A DNA stretch of 64,000 nt from contig JAUCBJ010005165.1 of the NCBI GenBank assembly GCA_032718475.1, positions 12,075 through 76,074 of the forward strand. The letters run 5' to 3'. This document shows, one piece after another, positions 1 to 64,000 of this stretch (position 1 is the first letter of the stretch; each line of letters opens with the position of its first letter). The notes under the pieces are model-generated. The model saw nothing but the letters and a program-made list of their open reading frames with translations. It made no database searches and was not told the origin of the DNA. The DNA comes from Nemertoderma westbladi (lineage: Eukaryota; Animalia; Xenacoelomorpha). Made by a program: the position numbers and the translations under genes.

Positions 1-1845
1 GAGAAAGCTAATGATGATCTTAAATTGGCCTACAACATCAGCCAGGAAAAGTACATACAAGATAAAATTGAAGCAATTACAACTGCCCACATACATCTCA
101 CATTCGATTCATTCACATGCTCACATTCGATTTTATTGAATAAAAGAACCATCTTATCTTACAGCAACAATAAAGACTTACCTGGCAAACTGTAAATGAG
201 GTATCTGGTTGGAAGAGTTGTACAAAGGGGCGCCTCAAAGCCGATAGTCCTGAAGAACGTGTTGGGAAGTGGAAAAATCACTTCAGCAACTTGCTTGGGG
301 ACACTATTTATAGAAACAGGGGACTTCACGCCTGCCGAACTCCAAAGAAGCATTAAAAGCATGTCCAATAATAAAGCGAGTGGAATAGATGAAATCCCAG
401 CGGAGGTATGGAAGACAGAAGTGCTAAACAGACCATTATTGAATGTTTGCAACCGGATGTTAAAAGGGGAAAAGCCACCACCAATTTGGACTAAAGGTCA
501 ACTAAAGCCTCTCCCCAAGAAAGGAGACCTCAGTATACCAACAAACTATCTTGGGATCTGTCTGCTTGTGGTAGCTGCCAAAATATACAATAAAATGATT
601 CTATATAGGATTAGGCCTCACATAGAGAAACTACTGCATAAGAGCCAAAACGGATTTCGACCAAATAGATCAACAATAGCTCAGATACTTGCACTAAAGA
701 GACTGATTGAAGGAATTAAGTCAAAGAATTTCCCCGCAGTCATGACTTTTGTGGACTTCAATAAGGCATTTGACTCCATCCATAGAGGTAAAGTGCTTGA
801 AATGCTAAGAGCTTATAGAATTGTTGTAGTAATAATATTGTAATTGTTGCTGGCATTGGATTGTTATATTGTGACACAGAAGAGCAGGTACTCTCACCAG
901 GTGAAACTGAGTTTTTCTCAAGCCTGGCTGGCATACTGCAAGGTGACACATTAGCACCATTACTATTTGTAATCGTGCTGGATTACGCAATGAGGATGGC
1001 CACAAAAGTGAAGTGAAGATCTGGGATTCAAACTTCAAGAACGCAGAAGTAGTAGATATCCAACAACTACAGTCACAGACACTGACTTTGCGGATGACAT
1101 CACCCTCCACTCTAATACGCTAGCAGATACACAGCTTCTACAAGATAAAGTGGAGAGGGCTGCTGAGGAGGTTGGATTGCATATAAATGCTACCAAGACC
1201 GAATTCATGACCTTTTAATGTTGATGGAAACTTGACAACCATTGATAATAATCAACTAAGGAAGGTCGATGACTTCCAGTACCTTGGATCATGGATAGAG
1301 AGTAGCAAAAAGGACATAGAAGTTAGGAAAGCAAAGGCTTGGGTAGCTCTATCAAAAATGGATGCCATCTGGAAATCAGATCTCTCCAGGCACCTGAAGA
1401 CTAAGTTCTTTCGAGCCACAGTGAAAAGTGTATTTTTATATGGGGGTGAGACCAGGACACTGACTAAATCACTTGAACAACGTATTGATGGTTGCTACAA
1501 AAGACTACTAAGGGCAGCCCTAAACATCAGATGGAGACAACACATGACAAACGCCGAGCATTATGGTACAATACCACCTGTATCAACCACCCTCCATGAA
1601 TGCAGATTAAGATTCAGTGGGCACTGCTGGCGAAGTAAAGACGAGGTCATACCTGATATACTTTTCTTGTAACCAACTCATGGAAAGCGTAGTCATGGAC
1701 GACCGGCCATAACATGTATATATCAACTTGAAAGGGATACTGAACTTGGGAGAAACGAAATTGCAACAACTATGGAGAATCGGGAAGCCTGGAAGGATCT
1801 CATTTCCACTGTCCGAGTTCGCTCGACCTAGTAGTAGTAGTAGTA
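1..1845 (+). mobile_element. RTE-type non-LTR retrotransposon, RT region and 3' end, frameshifted, ending in a (TAG)n tail
   Basis: ORF 196-843 has RT motifs (KASGIDEIP, PLPKKGDLS, QNGFRPNRST, FVDFNKAFDSIHR). GILQGDTLAP lies at ~930-960 and TDFADDI at 1081-1101 in shifted frames. ORF 1232-1672 has FQYLGS and LRFSGHCWR. TAG-repeat tail at 1829-1845. Confidence 0.9.
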
Positions 1846-3099
1846 TTTATTAAGGTAGCTAGTGTTTTTTTTTCGTTTTTTTTTTTCGTTTTTTTTTTGG
1901 TTGGTTAACAATATGTTTTTATAATTTCAAAATATACTAGCTAAAAAAAAATACGCTTGATATTTAAAAAAAAACACTAGCTACAATTAAAAAAACATCT
2001 GCTAATGTTCCAGGACATTCACCAATATTAAAAAGACAAAAATAAAAAAATAATAAAGTACAAAAAAATAATAAAAATTAAAGATTTTGAACAATTCCCT
2101 AGCTACCATAATAGCTAGTGTTCTAGAACAAATTTTTTATTGTAAAATGTTGAAATAATGTCTACATGATATTTACAATAATGTAAATCAAAGATAAATT
2201 GTAAAAAAAAATTTAATTTTTTAAATATAGGGTGGAAACTGCAAAAGTACCGGATATGCAGGTTGTCTGGTATGTTTGTGCACATTAATCCCCTGGGATG
2301 GTCCTGACTGTATATGGCTCTCTCCCAACCCTGGTCATTATGATTGTTTATATATTTCATGTGGATATGGTGGGTGGGTTTGCCTAGATGCATTCATTTA
2401 TATTATATGCAGTATAATTTATTGGATTATGTTTAACTGCTTTGTGTTATAATTATAATTTTCTATTCCAGTTGCTATGTGATGTTGCATAGAATCTGGT
2501 GGTGGGTTAGGCCTATCTACATAGTGTAATCTATCTGAATAGAATGGCCTAGCCTCTGTATTGATAGTGTCATATTGCTGCATGGGCTGCATGCACCTGG
2601 TATAAACTCAGACTCCTACAGTACCAATATAAGCCTATAAGATAGTTTCCTAGCTACCAGTAGGTATGGAACTACATCGGAGTTTCGCCATCGACCTCAT
2701 CTTTCCCCGATTTCGGTGGCATCCCTAGGCTCAGACCTAATGCCTACCGTAGTTGTTTGCTTGTTATATTGCACATTGTTTTCTGTACAATTTTCTACCT
2801 TATGTTTGTGGGGTTGCTGGTGTAAAAGATGTAAATAAATCCCCATTTAGAATGACTCACCAGTGATCTGGGGGGTCATTACAATCAATCTAGGTTGAAA
2901 TGAGTCCACCGTTTGAAATGAATCCCTTCAAAGATATCCATAGGTTAAATAGTAACCTGCACTCTTAATAAGATGTGATTGTTTATCTATGAATGTATCT
3001 GAATGTTATACTAGAAGGTCATGAGAAAGCAAATAAATTGGAGATGAGCTGTTGCAACTGTAATTAAAGGTGTAATATTATGGGTTTGTTCAGAAGTGG

Positions 3100-3200
3100 A
3101 AAAAATGGGAGCGCGTCACCGGGGGTTGAACCAGCGCTATACGCACGTTTCGGCCTAACAGGCCTCATCAGTAGCGCTAACCAGCTCAGCCACTAGCCCC
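3100..3200 (-). promoter_or_regulatory. tRNA-type internal Pol III promoter (A box, B box) and T6 terminator bracketing the hammerhead; repeated at +340, +680, +1020
   Basis: A box TGGCTGAGCTGG (3192-3181) fits TRGCNNARYNNG. B box GGTTCAACCC (3132-3123) fits GTTCRANNC. TTTTTT at 3105-3100. 5' end GGGGCTAG resembles a tRNA start. Confidence 0.7.
3133..3178 (-). ncRNA. Minimal type I hammerhead ribozyme, copy 1 (intact core)
   Basis: Minus strand reads AGCGCTA CTGATGA GGCCT-GTT-AGGCC GAAA CGTGCG TA TAGCGCT: stem I, CUGAUGA, stem II, GAAA, short stem III, and GUA cleavage triplet (cut between 3140 and 3139). Confidence 0.92.
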
Positions 3201-3472
3201 TGACACTCGCAGTCCCACCTAATCCACTTCTATTGAACGGGCAGTCTTAAGTTGCAAATATTCTATCTCTAACAGCGGACCTAACGGCCTCAAGTATGCT
3301 AGAGTGAAACAGGAGGGAAGTACAAATAAATAAATATTCAGCCCGGTATTGCTGCCAGGTGATATTAATTAAATAAATTAGAGATGAGCTGTTGCAACTG
3401 TAATTAAAGGTGTAATATTATGGGTTTGTTCAGAAGTGGAAAAAATGGGAGCGCGTCACCGGGGGTTGAACC

Positions 3473-3518
3473 AGCGCTATACGCACGTTTCAGCCTAACA
3501 GGCCTCATCAGTAGCGCT
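3473..3518 (-). ncRNA. Hammerhead ribozyme, copy 2 (closing pair of stem II changed to G-U)
   Basis: Same as copy 1 except plus-strand g>a at 3492. Confidence 0.8.
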
Positions 3519-3812
3519 AACCAGCTCAGCCACTAGCCCCTGACACTCGCAGTCCCACCTAATCCACTTCTATTGAACGGGCAGTCTTAAGTTGCAAATA
3601 TTCTATCTCTAACAGCGGACCTAACGGCCTCGAGTATGCTAGAGTGAAACAGGAGGGAAGTACAAATAAATAAATATTCAGCTCGGTATTGCTGCCAGGT
3701 GATATTAATTAAAAAAATTGGAGATGAGCTGTTGCAACTGTAATTAAAGGTGTAATATTATGGGTTTGTTCAGAAGTGGAAAAAATGGGAGCGCGTCACC
3801 GGGGGTTGAACC

Positions 3813-3858
3813 AGCGCTATACGCACGTTTTGGCCTAACAGGCCTCATCAGTAGCGCT
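3813..3858 (-). ncRNA. Hammerhead ribozyme, copy 3 (G12>A, predicted inactive)
   Basis: Plus-strand c>t at 3831 turns GAAA into AAAA. Confidence 0.75.
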
Positions 3859-4152
3859 AACCAGCTCAGCCACTAGCCCCTGACACTCGCAGTCCCACCT
3901 AATCCACTTCTATTGAACGGGCAGTCTTAAGTTGCAAATATTCTATCTCTAACAGCGGACCTAACGGCCTCAAGTATGCTAGAGTGAAACAGGAGGGAAG
4001 TACAAATAAATAAATATTCAGCTCGGTATTGCTGCCAGGTGATATTAATTAAATAAATTGGAGATGAGCTGTTGCAACTGTAATTAAAGGTGTAATAATA
4101 TGGGTTTGTTCAGAAGTGGAAAAAATGGGAGCGCGTCACCGGGGGTTGAACC

Positions 4153-4198
4153 AGCGCTATACGCACGTTTCGGCCTAACAGGCCTCATCAGTAGCGCT
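4153..4198 (-). ncRNA. Hammerhead ribozyme, copy 4 (intact core)
   Basis: Identical to copy 1. Confidence 0.92.
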
Positions 4199-4484
4199 AA
4201 CCAGCTCAGCCACTAGCCCCTGACACTCGCAGTCCCACCTAATCCACTTCTATTGAACGGGCAGTCTTAAGTTGCAAATATTCTATCTCTAACAGCGGAC
4301 CTAACGGCCTCAAGTATGCTAGAGTGAAACAGGAGGGAAGTACAAATAAATAAATATTCAGCTCGGTATTGCTGCCAGGTGATATTAATTAAATAAATTG
4401 GAGATGAGCTGTTGCAACTGTAATTAAAGGTGTAATATTATGGGTTTGTTCAGAGTTCAGAGAGAGGGTTCATGAGAAAGCAAA

Positions 4485-5420
4485 GCAGTCGACCATGCCC
4501 TAGCAGCATACTTGGCTTCAGTTTGCCAGTCCGACCCATTTGTATCACAAATCCTCCACCATAGAACACTAAACCACCACATAGTCCCATCCCTCCAGTC
4601 TCTGGCGCAATCTGCAAATGAACCACAATGGACCACCCTCGATGTTCTCACAAGCCCAGGTACTCAATGGAAGCTATCCAATGCTATTGATCTGAAACTC
4701 CATGAGCAACAACTGTCCCACGCCCCAGACACTCTGTCAACACTCACCAACTCAACATCACTGGCCCACCCTGGTGACTGGCTGCCATGTGAAAGCCTTG
4801 GGCTTCACTTTATGGTATGCCTCTACTGGCTCGTTGTCTGCATGGTCTCTGGCCCATCCCCTTGTCCTATATGCCTATCACCGGCCGACCAAATAGGAGA
4901 CCACCACATAGGATGTAGTGGTGATGGGGACAGAATCTCATGCCATGACTCACTTCAGGATGCAGTCCTCTCAACAGCCCAATCTGCTGCTCTTGCGCCC
5001 GAAGTGAAGTCCCTGGCCTGATACCAGGTTCCTGTAGCAGTCCAGCAGACATCTTCATCCCAAACTGACAAGGAGGCCACCCAACATCCCTGGACATAAC
5101 AGGCATTTCCTCCCTCCAGACGAGAGCTTCCGCCACCCCAGGACATGCATTATCCATCGCATACGACTGCAAGACAGCTGCCGACATAGAAGAGTGCCGC
5201 AAGAGTCTGGAGTTTGCTTTATTCCCCTACCAGTGGAAGCCCTGGGTGGTTTGCACCCTCATGCCTCGGCCACTATGCGGGAGATAGACCGTCTCCAAGG
5301 TCTCAGGCGAGGTATTCCCTCAATGGACTCCACCCGCCACATGTTCCAGCAGTTATCCTTCACGCTCTGGTGGGGAAACGCCACAATGTGGTTACGACAG
5401 GGCCAGGTTTTCCCTTCAGT
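4485..5420 (+). mobile_element. Degenerate C-terminal part of a CRE-like (restriction-like endonuclease) non-LTR element
   Basis: KAVDHALAAYLAS, CPIC..DQIGDHHIGC zinc knuckle, RISCHDSL, SPADIF, LDIT and FIPLPVEALGG across frameshifts. Confidence 0.7.
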
Positions 5421-5930
5421 CCTGCAAAATAAATATGAGGGACAAAGTTTTCGACGAAATAAAATATTTTATAAAAACTCGTATATAACCAAATGATGTT
5501 GGAAGTGACAAAGGTAATAAAAGATCTAATTTCCATAGAGGAAATGCTTATAAGATGAACTTGATTCAGATGATGTTTTACTAAGAATTATTGGAAAAGG
5601 ATTATAATTAAAAAAGTATGCTGCATTGAGAACCTGGAGGAACAAAAAATTGGAATAAAAGTATTTCATGAAGGCAATGAAATTAGTGGCGAAGCCAACA
5701 ACGCACTGGCAGGGGGAGAATGGAAAATTGTTGCAAGAGGTGTGTTTTTGGTGGTCAATGCAGTCCCATGATAAAAAAATTAAATTATGTTGAATACTGA
5801 TAACTGAGGAATAGTAGACCTATAAGGGGATTTATTTAAACCCGGAGACATCTTTTAAACCTGCAATAGTTTGTATTGAATCCCGTTGATCAAGGGTTTC
5901 ATTTAAAACTAGGTTGTAATTAATTGTTAG

Positions 5931-6210
5931 TGGATCCAATTCGCTGCACCACCCAGCGGAAAATGGGGAAAGGCATGATTTACGAATCATGATTGGATAT
6001 GCGATATTACCAATATAATATTACATACCAAAGGCACCAAGGCCATATACATTGCCAGCTGGAGAGAGATGCCAGTATATCAGCTCATCTCATAGGAAGC
6101 TAGCATAGGGTCAGGGGAAAATAGGGATTGGCCGGAGAATAGATCAACCAATGACAGGGCGGTTTTCCATCAATTATCGCGCATTTACTGGTAGGCCAAA
6201 CCTAGGTAGG
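5931..6210 (+). repeat. Dispersed repeat; inverted copy at ~13555-13843
   Basis: ggatccaattcgctgcaccacccagcggaaaatggggaaag at 5932 is the reverse complement of 13802-13842, and similarity continues for ~280 bp. Confidence 0.75.
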
Positions 6211-6289
6211 AATGTGTATCCCATGTAATATATATAATCGTTACTCTGTTAATTGTGCTTCAGTTGGCTACATTGAGTGTAGAAGTCAG

Positions 6290-6445
6290 ATGGTTTTTAA
6301 CCATCATCGCTGTCATTGTTACTGCTATTATTATATTAGACTGACTGGCTTATCTGTGTTACTCAGCTATTTTACCGGCCTTAGGCCTTTCAATTCCATC
6401 AACAGCCTTTCAGTAGCCTAGCAAACGCAGCGTCGCGTATTCTCG
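6290..6445 (+). repeat. Dispersed repeat; inverted copy at ~10275-10440
   Basis: ctcagctattttaccggccttaggccttt...gcaaacgcagcgtcgcgtat matches the reverse complement of atacgcgtcgccgcgtttgc...aaaggccgaaggccggataaataactgag. Confidence 0.65.
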
Positions 6446-7321
6446 ATACGACTCGAAACACAAAAACCGGTCGGGATCCTTTGCCAACTCAGATCCCGTC
6501 ACATTAATGGGGATTCATTTAAACCTAGGTATAAATGATTTGGGAGTCATTTTTTATGGGATTCATTACAAACTAGTACCCAATCTTCGTCACCTAAGAG
6601 GCATGTTTTATTATTAGTAAAATAAATAAAATATTTTGCACTGATGTATTATAAATAAAATCAATTAAAATAAATTATGTAAGATGTAATTAAATGCGCT
6701 CTAAAATAGGAGTTACTCGTCATTTGACCATGATCTGAGAGATATAATGTTGTTCGGTGTCCAGATTAATATTTAATACTAGCTGGCAATTACCAGTGGC
6801 GGGTTACCTGTTATCCCACCACTACCGGTACGCCGGTACCGAACTTGAATTAAACTTTTCGAAAAGTGGCCTTTAACAACCATTGGTTAAATTTATACAC
6901 ACATGGCAAGTCCCAGCGCAATCCACTGCACAGCGCTCCACCCGTTTTGGAGGAGTTCGAACACAGAGAAACAGAGAGAGAGAGTGAGACAGACAGAATT
7001 TGATTTTTATAGGTATAGATGACATTAAACTCAGGAAGTAATAAAGAATGCTGTCATAGCTGCGATCATTGTGCGCTAGCATAGAACTGTCATCTTGGTT
7101 TTCTGGTTCTGATTGCAAATAAAAAGTATATTTATTATTAATTTCTAATTATTATAAACTGATTTTGTATTTCAATAGAGAATATCATTCATTGTAATTA
7201 TTTCGTAATCTTTTAAATTCGAAAATTGTCAAAATTAAAGTACCACAAGTACAAACAAACGAGCACTAAATTCATATACACAAATTTGTTTACTGTGCCT
7301 ACTTTTCAATTAATTTATTGT

Positions 7322-7536
7322 ATGTCGTTTGTTATGATTCGCTTTGTGTTACTTCCCATTATTTTGGTTTCTGTGGTTGAATGTGCCGATACAGATAACA
7401 CATTCCACTCCTGTGGAAGATCAATTTCTTATGGTACAGGATACAATGGATTCCTCCCAAATAAACAACTATTAAACCATGTGATCAAAGAGTTGGTGAC
7501 AACTAATCAAATAAAATGTATGACAAGATGTTCAAG
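7322..7536 (+). CDS. Exon 1 of a secreted PAN/apple + calcium-binding EGF repeat protein (signal peptide and N-half of PAN)
   Basis: MSFVMIRFVLLPIILVSVVECA hydrophobic leader, then FLPNKQLLNHVIKELVTTNQIKCMTRCS. Donor AG|GTTAGT, phase 2. Alternative ATG at 7334. Confidence 0.8.
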
Positions 7537-7554
7537 GTTAGTTATTTCGGAAGC

Positions 7555-7712
7555 AGGGCAATTCGGTCCGGACAATTTGGTCCCGGACAATTCGGTCCCA
7601 TTAATTTTGTCCCATTAATTGTCCGGGACCGAATTGTCCGGATACTGACTAGGACAATTCGGTCCCAAAACATACATATTAATGGGACAGAATTGTCCGG
7701 GACCGAATTAAA
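7555..7712. repeat. Short inverted/direct repeat cluster (ggacaattcggtccc), MITE/TIR relic
   Basis: Several ggacaattcggtcc copies face their reverse complement gggaccgaattgtcc. Confidence 0.6.
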
Positions 7713-9039
7713 TTGGTACTACATAATGGTGAATGTTCTAGAATCTTAGTATATATTTTTTTATGGCAGCTAGTGTTTTTTTACTAGCCATTATTTTTTG
7801 AAAATAAAACAATTTTACTTTTTTTTTAAATATTATTAGTTATGGTAGCTAGTGTTATTATGGAGCCAATGAATTATTTACTAGCAAGTAATAGTATGTA
7901 TTTAAAATTATATAGATATTTGACCTGATATTTAAACTGATTTTTTTAATATGTTGCCTTTGTATGTGTTGTTGGTTGGTTAACAAGCCTATATTATTAT
8001 CCTAGATAATAGCCGAATCTCATTGAGGGACACTTTATTGCTGAATTTAGATTCAGAAAACTGTACCGCCGCACGATGTTCAGTTTAAACTGTCCATTGT
8101 GGAATATTAGTGTTGAATATTAGTGGTGAAGTGTAGAATTGAATATTAGTGTTGAATACGGATATATTCACCTTCAGCAAAAAACCTTGTATCGGTATTG
8201 GTTTATTTTGCTTCAGGTGAATATATCCGTATATCCATCCAACTCTAAACATTGAATAATATCAGAATATTATAATAATTTATGTTGCTCTGTTATACTT
8301 ATACTGCACTGTTCTACAGTACTAATGAGCAGTCCGTACCTAACAAACTGCCTAATTTACACAATATAGTATTAGTTATCTGAATTGTTGATATCAATGG
8401 GATTCAAATGCGTACAGTGATGTCACGTCCAATCACAGATCGTTTTCAAATTTTGAATAATTTTATAAACTGAAAATACCAATATCTCGGAGATTTTAGC
8501 ATCTTATTGAATTCTGTAAACGCCATTGTGTTTCTGTGATATTATTGCATCTAATTAAGCTGGTTTTGAATTTGAGTCGTGAACCCCATTGTCTGGGTCA
8601 CAATTGTCCTAACTCCACTGAAGTAGGTTCCTGAGGAAATGGCTTTGAATGAACACCTTTGGGTTAAAGAAATTTGTATGTGGCTTTTGTATGGCCCTAC
8701 ACACGCATATCAAGTTTGTAGGACGAAAACCCCTAACTTCAAGAAGAACTTAACCCAAGAAAGCAAGCTGCAACAATAGGCAATCTGTTAGAATTGTGGT
8801 GTGAGATGGAAGTACGCCTGGACGAAGTTGAGGCTTCACAAGCTGGTCTCCAGACAAAGCTACTTGTGATCGAAACTGCTCCAACTGAAACTACTGGAGA
8901 TGATACCTGGGTTGTTGTGGTACGACGAAATTCCAAAAATCTCACAGCTTTTCATAAAAAGTTAACACCAATGTCAAAACAAACAACAATAAACATCTAA
9001 ACATAGTAGCATAACCCCCGGGTTGAAAGCGGAATCTGC

Positions 9040-9372
9040 AGGGATTGCTTTTGGTGCCGCAGTATAATCTGGAGAATTATGGAAAGCGTGCATTCTCGGT
9101 TGCAGCACCATCTATATGGAACTCACTCCACAAAGATACCCGAACTGCACCATCAGCGGATAGTTTTAAGAAGCGGTTGAAAATGTACTTTTTTGAAAAA
9201 AGATTATGGAGAGGAGAACTGAAAAATTTATATTATTTTTAACCAACAGACTTTTTCGAATAATTTTTATTTACTATATAATGCTGTGTTTTTAACTTCC
9301 ACTTATAGCATTGGTCACCATTTTAAGTGCCTTGAAACACTTGAAGCTCTATAAATATTTTATTATTATAAA
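9040..9372 (+). mobile_element. 3' end of an L2/CR1-group LINE
   Basis: LLVPQYNLENYGKRAFSVAAPSIWNSL...SFKKRLKMYFF is the typical C-terminus; (TAT)n-like tail near 9360. Confidence 0.75.
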
Positions 9373-12049
9373 CTATGTTACTGCATTGTTTTTTGTAAAG
9401 ATTATATATATTTACACCATTAAAGTGGTTAGTTACCCATTAGGTAAGTTAGTTTCAGTTAAATTGTTATAACAACTCATCAGCAGCAATATGGACGCAC
9501 TAATTTCAGTTCCCAACTTATCCGAAAACGCAGTTTTAATTGTGCTAAATACCTGCTGCTCTTGTGGCATATGCTTTGTCAATCTGAGGCCATTGATAGC
9601 ATAGCCCTTCCTAACTAGCTGAACCTTTTTTGTTGTCATGGGCATGGCGATCCATCTGATTACTGAGTAATGGATAGAAACAGTATATCAACCAGGTAAT
9701 AAAGGAATGAAGTCATATCGATGCTGGTAGGTTTAGGCCTATGTTTGTTTATTAGGCATACTTTTACTATTAAGAGAACTGGACAAGGTACTGGCCTGAT
9801 GATATTCAATTCATCTGGCAAGTTTCTGTCTTGTGAGTTCATTAGGCCACTGATACTGTGATGTACTGCACTACAGCACTATGCACTCTGCCTACTGGTC
9901 TAGCCTATGCACTAGACAGACTTAAATTGGTACTGTGTACTGTTCTGGTAGGCCTTGGTAGTGGTAATTTCAGCAGTACTTCTGTCTAACTTTCAACTTT
10001 AGGAAGCCTACCACTGAATTTCTCACTATCTATGTTAAAAATTCCGGTTAAACAATCTGCTTACAAGAAGGGCAGAAGCTGTTTACTATATGTTTTAACT
10101 AAGGACTACTGAAGCAAGGACTGGCACTGTAGTGGCACACGGTAAATCCAGACTTCGCTAGCGAAGGCCATGATGTTTATGTTACCGGTACTAAGGTTGA
10201 AGGATAAACATACACATTTTGTGATGGAATCCCCGAGTTGGCGAGGGAATCCCGACCTGTGTGTATGCGTTTCGGGTCATACGCGTCGCCGCGTTTGCTT
10301 GGTTGCTGAAAGGCTTTGAGTTCTGAAAGGCCGAAGGCCGGATAAATAACTGAGTTTATATGTTATAGCTGCAGTCTTTGATAACATCAGAATGTCAGTA
10401 AATAGCACAATCACATAATGGTAGCACAGTCAGCGACGACGGTCAAAAACCGTGTTGCTTCTACACTCGGTACAAACCAACTGAAAGACACAATTAATAT
10501 TGTAACAGTTATATATTACATGGGACACATTACTACCGAGAGAAAGCCGCCCCTATATTAGATTATTACAACAACATATCCATTGGGTAAGAAAGTGGAG
10601 GAGAGCCAGCCCGTCTCTTAATTTTTTACTTTATATTACGCGATCAATTTTCACTCATCTCGTCATGAACCCAACATGTATGTAACCTTTTGTTAAATTT
10701 GTTGGCTATGCGTTTGCGGTTGTTTGGGCGGAGTGTGGTAGGCCTACACTTTTCACACTTAAATATTTTGGTTGTGAAATGTTACAGGGCATAGCTATCT
10801 GAGATATTTCATTTATATTTTATTATGAGAGGAAGAAGAACATACAAGGTTATTTACTATATATGTAACAAAATAATTGTTTTCGGGTTTAACTTGGAAG
10901 GCTCCCCAAATAGTTGATATACAATTATAGGCCTATTTAAAATTATTTCCATGGTCATGGTCATTCACCCGTCTTTAGTTAGAAATTTGTTTGCATGAAA
11001 GACAGTTTAGTTTAGTTTTTACTGATTTATTATCTCTTATCTGACTGGGGTAATAATAAAGGATAGGATAAATGGAAGCAAAGTGTGACAGTAACAAATA
11101 TTTCCCCGTCACCCTAGCATGTCTTAAGTATATGATATATCAAAGGGGGAAGTTTGGATTCACTGCATAAATGCAGTTCACCAAACTTCCCCCGAATGCA
11201 CACTGTAACTTCCCCCTTCCCACAAATATCCACTGTTGAATTAATTTGAAGCGATATAATAAGTACAAAATTGTGCGAGTTTTTAATTGTGTGGTCCAAT
11301 TGTTATTTGATTTCTATTTATTATTTAAAGTGCATTTAATATCACACTGGTTTTTAGAATATTATACTATACAACCTTATGTTTTATTAATTTACCCAAT
11401 CGAAGCCTCATAAGGGCCGGTTATTTGTACGCATATCCCCTAATGCGCTCAGTAAGGTTCAAACAATATATTAATATGAAAATAAAGTATCTGCAAAGAA
11501 AATAACCTAATACTATATAATTTGACCTTATTAAAAAATTTGCACTTTTGCACACTTATTTGTACAAATGCACTTTAGCAGATCGTAATGGTGGCTCTTA
11601 TTTAACAAACTTATGTTTATCCTCTACCGATCTACGATGGTGTATGATCAAGTGTCAGTCGCTAAAAGTGTCAAAAATCCAATTTAATAAATCTGGATTT
11701 GCGATTTTGGACCGTATTCATGGACATTTTTAAGTCACTTTATAGACATAAAAAGTTAAACAAATGTTACGATTATAGTTAGAAACCATTCCAAACTACA
11801 TTTTAATCCAAAAAATAATATTCTACGATGAATAGAACTGGAAATAACAGTGTTTGAAATATCGAAAAAATGTGCACTATTTAAGTGTACTTTGCACTAA
11901 GTGCACATAAGTCTTTTCCCAAGTTATATCCTATTTCACACACTACAATCTATCCTATATCCAATGAAAAAAGTTTCAGATTAAACGGCCCTGTAGAACC
12001 GAAGTTATTTATGTTTAAAAATAGTCACTCGACAATTTCAAATTCTCTT

Positions 12050-12122
12050 GGTCACATAGTCTCGTGGTTATCAATCACGTTAATGAAACCTAAGTTCGCG
12101 GGTTCGAAATCCAATATTGACC
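12050..12122 (+). pseudogene. Degenerate tRNA-like sequence
   Basis: 73 bp with GGTCA...TGACC ends, A-box-like TAGTCTCGTGG and B box GGTTCGAAATCC; D and anticodon stems pair poorly. Confidence 0.35.
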
Positions 12123-14654
12123 TGACCATTCTTAATTTTTTTGCAAAAAAAATTATTTTTATTTTTTCACTAAAATCGCTTTAACTTCGGTTCTGGTGGT
12201 CCAAATTCAATAAAATTGGTATATTCTTTGCCGTAATTTTTTTCTTAATCTTTTGAGAAGGGGTTATTTTTGGCCCCAAAAAAATTAAAAAAAGGGCCAA
12301 AATAACGATATTTTTCGACCCTTAAAATTCGTAATTTTAATTATATATGTTAAGATAAAAGATAGCGGAGTTAATTTGATACTTTTTACAGGTACTTTTG
12401 GCGCAATACGAAAAATTATAATGGAATAGCGATTTGTTAAAAAAAAAAATTTTTCGTCCCTTTTTATAAATATTATATTTCACACGATCGCCTGCCGCTC
12501 CAGTTTTATAATACCTCCGGCGCTGTGATTAACGCTGTTAGATAGATAATTTAACGCACTATAAGTCTGTGTAAACAAATCTCCCGTAAGTTAAGTAGTT
12601 TTCGAGCTAGACGATTTCCCGCGAAGCAAGTTTGAAGCGCGAAATTATAATTTTGGCCCTCATTTTTTAAATATTATCCTTGGAGCAAATCCGATAGCAT
12701 ATTTGAATTCCCCGTATGGATATTGACTGTATAGAATGTTAAAGTTAAAAATAAAAAATTATTCGATAAAAACTACTTTACAAATTCTGGCCCTTTTTGG
12801 CCCCTATTGCCGACATATTTTTTGTACCCCCATTCGATAGGAACGTAGCCCCAATGGTCTTCTACGAGTTTCATAAAAGAATTAGTGGATTCCTACCCGC
12901 GTTGTCGAATTAAACATTTCGGAAATAAGTTTTCCAAAAAAGACGGACAAAAACGTACAAATTTACAGCCCTTTTTTCCACCCGAAATTTTAATAAATAT
13001 CTTACCCCCATTCGATACGAAGGTAGTACCACTCTTCCCCTTTCCAACCGCGTTACTTTCGTCCCCGTACGATTAATATTAGCCGAGTTATAGCGGATCC
13101 CGCAAAGTCATTTTGTCAGTTTTTTCAACTTTGACGGACATTTTCGGAAAAAAGGCGTGGTAATCTTTTTTGAAAAAAAAAACGAATTCACTAATTAATC
13201 CCTTCTATCGTATCCCGGCGTCGGCTAAGCAATAACCTAGGGATTTTTCGAGCCACTGTAGAGCGCCTTTCAAAAAAATTTTAAAATTGTCGAAAAAATG
13301 ACGGATTTTTGTCCGTCGTGTCCGTCGAAGGGTTAGATTTAATAATGTTAGAGTTGCTAATATCTTAGAATTCCGAGCCGCTCCCCTGGTGAGAAAATAA
13401 AAAAATTTGGTCTGTTCCTTCATCGAAAAGTCCCCCAGAATCCCAAGTTAACCTATATAGTTAGCGATGGCCTGCGGCTTTAGGAGCGGCCGCGGTATTC
13501 ACCTCCCTCATAGCGGCCGCGGCGGTGTTGCGTCAAATGGAGAAATATTTATCCCACCTAGGTTTGGCTAACCAGTGGATGCGCTGTAATTGGACACATG
13601 CTGTCCCTCCATTGGTCGATCTATCCCCTTAGCCAAATGGCCAACCCCACCTTTTCCCTGGCACTATGCTAGCTTCTACCCTGAGATGACCTGTGCGCTG
13701 GCATCTCTCCTTGTGGCTGGCAATGTATATTGCCTTCGTTGGTTGTTAGGTGACATTATATTGGTAATGTCACCTAGCCAACTGTAATTGGTAAAAATCC
13801 ACTTTCCCCATTTTCCGCTGGGTGGTGCAGCGAATTGGATCCGCTTACACATTTCTGGGGTAAAAATTATGTAAAATATATGTCAAGTATTAGTTTTTCA
13901 ATTACCTGTTGCTTTCATGTAATGCTTTCTATATTAGACCCCTATAACGTTTCTTAATAATGTAGAGTAGGCCTACCAGTAGCTGTATGTACTGGTAGAT
14001 CTGTAGATTGGTATAGGCCTAGTTCAGGTAATCCTCTGAAGCGGCGTAACACAAGCAAGTACCAACGGCATTTCGCCACACAACCGTCAGACCGTAGGCT
14101 AACTATTAATTTGATATGATTATTAGTAACTTAGTAACTAATATTCATCATTGATTACCTTGCTAGCTGGAATCCGTCAAGGCATTCTGTTTTCATTTCA
14201 ATTTTCATTCAATTAATTTATTAATTAAAATATTGGCTTTTCTTTACTATGCTACTTACTCTTGGCCAATAAGAGAAAATCTCTACTTACTTTCAGCCAA
14301 TATGAAAAAATCGCTACTTACTCTTAGCGAAAATTGCTACTTACTTTTAACTAATAAGAAAATAGTCACTACTTACTCATAATCGAGACTTACTCTGCAT
14401 CAAGTAGTTAGTTGTCGTGGAAAGGCGCTAACAGCCTTCCATATTAAATTACTTTATGGAATACGAATTACAACCTACAATCTTCAAAGAGATTGATTGA
14501 GTGAAATACATTATCTGGGTATAATACTATATATACTGGGTATAAATACTGTAGTTTCATAAACCAAAATAGATGAAAACAGCTATTCTTATTTTATTTT
14601 AAAATTATTTTAAATTCTCTGTACTTCTATTTTTTTCAATATTACTTTTTTCAG

Positions 14655-14814
14655 ATACACACAATGTCGATCTGTCAACGTTCTCAGTGATGTCAAGCAC
14701 TCAAGTAAACTTCGACCTTTCTGCCAGTTGAATAGCCAGTACTTTGAGTTGAGTAATGACAATGACCTTGTAGATTCGGATTACTACAATTACATTTCTG
14801 TGGGAGAGTTTTAT
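14655..14814 (+). CDS. Exon 2 (C-half of PAN/apple domain)
   Basis: Acceptor tttttttcag. Reads (R)YTQCRSVNV...PFCQLNSQYFELSNDNDLVDSDYYNYISVGEFY with the PAN motifs CxSxN and CxLN. Donor GTATGT; phase 2 in, phase 0 out, matching neighbours. Confidence 0.85.
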
Positions 14815-14932
14815 GTATGTTTTAATAATACTATATATATATTTAGATATATAGAAATACTAACATGTTAGTTTTTCACTACTATTGTAGAAAAATTATA
14901 ATATTCATTCCAGATGTTCTTTATATTACTAT

Positions 14933-15045
14933 CTGGAGACAGGGTTGAAACTTGACGCAAATCCCATCTCTGCGAATTAATTTCTTGTCATAATGTTAAA
15001 TTATCACTTAAGAGAAAGGAGCAGGTTACAGTGGTACATTATTCA
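14933..15045 (+). repeat. Dispersed repeat; inverted copy at ~27657-27750
   Basis: aaaggagcaggttacagtggtac here versus gtaccactgtaacctgctccttt at 27657, with further similarity on both sides. Confidence 0.6.
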
Positions 15046-15329
15046 AACTAAAACAATACTAGAAAGTAAATAAATAGATCAGGTTACGGTGAGTGAGGGA
15101 GACTTGACTTTATGGGAGACTTGATTTTTTTAATAAGTCAAGAAATATTGTAAATTATTTGACAATACCACACAATAATGTTCAAAATACTTGTAGGCTA
15201 CACCCGCGCATCAATGTTCTATTACGTTTTGGTTATTTTTTGTTTTATTGCCAATAAACGTTTTCTGGGTTCAAAAGTAAATGTTTACCCTTTACAACGA
15301 ATGAAGACTCGAACCCTTATTTTATGTCA

Positions 15330-15560
15330 TGTTTGAGGACCAGCCAGTGCACAATCTTGTGCTTTGTCAGCCTCATGGAGTGAATAAGCATGGTGGACTG
15401 GACTGGACAGCCCATGACTTCTTGAAACACATAATAAAGGACACAGGCCTTGAAGATGAGAATGATCTAGCAAATGTCATTGGTGATAGGGAGTTGTGGC
15501 GGCACAATTTTGTCGACAAGCCGGCACAGCATTCTTAAAAATCCTAGTAGTAGTGATTAT
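15330..15560 (+). mobile_element. 5'-truncated RTE-type LINE 3' fragment with TAG tail
   Basis: LVLCQPHG...IIKDTGLE..LANVIGDRELWR resembles an RTE C-terminus; tagtagtagt at ~15545. Confidence 0.6.
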
Positions 15561-15926
15561 TAATAATTTTAAGTAAATAGTATATATAGATACATGTTAG
15601 TAACGCCTTACATTATAAGTAAATATTATATTAATGGCGTTGTACAACCTAAACTATTTATAATCTTATTATGTACTGTATAAATGCAATACTGTACAGT
15701 AATGTATGTGTAGCGAGCCACGTAAGTCCATGTGAGCCTTTGTTTAGCGGTATAATTAGTGGACACGTCTGTCATCGTGGCTGTCGGGTGTTGGTAGAAA
15801 TATTTAAACAATTTATATAAATTGCTTGCGCTATTGCAAATGCTAATGACATTTGTGGTACTATTGTTTCTGCTAATGATCTGGCTGCTGCTCTGGTAGT
15901 CTATCGTGTATATTTTATTTGTTTAG

Positions 15927-16059
15927 AAAAACGGTGTTGTAAATGACTCGTGTATATGTGATACTCCAAAAGAAAGTAGGGTGGAAACAGAAATAGACCC
16001 TGAGATAGAAACAATCACAGATCCAGAGGCCGAATGTAAAATCACATGGAAAGATCGAT
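15927..16059 (+). CDS. Exon 3 (Cys-containing acidic linker)
   Basis: Acceptor tattttatttgtttag. Reads KNGVVNDSCICDTPKESRVETEIDPEIETITDPEAECKITWKDR. Donor GTAAGT; phase 0 in, phase 1 out, exactly bridging exon 2 to the EGF exons. Confidence 0.8.
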
Positions 16060-17094
16060 GTAAGTTAAAAAGATATGATCTGTACCAAAACTCAAATAAG
16101 AAAAATCGGATACCTAGGGGGTTAAAGAAGATAATGATAATCATGATAAGAAATAAGATATAAATAATAATAAACTTTACTTGTAATTAATGGTAAATAC
16201 AATGGGCAATGTATAGTATAAATACATGTCCATCGTTCGTGGGGCCTTCGGATGAAGTAAGGTAGTTTATCATATGGGTACCACTATTCCAAACATTGCC
16301 CTCTCTACCTGGAGACAGGAGAAATGCGCGAACTGAGACTCGAGTCATTTGCTAGACTACATTTTCGAAAAACTACATACCAAGTTTGAAATTATTTCAT
16401 TAATTAAGTCTTTAGGCTTCAAACTACTGGATCTTCTATATTTTCTACACACATGTTTATATATGATATGGTCAAGCTCTAGACATAACATTATCCTTTA
16501 TATTTTATCCCCACTTTATCCTTTATTTTATCAGCAAAGAATATGTGTAACAATGCCATTGATAATGACTGCAACATTGTAACTGAAAAGTGCGAAGAAA
16601 TTCAAACATATTTTCGATATAAATGTGTTGGTATGTATTGGAAACATTTATATGTATAATATCTGTATAATAATCTCAAATATCTGTATAATTATATACA
16701 TCAATTTACATATGGGTTGCTCATTTTAAAAATGGTATTATTTGCATTACAAATTTAAGTGATATTTGAGGCGTTTAAGAATAGGTCTATTTGTATTTAC
16801 CATGTCTACTATACGGTGCGGTGTGGGGGAATCAAGTCATCCTTCAATACAGGCCATGCAGCTTATATGTAGGGAAAATTAGCTTAGAAGGCAGAAAGTT
16901 TCTGTATTGCACACTATTACAGTAGTACTAATAGCACAGTGCTGGTTGTTGATGTTAGACTAATTGATTGACAGATTGTATTACTTTAATTAGTTAGTTA
17001 GCTTTAATAAAAACAAGATTTGTTTATATAGTATTACCTAAGACTAATGTTTCATAATCTCGGCTATAGCTGATCGAAATACGACGCCACTCAG

Positions 17095-20000
17095 AACCAA
17101 ACCCCGTAAAGGTTGATCTTGCAGCTCAGTGCATGGGTGGTGGAGAAATGACCCCCACAACCCTCGCACTTCTCGGGGAGACCTGGTGGGGTGAGGCCGT
17201 CCTGGAGGGACAGGTTGTCCCGGAACTCCTCCGGACTGAGGTCGGTGGAGTCAAGGACACTCGGTTGGGCGGTCAGCCAGCCCCCGGTCTTATTGAGAAC
17301 CGCCCGTGTCGCGGTTCGCTGTTGGTCAGCTGGTAGCGCCCCCAATGCTGCCTCCCGCTTCTCCTTGTAGGCAGAGTCCTGAGACACCCGGCTCTCGCAG
17401 AGTACATGTCGCATGGTGGGGTTCCGCAGGCCAATGCCACCATGGCGAGCTGGAAGAAGAACCTGCTCCTCATCAGCCGAACTGAGTAGGCTTCCAAATA
17501 GGGTGGGGATGTATCGCCGGAGGAGCGCAGTCCGGATCGGGGTTACCTCTTCCACGTCTGTGGGGACAACTCGCAGCAGGTAGTCCCACTCTGCCTGTAC
17601 ACAGCGGGACAACCCAGTGTGTGCCATTTGGGGGAACTCCGTAGCGACTTCCGCGAGTTTGTTTATGCTGTCCACCCACCCGGAAACCTTCTCATCAACG
17701 AACTCCTTGAGACCAGGGTGCTCCCCGATGTAGCCACCGAGGAATCGGTGTCCCTTCACTATGTGGACTCCGCTAGCACCAAACATTGCCTCCGCATCAG
17801 CCTCCCACCCCGGCTTGACGATGAGATAGCTCTTCGTCGGCTCGGGGATGTATCCGATGCTGGGGCCCACCTGGAGGAGCTCTGACCACCATTCCCAAAT
17901 CCCAGACAAACTGCCCACCGAGGAGGCATCATCGGCGTACCAGTATTGGCATTGCGATGGGATGGTGGGTTGTGCTGCCTGGTCGTCGTGGAGTGACAGT
18001 TCAGAGTCTGGTGACGTCGCCGTTGGTTTGGAACCTGACTCGATCGACGGGTGGCAAAGCCGATCCATTGGGTGGCGGCCCAGATTCAGGGGGTGGCGAA
18101 CCGGCAATACTGGGTTGCAAACAGGGCTGGATCCATGACGAACTGGACTCACCACATGGTGACTGTGTCACAATGGGTGGTGCCAAAACCAACTCGCTTA
18201 GTGGTGAACCAAATCCACTACGTGGTGAACCGTATTCGCTGGGCGTTGGTGAACTGAACTCGCTGGGTGGCTGAGAACCCAACGATAACGCAGGTCGGGG
18301 AGAACCGGGTTGGATGGGTTCTTCTGGGGCCGACGGGGATTGCACCTCGCGCAACTTCCGGACCACGGGCAGGGTCCCGCAGCCATATCCCTACATCGCG
18401 AGGGGGTCGCCCTGAGGCCAACCCTCTTGGCTCCACAAGGGGGCGGAGGAACCAGACAGATAAAGGGCGGCGTGCCCATTGTAGGCATTGAAGAGGAACC
18501 TCGAGCACCTATGCCAGTAGACCCGGCAATTCCACAAGGCGACGGGGTGACTCAGGCTGTTGAACGTGTTGCGTGCATCCACCAGCAACATGGCCTGAGT
18601 AGACTCTTCGTCGAACAAGGAGGACATCGCATGGACGGCGCCCTCAATGCCGGCCTTCACCCCGACACAAAGCTGGTCCGCCCCACACTGGAGAACGATG
18701 TCCGATTTCGTTGCCATCACCATACAGTTCGCTAGGAGGCGGTAGAGCACCTCGCCAACTCCGATTGGGTGGACCCTGGGTTCCTTGACTAGTGCTACAA
18801 GACGACATGCGCAAAGTGCCCGGATCTCACCCCATGGCACGATAGAGTTCAACAAACGATGCGCCAAACTAGCGACGGCCTCGCGCAGCTGGGCGCTGTG
18901 GTTGTCGTACCGAGTCAGCAGAGTGTGCCACAGCTCCGCGTCGCCTCCTACCGGACCGGAGCTTCCCTGGAGAGCACGGGCCGCCTTCAGAACATGCTGT
19001 CCGGTAACATCAACGCTCTCTAAAGGAGGGAGGTTTACGCAGAGGTTGAGGACAGAGGGAGAAATCGTCATCTGAGGAGGGTGTTTCTCTTCCAGGGCGT
19101 CCCGGACTGTAAAACCCGGGGGTTTACCCTCGGCTTGGGCGTCGGGGTCCAGTCATGCAGGTCCAGCCCCCGTCGTGCTCCGTCAGCATCCGGACTGCGG
19201 ACCGGTTCATCCCGGCGAGGACCTTCCGGTTGAAGATCCTCGCAGTGTTGGCTGGGGCCGCCCCTCGGGCCGTGGGGAACTTCGAGTTGCAGCGCTCCGC
19301 CTCCGCCAGAAGGGCCTAGAATTCCCCGCACTCCCACGCCCTCAATCGTCTGAGGACAAGCCGCCGGACGTCGGGGCTCTTTGCCACGTCCGGATCTCTC
19401 TGAAAGACCATGGCGACTAGGCACATTGGGCGTTCGGACCGACAATCTCCCGCCGCAAACTTCTCCATTTCTTGGGCGAGGAGGTCAACGACCTTGCGGC
19501 CCACATTGCCTCTGGGAACCACGTACTGGCGGCTGGGTAGTTGAGCTAGTAGGCTATGGCGTCTCTTCCAGGTTGGGTCGGTGGACGAGCCTGGGGAGTT
19601 AAGCCAAACACCCTCAAAAGCGTCTTCTAGAACCTGGGAAACTGATAGGGGGCCGTAGCTGCCGTCACCACAGAAACGGTTGAGTTAGTGGGACTACCTG
19701 GACTACCAGTGGTACTGCTAGAGTGTACTGCCTGCGAACCGGCGGGACGCAGTGTCTGTGTCAGGTAAGGGTAACTCTCATCCCCCACGCTTTGGGAAAG
19801 CGGATCAGGGACCAAGGTGGCGTCCGGGTCGACTAATGCGTTTGTTGTAGTACCGGTAGCTGATTCCGGGTTCTTGCAGCCGCTGGTTGACATGGGCCGG
19901 CAGTTATTGCACGGCCGTGACGCACGAATGCACCCACAGCGGCTGGTAGGGCCACAAGCGGAGACATCGCATTTGCAGCAACGTTGTGAGCTCTACAACA
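17095..20000 (-). mobile_element. CRE-like non-LTR retrotransposon, degraded, 3'-truncated at the zinc knuckle
   Basis: N-terminal Cys cluster (CCKC...CGC...PCNNC). RT motifs RLVALVK, PIGVGEV, LVDARNTFNSL, QGDPLAM, WYADD, FLGGYIG, HGGIGL. C-terminal CEGCG..THALSCK. GC-rich relative to flanks. Confidence 0.85.
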
Positions 20001-20210
20001 TCACAAACTAATATCACAATATCAATATGTTATAATAATATAGCTAGGGCCTAACTCGTTAATCTATCTGGGTTTGGTGTTGGGTCTTGTACTAAACTTA
20101 GTTAAATTAACTGTTTGTCTAATATATATTCTAATATATGTCTAATATATTAATTATATAATCTAATATTTTCGAATTATTCGAGTACTTAATTTTCTAT
20201 CGCATAATAT

Positions 20211-21558
20211 GGTAATGGTGAAAAATATCGAGACTTGAAAAATATCGAGAGTAAAAATAACGAGAGTAAAAATATCGAGAGTAAAAATAACGAGTGTTGA
20301 AAATTAACGTGATTAAAAAATATCGAGAGTAAAAATATCGAGTGTTGAAAAATATCGAGAGTAAAAATAACGAGTGTTGAAAAATATCGAGAGTAAAAAT
20401 ATCGAGTGTTGGAAAATATCGAGAGTAAAAATATCGAGTGTTGAAAAAAATCGAGTGTTGAAAAATATCGAGTGTTGAAAAATATCGAGTGTTGAAAAAT
20501 ATCGAAAGTAAAAATATCGAGTGTTGAAAAATATCGAAAGTAAAAATATCGAGTGTTGAAAATTATCGAGTGTTGAAAAATATCAAAAGTAAAAATATCG
20601 AGTGTTGAAAAATATCGAGAGTAAAAATATAGAGTGTTGAAAAATATCGAGTGTTGAAAAATATCGACTGTTGAAAAATATCGAGTGTTGAAAAATATCG
20701 AGTGTTGAAAAATATCGAGTGTTGAAAAATATTGAGAGTAAAAATATCGAGTGTTGAAAAATATCGAGAGTAAAAATATCGAGTGTTGAAAAGTAACGAG
20801 TGTTGAAAAATATCGAGAGTAAAAATATTGCATTTTACTTGAGCATTTTATTTAGAATTATGGAACAATATTGCAGTGCATGGGTTTCAACAGTGCAAGT
20901 GAATGACATTATGTAATACACCTTGGGTACCCATTTACCAGAATTATTATACTAGCTAGTTTTTGCTATTTTTTTAATAAATATAATAAAAGACGTGCTA
21001 GCTATAAATTTTGATAAATATTATAAATATTGTTAAATATTATATTAGAACACGTACTATAAAGCTACCAAATGTTGATAAATATTGTTGTTCTAGAACA
21101 TTTTTAGTAAAAAAAATTATCATACAACCCTTATTTAAAAAAATTGTTACTATCGATATTTTTCTCTCGATATTTTTCAACATTCTATATTTTTCAACAC
21201 TCGATATTTTTACTCTCGATATTTTTCAACACTCGATATTTTTCAACACTCGATATTTTTCAACACTCGATATTTTTACTCTCGATATTTTTCAACACTC
21301 GATATTTTTACTCTCGATATTTTTACTCTCGATATTTTTCAACACTCGATATTTTTACTCTCGATATTTTTCAACACTCGATATTTTTTACTCTCAATAT
21401 TTTTCAACACTCGATATTTTTACTCTCGATATTTTTCAACACTCGATATTTTTACTCTCGATATTTTTCAACACTCGATATTTTTACTCTCGATATTTTT
21501 CAACACTCGGTATTTTACTCTCGATATTTTTCATGTCTCGATATTTTTCAATATAACC
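20211..21558. mobile_element. Foldback element with long minisatellite-built inverted arms
   Basis: Left arm 20211-20830 is made of aaaaatatcgagtgttg / aaaaatatcgagagt units; right arm ~21150-21558 is the reverse complement. Flanks are cataatat (20203-20210) and cataatac (21559-21566), a TSD with 1 mismatch. Confidence 0.85.
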
Positions 21559-22152
21559 CATAATACTGTATTTGTTAATTTTGTTTACATTTGTCTTTAT
21601 TTTAATTTAGGTTATTTTCTGTAATCATTATAATAATTAATTTGTACCTAGTTGTTTTTTGTCTGAAGATGTATATTATTATAACGAAACGTACCGGATC
21701 TAAATAATTATGTTTTTTTCAAATCGCACTACTTGTTCTTTTCTGTTTCAAATCACCACTGGGATTTTTCGACCATTAGCAGCACTACTGGCGGGGGGCC
21801 GATCCCCCCCCCCCCCCCCCCCCCCATTGTATTTTAGTAATCGTCCAATGAAATCTTGACAATGATTTTGACAATTGACAAATGATTTTAGGCCGAATTC
21901 AGCCACTGTTGGGCTGGGCTGTCCAGTGTCCAGGCTTGTATAAAAGCACATGTTATTTGTTAAGAGTTAGAGGGTTGAACTTCAAAGCTCCCTCCTGGCT
22001 TATTAGGAATTTTTTTTATATATCTTGAAATCTAATAATGATATGAAAATTGTATTTTTACCATATTAAAAATAAGCACGCAGAATTATACTACATTATG
22101 TGCTTTATGTCCAGTTAACTGCGGCATTACTAAATGAATTTGTATCATATAG

Positions 22153-22284
22153 ATAGAGATGAATGTGCCGAAGAAGTGGATAATTGTGATGAAGTTTCAA
22201 CATCTTGTTCAAACAGAGAAGATGGATATGATTGTAACTGTAAAACTGGTTTTCTCGCAACAAACCAACCAAATCAATGCGAAG
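22153..22284 (+). CDS. Exon 4, cbEGF 1
   Basis: (Y)RDECAEEVDNCDEVSTSCSNREDGYDCNCKTGFLATNQPNQCE; AG/GT borders, phase 1-1, 132 nt. Confidence 0.9.
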
Positions 22285-22499
22285 GTTATTACTTTTACAT
22301 TATTCCATTATAAATATAATATATAACTTTATTTTCAAGTCCGTGTGAAATACGCTGTGAAATAAAGTGAACTCGATGTTGGGCTATGGGGTGCTATATA
22401 ATATAACAGCGTGATATAAAGTAACAGTAGGTATTCTTTCTTTATGATTGTACCGTATGCTACGGTCACACCAAGGCCATCTAAACAACCTAAGCTATC

Positions 22500-22860
22500 T
22501 AAACAATCTAAGTGTGTAGGTTTCTGTATGTATGTGTATGATGTCGTCTCTGTGGAGAAACATATATAGGAGAAACCTACACACAAATTCGCGCACGCAT
22601 GTCCAGACACCGCAATGCAGTTAGGAATATTGATGGCAAAACTACATCCGCAATGAAAGATCACTATCGCAAATTTCACGCAGACCTCCCACTTAATAGT
22701 AGAGACAATCAATTCACCATAGAACTCAAAGATAAAACTGTAAAGACTGGGTAGACAGGAAATTACGAGAAAAATCACATATAAGAGAAAGACGACCTGC
22801 TATTAATACACAGTATGCTGGCACGTTTGAAACCAGCTGGTGAGTAATCTTACGAACCTA
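22500..22860 (+). mobile_element. Penelope-like element fragment, GIY-YIG endonuclease
   Basis: From ~22542 reads CRLCGETYIGETYTQIRARMSRHRNAV...SAMKDHY...EKNHI*EKRPAINTQ. Confidence 0.75.
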
Positions 22861-23439
22861 CAGCACTACACGCCATACTGTACCACGTTTAAATGGTGCA
22901 AATAATACACTATAATTACAATATTTGGTGCGATTAATTTATAACATTCCATGTAGAGTAGTAATAGTTAGTGTAGTGCTATAATGTGAATAATTAATAT
23001 ACAGTATGTAAAGAGCCCCCCCCCCCCCCCCCCCCCCCCCCATTATGTAGTCTAGACTGTCACCGGTACAGGTGTCAGCAGTAGTACATACTGTTTGTGC
23101 TTTTGCTGTACCGATATAATTTCTGTTGTTGACCATTTACCCTACAGCTAGTAAAAGGCCTATGGCCGAAATATTGCTGGAAATATTAATTAATTAGTTT
23201 TATTAATTGATTATCAGTGGGTCACGTGTAAAAAGATATCTATCCTATCCACTCTAGATAAATATAGCTAATTGTTTATCGATTGTTAATGAAGCCAACC
23301 ATCCCAACAATAGTGTTGGTATTGAGTATTTAGATTATCTGCGCTTTATCGCCCATCAATCAACGGCAAGAGTAGGTTATTTACAAATTGTTTACAACCT
23401 AATAATGTACCAGCGACCGGGCCAGGCCGGCCAAAGCTT

Positions 23440-24300
23440 AACATTTCTCCAAATCATTTGAGCTACTCAAATAAATTGGTTTCAAGTGGTCTGAAATAGC
23501 AGTGATGTTTGGTATCAGCCGATCTACCATTCAGGGTCGAGTTTGAGAGTTTGATTTAGCAATCCGTGGAAGATATATCAATATCAGTGTTGGTGATCTT
23601 CCTAGTATCATTGCCCAAATTTATAATCAATTCCCTCATGCCGGCTGAAGATTTGTTAATACCCTAATGAGGGAGAAAAATATTTATGTGCCATTTGAGT
23701 GTGTTTATCGACATTTACGACAAATTAATCCAGTATTATCAGCAGCAAGATGGGGTTGGGGTGCAAATATAGTGTCAAGGCAGCTAATTCACTGTGGCAC
23801 ATAAATGGTCACCATAGCCTAATACGCTGGAATATTGTGGTACATGGTGGAATTGATGGTTTTTCAAGGTTAATTACTTATCTTAGAGCATCTGGAAATA
23901 ATCGGGCAGATACAGTATTACCATTATTCGAAGAAGCAGACGTCTTTGGTGAGATGTTTTTCGTACAGTTATCATTGTTTTTTATGAATTTTTTTGTTAG
24001 AAGATAATCATCACTTAGATATATACAATGCCGCTGATATTTATTGCTTACATGTTGCCTTTAAGCACCAGATAAACATAGCGCTCGAGCAATTCGTTTA
24101 GACATGGAATCGTCATGGTTTGCTAACAGAAAACTATTAGTCGCCAATAAAAATTTTTGTAAATAGTAAATTGAACTGTGTTGATAATACTGACGAAACC
24201 ACGGATATAGAAACATATGGGTGGATTGGGAATGGCCCATTGTTGCACGAAGAAGAATCTGTGGTTGATGTTTCAGATCTAATTGCACCCATTATATTAC
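23440..24300 (+). mobile_element. IS3EU-like DDE transposase relic
   Basis: HTH-like GFKWSEIAVMFGISRSTI, then YSVKAANSLWHINGHHSLIRWNIVVHGGIDGFSRLITYLRASGNNRADTV; disrupted frames. Confidence 0.7.
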
Positions 24301-24361
24301 TGTCGATAGTACTTTGTACTTTGTACATAGGTATAGTGAATCGTCAAAACCAATCCCTTAA

Positions 24362-27356
24362 CCCTGTATGTCCCACTGAGACCTACAGGTAACAACTTCT
24401 ATTCTTCACTACTACAGCCGCGTTTCAGCATTGTGTGGTTTCTTGATTGGTTGCATGGGTTCATTTGTTATCCAAGTTACCCAATCAGCGTCATCTTGGG
24501 TCAGAGGCAATCTCAAACTGAATATTAAATCATTTGTGTCTCGTGGACAGAGTTATTCCAAGTAGTGTTCAAGTGCTGATTGTGCAATCCAAAAAAGCAA
24601 ATCGAGTGCAATTATTTGATTCAGAAAAATTATTTTGGTGAAGATTCATCATTATTTTACTTAATTATACCAAAATTGATGCAAGGTATAGTACTATGAA
24701 GAATTCACAGCCAAAATTTCAGTCGTTACTTTAGGGTAACGGTGGGCCACTCTGACATCACTTTTTGTGCTAAATGTGAACTGGTCAATAAATTGATATA
24801 CAATACTCTCTTATGATTCCACGTTGTTTTGTACACCTAGGTAAAGAATAAGTTTGCTGACTAAACTACTAAATATATTATTATAAATAGATATTAATAA
24901 ATAGTCGGAATATTCAATAAATAGATAGAAATGTTCGTATTCTCTGTACAGCTGTGCGTAAGTTACACTGTAGAAACGTATTTGATGATATGGATACTGG
25001 AAAATTTTATGGAACACATTATAAAAACTCTCATGTTGAGGTGTCCATACCGTCAGATGATAGCGACGATCAACTGATGAGTGATTCTGGCAGCGAGGAT
25101 GATGCATATGGTGATACAAACTGGAGTGATGAAGGTGATGACTCTGACGAATCAGACGAACGCGATGATGACGTCATTATAGAGTTCGAGGAAATAGAGG
25201 ATGTACTAGCAGATCCAACGATCAATACCGATGATGAGAACATACAGCCAAATCAGATAGAGGTAGATGCGCCAGGGGAGACAGTACATCATACAGAGGA
25301 CGAACAGAGTAGTGGTGGCGATGTGCAGGTCGAACCAAAGACAAACAAGAAATCTAAGAAGAATGTAGTCAACCGGAAGTATTATAGGACAAAGACGATT
25401 TCTGCAGAGCCGAAATGGCTGGGTAGTTTACCTGATGTAGATGATGTTCTAGAACCAATCAGATATTTCAAGAAGCTTCTCAAAGATGATGTGTTGAAGG
25501 AAATAGTTTTCCAGACTAATGTGTACTCTGCAGAAAAACGCCTTGATAAACAAATAAATATAACACGAAACGAAATTGAACAGTTCATAGGAATTTGCTA
25601 CTATATGTCTGTGTACGGTCTTCCTAGATGCAGATCATATTGGCAGGCCGGTACAAGAGTTGATAAAGTTGTCAACACAATGATGACGTGCAATCACTGG
25701 GAGAGTATAAAAAGAGATCTACACTTGAATGACAATAGTAAGCAAATCGCTAAGGGGTCTCCTGGGCACGATAAAATTTTCAAAATCCGACCACTGGTTA
25801 CTGCTCTCCAGACCAGTCTAAGAGACATTCCAAAGGATGAAGAGCTTTGTGTGGATGAACAGATGGTGCCATTCAAGGGGAAAAATAAAAGCGGAATAAA
25901 GCAATATATGCCCAAGAAACCAAAGAAGTGGGGCTATAAGCTGTTTGTTCTTTGTGATAGCCATGCTATGGCTTACGATTTCGATATTTACACGGGAAAG
26001 ATCGAACCGATTGCTGGACGGCCTGACATTGGGGTAAGTAGTAATATAGTAATTCAACTAGCTGTTGGCATACCTAGACACATGTCATACAAACTCTTTT
26101 TTGACAACTGGTTTACTAGTGTTATTCTCCAGGTGACACTGGCCAATGAAGGAATATATTGTCTTGGGACAGTCAACGAGAACAGATTAGGTGACTGCCC
26201 TCTGCCCACGGATAGCGCAATGAAGAAGAAAGGTCGTGGATACCATGAGGAACTGAGATTTACTGTAAAAGGAGTTGACTTGCGCATTGTAAAGTGGTTT
26301 GATAACCGTTGTGTTACTCTCTTATCAACATTCTCTTCCACGAATCCGACGTCTCTTGTAAAACGGTGGTCTAAACTAACTAAATCATTCATTGAAGTAG
26401 ATCGCCCACGTATTGTTGGCACGTACAATAGCTTCATGGGTGGGGTTGATACACTGGATTCTTTGTTGAGTTTGTATAGGATACGAATACGGTCTAGGAA
26501 ATGGTACCTTTGATTGGTCTTCCATTTCCTCGATTTTGTCTGTGTCATTGCTTGGCTCTTGTACCGACGTGACTTGCGTAGCTGTAATCCAGCACAAAAA
26601 CCAATTCCACTCCCTATTCAAGACGACATTGGCCGAGACCCTGTGTGCATGTGGAAAGTCTGTCTGCAACAAGCGACGAGGGCGACCAAGTCTAGAAATT
26701 GAAAACGGTATTCTTCAGAAGAAAGCGCGATCAATAACCGTTGGTCTGTTGCCTTCCATGGCAGTTCGACAATGGCAGTTGGCCACTGGCCTGTGTTCGC
26801 TGAGAAAAGGGGACGGTGCAAGAATCCAGACTGTGTTGGGGTTCCTAAGATTATGTGTGAGAAGTGTAGTGCGGTGTCTGGAGGAAAGGTATATTTGTGT
26901 CTTGGACTGGACCGTAACTGTTTCAAATGCTTCCATTGTGATTGATAACGAATTGGGTATCTATCAATTTTGGTAATTGCTATCGCATTGATGTTGAATT
27001 GATGTTTGGTTTTCGATATTACATACAGTACAGGGATACAATTTTAGTTGAAAATCTATAATTTTGTATATAATGTAGAGTGCGGAGCAGAATAATACAG
27101 TTTGTACATTTCTGCATATTTTACACATGAACACAAAATGAAAAAAGTTGTCGCATAATATGTTTCCAACTTTTTCACAAAATTTTTTTCAAACTCCTAA
27201 ATTTCATTTCTTAATGGCCCACCGTGACCCACCATCTTCATAAATTAAATATTTTGAAATTTTTTGATGAATATCATCTCATTAGGTTCATTTTAATGTG
27301 AAAGTTATGAAAAAAAAAATTTTGGGACATGGCATCATAATTCGGGCTATAGAGGG
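24362..27356 (+). mobile_element. Full-length piggyBac-family DNA transposon
   Basis: TTAA at 24358-24361 and 27357-27360. Termini CCCTGTATGTCCC and GGGCTATAGAGGG. Subterminal inverted repeat gggtaacggtgggcca (~24734) / tggcccaccgtgaccc (~27215). Confidence 0.9.
24990..26945 (+). pseudogene. piggyBac (PGBD-type) transposase, open for ~507 codons, then a TGA at 26511 and two frameshifts before the Cys-rich tail
   Basis: DDD motifs CVDEQMVPFKG, FFDNWFTS, YNSFMGGVDTLD. Acidic N-terminus. C-terminal GHWP..RGRCKNPDC..CEKC..YLCL..RNCF..FH in a shifted frame. Confidence 0.9.
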
Positions 27357-28559
27357 TTAACACCACATAGTACCACATACTCACAGACTGAGAACTGTTT
27401 CGAGATTAGTTGGCCACTGCCTGTTACGGAAACATTGTAGTATTTATGTTAAAGCATATTGTATTGTTTGTTTTTAAAATATTAATTAAGTACGAATTGT
27501 GGTGGTTTTTTAAGATGGGGGGGGGGGGGGACTGAACGCAATAAAAATTCATCCCTCTCCAGTGGAAATTCGACGCAAATAGCAGCTGATTACTCTCAAA
27601 TATAAAACTGTAACCTGTTCTATTGTGTTTAGTTTATTGATTTGGTTAAAAATAACGTACCACTGTAACCTGCTCCTTTCCCTAAATTGAGAATTTAACT
27701 TTGAGGTAAGATATTAATTCGCCAAGATTGGATTTGCGCCCAGTTCCCCCCCCCCCCCCCCCCCCTGTCTCGGTTTTTTTGTGGTGGAGTGGTCACACGC
27801 TTTACCGCTACCTCCCCTCCAATCTTACAATATTACAACACCCCCCCCCCCCCCCCCCCACCCTCCATCTGGACATACATATCTCTATAGGATGGAATAA
27901 AGTATATTTCTTCCGTTGGCCAAATATTTGAACTAGAACACTAAACTAATGAAATTAAACATATAAATAATTATTAACTGTATTTATTCAGAGGATTTTC
28001 TAATTTTGAATTAAATCATTAAAAGTACAAAAGTCTGAATTATATACCATAAAACAATTGGATCAATTAACTTAATTATTATGGGGCAATATATATTTTA
28101 AATAAAATGAATGTAAAATCTATGCATGAAACTAATATAAAAAGACAAACGAAATAATAAATAAATTCATAAATAATTACAAAACTCGTCAATTTGTTAT
28201 CTCTATCTGAATAATAACATTATTATAACTATTAGGGCTGGGTTTATTTAATGCATTTTGAAACGAGGTACAGGAAACAAAACAAAAGCTTTTTTGTAGA
28301 GTATTATTATATAATATAAATAATTGCTAAAAAAAAAGCCTAAAAACTGTCTGCCATAGTAATTTCGTCCATCATGATCCATTGTATGTATAGATGTTCC
28401 AAAATGACAAGTTAGTTTATTTGAATTTTGAACATACAAGTAGCATGAAGTTGAGATGTGATTATTACTATTATTATTTCATGTTATGCTAAACAATGAT
28501 TGGTAAGTAAAATACATGTTAATTATAATATTAATATTTATTGAACTGTTGTGCTGCAG

Positions 28560-28685
28560 ATATAGATGAATGTTCTGAAAATACTGATAATTGCCACAGC
28601 CAGCATGCAGACTGCATAAATTATGGCGGTGGGTTCTCTTGCGCATGCCATACAGGCTATGAAGGGGATGGTGTTTCATGTACAG
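28560..28685 (+). CDS. Exon 5, cbEGF 2
   Basis: [42 protein letters not shown]; tgcag| and |GTAAGC; phase 1-1. Confidence 0.92.
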
Positions 28686-28795
28686 GTAAGCAAAATGAAC
28701 ATTTTGCTGTTAGGATGTAGACATATATATATAATATAAGGATATATCATGAAAACTAAATTGTTTCTTTTCATTATTGTAATGCATGTTTACAG

Positions 28796-28921
28796 ACATA
28801 GATGAATGTTCTGAAAATATTGATGATTGCCACAACAATCATGCTGACTGTACAAATACTGATGGAGGATTCACTTGCTCCTGCCATGGAGGCTATTCAG
28901 GGGATGGTGTATCATGTACAG
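28796..28921 (+). CDS. Exon 6, cbEGF 3
   Basis: [42 protein letters not shown]; tacag| and |GTAATG. Confidence 0.92.
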
Positions 28922-29174
28922 GTAATGTAACTAATATATTTTCACATATGATTTATCTTTAACCCCTGATTGAATCTATTTAACTTTAGATGCTATGCTA
29001 TCTAATGTTTGATAAGAAACCAACCTATCAGAACAATTTATGGTACCTAAAGATTATAATCAATCAGAAGCCTGATCCCAAACTCTGTAGGTGTTTTAGA
29101 GGGGGGTGGTGATTGGTGATTACTATATTCATAGTTCATTCTAATTTTAATGAAATGTTGTTGTGTTGCTGCAG

Positions 29175-29297
29175 ACATTGATGAATGTTCTGAGAATACT
29201 AATGATTGCCACGAAAATGCAGACTGTACTAATACGGATGGTGGATTCTCGTGCTCTTGCAGAACAGGTTACTCCGGGGATGGTGTTTCATGTACAG
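29175..29297 (+). CDS. Exon 7, cbEGF 4
   Basis: [41 protein letters not shown]; tgcag| and |GTAAGG. Confidence 0.92.
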
Positions 29298-30918
29298 GTA
29301 AGGAATACAAATAGATGTTTTTATGAAAAAAAAACAAATCAAAAACAAAACATCAAATTAATAATCTCCTAATATGTAATCTATATAGCTTTTTTGGAAT
29401 GCTCAAATTATTCACTGTCCATCAGTATGTCTCCAAAAAAATAGAACCTACTATCTGACATATTATCATACTATCTGACACCATCCTATTCCACATTCTA
29501 CATAACAGCCTTGTCGAGGCGTTTATGGGAGACTAACCTGAAAATGCCTAGCAAGCCGTTATGTAGTTCTTATGAGTGTTATCAATGCCTCGGGATACCT
29601 GCCGCATAGCAGGAACACTCACAAAAGTATGGGGGTATATATATATTATCTAATATATATATCTTAATGAGATCTACAATTAGTTACTGTAAGTATAAAG
29701 CATCAGCTCTTACAAACTGCTTCAAAGGGGCGCGATAGTTACGTGTAAACCGTTCTGTTATATTGTGTTGTTGGCTAGTAAATGTACGTATGACTTACAT
29801 ATATCAAACGTAGGACACTACGTTGGCCTAGTGCGTGATAACCGCACGGTTTACTCGAATCACTTGCTTTGCTGGTAAATAATAGTTACTAGTTGGGAAT
29901 AATATAGCAGTACTATGGACACACACATTCGCATTAAATGAACCGAATCTTATTACTGACAGGACGCAATATACACTCACGGTGTGGAAATCTAGTTTGT
30001 CTGATCTCTGGTCCAATATATTCATCAACAATTAATGCAATAATAGTAAATGCAAACATAAGTTATAAATTGCAAATGATTAGTGATTAGTTACAAATTG
30101 CAAGTGACTAGGTAAAATATTGCAGGCCACTGTAACTAACGTGGCTTGCTGGGCTATAAAATAGATGTAAAGTACCTGAAAATGGTATTAGGTTAAGCCT
30201 ATCGTGTCAAGGATGGACACTGATTATATATGGATACAAACAACGCCCAGTGAAAATAGAACAGCCAATAAGACGCAAGAATACCGGCTTCGGTAGTTAC
30301 CAATGAGAGTTCAGTAATACCACAACTGTTGTTAGGCAACATATAAACAACTTTATGGGCTATTCAATACGCGTGAAGCACAAATATTAGATGCACTGAA
30401 ACCGAATGATAATCTGAATAAAAATATAAGATTTCTGCGTACAGTTAGCATTGGCAGCAAAACCGTTCCCTAAAATCATGTACAAGTTCATAACACAATG
30501 TGTTAAATGACACAATGTTGGGTGTTTTCTAAAATTCGCACCGAAAGAGGTATATACAAACTTTCAACAATTAAATCATGTTGATATCAAATACTCGCTA
30601 CATACAATTAAATATGATAAACAATCTGACTAAATTAAACGAAGTTAATTAGGTAGGTCAACTTTCTCATATAAACAATAAAGTTCGTTAGGTCACTTCC
30701 GATGAAACTAAGTAAGTATTAAACAGTCTTTCAAAAAATACTAGAGTTTGATGTATTTACAGATACCTTTAGGTACGTAAATAAGTAATTTGAGTCATAT
30801 TATCTCTTTAGGTACTAATATAGCTATACATATTGTTCATTATTTACAAATATGATAGTTTGCGAACAGGTACAGGGATTTCATAAAGTTCAACAGGCTA
30901 ACTAATAATAATCTTATA

Positions 30919-32760
30919 TTATCGCTTTCGTTTGGGGTACTTGGGAGTACTGCGCATAAAGAGTCGTTTCCTCCTTTTCGCGGGTGTCCGGGGCGCAGGC
31001 AGCGCAAGGTCGTCGCTCGAAATCGTCTCGTCGGGACCTGGGTGTATCTCCACCGCGTCAGGCATCGGAGAACTCGGACGATCAGTATATGTTCCGGTGG
31101 AGGTGCCGGGTAAGGACAGGAACTCAGCCGGTCTCGTGGCGCGTGAGTCGACAGGCAGTCGACAGAATCCCGGTTCCAGGGGAGCGGCTAAGCACTTCCG
31201 CACAGCAGTTTGCACTGGTCCGGAGGGGACAGTTTGGGTAGCAATACCAAACGGAAACTGTTGGCTGGGGAAAATTCTCGGAGGCACAGCGTGTGGGACC
31301 GGTCCTCACGATGAACGTGTTCTTGGAAGGCTCGATGCTGTGGAAGCAGCTCGGGATGTCTCTCCAGGAAGTGGGGACCATAAAACGGGAGTCTTTAACG
31401 TCTTAAAATGGGAGAATTTGATTGTTGTAAGACGTCACGTCACATGTTCTGGATGTATTTCTCGAAGAAAACGTCGGACGAAACGGGTATTGGTGCAGGA
31501 GGCTACACGGTTGAGGAGTTTGTAGCTGGGTATCCAAGCACATTGGACGTCAGTGGTGCAAATAAAAGGGGTAAGGAAATGTCGAAAGCATTCGAAGTTC
31601 AAGAATTTACCGAATTCATTTAGCTTGGCAAGTTGGGTTCCTAATAGCAACGGGTGCGCTCTTAACGTATGGCTACATACGTCCGCAAGCCATCCAGATA
31701 ACGCTTGGTTTTCGAATATGAGGTACATTGCCAATGAGGTGCGCAAGGGGACACTCATAAAACTATACACGGCACCGGGAGCGGTGAGTGGTCCCTGAAA
31801 ATAATAGGGCGAATATGCGTCACCATAAACTTGAGAATACGTCTCACGATTGGTCTCCTTGAAGTTCCAATCGTACTCCTGAAACGCGATATGGCCGGAG
31901 GAAGTACGATCAACTCGGTTATATGTATCGTTAGCGATGCGTCGATACATAACTCGGAAGAAGCCGCGAGATTGCACCCAAGGAAGGATAACTTGAGTGT
32001 CGACGAAGGGATATGGTATATCGTGGACAATAGGAAAATCATCCGTTAAGTCCTGATATATGGCTGAACCGAGTTTGTAGACGGATTCATCCAACAGAAT
32101 GTCTAACACTGGTTGCGGTAACAAAGCGGCGTCGATTCCCATAGCCGGGTGTCAGTGTGTGTCATTGACATAAGCCTCCGCTTTAACAAATTGTTGATGT
32201 CTCGCACGGCGTTGATAAGCAGTCAAGGCGGGGAAAGCGCTATCGGGTCAGGGTGAATACCTTTGGGATAATGAGTTTGTTGAGTTTGGGCCGCCGCTAT
32301 ATTTAAATAAGTTTCCCAAAGGAACGTAACTAAGTCTTCGAATTTAGCCACATTATCGCTGGTTTCCGCATCGTTCGCCGACATGGTATCTCGGATGGCG
32401 TCTTCCTTATCTATCCGAGCAGTGTCCTCCCATTGTTTCTGTACATGATAATGCCACATTTCCATGTCTTGTCGCTCATGAACATCTTCGGAGTATACAA
32501 GATCGCTCGGATGTCCAGATATGACAAACGGTTTATAAGATCCATCTATATTAGTATACCTGTCCATAAAGGCGCGGTAATGCAGTCGCTCTGATATCTC
32601 TACCGGGGACATTAGAGGTTCCGTATACTGTTGCGGTACTCCGGAGTCCGGGTGTCAACAAATCCTCCATCATCTCTCGCATACCTCGATGATATTCCTC
32701 TGAAAGCTGTTGTCGCTGCGTATTAACATTATCCATTGAATCATCCTTAGAAGTATCCAT
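30919..32760 (-). pseudogene. Decayed ~614-codon orphan ORF inside an unidentified intronic insertion
   Basis: The listed ORFs 32551-32781, 32223-32612, 31435-32142 and 30919-31287 chain together. Three in-frame TGA stops at 32152-54, 31435-37 and 31306-08, plus two compensating frameshifts. Ends KRRKRLFMRSTPKYPKRKR-TAA. No recognised domain. Confidence 0.55.
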
Positions 32761-34004
32761 TATTGTTATTGTGAGAAACAAATATACTATTAGTCCAACA
32801 AAGGCGAGCCAAAGAGTTAATTATTGTTATTAGAGTTTATATGGGTCGGCAATGGTAAGCCGCCCTCTATCCCCAGCCCGACACGGACCCGAGCTGCCCC
32901 TGGCCACGTTAGCACCGCTACGTCAATCCCCTATCCAACAGCAGGCGTGGATGAATGGGTGGATGATGCAACGGCTAACGCGCAGGAAAGCTCGAGGCCG
33001 GTCTTATCCAAGGGCTATTCGTCGGGGAATCTAATATCACAGTGCAATTGCAGTTAGTCAGCAATAGGGTTTCGGTTCGCTATAGTAAACACACGTAGAA
33101 TAGTTGCTATTCATACTGTCATGCAAACTAACGCACACAATATCGCAACACACACGAATATTTATCATAAATCTACTATTTCCCGAATGTTGATATTAGT
33201 TTCCATGGATACTCACTAAATAAATTTAAAGGTATTAAATTTAGGGTTGCGCGAGCGATGCACCAGTGTCCCAATGTTCTAAATTAGTTATTAATTTATC
33301 GAAGGTCAACATTTGGTAAATATAGCGGTAGAATAGGGTATTACTCATTCACACAGATCTGGGTTTACTGTGATATTATTACATCTTTGTTGGTTATTAT
33401 TTAGTTTATTTATTTGTTGGAAGTGTTTGTCTGTATAGTATTGGTGTTTATACTATAGTGATATTAATGTCATAATTAAGGGTTGGTGGTATTAAGCTAT
33501 TAATAAATAACATAATAAAGATTTACGCGATCTGGTGGCTTAAACTAAGTTTACTCAATCATTTGGGAGAGAGCCACAAAATAGACTGCGACCGTTCCCG
33601 TAATGCTCATTATTACAGTGACTTGAACGGATTTATATGGATGTGATATTGTATTAATCAATATTGAGCTATGTTGGTTCTTGAAGTTTCAAGCCAACTA
33701 ATTGACATCTCTTACTGTACTCTGGCAATTGACAAGAAGCGGGAGTAGTAATTAAGACTCGGCATTCAAGTGTGATTGGGCCGTCATAATACAGTAAGAC
33801 CAAGGTTTGTTATTGTCATGCGCCATGTTTAATAATGACTTATCATGACTATTACGGTTTATTATAATTTTATTTGTTACTCCCTTTGTACTCGGGTTAT
33901 ACAAGAAGTGGCGGGCCGTCTCCAGAATTTACCCAGAGTTTGGTTTAACCGAAATAAAGGATATGGATTCCGCATTCAATTGTATTATCACCGTCACCAT
34001 ACAT

Positions 34005-34988
34005 TTAACCCTATTAAACCCGGGGAGGTCAATATGACCCCCCCCCCCCCCCCCCACCGTGGTTTTTTTTATTATAATTCTGAAACAAACGCAGTTGGGA
34101 ATCTGAAAATTTATGACTTTTCCTAAAAATCGATTGTCTTCCTAGTAGTGAAAACCGTTTTCAAAAATATTGGGTAGTTTTCGAGTTATAGCACCCTTTT
34201 TTAACCCTACTTTTGGCACTTTTTTTGAGACGTTTTTTGAAAATTACATTTCATTAAATATGGATTGAAACATCTCTATTTTTTATTTACACTGGATTTT
34301 TGGTGTTAGCAATTGGATGGAATTCATATAAATTGATTTAGAAATTTCAAAGTTGTTTTTTTCGGCGGGTGCTAATTTTTGGTGCCAGCACCAAATTTTG
34401 AAATATGTCAATTTTGTAAATTGATTGTTTAAAACTTGTTTTTTACGCAATTGGGGTTTTTTGGTGTTCTGGTTTCGACGAATTATATACGAGTTACACC
34501 AAGCGTATCAAACTTGTATTTCTCGATGCTGTGTGCAAATTTTGGTGCTAGCACAAAATTTTGAAAATCCATTCAATAGATAAAATTGCTTGTGACAATT
34601 TATTTCTTGCGTTTTAGAGGTTTATGGCTGTTCTGAATTCAATGGAATATATAATTATCAAACTAGACATCTTAAACTTGTATTTTTCGGAAGTGGGTGC
34701 AAAATATGGTGCTAGCACCAAATTTTGAAAATCATCAAATATATAAATTGATTGTGTCATCTTGTTTCTTGCGTTATAAGGGTTTGTGAGGGTTCTGAAT
34801 TCAATGGAATCAGTAAAAAATTCATAAGAGTTTTCAAACTTGTATTTTTTGCCGGTGGGTGAAAATTGTTGTGCCAGCATCAAATTTTGGAAAATAAGCA
34901 AATTGATCAGGATATTGTATCATCTTGTTTCTCGCGTTATACGGGTTTATGAGTGTCCTGAATCAGATGGAATCAATAAAAACAGAAC
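34005..34988 (+). mobile_element. Left part of a non-autonomous TTAA-type DNA transposon with internal subrepeats
   Basis: Begins ttaaCCCTATTAAACCCGGGG..GTCAATATGACCCC; repeated ggtgc(t/c)agcaccaaattttgaaa modules; no right end seen. Confidence 0.5.
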
Positions 34989-35420
34989 TGAAAATAATAT
35001 AAAAAGACAAACCAAATAATAAATAAATTCATAAATAATTACAAAACTCGTCAATTTGTTATCTCTATCTGAATAATAACATTATTATAACTATTAGGGC
35101 TGGGTTTATTTAATGCATTTTGAAACCAGGTACAGGAAACGAAACAAAAGCTTTTTTGTAATGTATTATTATATAATATAAATAATTGCTAAAAAAAAGC
35201 CTAAAAACTGTCTGCCATAGCAATTTCGTCCATCATGATCCATTGTATGTATAGATGTTCCAAAATAACAAGTTAGTTTATTTGAATTTTGAACATACAA
35301 GTAGCATGAAGTTGCAATGTGATTATTACTATTATTATTTCATGTTATGCTAAACAATCATTTGTAAGTAAAATACATGTTCATTTTAATATTAATATTT
35401 ATTGAACTGTTGTGCTGCAG

Positions 35421-35546
35421 ATATAGATGAATGTTCTGAAAATGCTGATAATTGCCACAGCCAGCATGCAGACTGCATAAATTATGGCGGTGGGTTCTCT
35501 TGCGCATGCCATACAGGCTATGAAGGGGATGGTGTTTCATGTACAG
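35421..35546 (+). CDS. Exon 8, cbEGF 5 (duplicate of exon 5)
   Basis: [42 protein letters not shown]; intact splice sites. Confidence 0.9.
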
Positions 35547-35656
35547 GTAAGCAAAATGAACATTTTGCTGTTAGGATGTAGACATATATATATAATATAA
35601 GGATATATCACGAAAACTAAATTGTTTCTTTTCATTATTGTAATGCATGTTTACAG

Positions 35657-35782
35657 ACATAGATGAATGTTCTGGAAATATTGATGATTGTCATAACAAT
35701 CATGCTGACTGTACAAATACTGATGGAGGATTCACTTGCTCCTGCCATGGAGGCTATTCAGGGGATGGTGTATCATGTACAG
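35657..35782 (+). CDS. Exon 9, cbEGF 6 (duplicate of exon 6)
   Basis: [42 protein letters not shown]; intact splice sites. Confidence 0.9.
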
Positions 35783-36035
35783 GTAATGTAACTAATATAT
35801 TTTCACATATGATTTATCTTTAACCCCTGATTGAATCTATTTAACTTTAGATGCTATGCTATCTAATGTTTGATAAGAAACTAACCTATCAGAACAATTT
35901 ATGGTACCTAAAGATTATAATCAATCAGAAGCCTGATCCCAAACTCTGTAGGTGTTTTAGAGGGGGATGGTGATTGGTGATTACTATATTCATAGTTTAT
36001 TCTAATTTTAATGAAATGTTGTTGGGTTGCTGCAG

Positions 36036-36158
36036 ACATTGATGAATGTTCTGAGTATACTAATGATTGCCACGAAAATGCAGACTGTACTAATACGGAT
36101 GGTGGATTCTCGTGCTCTTGCAGAACAGGTTACTCCGGGGATGGTGTTTCATGTACAG
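36036..36158 (+). CDS. Exon 10, cbEGF 7 (duplicate of exon 7)
   Basis: [41 protein letters not shown]; intact splice sites. Confidence 0.9.
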
Positions 36159-36539
36159 GTAAGGAAAACAAATATATGTTTATATGAAAAAAACAAATCA
36201 AAAACAAAACATATCAAATTAATAATCTCCTAATATGTTATCTATATAGCTTTTTTGGAATGCTCAAATTTTTCACTGTCCATCAGTATGTCTCCAAAAA
36301 AATAGAACCTACTATCTGACATATTATCATACTATCTGACACCATCCTATTCCACATTCTACATAACAGCCTGCAAGCCAATGCATTTCAAAATGTTCAA
36401 AATGCATTCAAATTGTTCACAATTATAATGCTTTTACTCATGTATATGTGGGTTTAATAAAAACGCTTATAAATTAATTTACAAGACCAATCAATATGCA
36501 CTAAAGTTTGGAATGCTGATTCAAATATAAGACAGTTAT

Positions 36540-37210
36540 TGAGTTACTGTAAATGGCCCCACATAAGCATTAACTTTTCAAATATCATTAGGTGTAGTGA
36601 TACGAACGCCCAGTAGTGACTTTACTGCTTTCATATACAATGTTTCAATCACCTTGAAATCTCTGGTCAGCCACGACTCGCACCCATAGACTAACACAGC
36701 TGATAAGCAAGAGTGGAATACTTTCAATTTCAGGTGAAAGGGCATAGTACTGTTAACTGCACAAAATATGATAAATTTATTCACAGCGTCGTTACACCTA
36801 CTAACATGTAAATTTAAAATGGAGGACATTGCACCACTCTCGCAAAAAGGCGACCCTAGATACACATAACTGTAACAATGGTCTACAACAATATTTTTAT
36901 ACGACATCGGGAGTTTATCCGAATAGCTGCCATTTATTACCAAAAACCTTGTCTTTTTTGTATTTATTACCATACCGTATTCTGTACAGAAGTCCACAAG
37001 CACTCGAAATTTTGATTCGCAAGTAGCACGAGAGGTTGAAAGGATTACGGAATCGTCCATCAGTAATAGGATTTGTATAACACCCAGAAAACCATCAGTT
37101 TGAAAAGCATTTCTTAAATTCAGCACAAGTTGATTTAAATATACACAAAACAGGATGACTGACGAAGGGGCCCCTTGTTTTACTCCTAAACACGAGATTA
37201 TTATAGCGTC
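36540..37210 (-). mobile_element. LINE reverse transcriptase fragment
   Basis: GVKQGAPSSVILF, LLLMDDSVILS, INTKKT, YVYLGS, LVYGCESW. Confidence 0.85.
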
Positions 37211-37254
37211 ACGCAATATATATTTTGTACACGTATACATGGATTTGATTGATT

Positions 37255-38100
37255 TCATCTACAAGGTCAAGTGAGCTCAGGCAGTAGAAACGAGGTCTTC
37301 CCAATGCTACCTGATTCTCCATGGTTGTTACAATTTCGTTTCTGCCAAGTTCTGTATCCTTTTCAAGTAGGTCTATATATTTGTACAGCCAATCGACCAT
37401 GGCAAAACCTGCTGTCCTTGTTTCAGTTGCAAATAAAGTAGTTCTGGTATGACCTCATCTATACTTCTCCAGCAGCACCCACTGAATCTTAATCGGCATT
37501 CACATACTTGATACTGGTGGAATTGTACTATAAAGCTTTGATACGCATTGTCTCCAGTTAATGTTTAGTTCTCCCTTAGTTGTCTTTTGTAAAAACCATA
37601 AATTGGTTGGTTGTTCACAAGGTAAAAACCATAAATTGGTGGTTGTTCAAGAGTTTTTGTCTGTACTCAGGTCTCAAGATGACAGAAGTCATCCGCATGC
37701 TCAAGCATATCATCCTTTAAGCTTATGCTCATCCGGTCAGAGACTTGCTGAGGACTTGAAAATTTAACTGTCAAAATTGTGGTCTTCTTGGAATTAATAA
37801 AAATACCAACACTAGAAGCAGCCTGTTCTAATGAGCTGAGGAGCCGTTGGGATCCCTCCAGTGATTCTGAGAGTAGGCCCTACTCCTGAGTCATATAGAT
37901 ATAAAAGTTTTAGATCATTTAGGTATTTGACTGGATTTCCTCAACTTAATCTGGAGCCAATAGGTGGAGTTAACATACCCCATCATCATTATGATGATAT
38001 AAGTGTGAAGCTAATAGTCAACCACAATTATGGATCAAAATGGTGTAAGTGTGTCACCATGGAGGACTCCCAATATTACTTAAATTGATCTGTGTCATCA
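37255..38100 (-). mobile_element. Internally deleted RTE copy of the same family as 1-1845
   Basis: LEKDTELGRNEIVTTMEN matches LERDTELGRNEIATTMEN at ~1730-1780; nucleotide similarity runs to the 3' end. Confidence 0.7.
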
Positions 38101-38499
38101 TCAACAATAGACACAAAATGTCATTGAACCATTGTATAATGTACTGATTTGATTGCTGCAATAATTTCATCAAGGAATGCTATACAATACAATGAAATTA
38201 TGCTGAACATAGGCCTAATATAGTAATAAGCACTACTCGGAATATATCTGTATACCACCATACCAGTATTAAATTTTTTCGGTATTAATAATTCAGTACA
38301 TGAAGCAGTATGGTACTGTAAAGCAGGATTGTCTAACTATGGTCCCTGAAACTGGATAGCGGCCCAAACCAAATCTAGTTGTTCAGTACAGTACAGTATA
38401 TGTATGCCTAACTACATAACTAATAGTCTTATTACATTATAATCTGATAGTAGCCTACCGGGAAGCACCTACCTACAAACCTATACCAGAATCAGCAGA

Positions 38500-40520
38500 A
38501 TGTCAGATACTCCTACAGGTTCTAAGTCATTTGTGTGGTGACATTTCGTGATAGATGTACAAGATGAAGACAATTCCATTGCGGTTTGTCAACTAATGTG
38601 AGGAAGGTAACACATCAGTCGCGGCAAGAAAGACAAAATATTCACTATCATATTCAATGCACCCACTGGACCTGCAAATCAAGGAAGGTCATGGCAAATA
38701 ACAATAGAGGGAAGTTACCAAGCTGTAAAATTGTTCTGACATCAATGACAGAGCTCAACGATTACCTGGAAAATTACGAAAATGATAGCACTTGATAATC
38801 AACCAATAAGTATGATTGAGGAACAGGGATTCATTGACCGTATTTCTCACTCGGAACACAGATACTTGATTCCATCTCTGCATTACTTTGCTGAAACGCC
38901 TCTTCCAATTCTATTCAAAAAGTTTGGTCTTCCATATATTCTAAAATAGGCAAATTGCCTAACATGTCAATTACCAGTGACATAGGGATGGAGTTCACAG
39001 AAGATAGGTTATATATCGCTGTCAGGCTATTAGATAAATAATGACTGGCAACATTGTAGTGTAGTGTTAAATACAAGACACTCCCCATGAAATCATACTA
39101 GCACTTAAACAAACCATTTATAGTTTGGTAGCAAACCATGCTTAGTAGTGATTAGTGTGACTTGTTGGTTCGGGATGCAGCAACCAATATTGTTTTGGCT
39201 TCTGAAATAGCCAAGTTAGATAGTGTGCAGTGTTTCCATCATAGACTACTGCTTGTTGTCAAGGATACCATTAATTTTCAAAGAAATGATTCTGACAAGA
39301 TGCGAAATGGAGGTCCATAACTAACCATTTCAATCATTTTTCATGTTGTTCTAGCACATTGAAGGCCATTCAAAGATTTAATAATTTAAATTATTAAATT
39401 TAAAAATTATAATATTATTATTTTATTATTTTAATTTTATTTATCATTAAAATTATAATTTAAAATTATAAAAATATAATAATCCCATTCTCACCGCCAA
39501 TGATGTTCTAACAACATGGAACAGTACTTACTTAATGTATTTATAAGCTGAAGCAACACATTTCCATATATTCTAGTGAGGTGGATATTGCAGTTCTGAG
39601 GTTTCTGTTAACAGTGACCAAGCAAGGGCGGGGGGGGGGGGGGATTCATGGATTGATCCCCTAACTATGATTTGCATCTTGTCAATAAGGGGGGGGGGGG
39701 GGGGCTTATTGACAAGATGCAAATCATAGTTATAGAAAACAGAACATCATCATCATCACCAGCAATTTTCCTTTTGCCTCATTGATAGGCCATAGACATC
39801 ATATTCAATGTGTGATAGCCAAAGCGAGTATGGCCTAGTAAATGGAATCTACAGTCCTCATTTTATCTATTGATGCATTATTTTGATTTATGTATATTAT
39901 TACGAGTAACTACTCTAAACTGGGGATGACAATAATAATATTATTTATATTATATTTAATTAAATTAAATAATATATTACTGTGATATATATTTTCTCAT
40001 AAATTGTGATGCCATGTATACACACACACGTATGTCCATGTCACTTCTCCCAGCAGTCCCAGGTTTGTCAAAACTACTGCCCCCCCCCCCCCCCCCCCTT
40101 ATCTTCCCCCCTTATTGACTAGGAGAGACGTCATTATGAACAAAAAGCCCCTGTGTATTAATACATACCGTAGATAAATACATTAAATGTTAAAAAACCT
40201 AAAAAAAAGTTTGCCAAATCCCCCCCCCTCTGGCTACACCAATATCTGTTAACTTGAGTCATTTTGTTTACTGCAGCCATTCTTCAAAATAACCGTGTAT
40301 GTTAGCTCTGGCAATCCAATTGTTGCTACGGTGATACTGGTCATGACTGCTCTTATTCTTTACTTATCTACATCACATAGAGAGAGTGACAGTAGGGTAC
40401 AATCATTGAAATCCATTTTCAAGCGCAGACTAGGGCACCAGTTCTGGAATGAAACTAATGATATTAACAAATCCTCCCTTTACTGTATAAGTACATTTCT
40501 GGACCAGTATATCTGCAAGA
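38500..40520 (+). mobile_element. hAT (BED-finger) transposase relic, interrupted at ~39600-40250
   Basis: SKSFVW*HF...ICGLC, DNQPISMIEEQGF, SITSDI, VRDAATNI, CFHHRLLLVV, DVLTTWNSTYLM, then PFFKITVYVS and LYCISTFLD. Confidence 0.7.
39662..39732. repeat. Perfect 28-bp inverted repeat around a G15 loop
   Basis: taactatgatttgcatcttgtcaataag - G15 - cttattgacaagatgcaaatcatagtta. Confidence 0.95.
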
Positions 40521-40948
40521 CTCCTGTCAGACACCATTCCCTCCATGCAGACCTCCCCAGTGAATGGATAGTCTTGCCTAGATAGCACAACTGCTAATTC
40601 AATTCTCATTCCTGAAATTATTTTCCGGGTACTGAACATTGATGCAGATTGGGTGCCATATTCTAGCCAGAAGCTGGCTCTCCAAGGGCAGTAGGCCTAT
40701 TGCTACATTGCCAAACAAGCAGCCTGACTGACTAATAAGAACCGGTACTGGTATATTTCCATACTGCATTATTTAATTTGACTGACAGAAGATTCTAGAT
40801 GTATGCAGTGGGAAATTGTAACCCAAATACACCTACATACCCGGATACCAGCATAGGCCTACTGAAAATATAGCTGTATGTCATATGTATATCATATAGG
40901 CCTACATGCTACATCAGTACAGAACAGACAGACAGAAGCTTCTCCTAT

Positions 40949-41701
40949 GGGTGTAAACTTTATGCCCATGCCCAAGACCCAAACCCATTACCAAAACCCA
41001 TGCCCAAAACCCACGCCCAAAACCCATGCCCAAAACCCATGCCCAAAACCCACGCCCAAAACCCATGCTTATGTTTATAAAACCATGCTTATTACATGGT
41101 ATTATTTATTACAAAATCCATGTTTATTGTTCATATGGTTGTGAACTCAGAATAGCACGTACAATAACAGAAATAGCTGCTTATTGACGATCTTATTGGC
41201 GATCAAGATTACAGATATAGGGGGGGCTATCTGTTAGACATTAGGCCTACAATTACACCGTGTCCGGCAACCATCCTAAGGCCCACCAAGCACCAGTACC
41301 ACTAACAGTTCATGTGTTTCCAGTTTCTATCCATAGAAAAAGTTATTTTGTTTAGTGACAGTGTATTTACAAGGTAGATTGGAAGAAAAAGGATGCTGGG
41401 CTTCCAATTATGGATTCTGAGAAACACACCAACCCACACACCCACTTTTAGAAAACGGCCATAGTATAATTATATAAGCTCACTGATGGCACGCAGTTTT
41501 GACTCGCCCCACATAACAGTACAGCAGTACAAACTACCTGGCCTTCTACTTCTAGGCCTCCAGTTATTTTATAGCCATAAAATATAAGCTAAAACTTGGA
41601 CTAAGCTTTGGGAATGGGTTTTGGGCATGTGTTTTGGGCATGGGTTTTGTGCATGGGATTTGGGCATGGGTATGGGTTTTGGGTATGGAACGTTTACACC
41701 C
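40949..41701. mobile_element. Mutator-type MITE (753 bp)
   Basis: TIR GGGTGTAAAC...GTTTACACCC with subterminal (aaacccatgccc)n arrays in inverted orientation. 9-bp TSD ttctcctat (40940-48) / ttctcctct (41702-10). Confidence 0.85.
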
Positions 41702-42264
41702 TTCTCCTCTGGAGTTTACCCGTGGACAATGGTACAATGCTGATTTTGGTAGACAATTACATTAGTCTAGACCTACATATGTGTATATATATGCACAGCA
41801 CATACATGACAGGCATACCTCTAGCCATCCAGTAGTGCAGAATCAGTAATTTGTAGTACCAGAATACTGGTTCTGGTGCCATACACTCCACTGACTGGAA
41901 TTTCTAGTGAACAAGGAATCAGCTGATCAATCGGAAGGAAGTAGGTAGGGGTAGTTTTTATGGTACCCACCAATGGTTTGGTGCCCCTATAGCCCGCCCA
42001 CAGAGCCAAGATGGCTCTGTGTGTAGTACATTGAGTATCTACTGATTGAAGTAGGATATATAGGGGATATTACATACTATTGCAATTTTAAATTTGGCAG
42101 TGTTTTTGTGGCACTCTTGGGCAGTTGATTTTGGCATTATTTTTATTTTATACTAAATATTTTTTTATTAAAAAATATGTGGAACTGGTGGGCCACACAT
42201 ACATAGTATTCAATACAATACAATACCATACATAGTATACAATGCTTGATAAGTAAATAATATG

Positions 42265-42330
42265 GAAAATAAATTGTTTCGTTTCATTGTAATGCATGTT
42301 TACAGACATAGATGAATGTTCTGGAAATAT
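42265..42330 (+). pseudogene. Truncated third copy of the exon 6/9 acceptor plus the first 25 nt of the exon
   Basis: aaattgtttc..cattgtaatgcatgtttacag|acatagatgaatgttctggaaatat, then unrelated sequence. Confidence 0.85.
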
Positions 42331-42859
42331 AATATATAATAGTGAAGTTACATCATTGTACTTAGATGCAACTGAGCTTATAAAACTCCTACATCAGTAC
42401 ATAGGCCTACCTATTTTACCATTCAGGCTATTAATTTCTGCCTATAGGCCAACAAAGAGGCCTACCACCGCTACCAGTAGTCAGTACCGGTACCAAACTG
42501 TAAACTGGCTCCCAAACTAGCCAGATCCACCCTACAGCCCTAACTTACAACCTACCTCGATTGGAATAGGCCTACTTTACTACACCAGGCTAGCATTCCT
42601 CACAATTATAGGCCTACTGACCACAAGGCCCATGTAAACCGATTTGCTTATCCATTCCCTGATTCCACCTGTCGAATTTCGGAATTTATTTTACAAAGGC
42701 CTTACTATGGACTGTTTTTTATATTTTCTTATCTAGAACCAGTGAAGTGTTCCACCAGGTTCAAAGCTTTATAAACCTATCAAAATATCACTCAAACCGC
42801 CAAAACAGTGGCATCTGACTGAGAGTGAAAAGTAATTTCCTCCTTTAATAATTGGCGTC

Positions 42860-43328
42860 AGAATATTTTATATCAATTGTCAACTTCTGACGAGTTTGCA
42901 CAATTTTTCGATGCTATATGGCTGAACACGAATGACGATGAACAATATCGTGGACTTACAGACGATGCTCAACCAGGCCTACCAGGAGCTGGTCCAGTCC
43001 ATAAAAGAGCCCAGAAAAAGGTGCAACTAGAGAGAATGCTTGGCTATATTGTATCGTATATCTGCAACTTGCAAATTTGTGATCAGTTACATCATACCGT
43101 AAGAGTCAGTAAAAGTGCTGCAGTCAGACAGTGGATGATGCTGGTGCGCTCAACCAGGCCTACCACGAGCTGGTCCAGTCCATAAAAGAGCCCAGAAAAA
43201 GGTGCAACTAGAGAGAATGCTTGGCTATATTGTATCGTATATCTGCAACTTGCAAATTTGTGATCAGTTACATCATACCGTAAGAGTCAGTAAAAGTGCT
43301 GCAGTCAGACAGTGGATGATGCTGGTGC
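42860..43328 (+). mobile_element. LTR-retrotransposon gag-like N-terminal fragment with a 181-bp tandem duplication (42967-43147 / 43148-43328)
   Basis: FAQFFDAIW..YRGLTDD..AQKKVQLERMLGYI resembles invertebrate LTR polyprotein starts (recalled, not searched). The duplication is seen directly. Confidence 0.5.
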
Positions 43329-43948
43329 AGTAGTGCAGGCTACAACAGACCTAGGCCTAAATATTTCCAATACTACATACTGTTATGTACTCTTATGTTT
43401 GTCGGATTGATATCACCCAAAATAATTAAAATATGATGATTCAAAAATAATTAAAAACTTTGTTTATGGTTCCTTCCCAGGCCAGCAATGCAGCATTATT
43501 CCACTGGGTAAGAAAGAGAAAGCTAAGTTTTTCCAGTTAATTTGAATAGAATTCTGATTCTCTTAGCACTGTCAATCAACTAGCTATTTTGAATAAATGT
43601 TTCCTTGACATGGGAGTTTATAAAACCTGTTTTGGAAATGACATCCTTTATTGGAATTCATATAGCTGAGCCTTATTTTCAATAACATGACCAGCTGATA
43701 CAGTTATTCTAAACTGATTTCATCCTACCAGAAACTGTAATGATGACCTTATAACATGTGATGTTACCCAGTTATTTAAAACGGATAGATTAAGCATTAA
43801 TTAAGCATACAATTTGTATTTATGTATTTGTACTATATAGTCTCCAAATCGATGGCGGCTGATTAGGCTCAAAATGTAATATATTCCTTATCAATGTAAT
43901 TTAACATGAATAAAAAATATTGAAATTATGTTCAATATATGTTGAATA

Positions 43949-45000
43949 TTTATTCAATATGTACTGACTATCAATTGAATATGAATTCAAAAAGTGTTCA
44001 ATATTGCACATTTATTCAATATGTACTGACTATCAATTGAATATGAATTGAAAAAGTGTTCAATATTGCACATTTATTCAATATGTACTGACTATCAATT
44101 GAATATGAATTGAAAAAGTGTTCAATATTGCACATTTATTCAATATGTACTGACTATCAATTGAATATGAATTGAAAAAGTGTTCAATATTGCACAATTA
44201 TTCAATATGTACTGACTATCAATTGAATATGAATTGAAAAAGTGTTCAATATTGCACATTTACTCAATATGTACTGACTATCAATTGAATATGAATTGAA
44301 AAAGTGTTCAATATTGCACATTTACTCAATATGTACTGACTATCAATTGAATATGAATTGAAAAAGTGTTCAATATTGCACATTTATTCAATATGTACTG
44401 ACTATCAATTGAATATGAATTGAAAAAGTGTTCAATATTGCACAATTATTCAATATGTACTGACTATCAATTGAATATGAATTGAAAAAGTGTTCAATAT
44501 TGCACAATTATTCAATATGTACTGACTATCAATTGAATATGAATTGAAAAAGTGTTCAATATTGCACATTTACTCAATATGTACTGACTATCAATTGAAT
44601 ATGAATTGAAAAAGTGTTCAATATTGCACATTTATTCAATATGTACTGACTATCAATTGAATATGAATTGAAAAAGTGTTCAATATTGCACAATTATTCA
44701 ATATGTACTGACTATCAATTGAATATGAATTGAAAAAGTGTTCAATATTGCACATTTACTCAATATGTACTGACTATCAATTGAATATGAATTGAAAAAG
44801 TGTTCAATATTGCACATTTATTCAATATGTACTGACTATCAATTGAATATGAATTGAAAAAGTGTTCAATATTGCACAATTATTCAATATGTACTGACTA
44901 TCAATTGAATATGAATTGAAAAAGTGTTCAATATTGCACATTTACTCAATATGTACTGACTATCAATTGAATATGAATTGAAAAAGTGTTCAATATATTG
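43949..45000. repeat. 62-bp tandem satellite, 17 copies
   Basis: Unit tttattcaatatgtactgactatcaattgaatatgaattgaaaaagtgttcaatattgcaca; first start 43949, last start 44941. Confidence 0.95.
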
Positions 45001-45329
45001 CGCAATTATTCAATATGTATTTATTCAGTATGGAATGAAAAAGTATTCAATTTGATTGTTTATTTAATCTATATATATAGTGTAGTTGCTCATTGTGTAT
45101 TGCGTATTTATTCAATTCAAATTGAAAACGTTTTCATGTGGGATCACATTCAGGTTCGCCAGCCTATTAATGTGATAGTAGCAGTCTCGGTTGAGAGGGC
45201 AGTTTCATGGCCTACTATATTTTTATTTCTTTCTTTTGATTCAGATAAACTGACAATAAAAACAATTATTTTAAAATTTAATTAAAAAATTATAAAATAT
45301 TTCTTGACATAACGGTACATCAGAACCGA

Positions 45330-46870
45330 TTCGATCTGTGGCAGCGGGTGCACAGCTACAGCTGCTTTGCTCATGTACCTGCTGAGTGCTGAGGACCCCT
45401 TTAACGTGAGCAGCCATTGGCTCAGCTAGCTGCCAGACTGGCTGTTGTTAGACTGGTGAAGGTCATATTGAGCGCTATGTTGGGGCACTCATTGTGGTGC
45501 GCTAGCATACCCACAACCAGCCGAAAGGCCTCCTGGGAGTTCGGTCTTGCCTTGCCTGGGAGGTCTGGCCAAATGGTATAGCATGACATTCCCAATGTAG
45601 ATGCCGACATTCAGTAAACTGCGGATGGCATTTTGATAGACAATAGCCAATTTGTTGCGATCGATTTGGTTGAGGGAACCGATGATGTCGAGTTTCATTG
45701 CATACAGTATTGACGGTAGGGCCATGCTGCTCCACAACTTAAATACTGCCGCCATTGGCAGCCACCTCGTTGACCAACCCTTGGCCTGGAATATCTGTGC
45801 CAGGGCCACAGGCGCCCAGGGGTTGGTCTGCGTCTGGGCCAGGTTATAGCCCAAGATGTTCCACAATTTACTCTCACCACCGAGGTGAAGGAAGATCGGT
45901 AGGTGAGAACAATTTTATTCCATTTGCACTGTTTTTAAAGATTTTGAATAATATTTCCATGTCCTTTGAGTTGTCAGTTATCAGTAGATAGTCATCAGCA
46001 TGATATGGCCCCCAACCAGACAGATTTAATATAGCAACCAGTGTTTGATACCTCGAGGTTGCACATGATGCTGCGTGTGTGTTAAACATTATTTGTGACA
46101 AAAGTGAACCATGTTTCATACTTCGTGTTACTAATAGTCCTTGGCAAATTATAAGACCATCAAATTTCAGATAGATGGTGCTTATCATAATATAGTATTG
46201 TAGAATAGTTGCTATGACATGTGGGTAAACGAACTCCAACATTTTCAAGCCTAGTATGTCATAGTCCATAGAATCATTCGCCGCTTCGATATCTAATTGA
46301 CAGATATACAAAGGGGATCTCTGGCAGAGTTTATATTCCAAATATTCTAAAATGATGGATATGGCGATGTTGCATTCAATTTTATTTCGATAGGAATCTT
46401 TAGCCCAGAAACTGATGGATGCTATAGGTCTATAAAAGCCGATCTTGTACAAGTCCCAATGTTTACCTTTATACAGACTGGTTATTACCGAATTACCAAA
46501 GAGCAGCGGGGCATGTTTCTTCTACTCCAGACATAAATTTAATACGCAGAATAGAAGGTCGCAAATGGGGTCCTTATGAATTAAATTGGGTTCATATGCA
46601 TCATGTGATCCAAAGTAAGGGATGCAAGGTCTGGGTAGAAAATGATATGACAACCCTTTTAATTGCCAGAAGATATATCTGTGGAACAGCCCAGCGATCT
46701 GCAGTTCAGTTTTTAGCATTTCGCTCAGCCCATTTTTCCCACTGAACTTAACAGTGTACTGGTTGCATAAATCCGATTCCATGTTTGGTGGGGCGCAGGT
46801 AGTGTTCTCACAGTTGACGTTATTCCAGAATTTAGGAGAATTGTAATTATATTCCCTGGTCCACCTTTCT
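45330..46870 (-). mobile_element. Degraded LINE reverse transcriptase
   Basis: FYRPIASIS, QLDIEAANDSMD, SMKHGSLLSQIMFN, YHADDYLLI, ILGYNL. Confidence 0.7.
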
Positions 46871-47079
46871 GCAGTGCCTATAATAATAACTATTTATTTG
46901 AAAATGGAAATATTTTAATATTGTTAAAATTTTTATTCATTTGTTAATATTTATTCGCACTTTAGAGGGAAAACATAAGAGTTAGTTAAATGGCTGAACA
47001 AAGTGAGGAAGGCAAAGTAGACTAGTACAGTTCTGATTTACTATGAATTGTAATGTTTAATTTAAGTTATAGTAATTTG

Positions 47080-47620
47080 TGAAGCCCATCCCTGGTGATG
47101 AGTGCTTGGTCTTGCTATAATAATTCTATGATTAATACCTTTTATCTCGACCATATACTTAGCCACATCACGGTTTTCTGATCCTTTATCCCCACCCGTG
47201 AAGGAATGTTGTGTCAACGTGGTGGCTTGAAATAACCTAAACACAGTATCATCGTGATTGTTGCTGCTACAGAATAAAAAGACAATTAATCTGGACAACC
47301 CATCTATTCCGTTGTGAATAATGAGTTTGCAACAAATAAGTGAATGGTGGCCATTGATATCCCACAATGCATTCGCCCTGCTTACTGCATAACGGCGTCT
47401 TTGAACCAGTGCCCCCCACCTTTGGGCAGATAATACAGGGTCTACGTCAGTTAATAGTGTATGCACTCAATGAAGAGTAACGGTAATGCCTCTATGGAGT
47501 TTAAAATGCCATGAACAAGGCGATATCCAGCATGTACATATTCTCTATGAATCCGTTTTATTAATACCTTTACCTTAATTAAGGCATTTTGCACCCACAC
47601 CAACGTCTTGACATGGTAAT
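47080..47620 (-). mobile_element. IS3EU-like transposase relic, second copy
   Basis: HAGYRLVHGIL, VDPVLSAQRWGALVQRRRYAVSRANALWDINGHHSLI..IHNGIDGLSRLI..SSNNH, GDKGSENRDVA. Confidence 0.75.
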
Positions 47621-47644
47621 CCTGACTCATCTGTACCTCCACAT

Positions 47645-47900
47645 CTACCTACCAGCGAGTATGTCTTTGTCCTTATGGATGCGCACCATGGTCCTTTACA
47701 GTGACCATATACTTATGGGCCATATAAAGTGGTTGAATAAGGACCCAAAACGTTTGTTGTCGAGGTGGGCAGTCGGCAAGAGACTATATCGATAGATAGA
47801 CTCAAACCCGCCCATCTCGCCATCGACCAACCAACCGACCAGTAGCACCAGCTGTTCTCCACATTGAGACCCCCCACTGTTCCTGCCACACAACGTGAAT
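47645..47900 (+). mobile_element. Gypsy integrase C-terminal (GPY/F) fragment
   Basis: EYVFVLMDAHHGPLQ*PYTYGPYKVV..GPKTFVVEVGSRQETISIDRLKPAHL. Confidence 0.75.
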
Positions 47901-48253
47901 CTCCCCTAGACACCAACACAAAATAATTACCATGTGAAGTGGCTATACAATTCAAAGCCCAAACTATTTTTTTTGACAACGGTTCTGTGGGAAGCTGTAT
48001 AGTGAGTGTCCTTATCCATGACTGCTGTGGAACCATTCATATAATATAACTTTTGCTTTCAGTTGTCTGTGTTGGTTAGGCCGGATAGCCTACCGTACCC
48101 TCACTGTCAGATTGTTTCTGCATATGCCTAATATTTCTGGTTCTTATTAAGCTATTGTTTAATTATTTTGTGATGTGAAGCACTCAACTGAGTGGGTCAT
48201 TCACTGCAGCACTACAGCATTTTATTTAAATATGTATATGTTATTTCATGCAG

Positions 48254-48385
48254 ATATTGATGAATGCTCAGTCGCAGTCGATAATTGTGATGATGTTTCT
48301 ACAACATGTCACAACCAACAAGGTGGATTCGCTTGTGATTGTATTACTGGATATACCCCAACAAGTCTACCCAATCAATGTGAAG
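48254..48385 (+). CDS. Exon 11, cbEGF 8 (paralog of exon 4); gene remains open at the 3' end
   Basis: DIDECSVAVDNCDDVSTTCHNQQGGFACDCITGYTPTSLPNQCE; tgcag| and |GTAATA; 132 nt, phase 1-1. Confidence 0.9.
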
Positions 48386-49430
48386 GTAATAAATTACACA
48401 ATCTAAGCATACCCTGTGTTTCACTTCCCATTAACTGTTTTCTTGGACAAAGGTCGGATTGATGACTCGACTAGTAGTAGTCATATTTGTTAAATCGAAC
48501 ATTATTTTCATCACATTGTTATATATTATTTGTGAAAGGCATTGAGAATATTCATAATTTTAAGGAATATTTGCAATCCCTTTATTTTCCTTTCCCTGTT
48601 TGCTATACCAAGGCGCAGGATTCAAAAACATAATACAACTTATTGCGAATAATATTAACCTCAGTAATTAATAAGATTTAATATACTTTGGTTAGAGTAA
48701 TTTACTGAATAAAATCACCAAAATATGGGTAAGCCAAGTTTTGAATAAAAATTTTTTTTAATAGCTCCTAAAAATACTCAATAGTATTTCCACTTCAAAA
48801 ACAACCAATAAAATACATAGTAAAAAAATAGGCCTGTGGTGTCAACTAGTACCGAAATAAAAAGTTACCCTAAAATTCAAGATCGACGAAACAGATCCTG
48901 TATTAAAAATACCTTACCAATTTCTGAAACTCCAATTTCATGGACTTGCAACCCACAGTATTGCGAAGTTTGTCCTCTTCCATTTAGCTAGTAATTCTAT
49001 ACTGTCAAATAACTTAGGAAAATGAAACGGAGGGTTAAGAATGCCATCATACAGTCGATTATAGCAGGTCAATTCTGTACCAAAATTGTTTAGCTTTGGA
49101 GCCAAAATTTAATACTAGCTAATGTTCTTTAAATATTACTAATTTTGAAACTTGTGGATGATTGACTCTCTGCAGTTTTTTTTTTAATTTCCACTATAGG
49201 CTTTATATGATTTTATTGGATGGGATTATGTGTTTTCAGTACGTACGCTGAATCGATTCGAACTATTTTATACAAAAAAATAAAGTCAAGGTAAAGTAAA
49301 ACATAACACTAGCTGGCAGTGCTAGCGCTCCATGAAAGAAGCTCTCCATCTTCAAGACGACTGTTCAACTGTCCACCACTTCGTTCAAGTTACACTCCAA
49401 ATAATGTATATACATCAGGTCAGGTCAGGT

Positions 49431-51735
49431 ATTCTAGGTCATTGATCAAGAAAACTTGCCACCTCCATGCAGCATAAAGGAGATGCCACCTGTAGCTGCA
49501 TAGACCCTCTTACTAGGGCAAATCTGGTCCTGTAACTAGGACCCCCTTCGTTCTGGGATAAGGATGCCCTTGGTCCTGTATTAAGGACCCATATACTTGG
49601 CTGCAGGGGTATATGGCCTGGCCAGGCAGATGGTGATCTACCAATGGCTGGTCAGGAGTAGAGTGTTGTCATGTCCACTCTGAGTGCACTTCACTGCGAC
49701 CTGCACCTGGCAGCAGGGGTACAGGGCATGACCCAGCAGATGAGCTGCACAGCCAATGGTGGGTCATGTGCGCCAGAGTAGATATGGGTGATGGGCCTCA
49801 TATCTGACTCCACTGCGACACCCACCCATGTGGAATGGCAAACCAGGGTGTGGTGTGGTATTTGCCAGCTGACTCGGCAAAAAAGCACCCCCAACCCCCA
49901 CTATGGAATACATTAGTAATACATTAGGTCCAGCCACTAGAGGCCAGTGGAATGACTGGACACAATCGGCCTCACAGGTGTCAGTTATCTCCTGACCAGA
50001 TGCCTGTCTCACCCCTTACTGGAGAGAGAGCGGCAAACAATTATTTGAGTGCCTTTCCTGATGACCTTTCTGGCCCAAACCCTGGGTCACCAGGGAGGCC
50101 AGATTGTGAGGGGGGAGGGATTCTGGAGTTGGAGGCTACTCTCATGTTCCACCCCGACCAACAAAGCCATTGGTGAATCTGAGGCAAGTCACTAAACTAG
50201 CCTCAGTAAACACCCTAACACTCGGGTCCCCAATGCGACAAGGTGAGCTGATTAAGGACATGGGGGGCGGTTGGCGACTCGCCCTCGCTTCAGCAGATGA
50301 TAGTGGCAATGGTGTAATCGGTCTATTGATGAATCCAACTGCACATGCAGCATTGGACAAAATAGTCCAAATCTCTAACCACATCATCCGTTGCCACTTC
50401 TCATGTTCTGGAAGACTGGCTAAGAAGTTTCCTAAGGTGGTTCTGATTGTGTGCTACTCTCCAACTAGTGTTGCCCCTGTAGAGGAGGTGGAAAATTTCT
50501 GAAAAAAATTTCTGAAAGATTTCCAGAATCTACAAGCAGCTACTGATGGAGTCCCAATCACCTACATCGGACTGGGTCTATAGCAATAGTGTTAACCGAA
50601 ATTCAATCCATCTTCAGGATTTTATCTCTGGAAATGGGTTGTTTTCAGCTGGAACCCAGTTCAAGAAGCGAACTGGAAAGATCACTGATCACTGTGAGGG
50701 CTATACTGCCTTCACAGAGGCAGTTAAGTTAGCAGCTGTAGAAATATTTCCTGTATACCCTCGAAACAGGAAACGGGCCCCCTGGACTGACAACAAATTC
50801 AGAAGTGCCGAAATGACCTCTACAAGGCGCAGAAAGAGTCCCGACTCAAACAGACTACAGCGGCCAAGAATGCAGTTAAGGCTGCATCTAGGTCCCTGAA
50901 CAGGCAGTACTCTGTTAATTTACAGGAGCTAATAAACCAACAGGTTGATGCCATCAATGATGCTGACGACAGCAGGCAATCATCCCAGGCATGGAGATCG
51001 ATCAACTTGCTTGCTGGTCGAAAAAGCCAACCAACCACCAAGGTTAAGGCTGAATCACCAGCTGATCGCCTCAATGGTTGGAAGGCCCACTTTGAAAAGC
51101 TCCTCAATAATGACAGGGTATTGCCTGATAACTTTATAGAAGTAAAAGTGTCTGAGTCTGTACTCCCAGATATTCCCATTGGTGATATCTCCTTTGCAGA
51201 AGTGAAGGCTGCTGCAAAGAGCGTTAAAACCAATCGTGCCAGTGGAGTAGATGGTGTTCCCCCTGAGGTCTTTAAAATACCTGAGTGTTTAAAGCTCATC
51301 TATCCCAGCATAGTAGACATGTACTGAACAACAAGAGTCCCACAAGAAATGAAAACAAATAAGTTGGTGCCAGTTCCCAAGAAGGGCAACCTAACACTAT
51401 GGTTCTTTTCGGGGAATCTCATTGATCTCGATTGCTGCAAAGCTATACAATAGAATTCTATTAAATCGCATCAGGGATCCCATTGAGAGACTGCTCCGTG
51501 GAAATCAGAATGGGTTCCGTAAAGGTCGTGGGACCATGGAGCCCATTTTGGCACTTAGAAGGATAATTGAAGAGTTATCAAAAAAGAAAGACAGGCATCT
51601 GGCTGTTATCTTTGTTGACTTCTTCAAGGCCTTTGATTCAGTCTCTTGCTCACGTATGTTCAGCATACTTTCATTATATGGGATTCCTGATGAAATTATT
51701 GCAGCAATCAGATCAGTATATGATGGTTCGACAAC
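49431..51735 (+). mobile_element. RTE-type LINE: 5' UTR, AP endonuclease and N-half of RT, 3'-truncated
   Basis: LASVNTLTL, GNGVIGLLMN, IVCYSPTS (endonuclease). NRASGVDGVPPE, PVPKKGNL, NQNGFRKGRGT, FVDFFKAFDSV (RT). Starts after a (CAGGT)3 run. Confidence 0.85.
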
Positions 51736-52019
51736 ATAAAATTCAAGGTTCAAATTCAGGTTCGACAACACCCAAATACAAAATACATAATAAAGCACAT
51801 ATTTTAAATAGCGCAGACGTGTTATTTGGGTGTATGATAATGATGGTCAGTCGGAAAGCAAAGCTTGTAGGAAACTGATGTACAGCGCCACAGGAGGGGT
51901 GAGTGATGATTAGGGGTTATTAAGCTAGTGATGAAACAAAACACCTGTTTATTTAGTTATTAGTACCGATAATAAATATAGAAAAATGTTGAAAATGAAA
52001 GATGTCCATAGCAGTGAAG

Positions 52020-53215
52020 ATAATAGAACGATAGAAGGCAAATTTTATATGTTAATTATTTAATGTTCTGATAGTAGCCAAGATTTCAAAGCTCGGTTGA
52101 ATTGATATTTCTTAGGTAAGATGCGTATATCGTTTGGAATTTCATTCCAAATTACAGGGTCCTGGTATTGTATCGAAAATTGGCCCCTAGCTGAATTGAA
52201 TCTAGGAATGAAATATTTGTTACTTGTAGTTGGATATATTTATTATAAGTACAACCCCATAGTTCTATACCATAATTTAATTTAATATGTATTAGACTAA
52301 AGTAGATCGATTTTAATACAAATAATGGTAGGATGTGACGAATTTGAAAGAATAATCCTGTTAACTTTTATTATTATTAACACAGTGAAATATTATAAAA
52401 TGAAATAAAATTGTCACCGGAGAAAAACAACTAGGTACACTTACGGTAAAAACCAGGTACACTCACAGTTGCTAAGCGGACACAGAAGAAAATAAAAACA
52501 GACACCAAACGGAATTATCAGAAAGAAAGTGACCAATGCATCTAATTAAAATATACAGTATATCCAATGGTAATTTAAAAATCAATAGTATACAGAGGGC
52601 CAGTGCTGTTCAACTAATTTTGAAGTGACAATTTAACTAAACCCAACTAAATAATTAAAAATGACTAGTTAAAATAAATACAAGTTACAATAAATATGGT
52701 CAATGCAGGTCTGAGAGTTTTTATCTACACGAGTTGGTTGCTTAATGAGCTGCTGGTAGCCGTGCTCAGCTAATTTGTGGAGGAAGTCTACACTAGGTTG
52801 TTTCTTATTTAAAATGTTAATATTAAAGTCGCTGCAGATTATGACATTATAATTAGTAGTATCAGTCAATTTTTTAAGGTTAGTATCCAAATTATTTGAA
52901 AAGGTCTCAAAATTATAAGAGCCAGGACGACATAATGCACCAACAGTTATGCATTCGTTATTGTGAGGGTTGAGTACCTCTAGCCAAATATTTGTCCTTT
53001 ATGTCCTTTAACATTAAATCATTTTTTAATGAACCTTCGAGTCCTTCTTGAATATAAACAGCAACAGCGCCTCTGGCTTCATTATTTGCTTTATTACATA
53101 TAATTGGTTTTTGGTATCCATCAATATTTATTAAATTCTGCTGATAATCATTCTTCGTATAAGTCTCTGTGAAAACTAATATATCGAAGAAGTTATTTAA
53201 ACTTTTGGCATGGAA
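52020..53215 (-). mobile_element. CR1/L2-group LINE remnants: AP endonuclease (52670-53215) and 3' terminus (52020-52380)
   Basis: FDILVFTETY, RGAVAVYI, IICSDFNIN, PTRV..QTCIDHIY; RGQFSIQYQDPVIWNEIP. Confidence 0.75.
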
Positions 53216-54710
53216 ATCACTAGTAGAAGATAAGTCCATACTAATCCTAAAACCTGATAAAGGAAATGGTGTAGTAATTTTAAACAGGACCACATACATA
53301 GACAAGGTACTAGGAATTTTAAACAGGACCACATACATAGATAAGGTACTAGTAATTTTAAACAGGATCACATACATAGATAAGGTACTAGTAATTTTAA
53401 ACAGGACCACATACATAGATAAGGTACTAGGAATTTTAAACAGGACCACATACATAGATAAGGTACTAGGAATTTTAAACAGGACCACATACATTGATAA
53501 GGTACTAGGAATTTTAAACAGGACTACATACATAGACAAGGTACTAGGAATTTTAAACAGGACCACATACATAGATAAGGTACTAGGAATTTTAAACGAT
53601 AAAAGTAAATTTAAACGTTTATCAGACTGTCCACAAAAGTGGGTTGGGGGAGCAATTCGGTTAGAGGAACGTTTTAAGAAACTCCTCAAAGGTTTACATA
53701 AAACTTGGGACATTTCAAACAAGGAGCTCGAAACTCTTCTGCCAGTAGGAACACATCCAGGGATTTTATATGGCCTACTGAAGGTGCATAAAAAGGATTA
53801 CCCCATTCGCCCAATATTATCCGCCATATCATTCCTGGTTATAATCTGGCAAAATTTTTGGTAAAAAGGTTAGGGTCACTGGGTACTAACAAATATACTG
53901 AAGGGACACATTCTCCTTTGTGAGGGAAATAACTGACATTCAAAATGCCAATACCATGTACATGGTAAGCTTCGATATCAAATCACTGTTTACTAATATT
54001 CCACTGGACGAGACTATCGTCATCATTCTTACTCATTTGTTCCGTAACACAGACAAGGTCGATGGTCTAAACCGTAAGCAGATTAAGAGCAGACTAGAAC
54101 TAGCCATTAAATAATCTGAATTTATTATTTATGGGGTCAAATATAAACAGGTAGACGGTGTAGCTATGGGTAGCCCTCTTGGTTCTCTCCTAGCTAACAT
54201 TTTTCTTAGTTACCATGAGGAGCATTGGCTTGAAAATTGTCCTTCAAGTATAAAACCAATTCTGTACCGTAGATATGTGGATGACATTTTCTAATCATTT
54301 AAAGACCGCAGCCAAGCCGATCTATTTTTGCAATTTTTAAATACACAACATCGTTGCTTGGAATTTACCTCGGAACTTGAAAGCAATGGGACATTGCCTT
54401 TTTTAGATATTCTTATAACTAAAACTTGTTCAGGCCTCTCAACCTCCATTTACCGGAAGCCTACATTCACAGGTTTATACTCTAAATTTGATTCATTTAC
54501 ACCGCTCAAATTTAAAATAGGATTAGTAGTTACCTTGTTACATCGTACCTTTATGATCTGCTCATCTTGGATTAAATTTAACAGTGACTTAAGGACAATT
54601 ACACGAATTGTTAGCTAAAAATGGGTACCCTCGAGAACTATTATCATGGCTGACAGATAAACTAATTGTTAAACTTGTTGGTCCCAAACCGACCGTAGTA
54701 CATACAGTAA
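53215..54710 (+). mobile_element. Penelope-like element RT fragment
   Basis: ILKPDKGNGVVILN, LYGLLKVHKKDYPIRPILS, MVSFDIKSLFTNIP, QVDGVAMGSPLG, YRRYVDDIF, LPFLDI, IYRKPTFTGLY; several stops and frameshifts. Confidence 0.9.
53277..53598 (+). repeat. In-frame 39-bp tandem repeat (8 copies of ILNRTTYIDKVLG) inside the Penelope RT
   Basis: Unit aattttaaacaggaccacatacatagataaggtactagg. Confidence 0.95.
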
Positions 54711-55839
54711 GTAACACGTTGTGGGGTCTTCGAGCAGCGCGTGTTCAAATGTTCAATGACTGAGCAGCAACTAATTAACAAATTTATGAGAGATTCATTG
54801 ACCAGCTACAGACATACCAATATTGTGACAAATATTTTAGTTTAATGTTTGATTCAATTAAAGGCACAAATTAAAAAGGCTACAAATATATAGGGGTGAA
54901 TAATTAAATTAGTCACCCATTAAAAGGTAGCCAAATATAAGTTGCGATCTATATAAATTTTTAAATTCAGTAGTGTGCGTGTGTTGTGTATTGATTCCGT
55001 AGATTTCATGTTGAAATAGCGTTCATTAATTTAATTTATATTTAATTATTCAGGCATAATAATACACACATTAAATTAGTTCGTGTGTGTTAAGTGTGTA
55101 ATATTTGATTGTTTTGGAACGAAACCATTAGGGCACAGAAACTGACGGATTCTTCGCGAATTTCGCAAACGTCGCAAACTTCGTGAATTTTTTCTACAAT
55201 TTTGACTCCTTAAGCAAAAGGGTCCCGAATGAGTTTTTTAACCTTTATTTTTTTTTGTATTTTTGAGTGCTTTTTTATATTAGTGAATGTTCTAGAACCT
55301 TAGTAGATTTTTTATGGTATATAGTTAGTATTTTTTACTAGCTAGTAATTTTTGGAAATTATTTTGGTCATTAATATATTCTTCAACAGTTTAACCTGAA
55401 GTATCATGGACTTTCACATTTTTTATCATTTCTAAAAATACTAGATAGCAAAAAAACACTTCCGGTAGCTATCATAAAAAACATATCTACTAATGTTCTA
55501 GAACTTTCACCAAAACCAAAGAAATTTAAAAATTCTAAAAAAGGATTGGTTAAAAATGGCTGGGGTGTAGACAGGGCGAAGTAGGGACCGTGTTGCTTAA
55601 CACCTTAGAGCCTATGACGTCCAGTGCATGTCACCATGGACAACACTAAGACGTGCAGTGGACGTCATGAAGGAATACATGTTTTATTGGAAGGCTCTTG
55701 GAGTAGGTATACTGGTGGATAGTATTAAAGACATTTAGTGCTCTTCATGGGAAAAAATCCATTCTGTACTATATTGTAGACTGTATTATCAATGTTAGGT
55801 ATATGGCGTAATGCTAACCACAGTACAGTAGTACAGCCT

Positions 55840-56390
55840 GACAGTAAGACCGACAAACAGACAGACAGACAGACTAGATTTATGTAAACGTGTAAACTGA
55901 CATCAGAAATGTAATCAGCAACCCTTAAAACCCCCATAGCGGGAATGTTGGTTAGTTAGTATACTTTCTTAAGTTTTGACAGACTGACTGACAGAAAGAC
56001 CGACAGCCAGACAGACTAGATTTATTAAACGTGAAAACTGACATCTGAAATCAAATCAGCACCCATTAAAACCCCCATAACGAGAATGTTAGTTAGTTAG
56101 TATTCTTTTTTAAGTTTTGACAGACTGACTGACTGACAGAAAGACCGACAGACCGACAAACAGACAGACTAGATTTATGTAAACCTGAAAACTGACATCA
56201 GAAATGAAATCAGCACCCCTTAAAACCCCCATAGCGAGAATGTTAGTTAATTTGAAATATTTTTTATGTTTTGACAGACTGACTAACAGAATGACCGACA
56301 GACAGTCAGACTAGATTTATGTAAACGTCAAAACTGACATCAGAAATGTAATCAGCACCCCTTAAAACCCCCATAGCGAGAATGTTAGCG
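55840..56390. repeat. Four diverged ~140-155-bp tandem units with GACA microsatellites (Helentron/HINE-like internal repeat)
   Basis: gacagactagatttatgtaaacg..aaactgacatcagaaatg.aatcagcaccc.ttaaaacccccatagcgagaatgttag repeated 4 times. Confidence 0.8.
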
Positions 56391-58981
56391 ACAAGTTTTA
56401 ATTATTAACCATATTTCGTAAGATATATTTTAAAACATTTATTTATTAATAATGCAATAACTGAATAACCAGGATTAAATTTGAGGATAAAAGGATTAAA
56501 TTTGTACTCAATAATTCTGCCGTTTAATTACGTTTAGATCAATTAAAGACACATTTATTAAAGCAAATCACTTGAACTAATTAAAAACTATAATAGAATG
56601 GCGTATGTGGATTACATCTGTATAATTTTTAAGTATAATTATTTAAATCTTATACTGTAAAACAATTAATTTCCTTTAAAAGGCAGGTTGAAAATGGTGT
56701 TTTCACCGTAATCAACTTAATTAACTAATTAACTGCTATTATCTTAGCTTCTCGAAGGCCACACGGAAACGGAAATTCTACTTGGAAAATTTCTAAACTT
56801 TTGCCAAACAACATGTGTACCAAGTTTGGATAGATTTCATCAAAGATTGGCCGAGTTATTAACGTTTAAAATTGAACGCGACAGAATGACAGAACGACAC
56901 GTTCGTGGGGCCTTCGCGCAGCACGAGGCCCAGTTATGAGATACAAATTAAAATTGAGCGACTGTATCACAAAATCATGTTTTGAGAAATTTACCCACAC
57001 CACCAATCAATCAAAGAAAGTACGTGTTCACCCCTTTTAATCCCCCCCCCCCCCCCCACCCTTCCCAACCACCAATACATAACTGCGACATCTACCACCC
57101 ACGGAAGGGTAGCACGAACTTATTTCCAATCGCACGTTCAATATGCAAAGCCAGGTGGTTTATAGGAATATAATAAACGCAGTACTCGTTTTCATTATAA
57201 GCCTCGTTGCGTTCGTCCTGTTTTGTATTTAAATATATTTCTTAAACGCAGGCTAGGACGATCTTTATAATAATAACTAGAAAGCCTGTGGCCCTTCGGG
57301 CCACAGCTTTCTAGTGCACGTGCAGATGATATATGAATATGTGTGGGAGATTTGAGAACTGCATACGGAACAGACACCATCATTAAATAAAACACCACCC
57401 CCATAAGAGATAACTGTCAAGTTTCAACTTTAGGCAGATTGTAAATAACAAAATTTCCAGAAAATGATCACTTTCAGATCCACCCTCTACCTGCGGACTG
57501 GTGAAATGCAGACGGCACTGCAGTTTGGTAAAGATGGGGTTTATGGTGAAGTAAAATGCCTGCCTTTCAAGTTTCAGCTTAAACAGATTGTAAATAACAA
57601 AATTGGTGTAGATGTTCACATTCAGCAATTTCACCCTCTAGCGGTAGACTGAAGAACTGTAGACGACTCTGGGACTCCGTAAAGATACAGAATATACTGT
57701 AGTAGATTCCTGCCAAGTTCCAGCTCAATAGGATTAAAAATAACCAAATGGGATGAGGTGTTCACTATCAGATATTTCGTCCTCTAGCGGCAGATGGGAG
57801 GACTGTATACAACTCTGCGACTCCGTAAAGTTACAGCCTATGCTGTAGTAGATGCCTACCAAGTTTCAGTCTAAACCGTTAGTAAATAACAAAGTTGGAG
57901 AAGATGTTAACTGTCAGACATTTCACCCTCTAGCGGTAGACTGGGAAAGTGAATAGGATTCTGCAACTCCGTAAAGATACAGCCTATGATGTAGTAGATA
58001 CCAACCAAGTTTCAGCTCAAAATGATTAAAAAGAACCAAATGGGATGAGGTTTTCACTATCAGACAATTCGCCCTCTAGCGGCTGACTGTGGAACTGTAG
58101 ACGACTCTACTACTCTGCAAAGATATAGCCTATGCTATAGTAAATGCCTACCAAGTTTCAGTCTAAAAGGATTGTAAATAACAAAGTTGGAGGAGATGTT
58201 AACTTTCATACATTTCGCCCTCTAGCGGCAGACGCGGGTAATGTAGACAACTCTGCGCGACTCAGTAAAGATATAGCCTATGCTGTAGTAGATGCCTACC
58301 AAGTTCAGTCTAAATGGATTATAAATAACAAAGTTGGAGAAGATGTTAACTTTCAGACATTTCGCCCTCTAGCGGTAGACTGGGGAATTGTAGACGACTC
58401 TGCGACTCAGTAAAGATACAGCCTATGCTGTAGTAGATGCCTACCAAGTTTCAGTCTAAACGGATTGTAAATAACAAAGTTGGAGAAGATGTTAACTCTC
58501 AGACATTTAGCCCTCTAACGGTAGAATGGGGAACTGTGGACAACTCAGTGACTCCGGAAATATACATCCTATGCTGCTGCTGCAGTATATAGCTACCAAG
58601 TTTCAGCTCAAAAGCATTAAAAACAACCCAATGAGATCAGGTTTTCACTATCGGACAATTCGCCCTCTAGCGGCAGGCGGGGAACTTCAGACGGCTCTGA
58701 GTATTACGTTGCAACGAGTTAGGGCGAGACCTATCTAACGAGCTATAGTAAGCGAGATTTCATCGAGATTAGATGTATAATATTAGATAAAATAATAATA
58801 CAGTAATTAGGCCTACTGTACAAAAATAATTACTTTTAATATTCATAACAGTAAAACAAAAATGTTATAAACCTGTCCTTCCATGCATCCATTGATTGAG
58901 AAAGCAGAATTAGTCTTGGACAGTTCGCAACAGACAACCCATCCCAATCAACACTCCACCAGCCTGGCTTGCAACTTCTCT

Positions 58982-61032
58982 GGTAAACGGACAGGTTGTA
59001 TCCAGACAAGTTGTATCCAATTTCCTATTCTTAGCTTACAAAAGGACATTTTGTATCCCGATTTTCGGACATGTTGTATCCAACTTATTTACGTTGTAAA
59101 TTAACTGTAATTCTATCCTATTGAATAATATAATTAACTAGGCGATCCATAATCATAATACTGTACATTATACGATTAATTAGTTCAGAGCATTTCTTTC
59201 TTTCTCCAATCAGGATTTCTCACTTTAATAGCATTGTGTAATGGAGGTCAAACAAATGACACTGCATCATGAATATGTAGAGGAGGTCAAACAAATGACA
59301 CTGCATCATGAATATCAACTGTAAATCCATGTAGTAACAGTTTAATATTTTAGCGATCTCGATTATATGTTCAATTTGTAAATTACATTTTAATTAATTA
59401 ATTTTTAGTTATTGTACCAATATATTCTTCCTTGTATCAAAAAACTCCATGGCCGTGTATCAAAAAACTATACACGGTAATTCTAAACTTTGCCATGATG
59501 GCAAAATGTATTCCAAACGGAAAACCAACAAGGATGGGTCTGAAATGTGGGTTTGTACCAAACGACCCCACTGTATTGGTTCCGTAAAGACATTGACTCC
59601 ACACTCAACCGAAGTCATTACTAGTAATCCCCATAACTGTATCGATTCTCCGATTGTGGAATTGTCAGCATTCCGACAGAGAATAGCGGACCAGGCCTCA
59701 TCATCCCATACCAAACCCACCCAAATCTATTGTTCCTCACTTCGGGATCTTGATTCAAAGTTGCACACCAGTTTGCCGCAACGTTCATCACTGCTGCGGC
59801 AGATACGTCGTGTAAGATCACGCCACCTTCCCCCGGATCCGAAATCACTAAAGGAACTCTCATTCCATGGTGACTCCATCATCGATTTTATAACTTCAGA
59901 TAATGGAGGAAAGTTCCTCCAATATGACAATGGTGTCAATGCTGATGAGAGAATTGTGGTATTCTGGACCGATGAATCTATGAAATTTCTACGTAGTTCG
60001 TCAGAATGGGGAGTTGATGGCACATTTGCAATCGCTCCCAAACCGTTTTACCAGTTATATATAGTCTGTGCCAAGGTGTACACTCGTATGCTGCCACTGC
60101 TTTATGCATTTCTCGAATGCAAAACAGAAACTACTTACTCGGAGTTATTCAATGTGATCGCCATGCAAGGGGCTTCACCTTCGGTTGTCCACGTGGACTT
60201 TGAGAAGGCGGCACACAACGCAATCATTGCGGCTTTCGGCGACAGTGTGACGTTTGTTTTCTGTTACTTCCATCTCCGGCAAGCGATTAACAAGCGCATT
60301 CAAGAGCTTGGATTGAAATCTCACTATCAGTCCAATTTGGAGTTTAGGTTATGGGCCTCCAAGATTTCTTCACTTGCTTTGCTGCCAACAGATAAAGTGA
60401 AAGATGGGTTCCGCATAATACAAGACATTGCCCCCAGGGAAGGCGCCGAACTGTTAACCTACTTCGACCGAACCTATCTGAGTGGACCTCGACGTATTCG
60501 TAGCGACAGCAATGGCCTTGTCTCGAAGATACGTTCTGCGGGACCCTTATTTGCAGTTGAGAAGTGGAATGTTCATGCAGCCACATTAAATGACTTTGGC
60601 AGAACTAACAATGCTTCAGAGGCTGTTAATCGTGATATTTCTACCATTATAGGAAGTAAGCACCCTTCTGTGTGGAAACTTATTGATGCTCTAAAAGCGA
60701 AAGATGCTGATGTCCAATGTCAACTTGCTCGGGCCGCAGTTGGACAGCTAGAGCCACGTCGAGAAACTTTAGAATCTAAAACATTTGATAGACGCATAAA
60801 GACGCTCTGCACTGAGATTACCAACCAACAGCGCACTGTGGAGAGCTTTCTCATTGGTGTCGGCGAGAACATAGAGTTATTAAAGAGAAGAAAGACATTG
60901 TTTTCAAATATCAACGTAAGTGACTCTGAAATGGACAAGGACTTCAAATAACTCCGTGTAACATTTTGGCTAATAACTTTGTGTAACGTTTTAGTTTAGT
61001 TTTAGTAACAATGTTATCATGTATTATATAAC
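58982..61032 (+). mobile_element. Mutator-like (MULE) transposon inserted in unit 1, left TIR only
   Basis: Starts GGTAAACGGACAGGTTGTATCC with repeated ttgtatcc motifs. Absent from unit 2. Host sequence resumes at aataggccaattcg (~61033). Confidence 0.8.
59449..60951 (+). CDS. MULE transposase with FLYWCH-like N-terminal zinc finger, intact 500-aa ORF
   Basis: WVCTKRPHC...PHNC finger; catalytic WGVDGTF, HVDFEKA, FCYFH (CxxH), RTNNASEAVN; uninterrupted ATG to TAA. Confidence 0.9.
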   Translation: MAVYQKTIHGNSKLCHDGKMYSKRKTNKDGSEMWVCTKRPHCIGSVKTLTPHSTEVITSNPHNCIDSPIVELSAFRQRIADQASSSHTKPTQIYCSSLRDLDSKLHTSLPQRSSLLRQIRRVRSRHLPPDPKSLKELSFHGDSIIDFITSDNGGKFLQYDNGVNADERIVVFWTDESMKFLRSSSEWGVDGTFAIAPKPFYQLYIVCAKVYTRMLPLLYAFLECKTETTYSELFNVIAMQGASPSVVHVDFEKAAHNAIIAAFGDSVTFVFCYFHLRQAINKRIQELGLKSHYQSNLEFRLWASKISSLALLPTDKVKDGFRIIQDIAPREGAELLTYFDRTYLSGPRRIRSDSNGLVSKIRSAGPLFAVEKWNVHAATLNDFGRTNNASEAVNRDISTIIGSKHPSVWKLIDALKAKDADVQCQLARAAVGQLEPRRETLESKTFDRRIKTLCTEITNQQRTVESFLIGVGENIELLKRRKTLFSNINVSDSEMDKDFK

Positions 61033-64000
61033 AATAGGCCAATTCGATCGTGCTTGGCGAATATGAAATATTTATACACTATTTGATTTTTAATCAATAA
61101 ATAATCATACATATTTATATTAAACACTCGAATAAAATAAAAACTTTGTGAGAATGGGACACGGCGAATCCACCCATGTTAATTTTATACTAGGTGGGAT
61201 AAATGTTAGCCCTCTAAATCATTAATTACCGATAGAAGAACCGAAATAATTCGATAAATTTCGCCCTAAAATCACGAAAATCGCCCTCTAGCGGCAGACG
61301 GGCGAACTTCAGACGACTCTGAGTATTACGTTGCAACGAGTTAGAGCGAGACCTTTCTAACGAGCTATAGCAAGCGAGATTTCATCGAGATGGGTTCGAT
61401 TGTATAGCGATGACAAACACACAGACAGACAGACAGACAGACAGACAATCGATATTTATATATATAGACTAGAAAGCCTGTGGCCCTTCGGGCCACAGCT
61501 TTCTAGTGCACGTGCAGATGATATACGAATATGTGTGGGAGATTTGAGAACTGCATACGGAACAGACACCATCATTAAATAAAACACCACCCCATAAGAG
61601 ATAACTGTCAAGTTTCAACTTTAGGCAGATTGTAAATAACAAAATTTCCAGAAAATGATCACTTTCAGATCCACCCTCTACCTGCGGACTGGTGAAATGC
61701 AGACGGCGCTGCAGTTTGGTAAAGATGGGGTTTATGGTGAAGTAAAATGCCTGCCTTTCAAGTTTCAGCTTAAACAGATTGTAAATAACAAAATTGGTGT
61801 AGATGTTCACATTCAGACATTTCACCCTCTAGCAGTAGACTGAAGAACTGTAGACGACTCTACAACTCCGCAAAGATATAGCCTATGCTATAGTAGATGC
61901 CTGCCAAGTTTCAGCTCAAAATGATTAAAAAGAACCAAATGGGATGAGGTTTTCACTATCAGACAATTCGCTCTCTAGCGGCTGACTGTTGAACTGTAGA
62001 CGTCTCTACTACTCCGCAAAGATATAGCCTATGCTATAGTAGATGCCTACCAAGTTTCAATCTAAAGGATTGTAAATAACAAAGTTGGAGGAGATGTTAA
62101 CTTTCATACATTTCGCCCTCTAGCGGCAGACGCAGGTAATGTAGACAACTCTGCGCGACTCAGTAAAGATATAGCCTATGCTGTAGTAGATGCCTACCAA
62201 GTTCAGTCTAAATGGATTATAAATAACAAAGCTAGATATGTTAACTTTCAGACATTTCGCCCTCTAGCAGTAGACCGGGGAATTGTAGACGACTCTGCTA
62301 CTCTGTAAAGATACAGCCTATGCTGTAGTAGATGCCTACCAAGTTTCAGTCTAATCGGATTTTAAATAACACAGTTGGAGAAGATGTTAACTCTCAGACA
62401 TTTAGCCATCTAACGGTAGACTGGGGAACTGTAGACAAATCAGTGACTCCGGAAATATACAGCCTATGCTGTAGTAGATACCTGCTAAGTTTCAGCTCAA
62501 AAGCATTAAAAACAACTCAATAAGATCAGGTTTTCACTTTCGGACAATTCGCCCTCTAGCGGCAGACGGGGGAACTTCAGACGGTTATGAGTATTACGTT
62601 GCAACGAGTTAGGGCGAGACCTATCTAACGAGCTAATAGTAAGCGAGATTTCATCGAGATTAGATGTATAATATTAGATAAAATAATAATACAGCAAGTA
62701 CAGGCCTACAGAAATAATTATTTTACTTTTAATATTCATAAAAGTAAAACAAAAATGTTATAAACCTCTCCTTCCATGCAGCCAATGATTGAGAAAGCAG
62801 AATTACTCTGAGCAATTCGCAACAGACAACCCAAACCCACCCCAATCAACACTCCAGCCTGCTTGCTCCTTATCTGTGCCCAGCCAGCTAGCTGCGAGTT
62901 CAATAATTACCTTAACGTTGCTATGATACAGAAAAAAATCCTTCCCTATTAACTACAGCACTAAGAATAGGCCAATTCGATCGTGCTTGGCGAATATGAC
63001 ATATTTATACACTATTTGATTTTTAATCAATAAATAATCATACATATTTATATTAAACACCTGAATAAAATAAAAACTTTGTGAGAATGGGACACGGCGA
63101 ATCTACCCATGTTAATTTTAGACCAGGTGGGATAAATGTTAGCCCTCTAAATAATTAATTACCGATAGAAGAACCGAAATAATTCGATGAATTTCGCCCG
63201 AAAATCACGAAAATCGCCCTCTAGCGGCAGACGGGCGAACTTCAGACGGCTCTGAGTATTACGTTGCAACGAGTTAGGGCGAGACCTTTCTAACGAGCTA
63301 TAGCAAGCGAGATTTCATCGAGATGGGTTCGATTGTATAGCCGATGACAAACACACAGACAGACTGACTGACTGACTGACAGACAATCGATATTTATATA
63401 TATTAGATTAGACTAGAAAGCCTGTGGCCCTTCGGGCCACAGCTTTCTAGTGCACGTGCAGATGATATATGAATATGTGTGGGAGATTGGAGAACTGCAT
63501 ACGGAACAGACACCATCATTAAATAAAACACCACCCCCATAAGAGATAACTGCCAAGTTTCAACTTTAGTCAGATTGTAAATAACAAAATTTCCAGAAAA
63601 TGATCACTTTCAGATCCACCGTCTACCTGCGGACTGGTGAAATGCAGACGGCGCTGCAGTTTGGTAAAGATGGGGTTTATGGTGAAGTAAAATGCCTGCC
63701 TTTCAAGTTTCAGCTTAAACAGATTGTAAATAACAAAATTGGTGTAGATGTTCACATTCAGACATTTCACCCTCTAGCGGTAAACTGAAGAACTGTAGAT
63801 GACTCTGGGACTCTGTAAAGATACAGAATATGCTGTAGTAGATTCCTGCCAAGTTTCAGCTCAAAGGGATTAAAAAGAACCAATTGGGATGAGGTATTCA
63901 CTATCAGACAATTCGCCCTCTAGCGGCAGATAGGGGAACTGCATACAACTCTGCGACTCCGTAAAGGTAGAGCCTATGCTGTAGTAGATGCCTACCAAGT

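Follow-up and report, generated by a model that had tools for sequence, protein, structure and literature searches.

A retrozyme array of 4.18 units at positions 3034-4454 of the window (the whole 64,000-nt stretch of DNA analysed here) is a true insertion, and assembled public reads carry the same site in the empty state, with a single copy of the 15-bp sequence that borders the array on both sides in the window. The element is a metazoan non-LTR retrozyme, a known class, and the insertion is young and probably polymorphic. Our leading but tentative reading, which we regard as nearly an even call, is that a Penelope-type reverse transcriptase (RT)/endonuclease made it in a single target-primed event, beginning at a constant A/U-rich site within a 340-nt RNA ring and copying the ring for 4.18 laps. 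A circular template and the insertion of all four units at once are plausible.

The array, its junctions and the empty site

The array spans 1421 bp, corresponding to 4 x 340 + 61 bp of head-to-tail units. The unit is non-coding, with a longest stop-free frame of 56 aa. The array and its surroundings comprise the following features.

3019..3033, + strand: left-hand target-site duplication (TSD) copy; its 3' end is the putative primer; present as a single copy in the empty allele
3034..4454, - strand: retrozyme array, 4.18 units of 340 bp with 7 private variants
3130..3181, - strand: hammerhead 1, type I; core C3 at 3171, cut between 3140 and 3139, 2-bp helix III with a near-palindromic loop
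3470..3521, - strand: hammerhead 2, type I; the variant at 3492 (a CpG change) makes the closing pair of stem II a G-U wobble
3810..3861, - strand: hammerhead 3, type I; the variant at 3831, at the same CpG, is core G12>A
4150..4201, - strand: hammerhead 4, type I; intact
4382..4394, - strand: A/U-rich zone (register 3022-3034); site of priming-side ends and putative internal RT start
4455..4469, + strand: 15 extra nt at the RNA-5' junction, a 7-nt re-copy followed by a GA stutter; the empty allele lacks them
4470..4484, + strand: right copy of the TSD, matching the left copy by sequence comparison and by the empty allele
4476..5496, + strand: older, broken non-LTR relic adjoining the target, with zinc-knuckle and endonuclease-like motifs; outside the insertion

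The original prediction described near-identical units enclosed by a perfect 15-bp duplication, and we reproduced both at the coordinates given. The 15-mer TCATGAGAAAGCAAA at 3019-3033 is repeated exactly at 4470-4484, cannot be extended on either side and is absent elsewhere in the 64-kb window on both strands. The last 3 nt of the left copy match the unit, giving a 3-nt microhomology. As had also been proposed, the array begins and ends mid-unit (3034 and 4454), away from the ribozyme cut, and the extra nucleotides occur only at the end that is 5' for the ribozyme strand, where the first 7 of the 15 (4455-4469) duplicate the final 7 nt of the array. The priming end (3034) has neither a poly(A) nor a short-repeat tail. 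The units differ at 7 sites, every variant being private to one unit (0/7 common to two), and 2 of the 7 (3492 and 3831) fall at the same CpG. All four cut-site junctions inside the array are free of indels.

Five of the nine public runs listed contain part of the query, none of them recorded as RNA, a blank that we did not take as evidence; X1 and X2 represent one sample, and X3 comes from another study. A 606-nt contig from X1 aligns with 0 differences to window positions 2600-3033 (record 52-485) and 4470-4605 (record 471-606), and its two halves overlap by exactly the 15-mer. In X2, a 746-nt contig aligns to 4470-4605, and its sequence continues into window 2989-3018. Both contigs have one copy of the 15-mer, bearing out the predicted TSD; the 15-mer is therefore a true TSD and the extra 15 nt are not target sequence. 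A longer, imperfect TSD of 21-22 bp (pairing AGAAGG in the target with AGAGGG in the extra nucleotides) was dropped as the main reading because most of the extra nucleotides repeat the end of the array and the empty allele fixes the duplication at 15 bp. A 719-nt contig from X3 departs from the window sequence at 3033, just as the empty allele does; its right part is unmatched at 97%, and it was not counted as proof of the empty allele. Over the flanks, the X1 empty allele has 0 differences from the window in ~655 bp, versus 3 in 434 bp for X3. The sample with the empty site probably belongs to the same animal species as the window.

The filled right junction was found in 0 of 4 runs searched and is known from the window only, and the depth in bin 4466-4492 is that of the empty contig alone in X1 as well as X2. 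The X1/X2 sample may lack the filled allele; alternatively, if this sample is the source of the window and is heterozygous, the allele may have been lost in assembly clean-up. The missing filled junction would also suit an assembly error or a DNA-level capture, in which extrachromosomal repeat DNA patched a staggered break, as would the great abundance of the retrozyme family (2306, 1173 and 102 matching contigs in X1, X3 and X5, respectively). However, an exact 15-bp duplication together with 15 slipped nucleotides is beyond what an assembler would create, and the polarity of the junctions and the common start relative to the ribozyme (see below) point to an RNA template rather than captured DNA. 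We consider both explanations very improbable.

Ribozyme and element class

Each full unit contains a minus-strand hammerhead of type I, an assignment that rests on the script-read core motif and stems, with the cut between 3140 and 3139 (+340n). Core and stems are complete in three of the four units; the remaining unit has G12>A. The role of G12 in the hammerhead core is established, and from its sequence hammerhead 3 is predicted to be inactive through this change. Rfam gave no match in the array units at the gathering score, and a Hammerhead_3 match below threshold (E=0.46) in two of the four. Exact and degenerate hammerhead patterns retrieved 0 loci in viral contigs and metagenome contigs.

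Helix III has only 2 bp, with a computed energy of +2.4 kcal/mol as a hairpin and -8.8 as an 8-bp dimer duplex, a layout equivalent to the double-hammerhead design described in PMC4209133. The change 3144 C>T, the commonest allele in the DNA runs, makes the palindrome of the helix III loop perfect. When the whole array is folded at equilibrium, double-hammerhead pairing reaches at most 0.04, and the fold of the ring is no more stable than that of shuffled sequences (z=-1.2).

The retrozyme identity and the minus-strand polarity of the template, both part of the original prediction, are upheld. Metazoan non-LTR retrozymes are described as non-coding tandem repeats whose units measure 150-450 bp, with a hammerhead of type I, a GC content <50%, no LTR, PBS or PPT, and a TSD >4 bp (Cervera and de la Pena, 2020, PMC7229834; PMC7761336), and the element is alike in these respects. 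Rolling reverse transcription of a circle is the model proposed for them (PMC7229834; PMC7761336), and insertion of circle-templated multimers has been proposed already (PMC4209133; PMC7229834; PMC7761336). Neither the class nor the rolling model is new, then; the value of the locus lies in a footprint verified by an empty site, which tests the published models. In the open-access literature searched (the supplement of PMC7229834 apart), no paper was found that documents the empty site of a retrozyme multimer in an animal. The locus has an empty site and an RT start mapped to one internal zone, neither of which PMC7229834 is known to give, whereas expression and cleavage are predicted here.

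Two groups of vertebrate elements are also comparable. The newt satellite 2 and axolotl retrozymes (PMC7229834) have, by description, a ~330-350-nt unit, a short helix III and a predicted need for a double hammerhead; the host here is apparently an invertebrate. Vertebrate pLTR-derived retrozymes (Li et al., 2026, 10.64898/2026.07.22.740005) are likewise non-autonomous hammerhead tandem repeats; they are attributed there to the machinery of Penelope-type elements (PLEs), and most of their families have 7 units or fewer. A plant LTR retrozyme, with type III hammerheads in its LTRs and a 4-bp TSD, was rejected on the type I topology and the 15-bp TSD.

The helper of animal retrozymes has so far only been inferred, and local unequal crossover is an alternative route to their arrays (as presented in 10.64898/2026.07.22.740005). 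With a pair of empty and filled alleles, a start zone that has been mapped and a matching loop in what is probably an RNA run (see below), both template and helper become directly testable. If our preferred reading is true, the locus preserves a still-segregating trace, verified by its empty site, of rolling-circle reverse transcription in an animal genome, the template and helper of animal retrozymes would be identified, and satellite-like arrays could be born full-grown.

Start of reverse transcription and the template

We judged the ends of close copies by eye among 24 of 128 loose ends listed, a small, tool-selected sample. The 12 listed ends of the 'before' type comprise the empty allele (1), unit variants (7), an ambiguous case at 4381 (1) and foreign flanks (3). 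All three of these foreign priming-side ends (3/3 among those listed; 6 contigs) lie close together, at 4382, 4387 and 4388. In the same register the array itself starts at 4391-4394, so that the foreign ends fall within 13 nt of its own start; the post-hoc chance of such clustering is ~6e-5. The start zone is 106-118 nt past the cut site, and consists of one cluster and one start at the locus; a PLE (Penelope-type element) derivative would be expected to have starts at two sites, 30-40 nt apart, and inverted copies. On the opposite side, the foreign ends listed scatter (4188, 4360 and 4452, versus 4454 here). Left ends away from the cluster occur at 3120 and 3305 among the looser matches (18 of 545 listed) and at 4175 among the closer ones. 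From the same 18 of 545, two groups of 18 and 12 contigs end with low agreement at 3031, the edge of the query unit, which fits the start cluster with tandem variants mixed in. The permuted endpoints predicted from a circular template thus find no support in this sample on the priming side, where the ends of close copies cluster at 4382-4388; this end appears to have a constant position, 106-118 nt beyond the cut.

Six of the 15 joints listed in other family copies start at 3141-3144, which is 2-5 nt beyond the hammerhead cut. These joints may come from RT stalling soon after it has passed the cut site; run-off at a cleaved 5' end was rejected as their source on the same distance of 2-5 nt from the cut between 3140 and 3139.

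The internal start constrains the template. From that position a cleaved linear monomer offers ~110 nt, and the template was therefore a circle or an uncleaved multimer. Likewise, to make 1421 nt RT must have passed the cut site four times with no indel, which calls for a ring closed by ligation, a multimer left uncleaved, or four exact template jumps. In our preferred reading, array transcripts would self-cleave as double hammerheads, helix III being unstable alone and stable as a dimer duplex, and the cleaved monomers would be ligated into rings. A nick after 3033 would then prime cDNA synthesis through the 3-nt A/U match, 106-109 nt past the cut. RT would pass the ligated junction four times, stall within the long stem at 4454, slip back 7 nt and stutter, and a second nick 15 nt upstream would give rise to the duplication.

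Run X4, which is RNA by our guess and bears another organism label, contains a single 371-nt contig that forms a closed 341-nt loop with a 30-nt overlap. The loop differs from unit 1 by 1 substitution and 1 inserted base. It has the subfamily alleles of the array at 3144, 3209 and 3257, where 64-97% of the summed depth in the three DNA runs differs (summed contig depth is a rough allele share, not a copy number). The loop is a hint, but only a hint, of a 341-nt circular RNA, as a tandem transcript would assemble alike. At 3345/4365, one base is missing in all four units of the array and present in the X4 loop and many genomic copies; 340- and 341-nt variants therefore coexist.

The differences among units bear on the choice between ring and multimer. 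The array has 7 differences in 1421 bp compared with 0 in ~655 bp of X1 flank, giving p ~0.01 under equal rates and 0.04 without the CpG pair. Because a single ring would give identical units, the 7 differences count against a ring; unless X1 is itself the sample from which the window came, they fit a donor array whose units had diverged slightly, and RT errors or consensus errors could contribute to them. We also weighed a variant in which Penelope-type internal priming and one-step insertion are retained and the template is a linear multimer, left uncleaved, that was transcribed from at least 5 units of a donor array. The 7 differences, two of them at one CpG, against none in the flank of the X1 empty allele favour this variant, as does the 3492-type variant, which is common elsewhere in the family (in X1 and X3, 19-34% of the summed depth). 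The weak helix III would predict slow cleavage, and uncleaved RNA is reported as the main in vitro substrate of PAc, the Poseidon PLE of Anolis (PMC11167929). On the other hand, tandem hammerheads of this type cleave as dimers and their products accumulate as circles in coral, mussel and axolotl (as described in PMC7229834), and few long multimers should therefore stay intact. Changes at CpG sites, moreover, recur independently, and X4 yields one homogeneous loop without variants. On balance we find the linear multimer rather unlikely.

The empty allele fixes the ends of the insertion and not its unit count, which leaves room for 1.18 or 2.18 units having been inserted with the TSD and later grown to 4.18 by unequal crossing-over. 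The 61-bp terminal redundancy would permit such growth, and Li et al., 2026 (10.64898/2026.07.22.740005) discuss a route of local amplification. However, 0/7 variants are common to two units (a comparison of modest power), the insertion is so young that its empty allele persists, and RT must still have crossed the cut site once. While unequal crossover is discussed for the vertebrate arrays (10.64898/2026.07.22.740005), one-step insertion fits this locus better, and we think later growth quite unlikely.

Helper enzyme and other elements in the window

The putative tailless internal start resembles the internal initiation of Penelope elements (PMC11167929). PAc starts reverse transcription internally at +111-118 with its hammerhead cut at +26, i.e. 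85-92 nt past the cut, and leaves no tail (PMC11167929). More broadly, the likeness lies in internal starts ~85-130 nt past the hammerhead and the lack of a 3' tail (Frangieh et al., 2024, PMC11167929). PAc is unlike the retrozyme in that it is autonomous, starts at an AC-rich stem-loop that has no homology to the target, and favours cutting at ATT (PMC11167929), whereas the unit has no long ORF, a U-rich start with a 3-nt match and only one start at the locus. A PLE-type ATT cut motif is not obvious at the target. Three of the 15 joints listed contain a strand switch. Inversions are also made by L1 twin priming. Among PLE insertions, strand-switched or inverted copies are described as frequent (10.1101/2021.04.23.441226), and a link of animal retrozymes to PLEs has been argued (PMC7229834; PMC7761336; 10.64898/2026.07.22.740005).

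An AP-endonuclease LINE had originally been preferred as the helper on the length of the TSD. The absence of a tail and the clustered priming ends do not support this preference, and TSD length does not decide the matter. TSD lengths of PLEs are variable (10.1101/2021.04.23.441226), rotifer examples of 8-10 bp being shorter than the 15 bp here (PMC3846280), and TSD length is reported as variable in both LINEs and PLEs (PMC9977147); for this reason it does not discriminate between helpers.

A LINE of the AP-endonuclease type (RTE, CR1/L2) or another LINE could nonetheless have been primed by microhomology on the ring and rolled round it. The 3-nt A/U microhomology at the priming end and the LINE RT relics in the window would agree with this, and a 15-bp TSD with a messy 5' junction is ordinary for LINEs. 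Conversely, nicks made by L1 leave a T-rich primer end, and the primer end here is A-rich. The insertion is without a tail and has nothing in common with the 3' end of the RTE relic, its priming ends cluster at one internal site, and a PLE link of such elements has been published (10.64898/2026.07.22.740005). We judge a LINE helper unlikely. A LINE-mobilised SINE was rejected, there being no tail at 3034 and no match to the LINE ends of this window.

Candidate helpers had been noted within the window itself. RT relics are indeed present, but those examined are broken and none resembles the unit, and their presence is therefore uninformative about the helper. The RT fragments at 196-1672 and 36578-37258 match RVT_1 (Pfam); their clade names (RTE, for example) are our assumption. 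The first belongs to an RTE-like relic at 196-1845 with an RVT_1 match and a terminal (TAG)n tail. A relic at ~53.2-54.7 kb, which we take to be PLE-like, has a DKG motif, weak RVT_1 matches and HTH_animal look-alikes. As a copy of the helper it was rejected, being broken, without a hammerhead by scan and without similarity to the unit. The window yielded no autonomous PLE with sequence in common with the unit. After the DKG motif, at 53272-53597, lies an in-frame tandem expansion of 39 bp x 8.4 (a 13-aa repeat, 95% identity), possibly from RT slippage.

At least as far as 4605, the empty allele contains the relic to the right of the array. The claim that the insertion lies at the start of an older CRE-like relic holds as regards the adjoining relic; we presume the relic (4476-5496) to be CRE-like, but Pfam gave no match for it, and in Atlas it falls in unnamed clusters. 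A second non-LTR relic on the minus strand (17091-19152, GC ~58%), with motifs that we likewise assume to be CRE-like, has no tblastn match to it.

Several further repeats and transposons were observed. A near-exact 181-bp dimer occupies 42967-43328; neither a duplication at its flanks nor, by scan, a hammerhead was found. Inverted, facing arrays with a 17-bp period, similar to the ends of foldback elements, lie at 20219-20828 and 21153-21551. Two transposase frames are long and open, one at 24921-26513 (DDE_Tnp_1_7, 530 aa) and one at 59398-60951 (FLYWCH + MULE, 517 aa). A homogeneous 62-bp x 17 array (97%) spans 43948-45019, and three blocks of a 146-bp satellite are located at 57561-58699, 61752-62583 and 63697-64000.

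Follow-up and report, generated by a model that had tools for sequence, protein, structure and literature searches.

A 64,000-nucleotide stretch of Nemertoderma westbladi DNA (the window) holds an array of 340-bp units that we read, with a probability of roughly two in three, as a non-LTR type of retrozyme, a mobile tandem retroelement without coding capacity, in which tRNA-type A and B boxes surround a hammerhead ribozyme; the unit is likely read by Pol III, and its RNA is predicted to cleave itself as a dimer and give rise to a circularised 340-nt molecule. On the transcription and the origin of animal retrozymes, this family offers a putative internal promoter that can be mutated and a different candidate origin. 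The features of the array are collected in Table 1.

Table 1. Features of the array and of its first unit, in window coordinates
Feature	Position	Strand	Basis or remark
Target-site duplication, left copy, 15 bp	3019..3033	plus	last 3 bases shared with the element end
Array of 4.2 tandem 340-bp units (98% matches; 7 substitutions between units)	3034..4454	minus	tandem-repeat detection gave 3031-4454
15 extra bases at the 5' junction, starting with a 7-nt repeat of the element end	4455..4469
Target-site duplication, right copy	4470..4484	plus
Long interrupted helix (3229-3197 with 3124-3094) enclosing boxes and hammerhead	3094..3229	minus	folding prediction
Segment collinear with eukaryotic tRNA-Asn(GTT), 55 of 74 tRNA positions identical, 25 gap columns	3114..3204	minus	alignment
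A box	3181..3192	minus	sequence
Type I hammerhead, core unaltered, predicted cut between 3140 and 3139	3132..3179	minus	Rfam match
Core CUGAUGA	3171-3165	minus	sequence
Hammerhead stem II	3152..3164	minus	central 7 nt (3161-3155) equal the tRNA-Asn anticodon loop at 6 of 7
Core GAAA	3151-3148	minus	sequence
Stem III (2 bp) and loop	3141..3148	minus	near-palindrome in the window
B box	3122..3132	minus	sequence
T6 run	3100..3105	minus	sole run of at least 4 T on the minus strand of the unit
Predicted 340-nt monomer, cleavage site to cleavage site	3140..3479	minus	sequence and folding prediction
Hammerhead copy, C11.1U at 3492 (G-U at the stem II base)	3472..3519	minus
Hammerhead copy, G12A at 3831	3812..3859	minus
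Hammerhead copy, core unaltered	4152..4199	minus

The array is a recently inserted four-copy run and represents one mobile insertion. Among assembled contigs of sequencing runs, a 606-nt contig of run X2 carries window positions 2800-3033 at its 252-485 and 4470-4605 at its 471-606, and a 719-nt contig of run X4 joins the same two flanks through a single copy of the target-site duplication. Both are empty sites, and the single-copy duplication in each indicates that the array is a polymorphic insertion with target-site duplication. Runs X2 and X3 come from one sample and X4 from another study (the source of the window could itself be one of the runs); X1 and X5 have no coverage of the right flank and are uninformative on the empty site. 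No open frame of at least 120 aa was found in the array, nor any similarity between the array and the rest of the window. The 3' end of the element shares three bases with the duplication, an overlap that would be expected from target-primed reverse transcription. The ends of the insertion coincide with neither the predicted tRNA-like start nor the cleavage site: the 5' end, at 4454, precedes the first tRNA-like start by about 235 bases, and 240 nt outside the box-hammerhead cassette move together with it. On its far side the insertion adjoins the edge of a broken coding fragment (4476-5496) that we take, from its motifs, to resemble the end of a CRE-type non-LTR element; a Pfam scan of this fragment gave no match, and further fragments like it are found at 17091-19992. 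With four units and no start at a tRNA head, the insertion is not a standard tRNA-derived SINE, which would start there and finish in a simple-repeat or LINE-like tail. Such SINEs, and the tRNA-bearing TRIMs (Helenus), do resemble the unit in keeping A and B boxes while the remaining tRNA decays (PMC10886601), but as described there they are without a ribozyme, whereas the insertion described here is a permuted multimer.

On the minus strand, positions 3200-3100 read as an earlier sequence-only reading had quoted them, and the central proposal of that reading, a hammerhead between an A box and a B box followed by T6, is borne out. Rfam RF00163 (Hammerhead_1) matched 3177-3134 over its full length, all pairs being standard (23.4 bits, E 0.00086), a score from a focused scan that falls below the gathering score of 34; at gathering thresholds, an Rfam scan of the whole window gave no matches. 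The conserved core, the three helices and the open stem I of this type are all in place. In 20000 dinucleotide shuffles of the unit, no A box was followed at 20-80 nt by a strict B box (8 shuffles qualified with a looser B box), and elsewhere in the window neither a strict B box nor an A box paired with one was found. That every 340-bp unit reads alike holds for two of the four hammerhead copies; the others carry substitutions in the core or stem II, and the G12A copy is presumably inactive, as established knowledge of the ribozyme would have it. Palindromic words make up all three hammerhead helices (window 3132-3179), with self-complementarity at 8 of 8 positions in the 5' strand of stem I, 6 of 6 in the 5' word of stem II and 6 of 8 in stem III (8 of 8 in the majority allele of the family). 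Stems I and II read as direct repeats, and the whole pattern fits an origin by short duplications or by strand swapping in dimers. The predicted monomer begins with the B-box side and ends with the A-box side and the core. The high similarity of the units might also suggest an ordinary satellite grown by unequal crossing-over, with its motifs there by chance; this is barely credible in view of the target-site duplication, the Rfam match and the box shuffles, and the empty-site contigs already contradict it.

The repeat belongs to a many-copy, variable family. Contigs aligned on the stretch numbered 2251 for X2, 1414 for X3 and 1161 for X4, and summed depth, about 40-190 beside the junction, rose to as much as about 4e5 within the unit, a roughly thousandfold excess that is not a copy number; such contigs cannot show strand, ends or level. 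Conservation across copies, which the sequence-only reading had proposed to check, holds for boxes and core: among the 16 substitutions listed within the unit none falls in the catalytic core or B box, and the single one in the A box retains a purine. A B-box variant in X4 also matches the consensus. The majority allele at 3144 (84%, 94% and 97% of summed depth) turns stem III into a perfect 8-nt palindrome, the middle base of loop II (3158) is variable (29-50%), and a G-U variant at the base of stem II (3152) is common (18-34%). Within the enclosing helix, two changes (3108, 3209) give G-U pairs, 3211 and 3212 are unpaired positions, and 3206 is ambiguous. The covariation that was likewise to be looked for did not appear, no two-sided compensatory change being present in this helix or elsewhere among the variants listed. 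The T6 run is retained in a diverged subfamily (contig loose ends at 3110). Run X1, which is only guessed to be RNA, includes a single self-closing contig (371 nt, depth 5.5) with a unit of 341 nt; because a circle and tandem DNA yield the identical contig, it says nothing on expression.

Folding predictions point to an RNA larger than the cassette. The strongest predicted helix is the one that encloses the boxes and the hammerhead, with pair probabilities of 0.92-1.0 for its outer 14 listed pairs, and since it spans from 30 nt before the predicted start to past the T6 run, the structured RNA would exceed 100 nt. Relative to shuffles, the 146-nt region around this helix has a z of -2.22, and the circular 340-nt unit, 60% paired, a z of -1.45 (19 of 200 shuffles as low), which makes the circle as a whole only modestly stable. 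With the window's own base at 3144, stem I has a probability of 0.04 in a short RNA and 0.21 in a long or circular one, and the hammerhead is predicted to be largely misfolded; with the majority base, the probability is 0.9-0.95. A 439-nt two-unit RNA (predicted start to the next unit's T6) carrying the majority base is predicted to form a nested double hammerhead with pair probabilities of 0.86-0.96, at +1.6 kcal/mol versus +11.2 for two single hammerheads; the window base places the double hammerhead at +5.1 kcal/mol. Two cuts in this structure would free exactly one 340-nt monomer. The hammerhead is thus modelled to work best as a dimer, and the 340-nt monomer, not the 100-nt RNA, is most likely the mobile form.

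The sequence-only reading had instead made the unit a stand-alone RNA of ~100 nt, tRNA-shaped and self-cut into mimics of tRNA halves. That such an autonomous RNA has a cellular role, the array being secondary, we consider very improbable. The boxes, T6 and core are all real, stem I reaches 0.95 in a 99-nt RNA with the majority base, and a 101-nt RNA with the window allele is predicted to adopt a four-armed shape; yet that fold is no better than its shuffles (z -0.5), ARAGORN at default settings called 0 tRNA genes, and the Rfam tRNA model had no match in the unit at an E of 10 or below. Also against it are the 2-bp stem III, which favours dimers, the co-mobility of the 240 nt beyond the cassette, and a locus that is a polymorphic insertion. 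With a 340-bp multimer insertion, a predicted helix reaching beyond start and T6, and the dimer prediction, the ~100-nt RNA becomes less likely as the main story, and the notion of tRNA-half mimicry is not supported, no cloverleaf being left. A Pol III product of ~100 nt may still be made.

If the array is a mobile retrozyme with its own boxes, Pol III would initiate near the equivalent of 3199 in any unit; the majority of its transcripts would end at T6 and some would continue to the T6 of the next unit. In the 439-nt RNA, the palindromic stem III, together with an exchange of stems I, is predicted to join the two hammerheads, and two cuts would release the monomer with its ends kept together by stem I. 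As in published retrozymes, an RtcB-type ligase would then close the circle, an idea that had been raised for the short RNA and that agrees with a published route: tandem 150-450 bp type I hammerhead repeats are described as yielding circles, ligated by RtcB (PMC7229834). The footprint of the insertion suggests that a borrowed reverse transcriptase of non-LTR or Penelope type, primed at the 3-nt microhomology, would run round the template, after which the multimer would be inserted with a 15-bp duplication. Because the cut falls between the A and B boxes, a copy of the linear monomer would have no intact promoter, and only circles or multimers would restore it; the split-promoter layout predicts that monomer copies are dead and that circles and multimers are live. 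Taken together, these proposed steps would explain every feature observed.

The T6 run is the weak point of this mechanism. Pol III read-through of several hundred bases is reported to be common at human tRNA genes (10.1101/2025.10.17.683076). In human assays with the type 3 promoters of U6, 7SK and H1, T6 terminated fully (PMC5725217), so Pol III may seldom read through and the multimer may come from another polymerase. Full termination in these assays, and the retention of T6 in the diverged subfamily, would suit a two-RNA system in which Pol III makes only the ~100-nt RNA and its 60-nt 5' cleavage product serves as a trans-acting arm, cutting long read-through family transcripts made by another polymerase. 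On a 25-nt substrate, the 60-nt piece is predicted to form a hammerhead with arms of 8 and 7 bp (-34 to -35 kcal/mol), and Sm-alpha hammerheads are reported to cleave in trans in vitro (PMC6765202), but the cis double hammerhead is predicted to form readily without a helper, and we regard the two-RNA system as unlikely. For dimers of Xenopus retrozymes, a preprint reports cleavage in one of nine tested (Li 2026, 10.64898/2026.07.22.740005).

The closest known element is schistosome Sm-alpha, although the unit is not an Sm-alpha member. As the sequence-only reading had it, Sm-alpha is a precedent for tandem repeats that combine a Pol III promoter with a hammerhead. In published accounts, the SINE-like Sm-alpha and Sj-alpha (Schistosoma) resemble the unit as tandem repeats in which a type I hammerhead goes with a Pol III promoter of tRNA origin, and single copies of Sm-alpha are said to lose their ability to propagate, hence the need for tandems (PMC6765202, PMC4918200, PMC2770079). 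By the same accounts, however, the Sm-alpha hammerhead follows the promoter and tRNAscan still finds a complete tRNA-Gln there, whereas here the tRNA is Asn-like and without a tRNA fold, T6 comes after the B box, and the cut splits the promoter. It is the nesting of the hammerhead between the boxes, with the cut inside the promoter, that sets the unit apart from Sm-alpha.

The unit also has the testable features of non-LTR retrozymes, namely tandem type I hammerhead units and mobility with a long target-site duplication. Metazoan non-LTR retrozymes are described as non-coding tandem units of 150-450 bp with one type I hammerhead each and a GC content under 50% (PMC7229834; 10.64898/2026.07.22.740005), with long target-site duplications (15 bp in Nematostella; PMC4918200) and a short palindromic stem III suited to dimers, all of which they share with the unit. 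In contrast to the unit, which has both boxes, they have no internal promoter or tRNA boxes reported in the searched text of these accounts (PMC7229834, Li 2026), and the Li 2026 preprint derives retrozymes from Penelope terminal repeats, whereas the hammerhead here appears partly tRNA-derived. Retrozymes in general seem to lack promoters (PMC7761336), and passive transcription has been proposed for them generally. The boxes might then be relics, a captured tRNA piece kept for RNA structure or by recent amplification in an array passively transcribed from outside promoters. The box sequences do join predicted helices, and young families appear conserved regardless. Yet both boxes fit their consensus although the tRNA stems have decayed, the B-box variant of X4 is likewise consensus, and the spacing and the downstream T6 suit a working unit, which together make relic boxes decidedly unlikely.

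Engineered tRNA-ribozyme cassettes, made for expression by Pol III, have the hammerhead between the two boxes, as does the unit; they are designed trans-cleavers in an intact tRNA, whereas the present family is natural, variable, many-copy and mobile. A search of mostly open-access papers showed no natural case of a hammerhead set between an A box and a B box, and supplements of retrozyme papers may include one. Pattern searches of viral contigs (0, 120 from 49 of 64 parts, and 3 loci) and metagenome contigs (103), collections that contain little animal DNA, gave a type I hammerhead with both boxes at 0 of 226 loci. Five of the 226 have a strict A-box match and resemble intron-bearing tRNAs (two were checked, both Rfam tRNA). 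At some metagenome loci, a hairpin whose sequence resembles a T loop lies a short way downstream of a type III hammerhead (Rfam E 2e-5 to 0.06): L141 at 36-112 (also L149, L163 and L202) and L129 at 1475-1554 (also L145, L161 and L177). Loop I of L141 resembles a tRNA D loop, and L122 and L133 look like these type III loci but have no Rfam match.

Alignment suggests that the A and B boxes of the unit likely derive from tRNA-Asn. In this alignment stem II, and not stem I as had been proposed, occupies the anticodon-arm position; the core GAAA aligns with the tRNA bases directly after the anticodon stem, and stem I consists of the D-arm 3' strand (3179-3172) paired with 3139-3132, the latter overlapping the T-stem 5' strand. 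The cloverleaf (acceptor, D, anticodon and T stems) is gone and the unit is not a tRNA gene: what the sequence-only reading called a tRNA scaffold survives as ancestry, while the fold goes undetected by ARAGORN and the Rfam tRNA model. At a relaxed score ARAGORN read loop II as an Asn anticodon, beside clearly spurious calls, and a profile built from 46 mostly prokaryotic tRNAs left the unit undetected.

Three window words, picked with the Asn idea in mind and thus a biased search, fetched 36 loci, 29 of which were called tRNA-Asn(GTT) and are collinear with the unit. In phage-dominated sets, the D-arm word was Asn in 4 of 92 unique tRNAs and the 3' word in 1 of 50 (36 were Arg), and among 392 unique tRNAs one phage Asp scored 58.5 versus 56.5 for Asn; the unit's exact A-box word had no matches in the phage-dominated search. 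These tests do not single out Asn. Since the word search was biased and the phage tests unspecific, we assembled a panel of eukaryote-type tRNAs, drawn from small contaminant contigs of GTDB genomes and judged eukaryote-type by eye. One initiator Met that failed to parse was dropped, a Tyr gene and two others were apparently mislabelled by ARAGORN, and the panel, which is without Phe, Trp, Gln, elongator Met, Sec and most Arg, is not the host's tRNA set. Contigs L508-L515, L517 and L518 are small contigs in prokaryote assemblies that bear eukaryote-type tRNA clusters with T-run terminators, apparently contamination.

Among the 37 tRNAs, Asn scored highest at full length with each of four scoring schemes and with both start points, and its score was equalled by 8 of 1500 shuffles in which the letters of boxes and core stayed in place. 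Against 34 tRNAs (contigs of one genome), it also came first with the flanks alone (45 vs 40; 64 of 3000 box-preserving shuffles reached 45) and with the middle alone (21.5 vs 19.5, or 18 vs 16 with the other loop allele). Of 20000 random stems II, 250 attained the middle score of Asn and 774 did so on the global score; for the best score against any tRNA in the panel the figure was 113 of 2000. A tRNA-Leu source, which shares the first bases and the A box, was rejected at 35.5-36.5 versus 50.5 for Asn.

Whether the hammerhead was assembled in place within a tRNA-Asn gene, and not pasted in, which would make this a retrozyme of independent origin with a promoter-splitting cut, we judge to be evenly poised. 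The anticodon arm would have become stem II and tRNA bases 41-44 the core GAAA; the D-arm 3' strand would form one side of stem I and a duplication of that palindromic word the other, with two short insertions bringing CUGAUGA and stem III. This hypothesis is post hoc, and a priori it is likelier that a ready-made hammerhead was grafted in. Should stem II descend from a tRNA anticodon arm, this would be a natural hammerhead arising from an identifiable host gene, a rare trace, and would support independent hammerhead origins, hitherto argued from in vitro selection (by a title cited in PMC6765202).

Elsewhere the window holds reverse-transcriptase fragments at 196-1672 (RVT_1, DUF6451), a long DDE_Tnp_1_7 (piggyBac-type) frame at 24921-26513 and a long FLYWCH and MULE transposase frame at 59398-60951, all from Pfam. 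Several minus-strand open frames of 128-238 aa lie at 30919-32654, two of which were scanned with no Pfam match. A fragment at 53163-53864, which by its motifs we take to resemble a Penelope-type reverse transcriptase, gave no relevant match in a Pfam scan; a 39-bp repeat in frame with it (8.4 copies) interrupts the fragment. One 146-bp unit recurs in three separate arrays at 57561-64000 (76-80% matches), in which no type I hammerhead was found. Two pairs of oppositely oriented short tandem arrays, with 17/32-bp and 13-bp units (20219-21551 and 40981-41671), resemble the inverted arms of fold-back elements.
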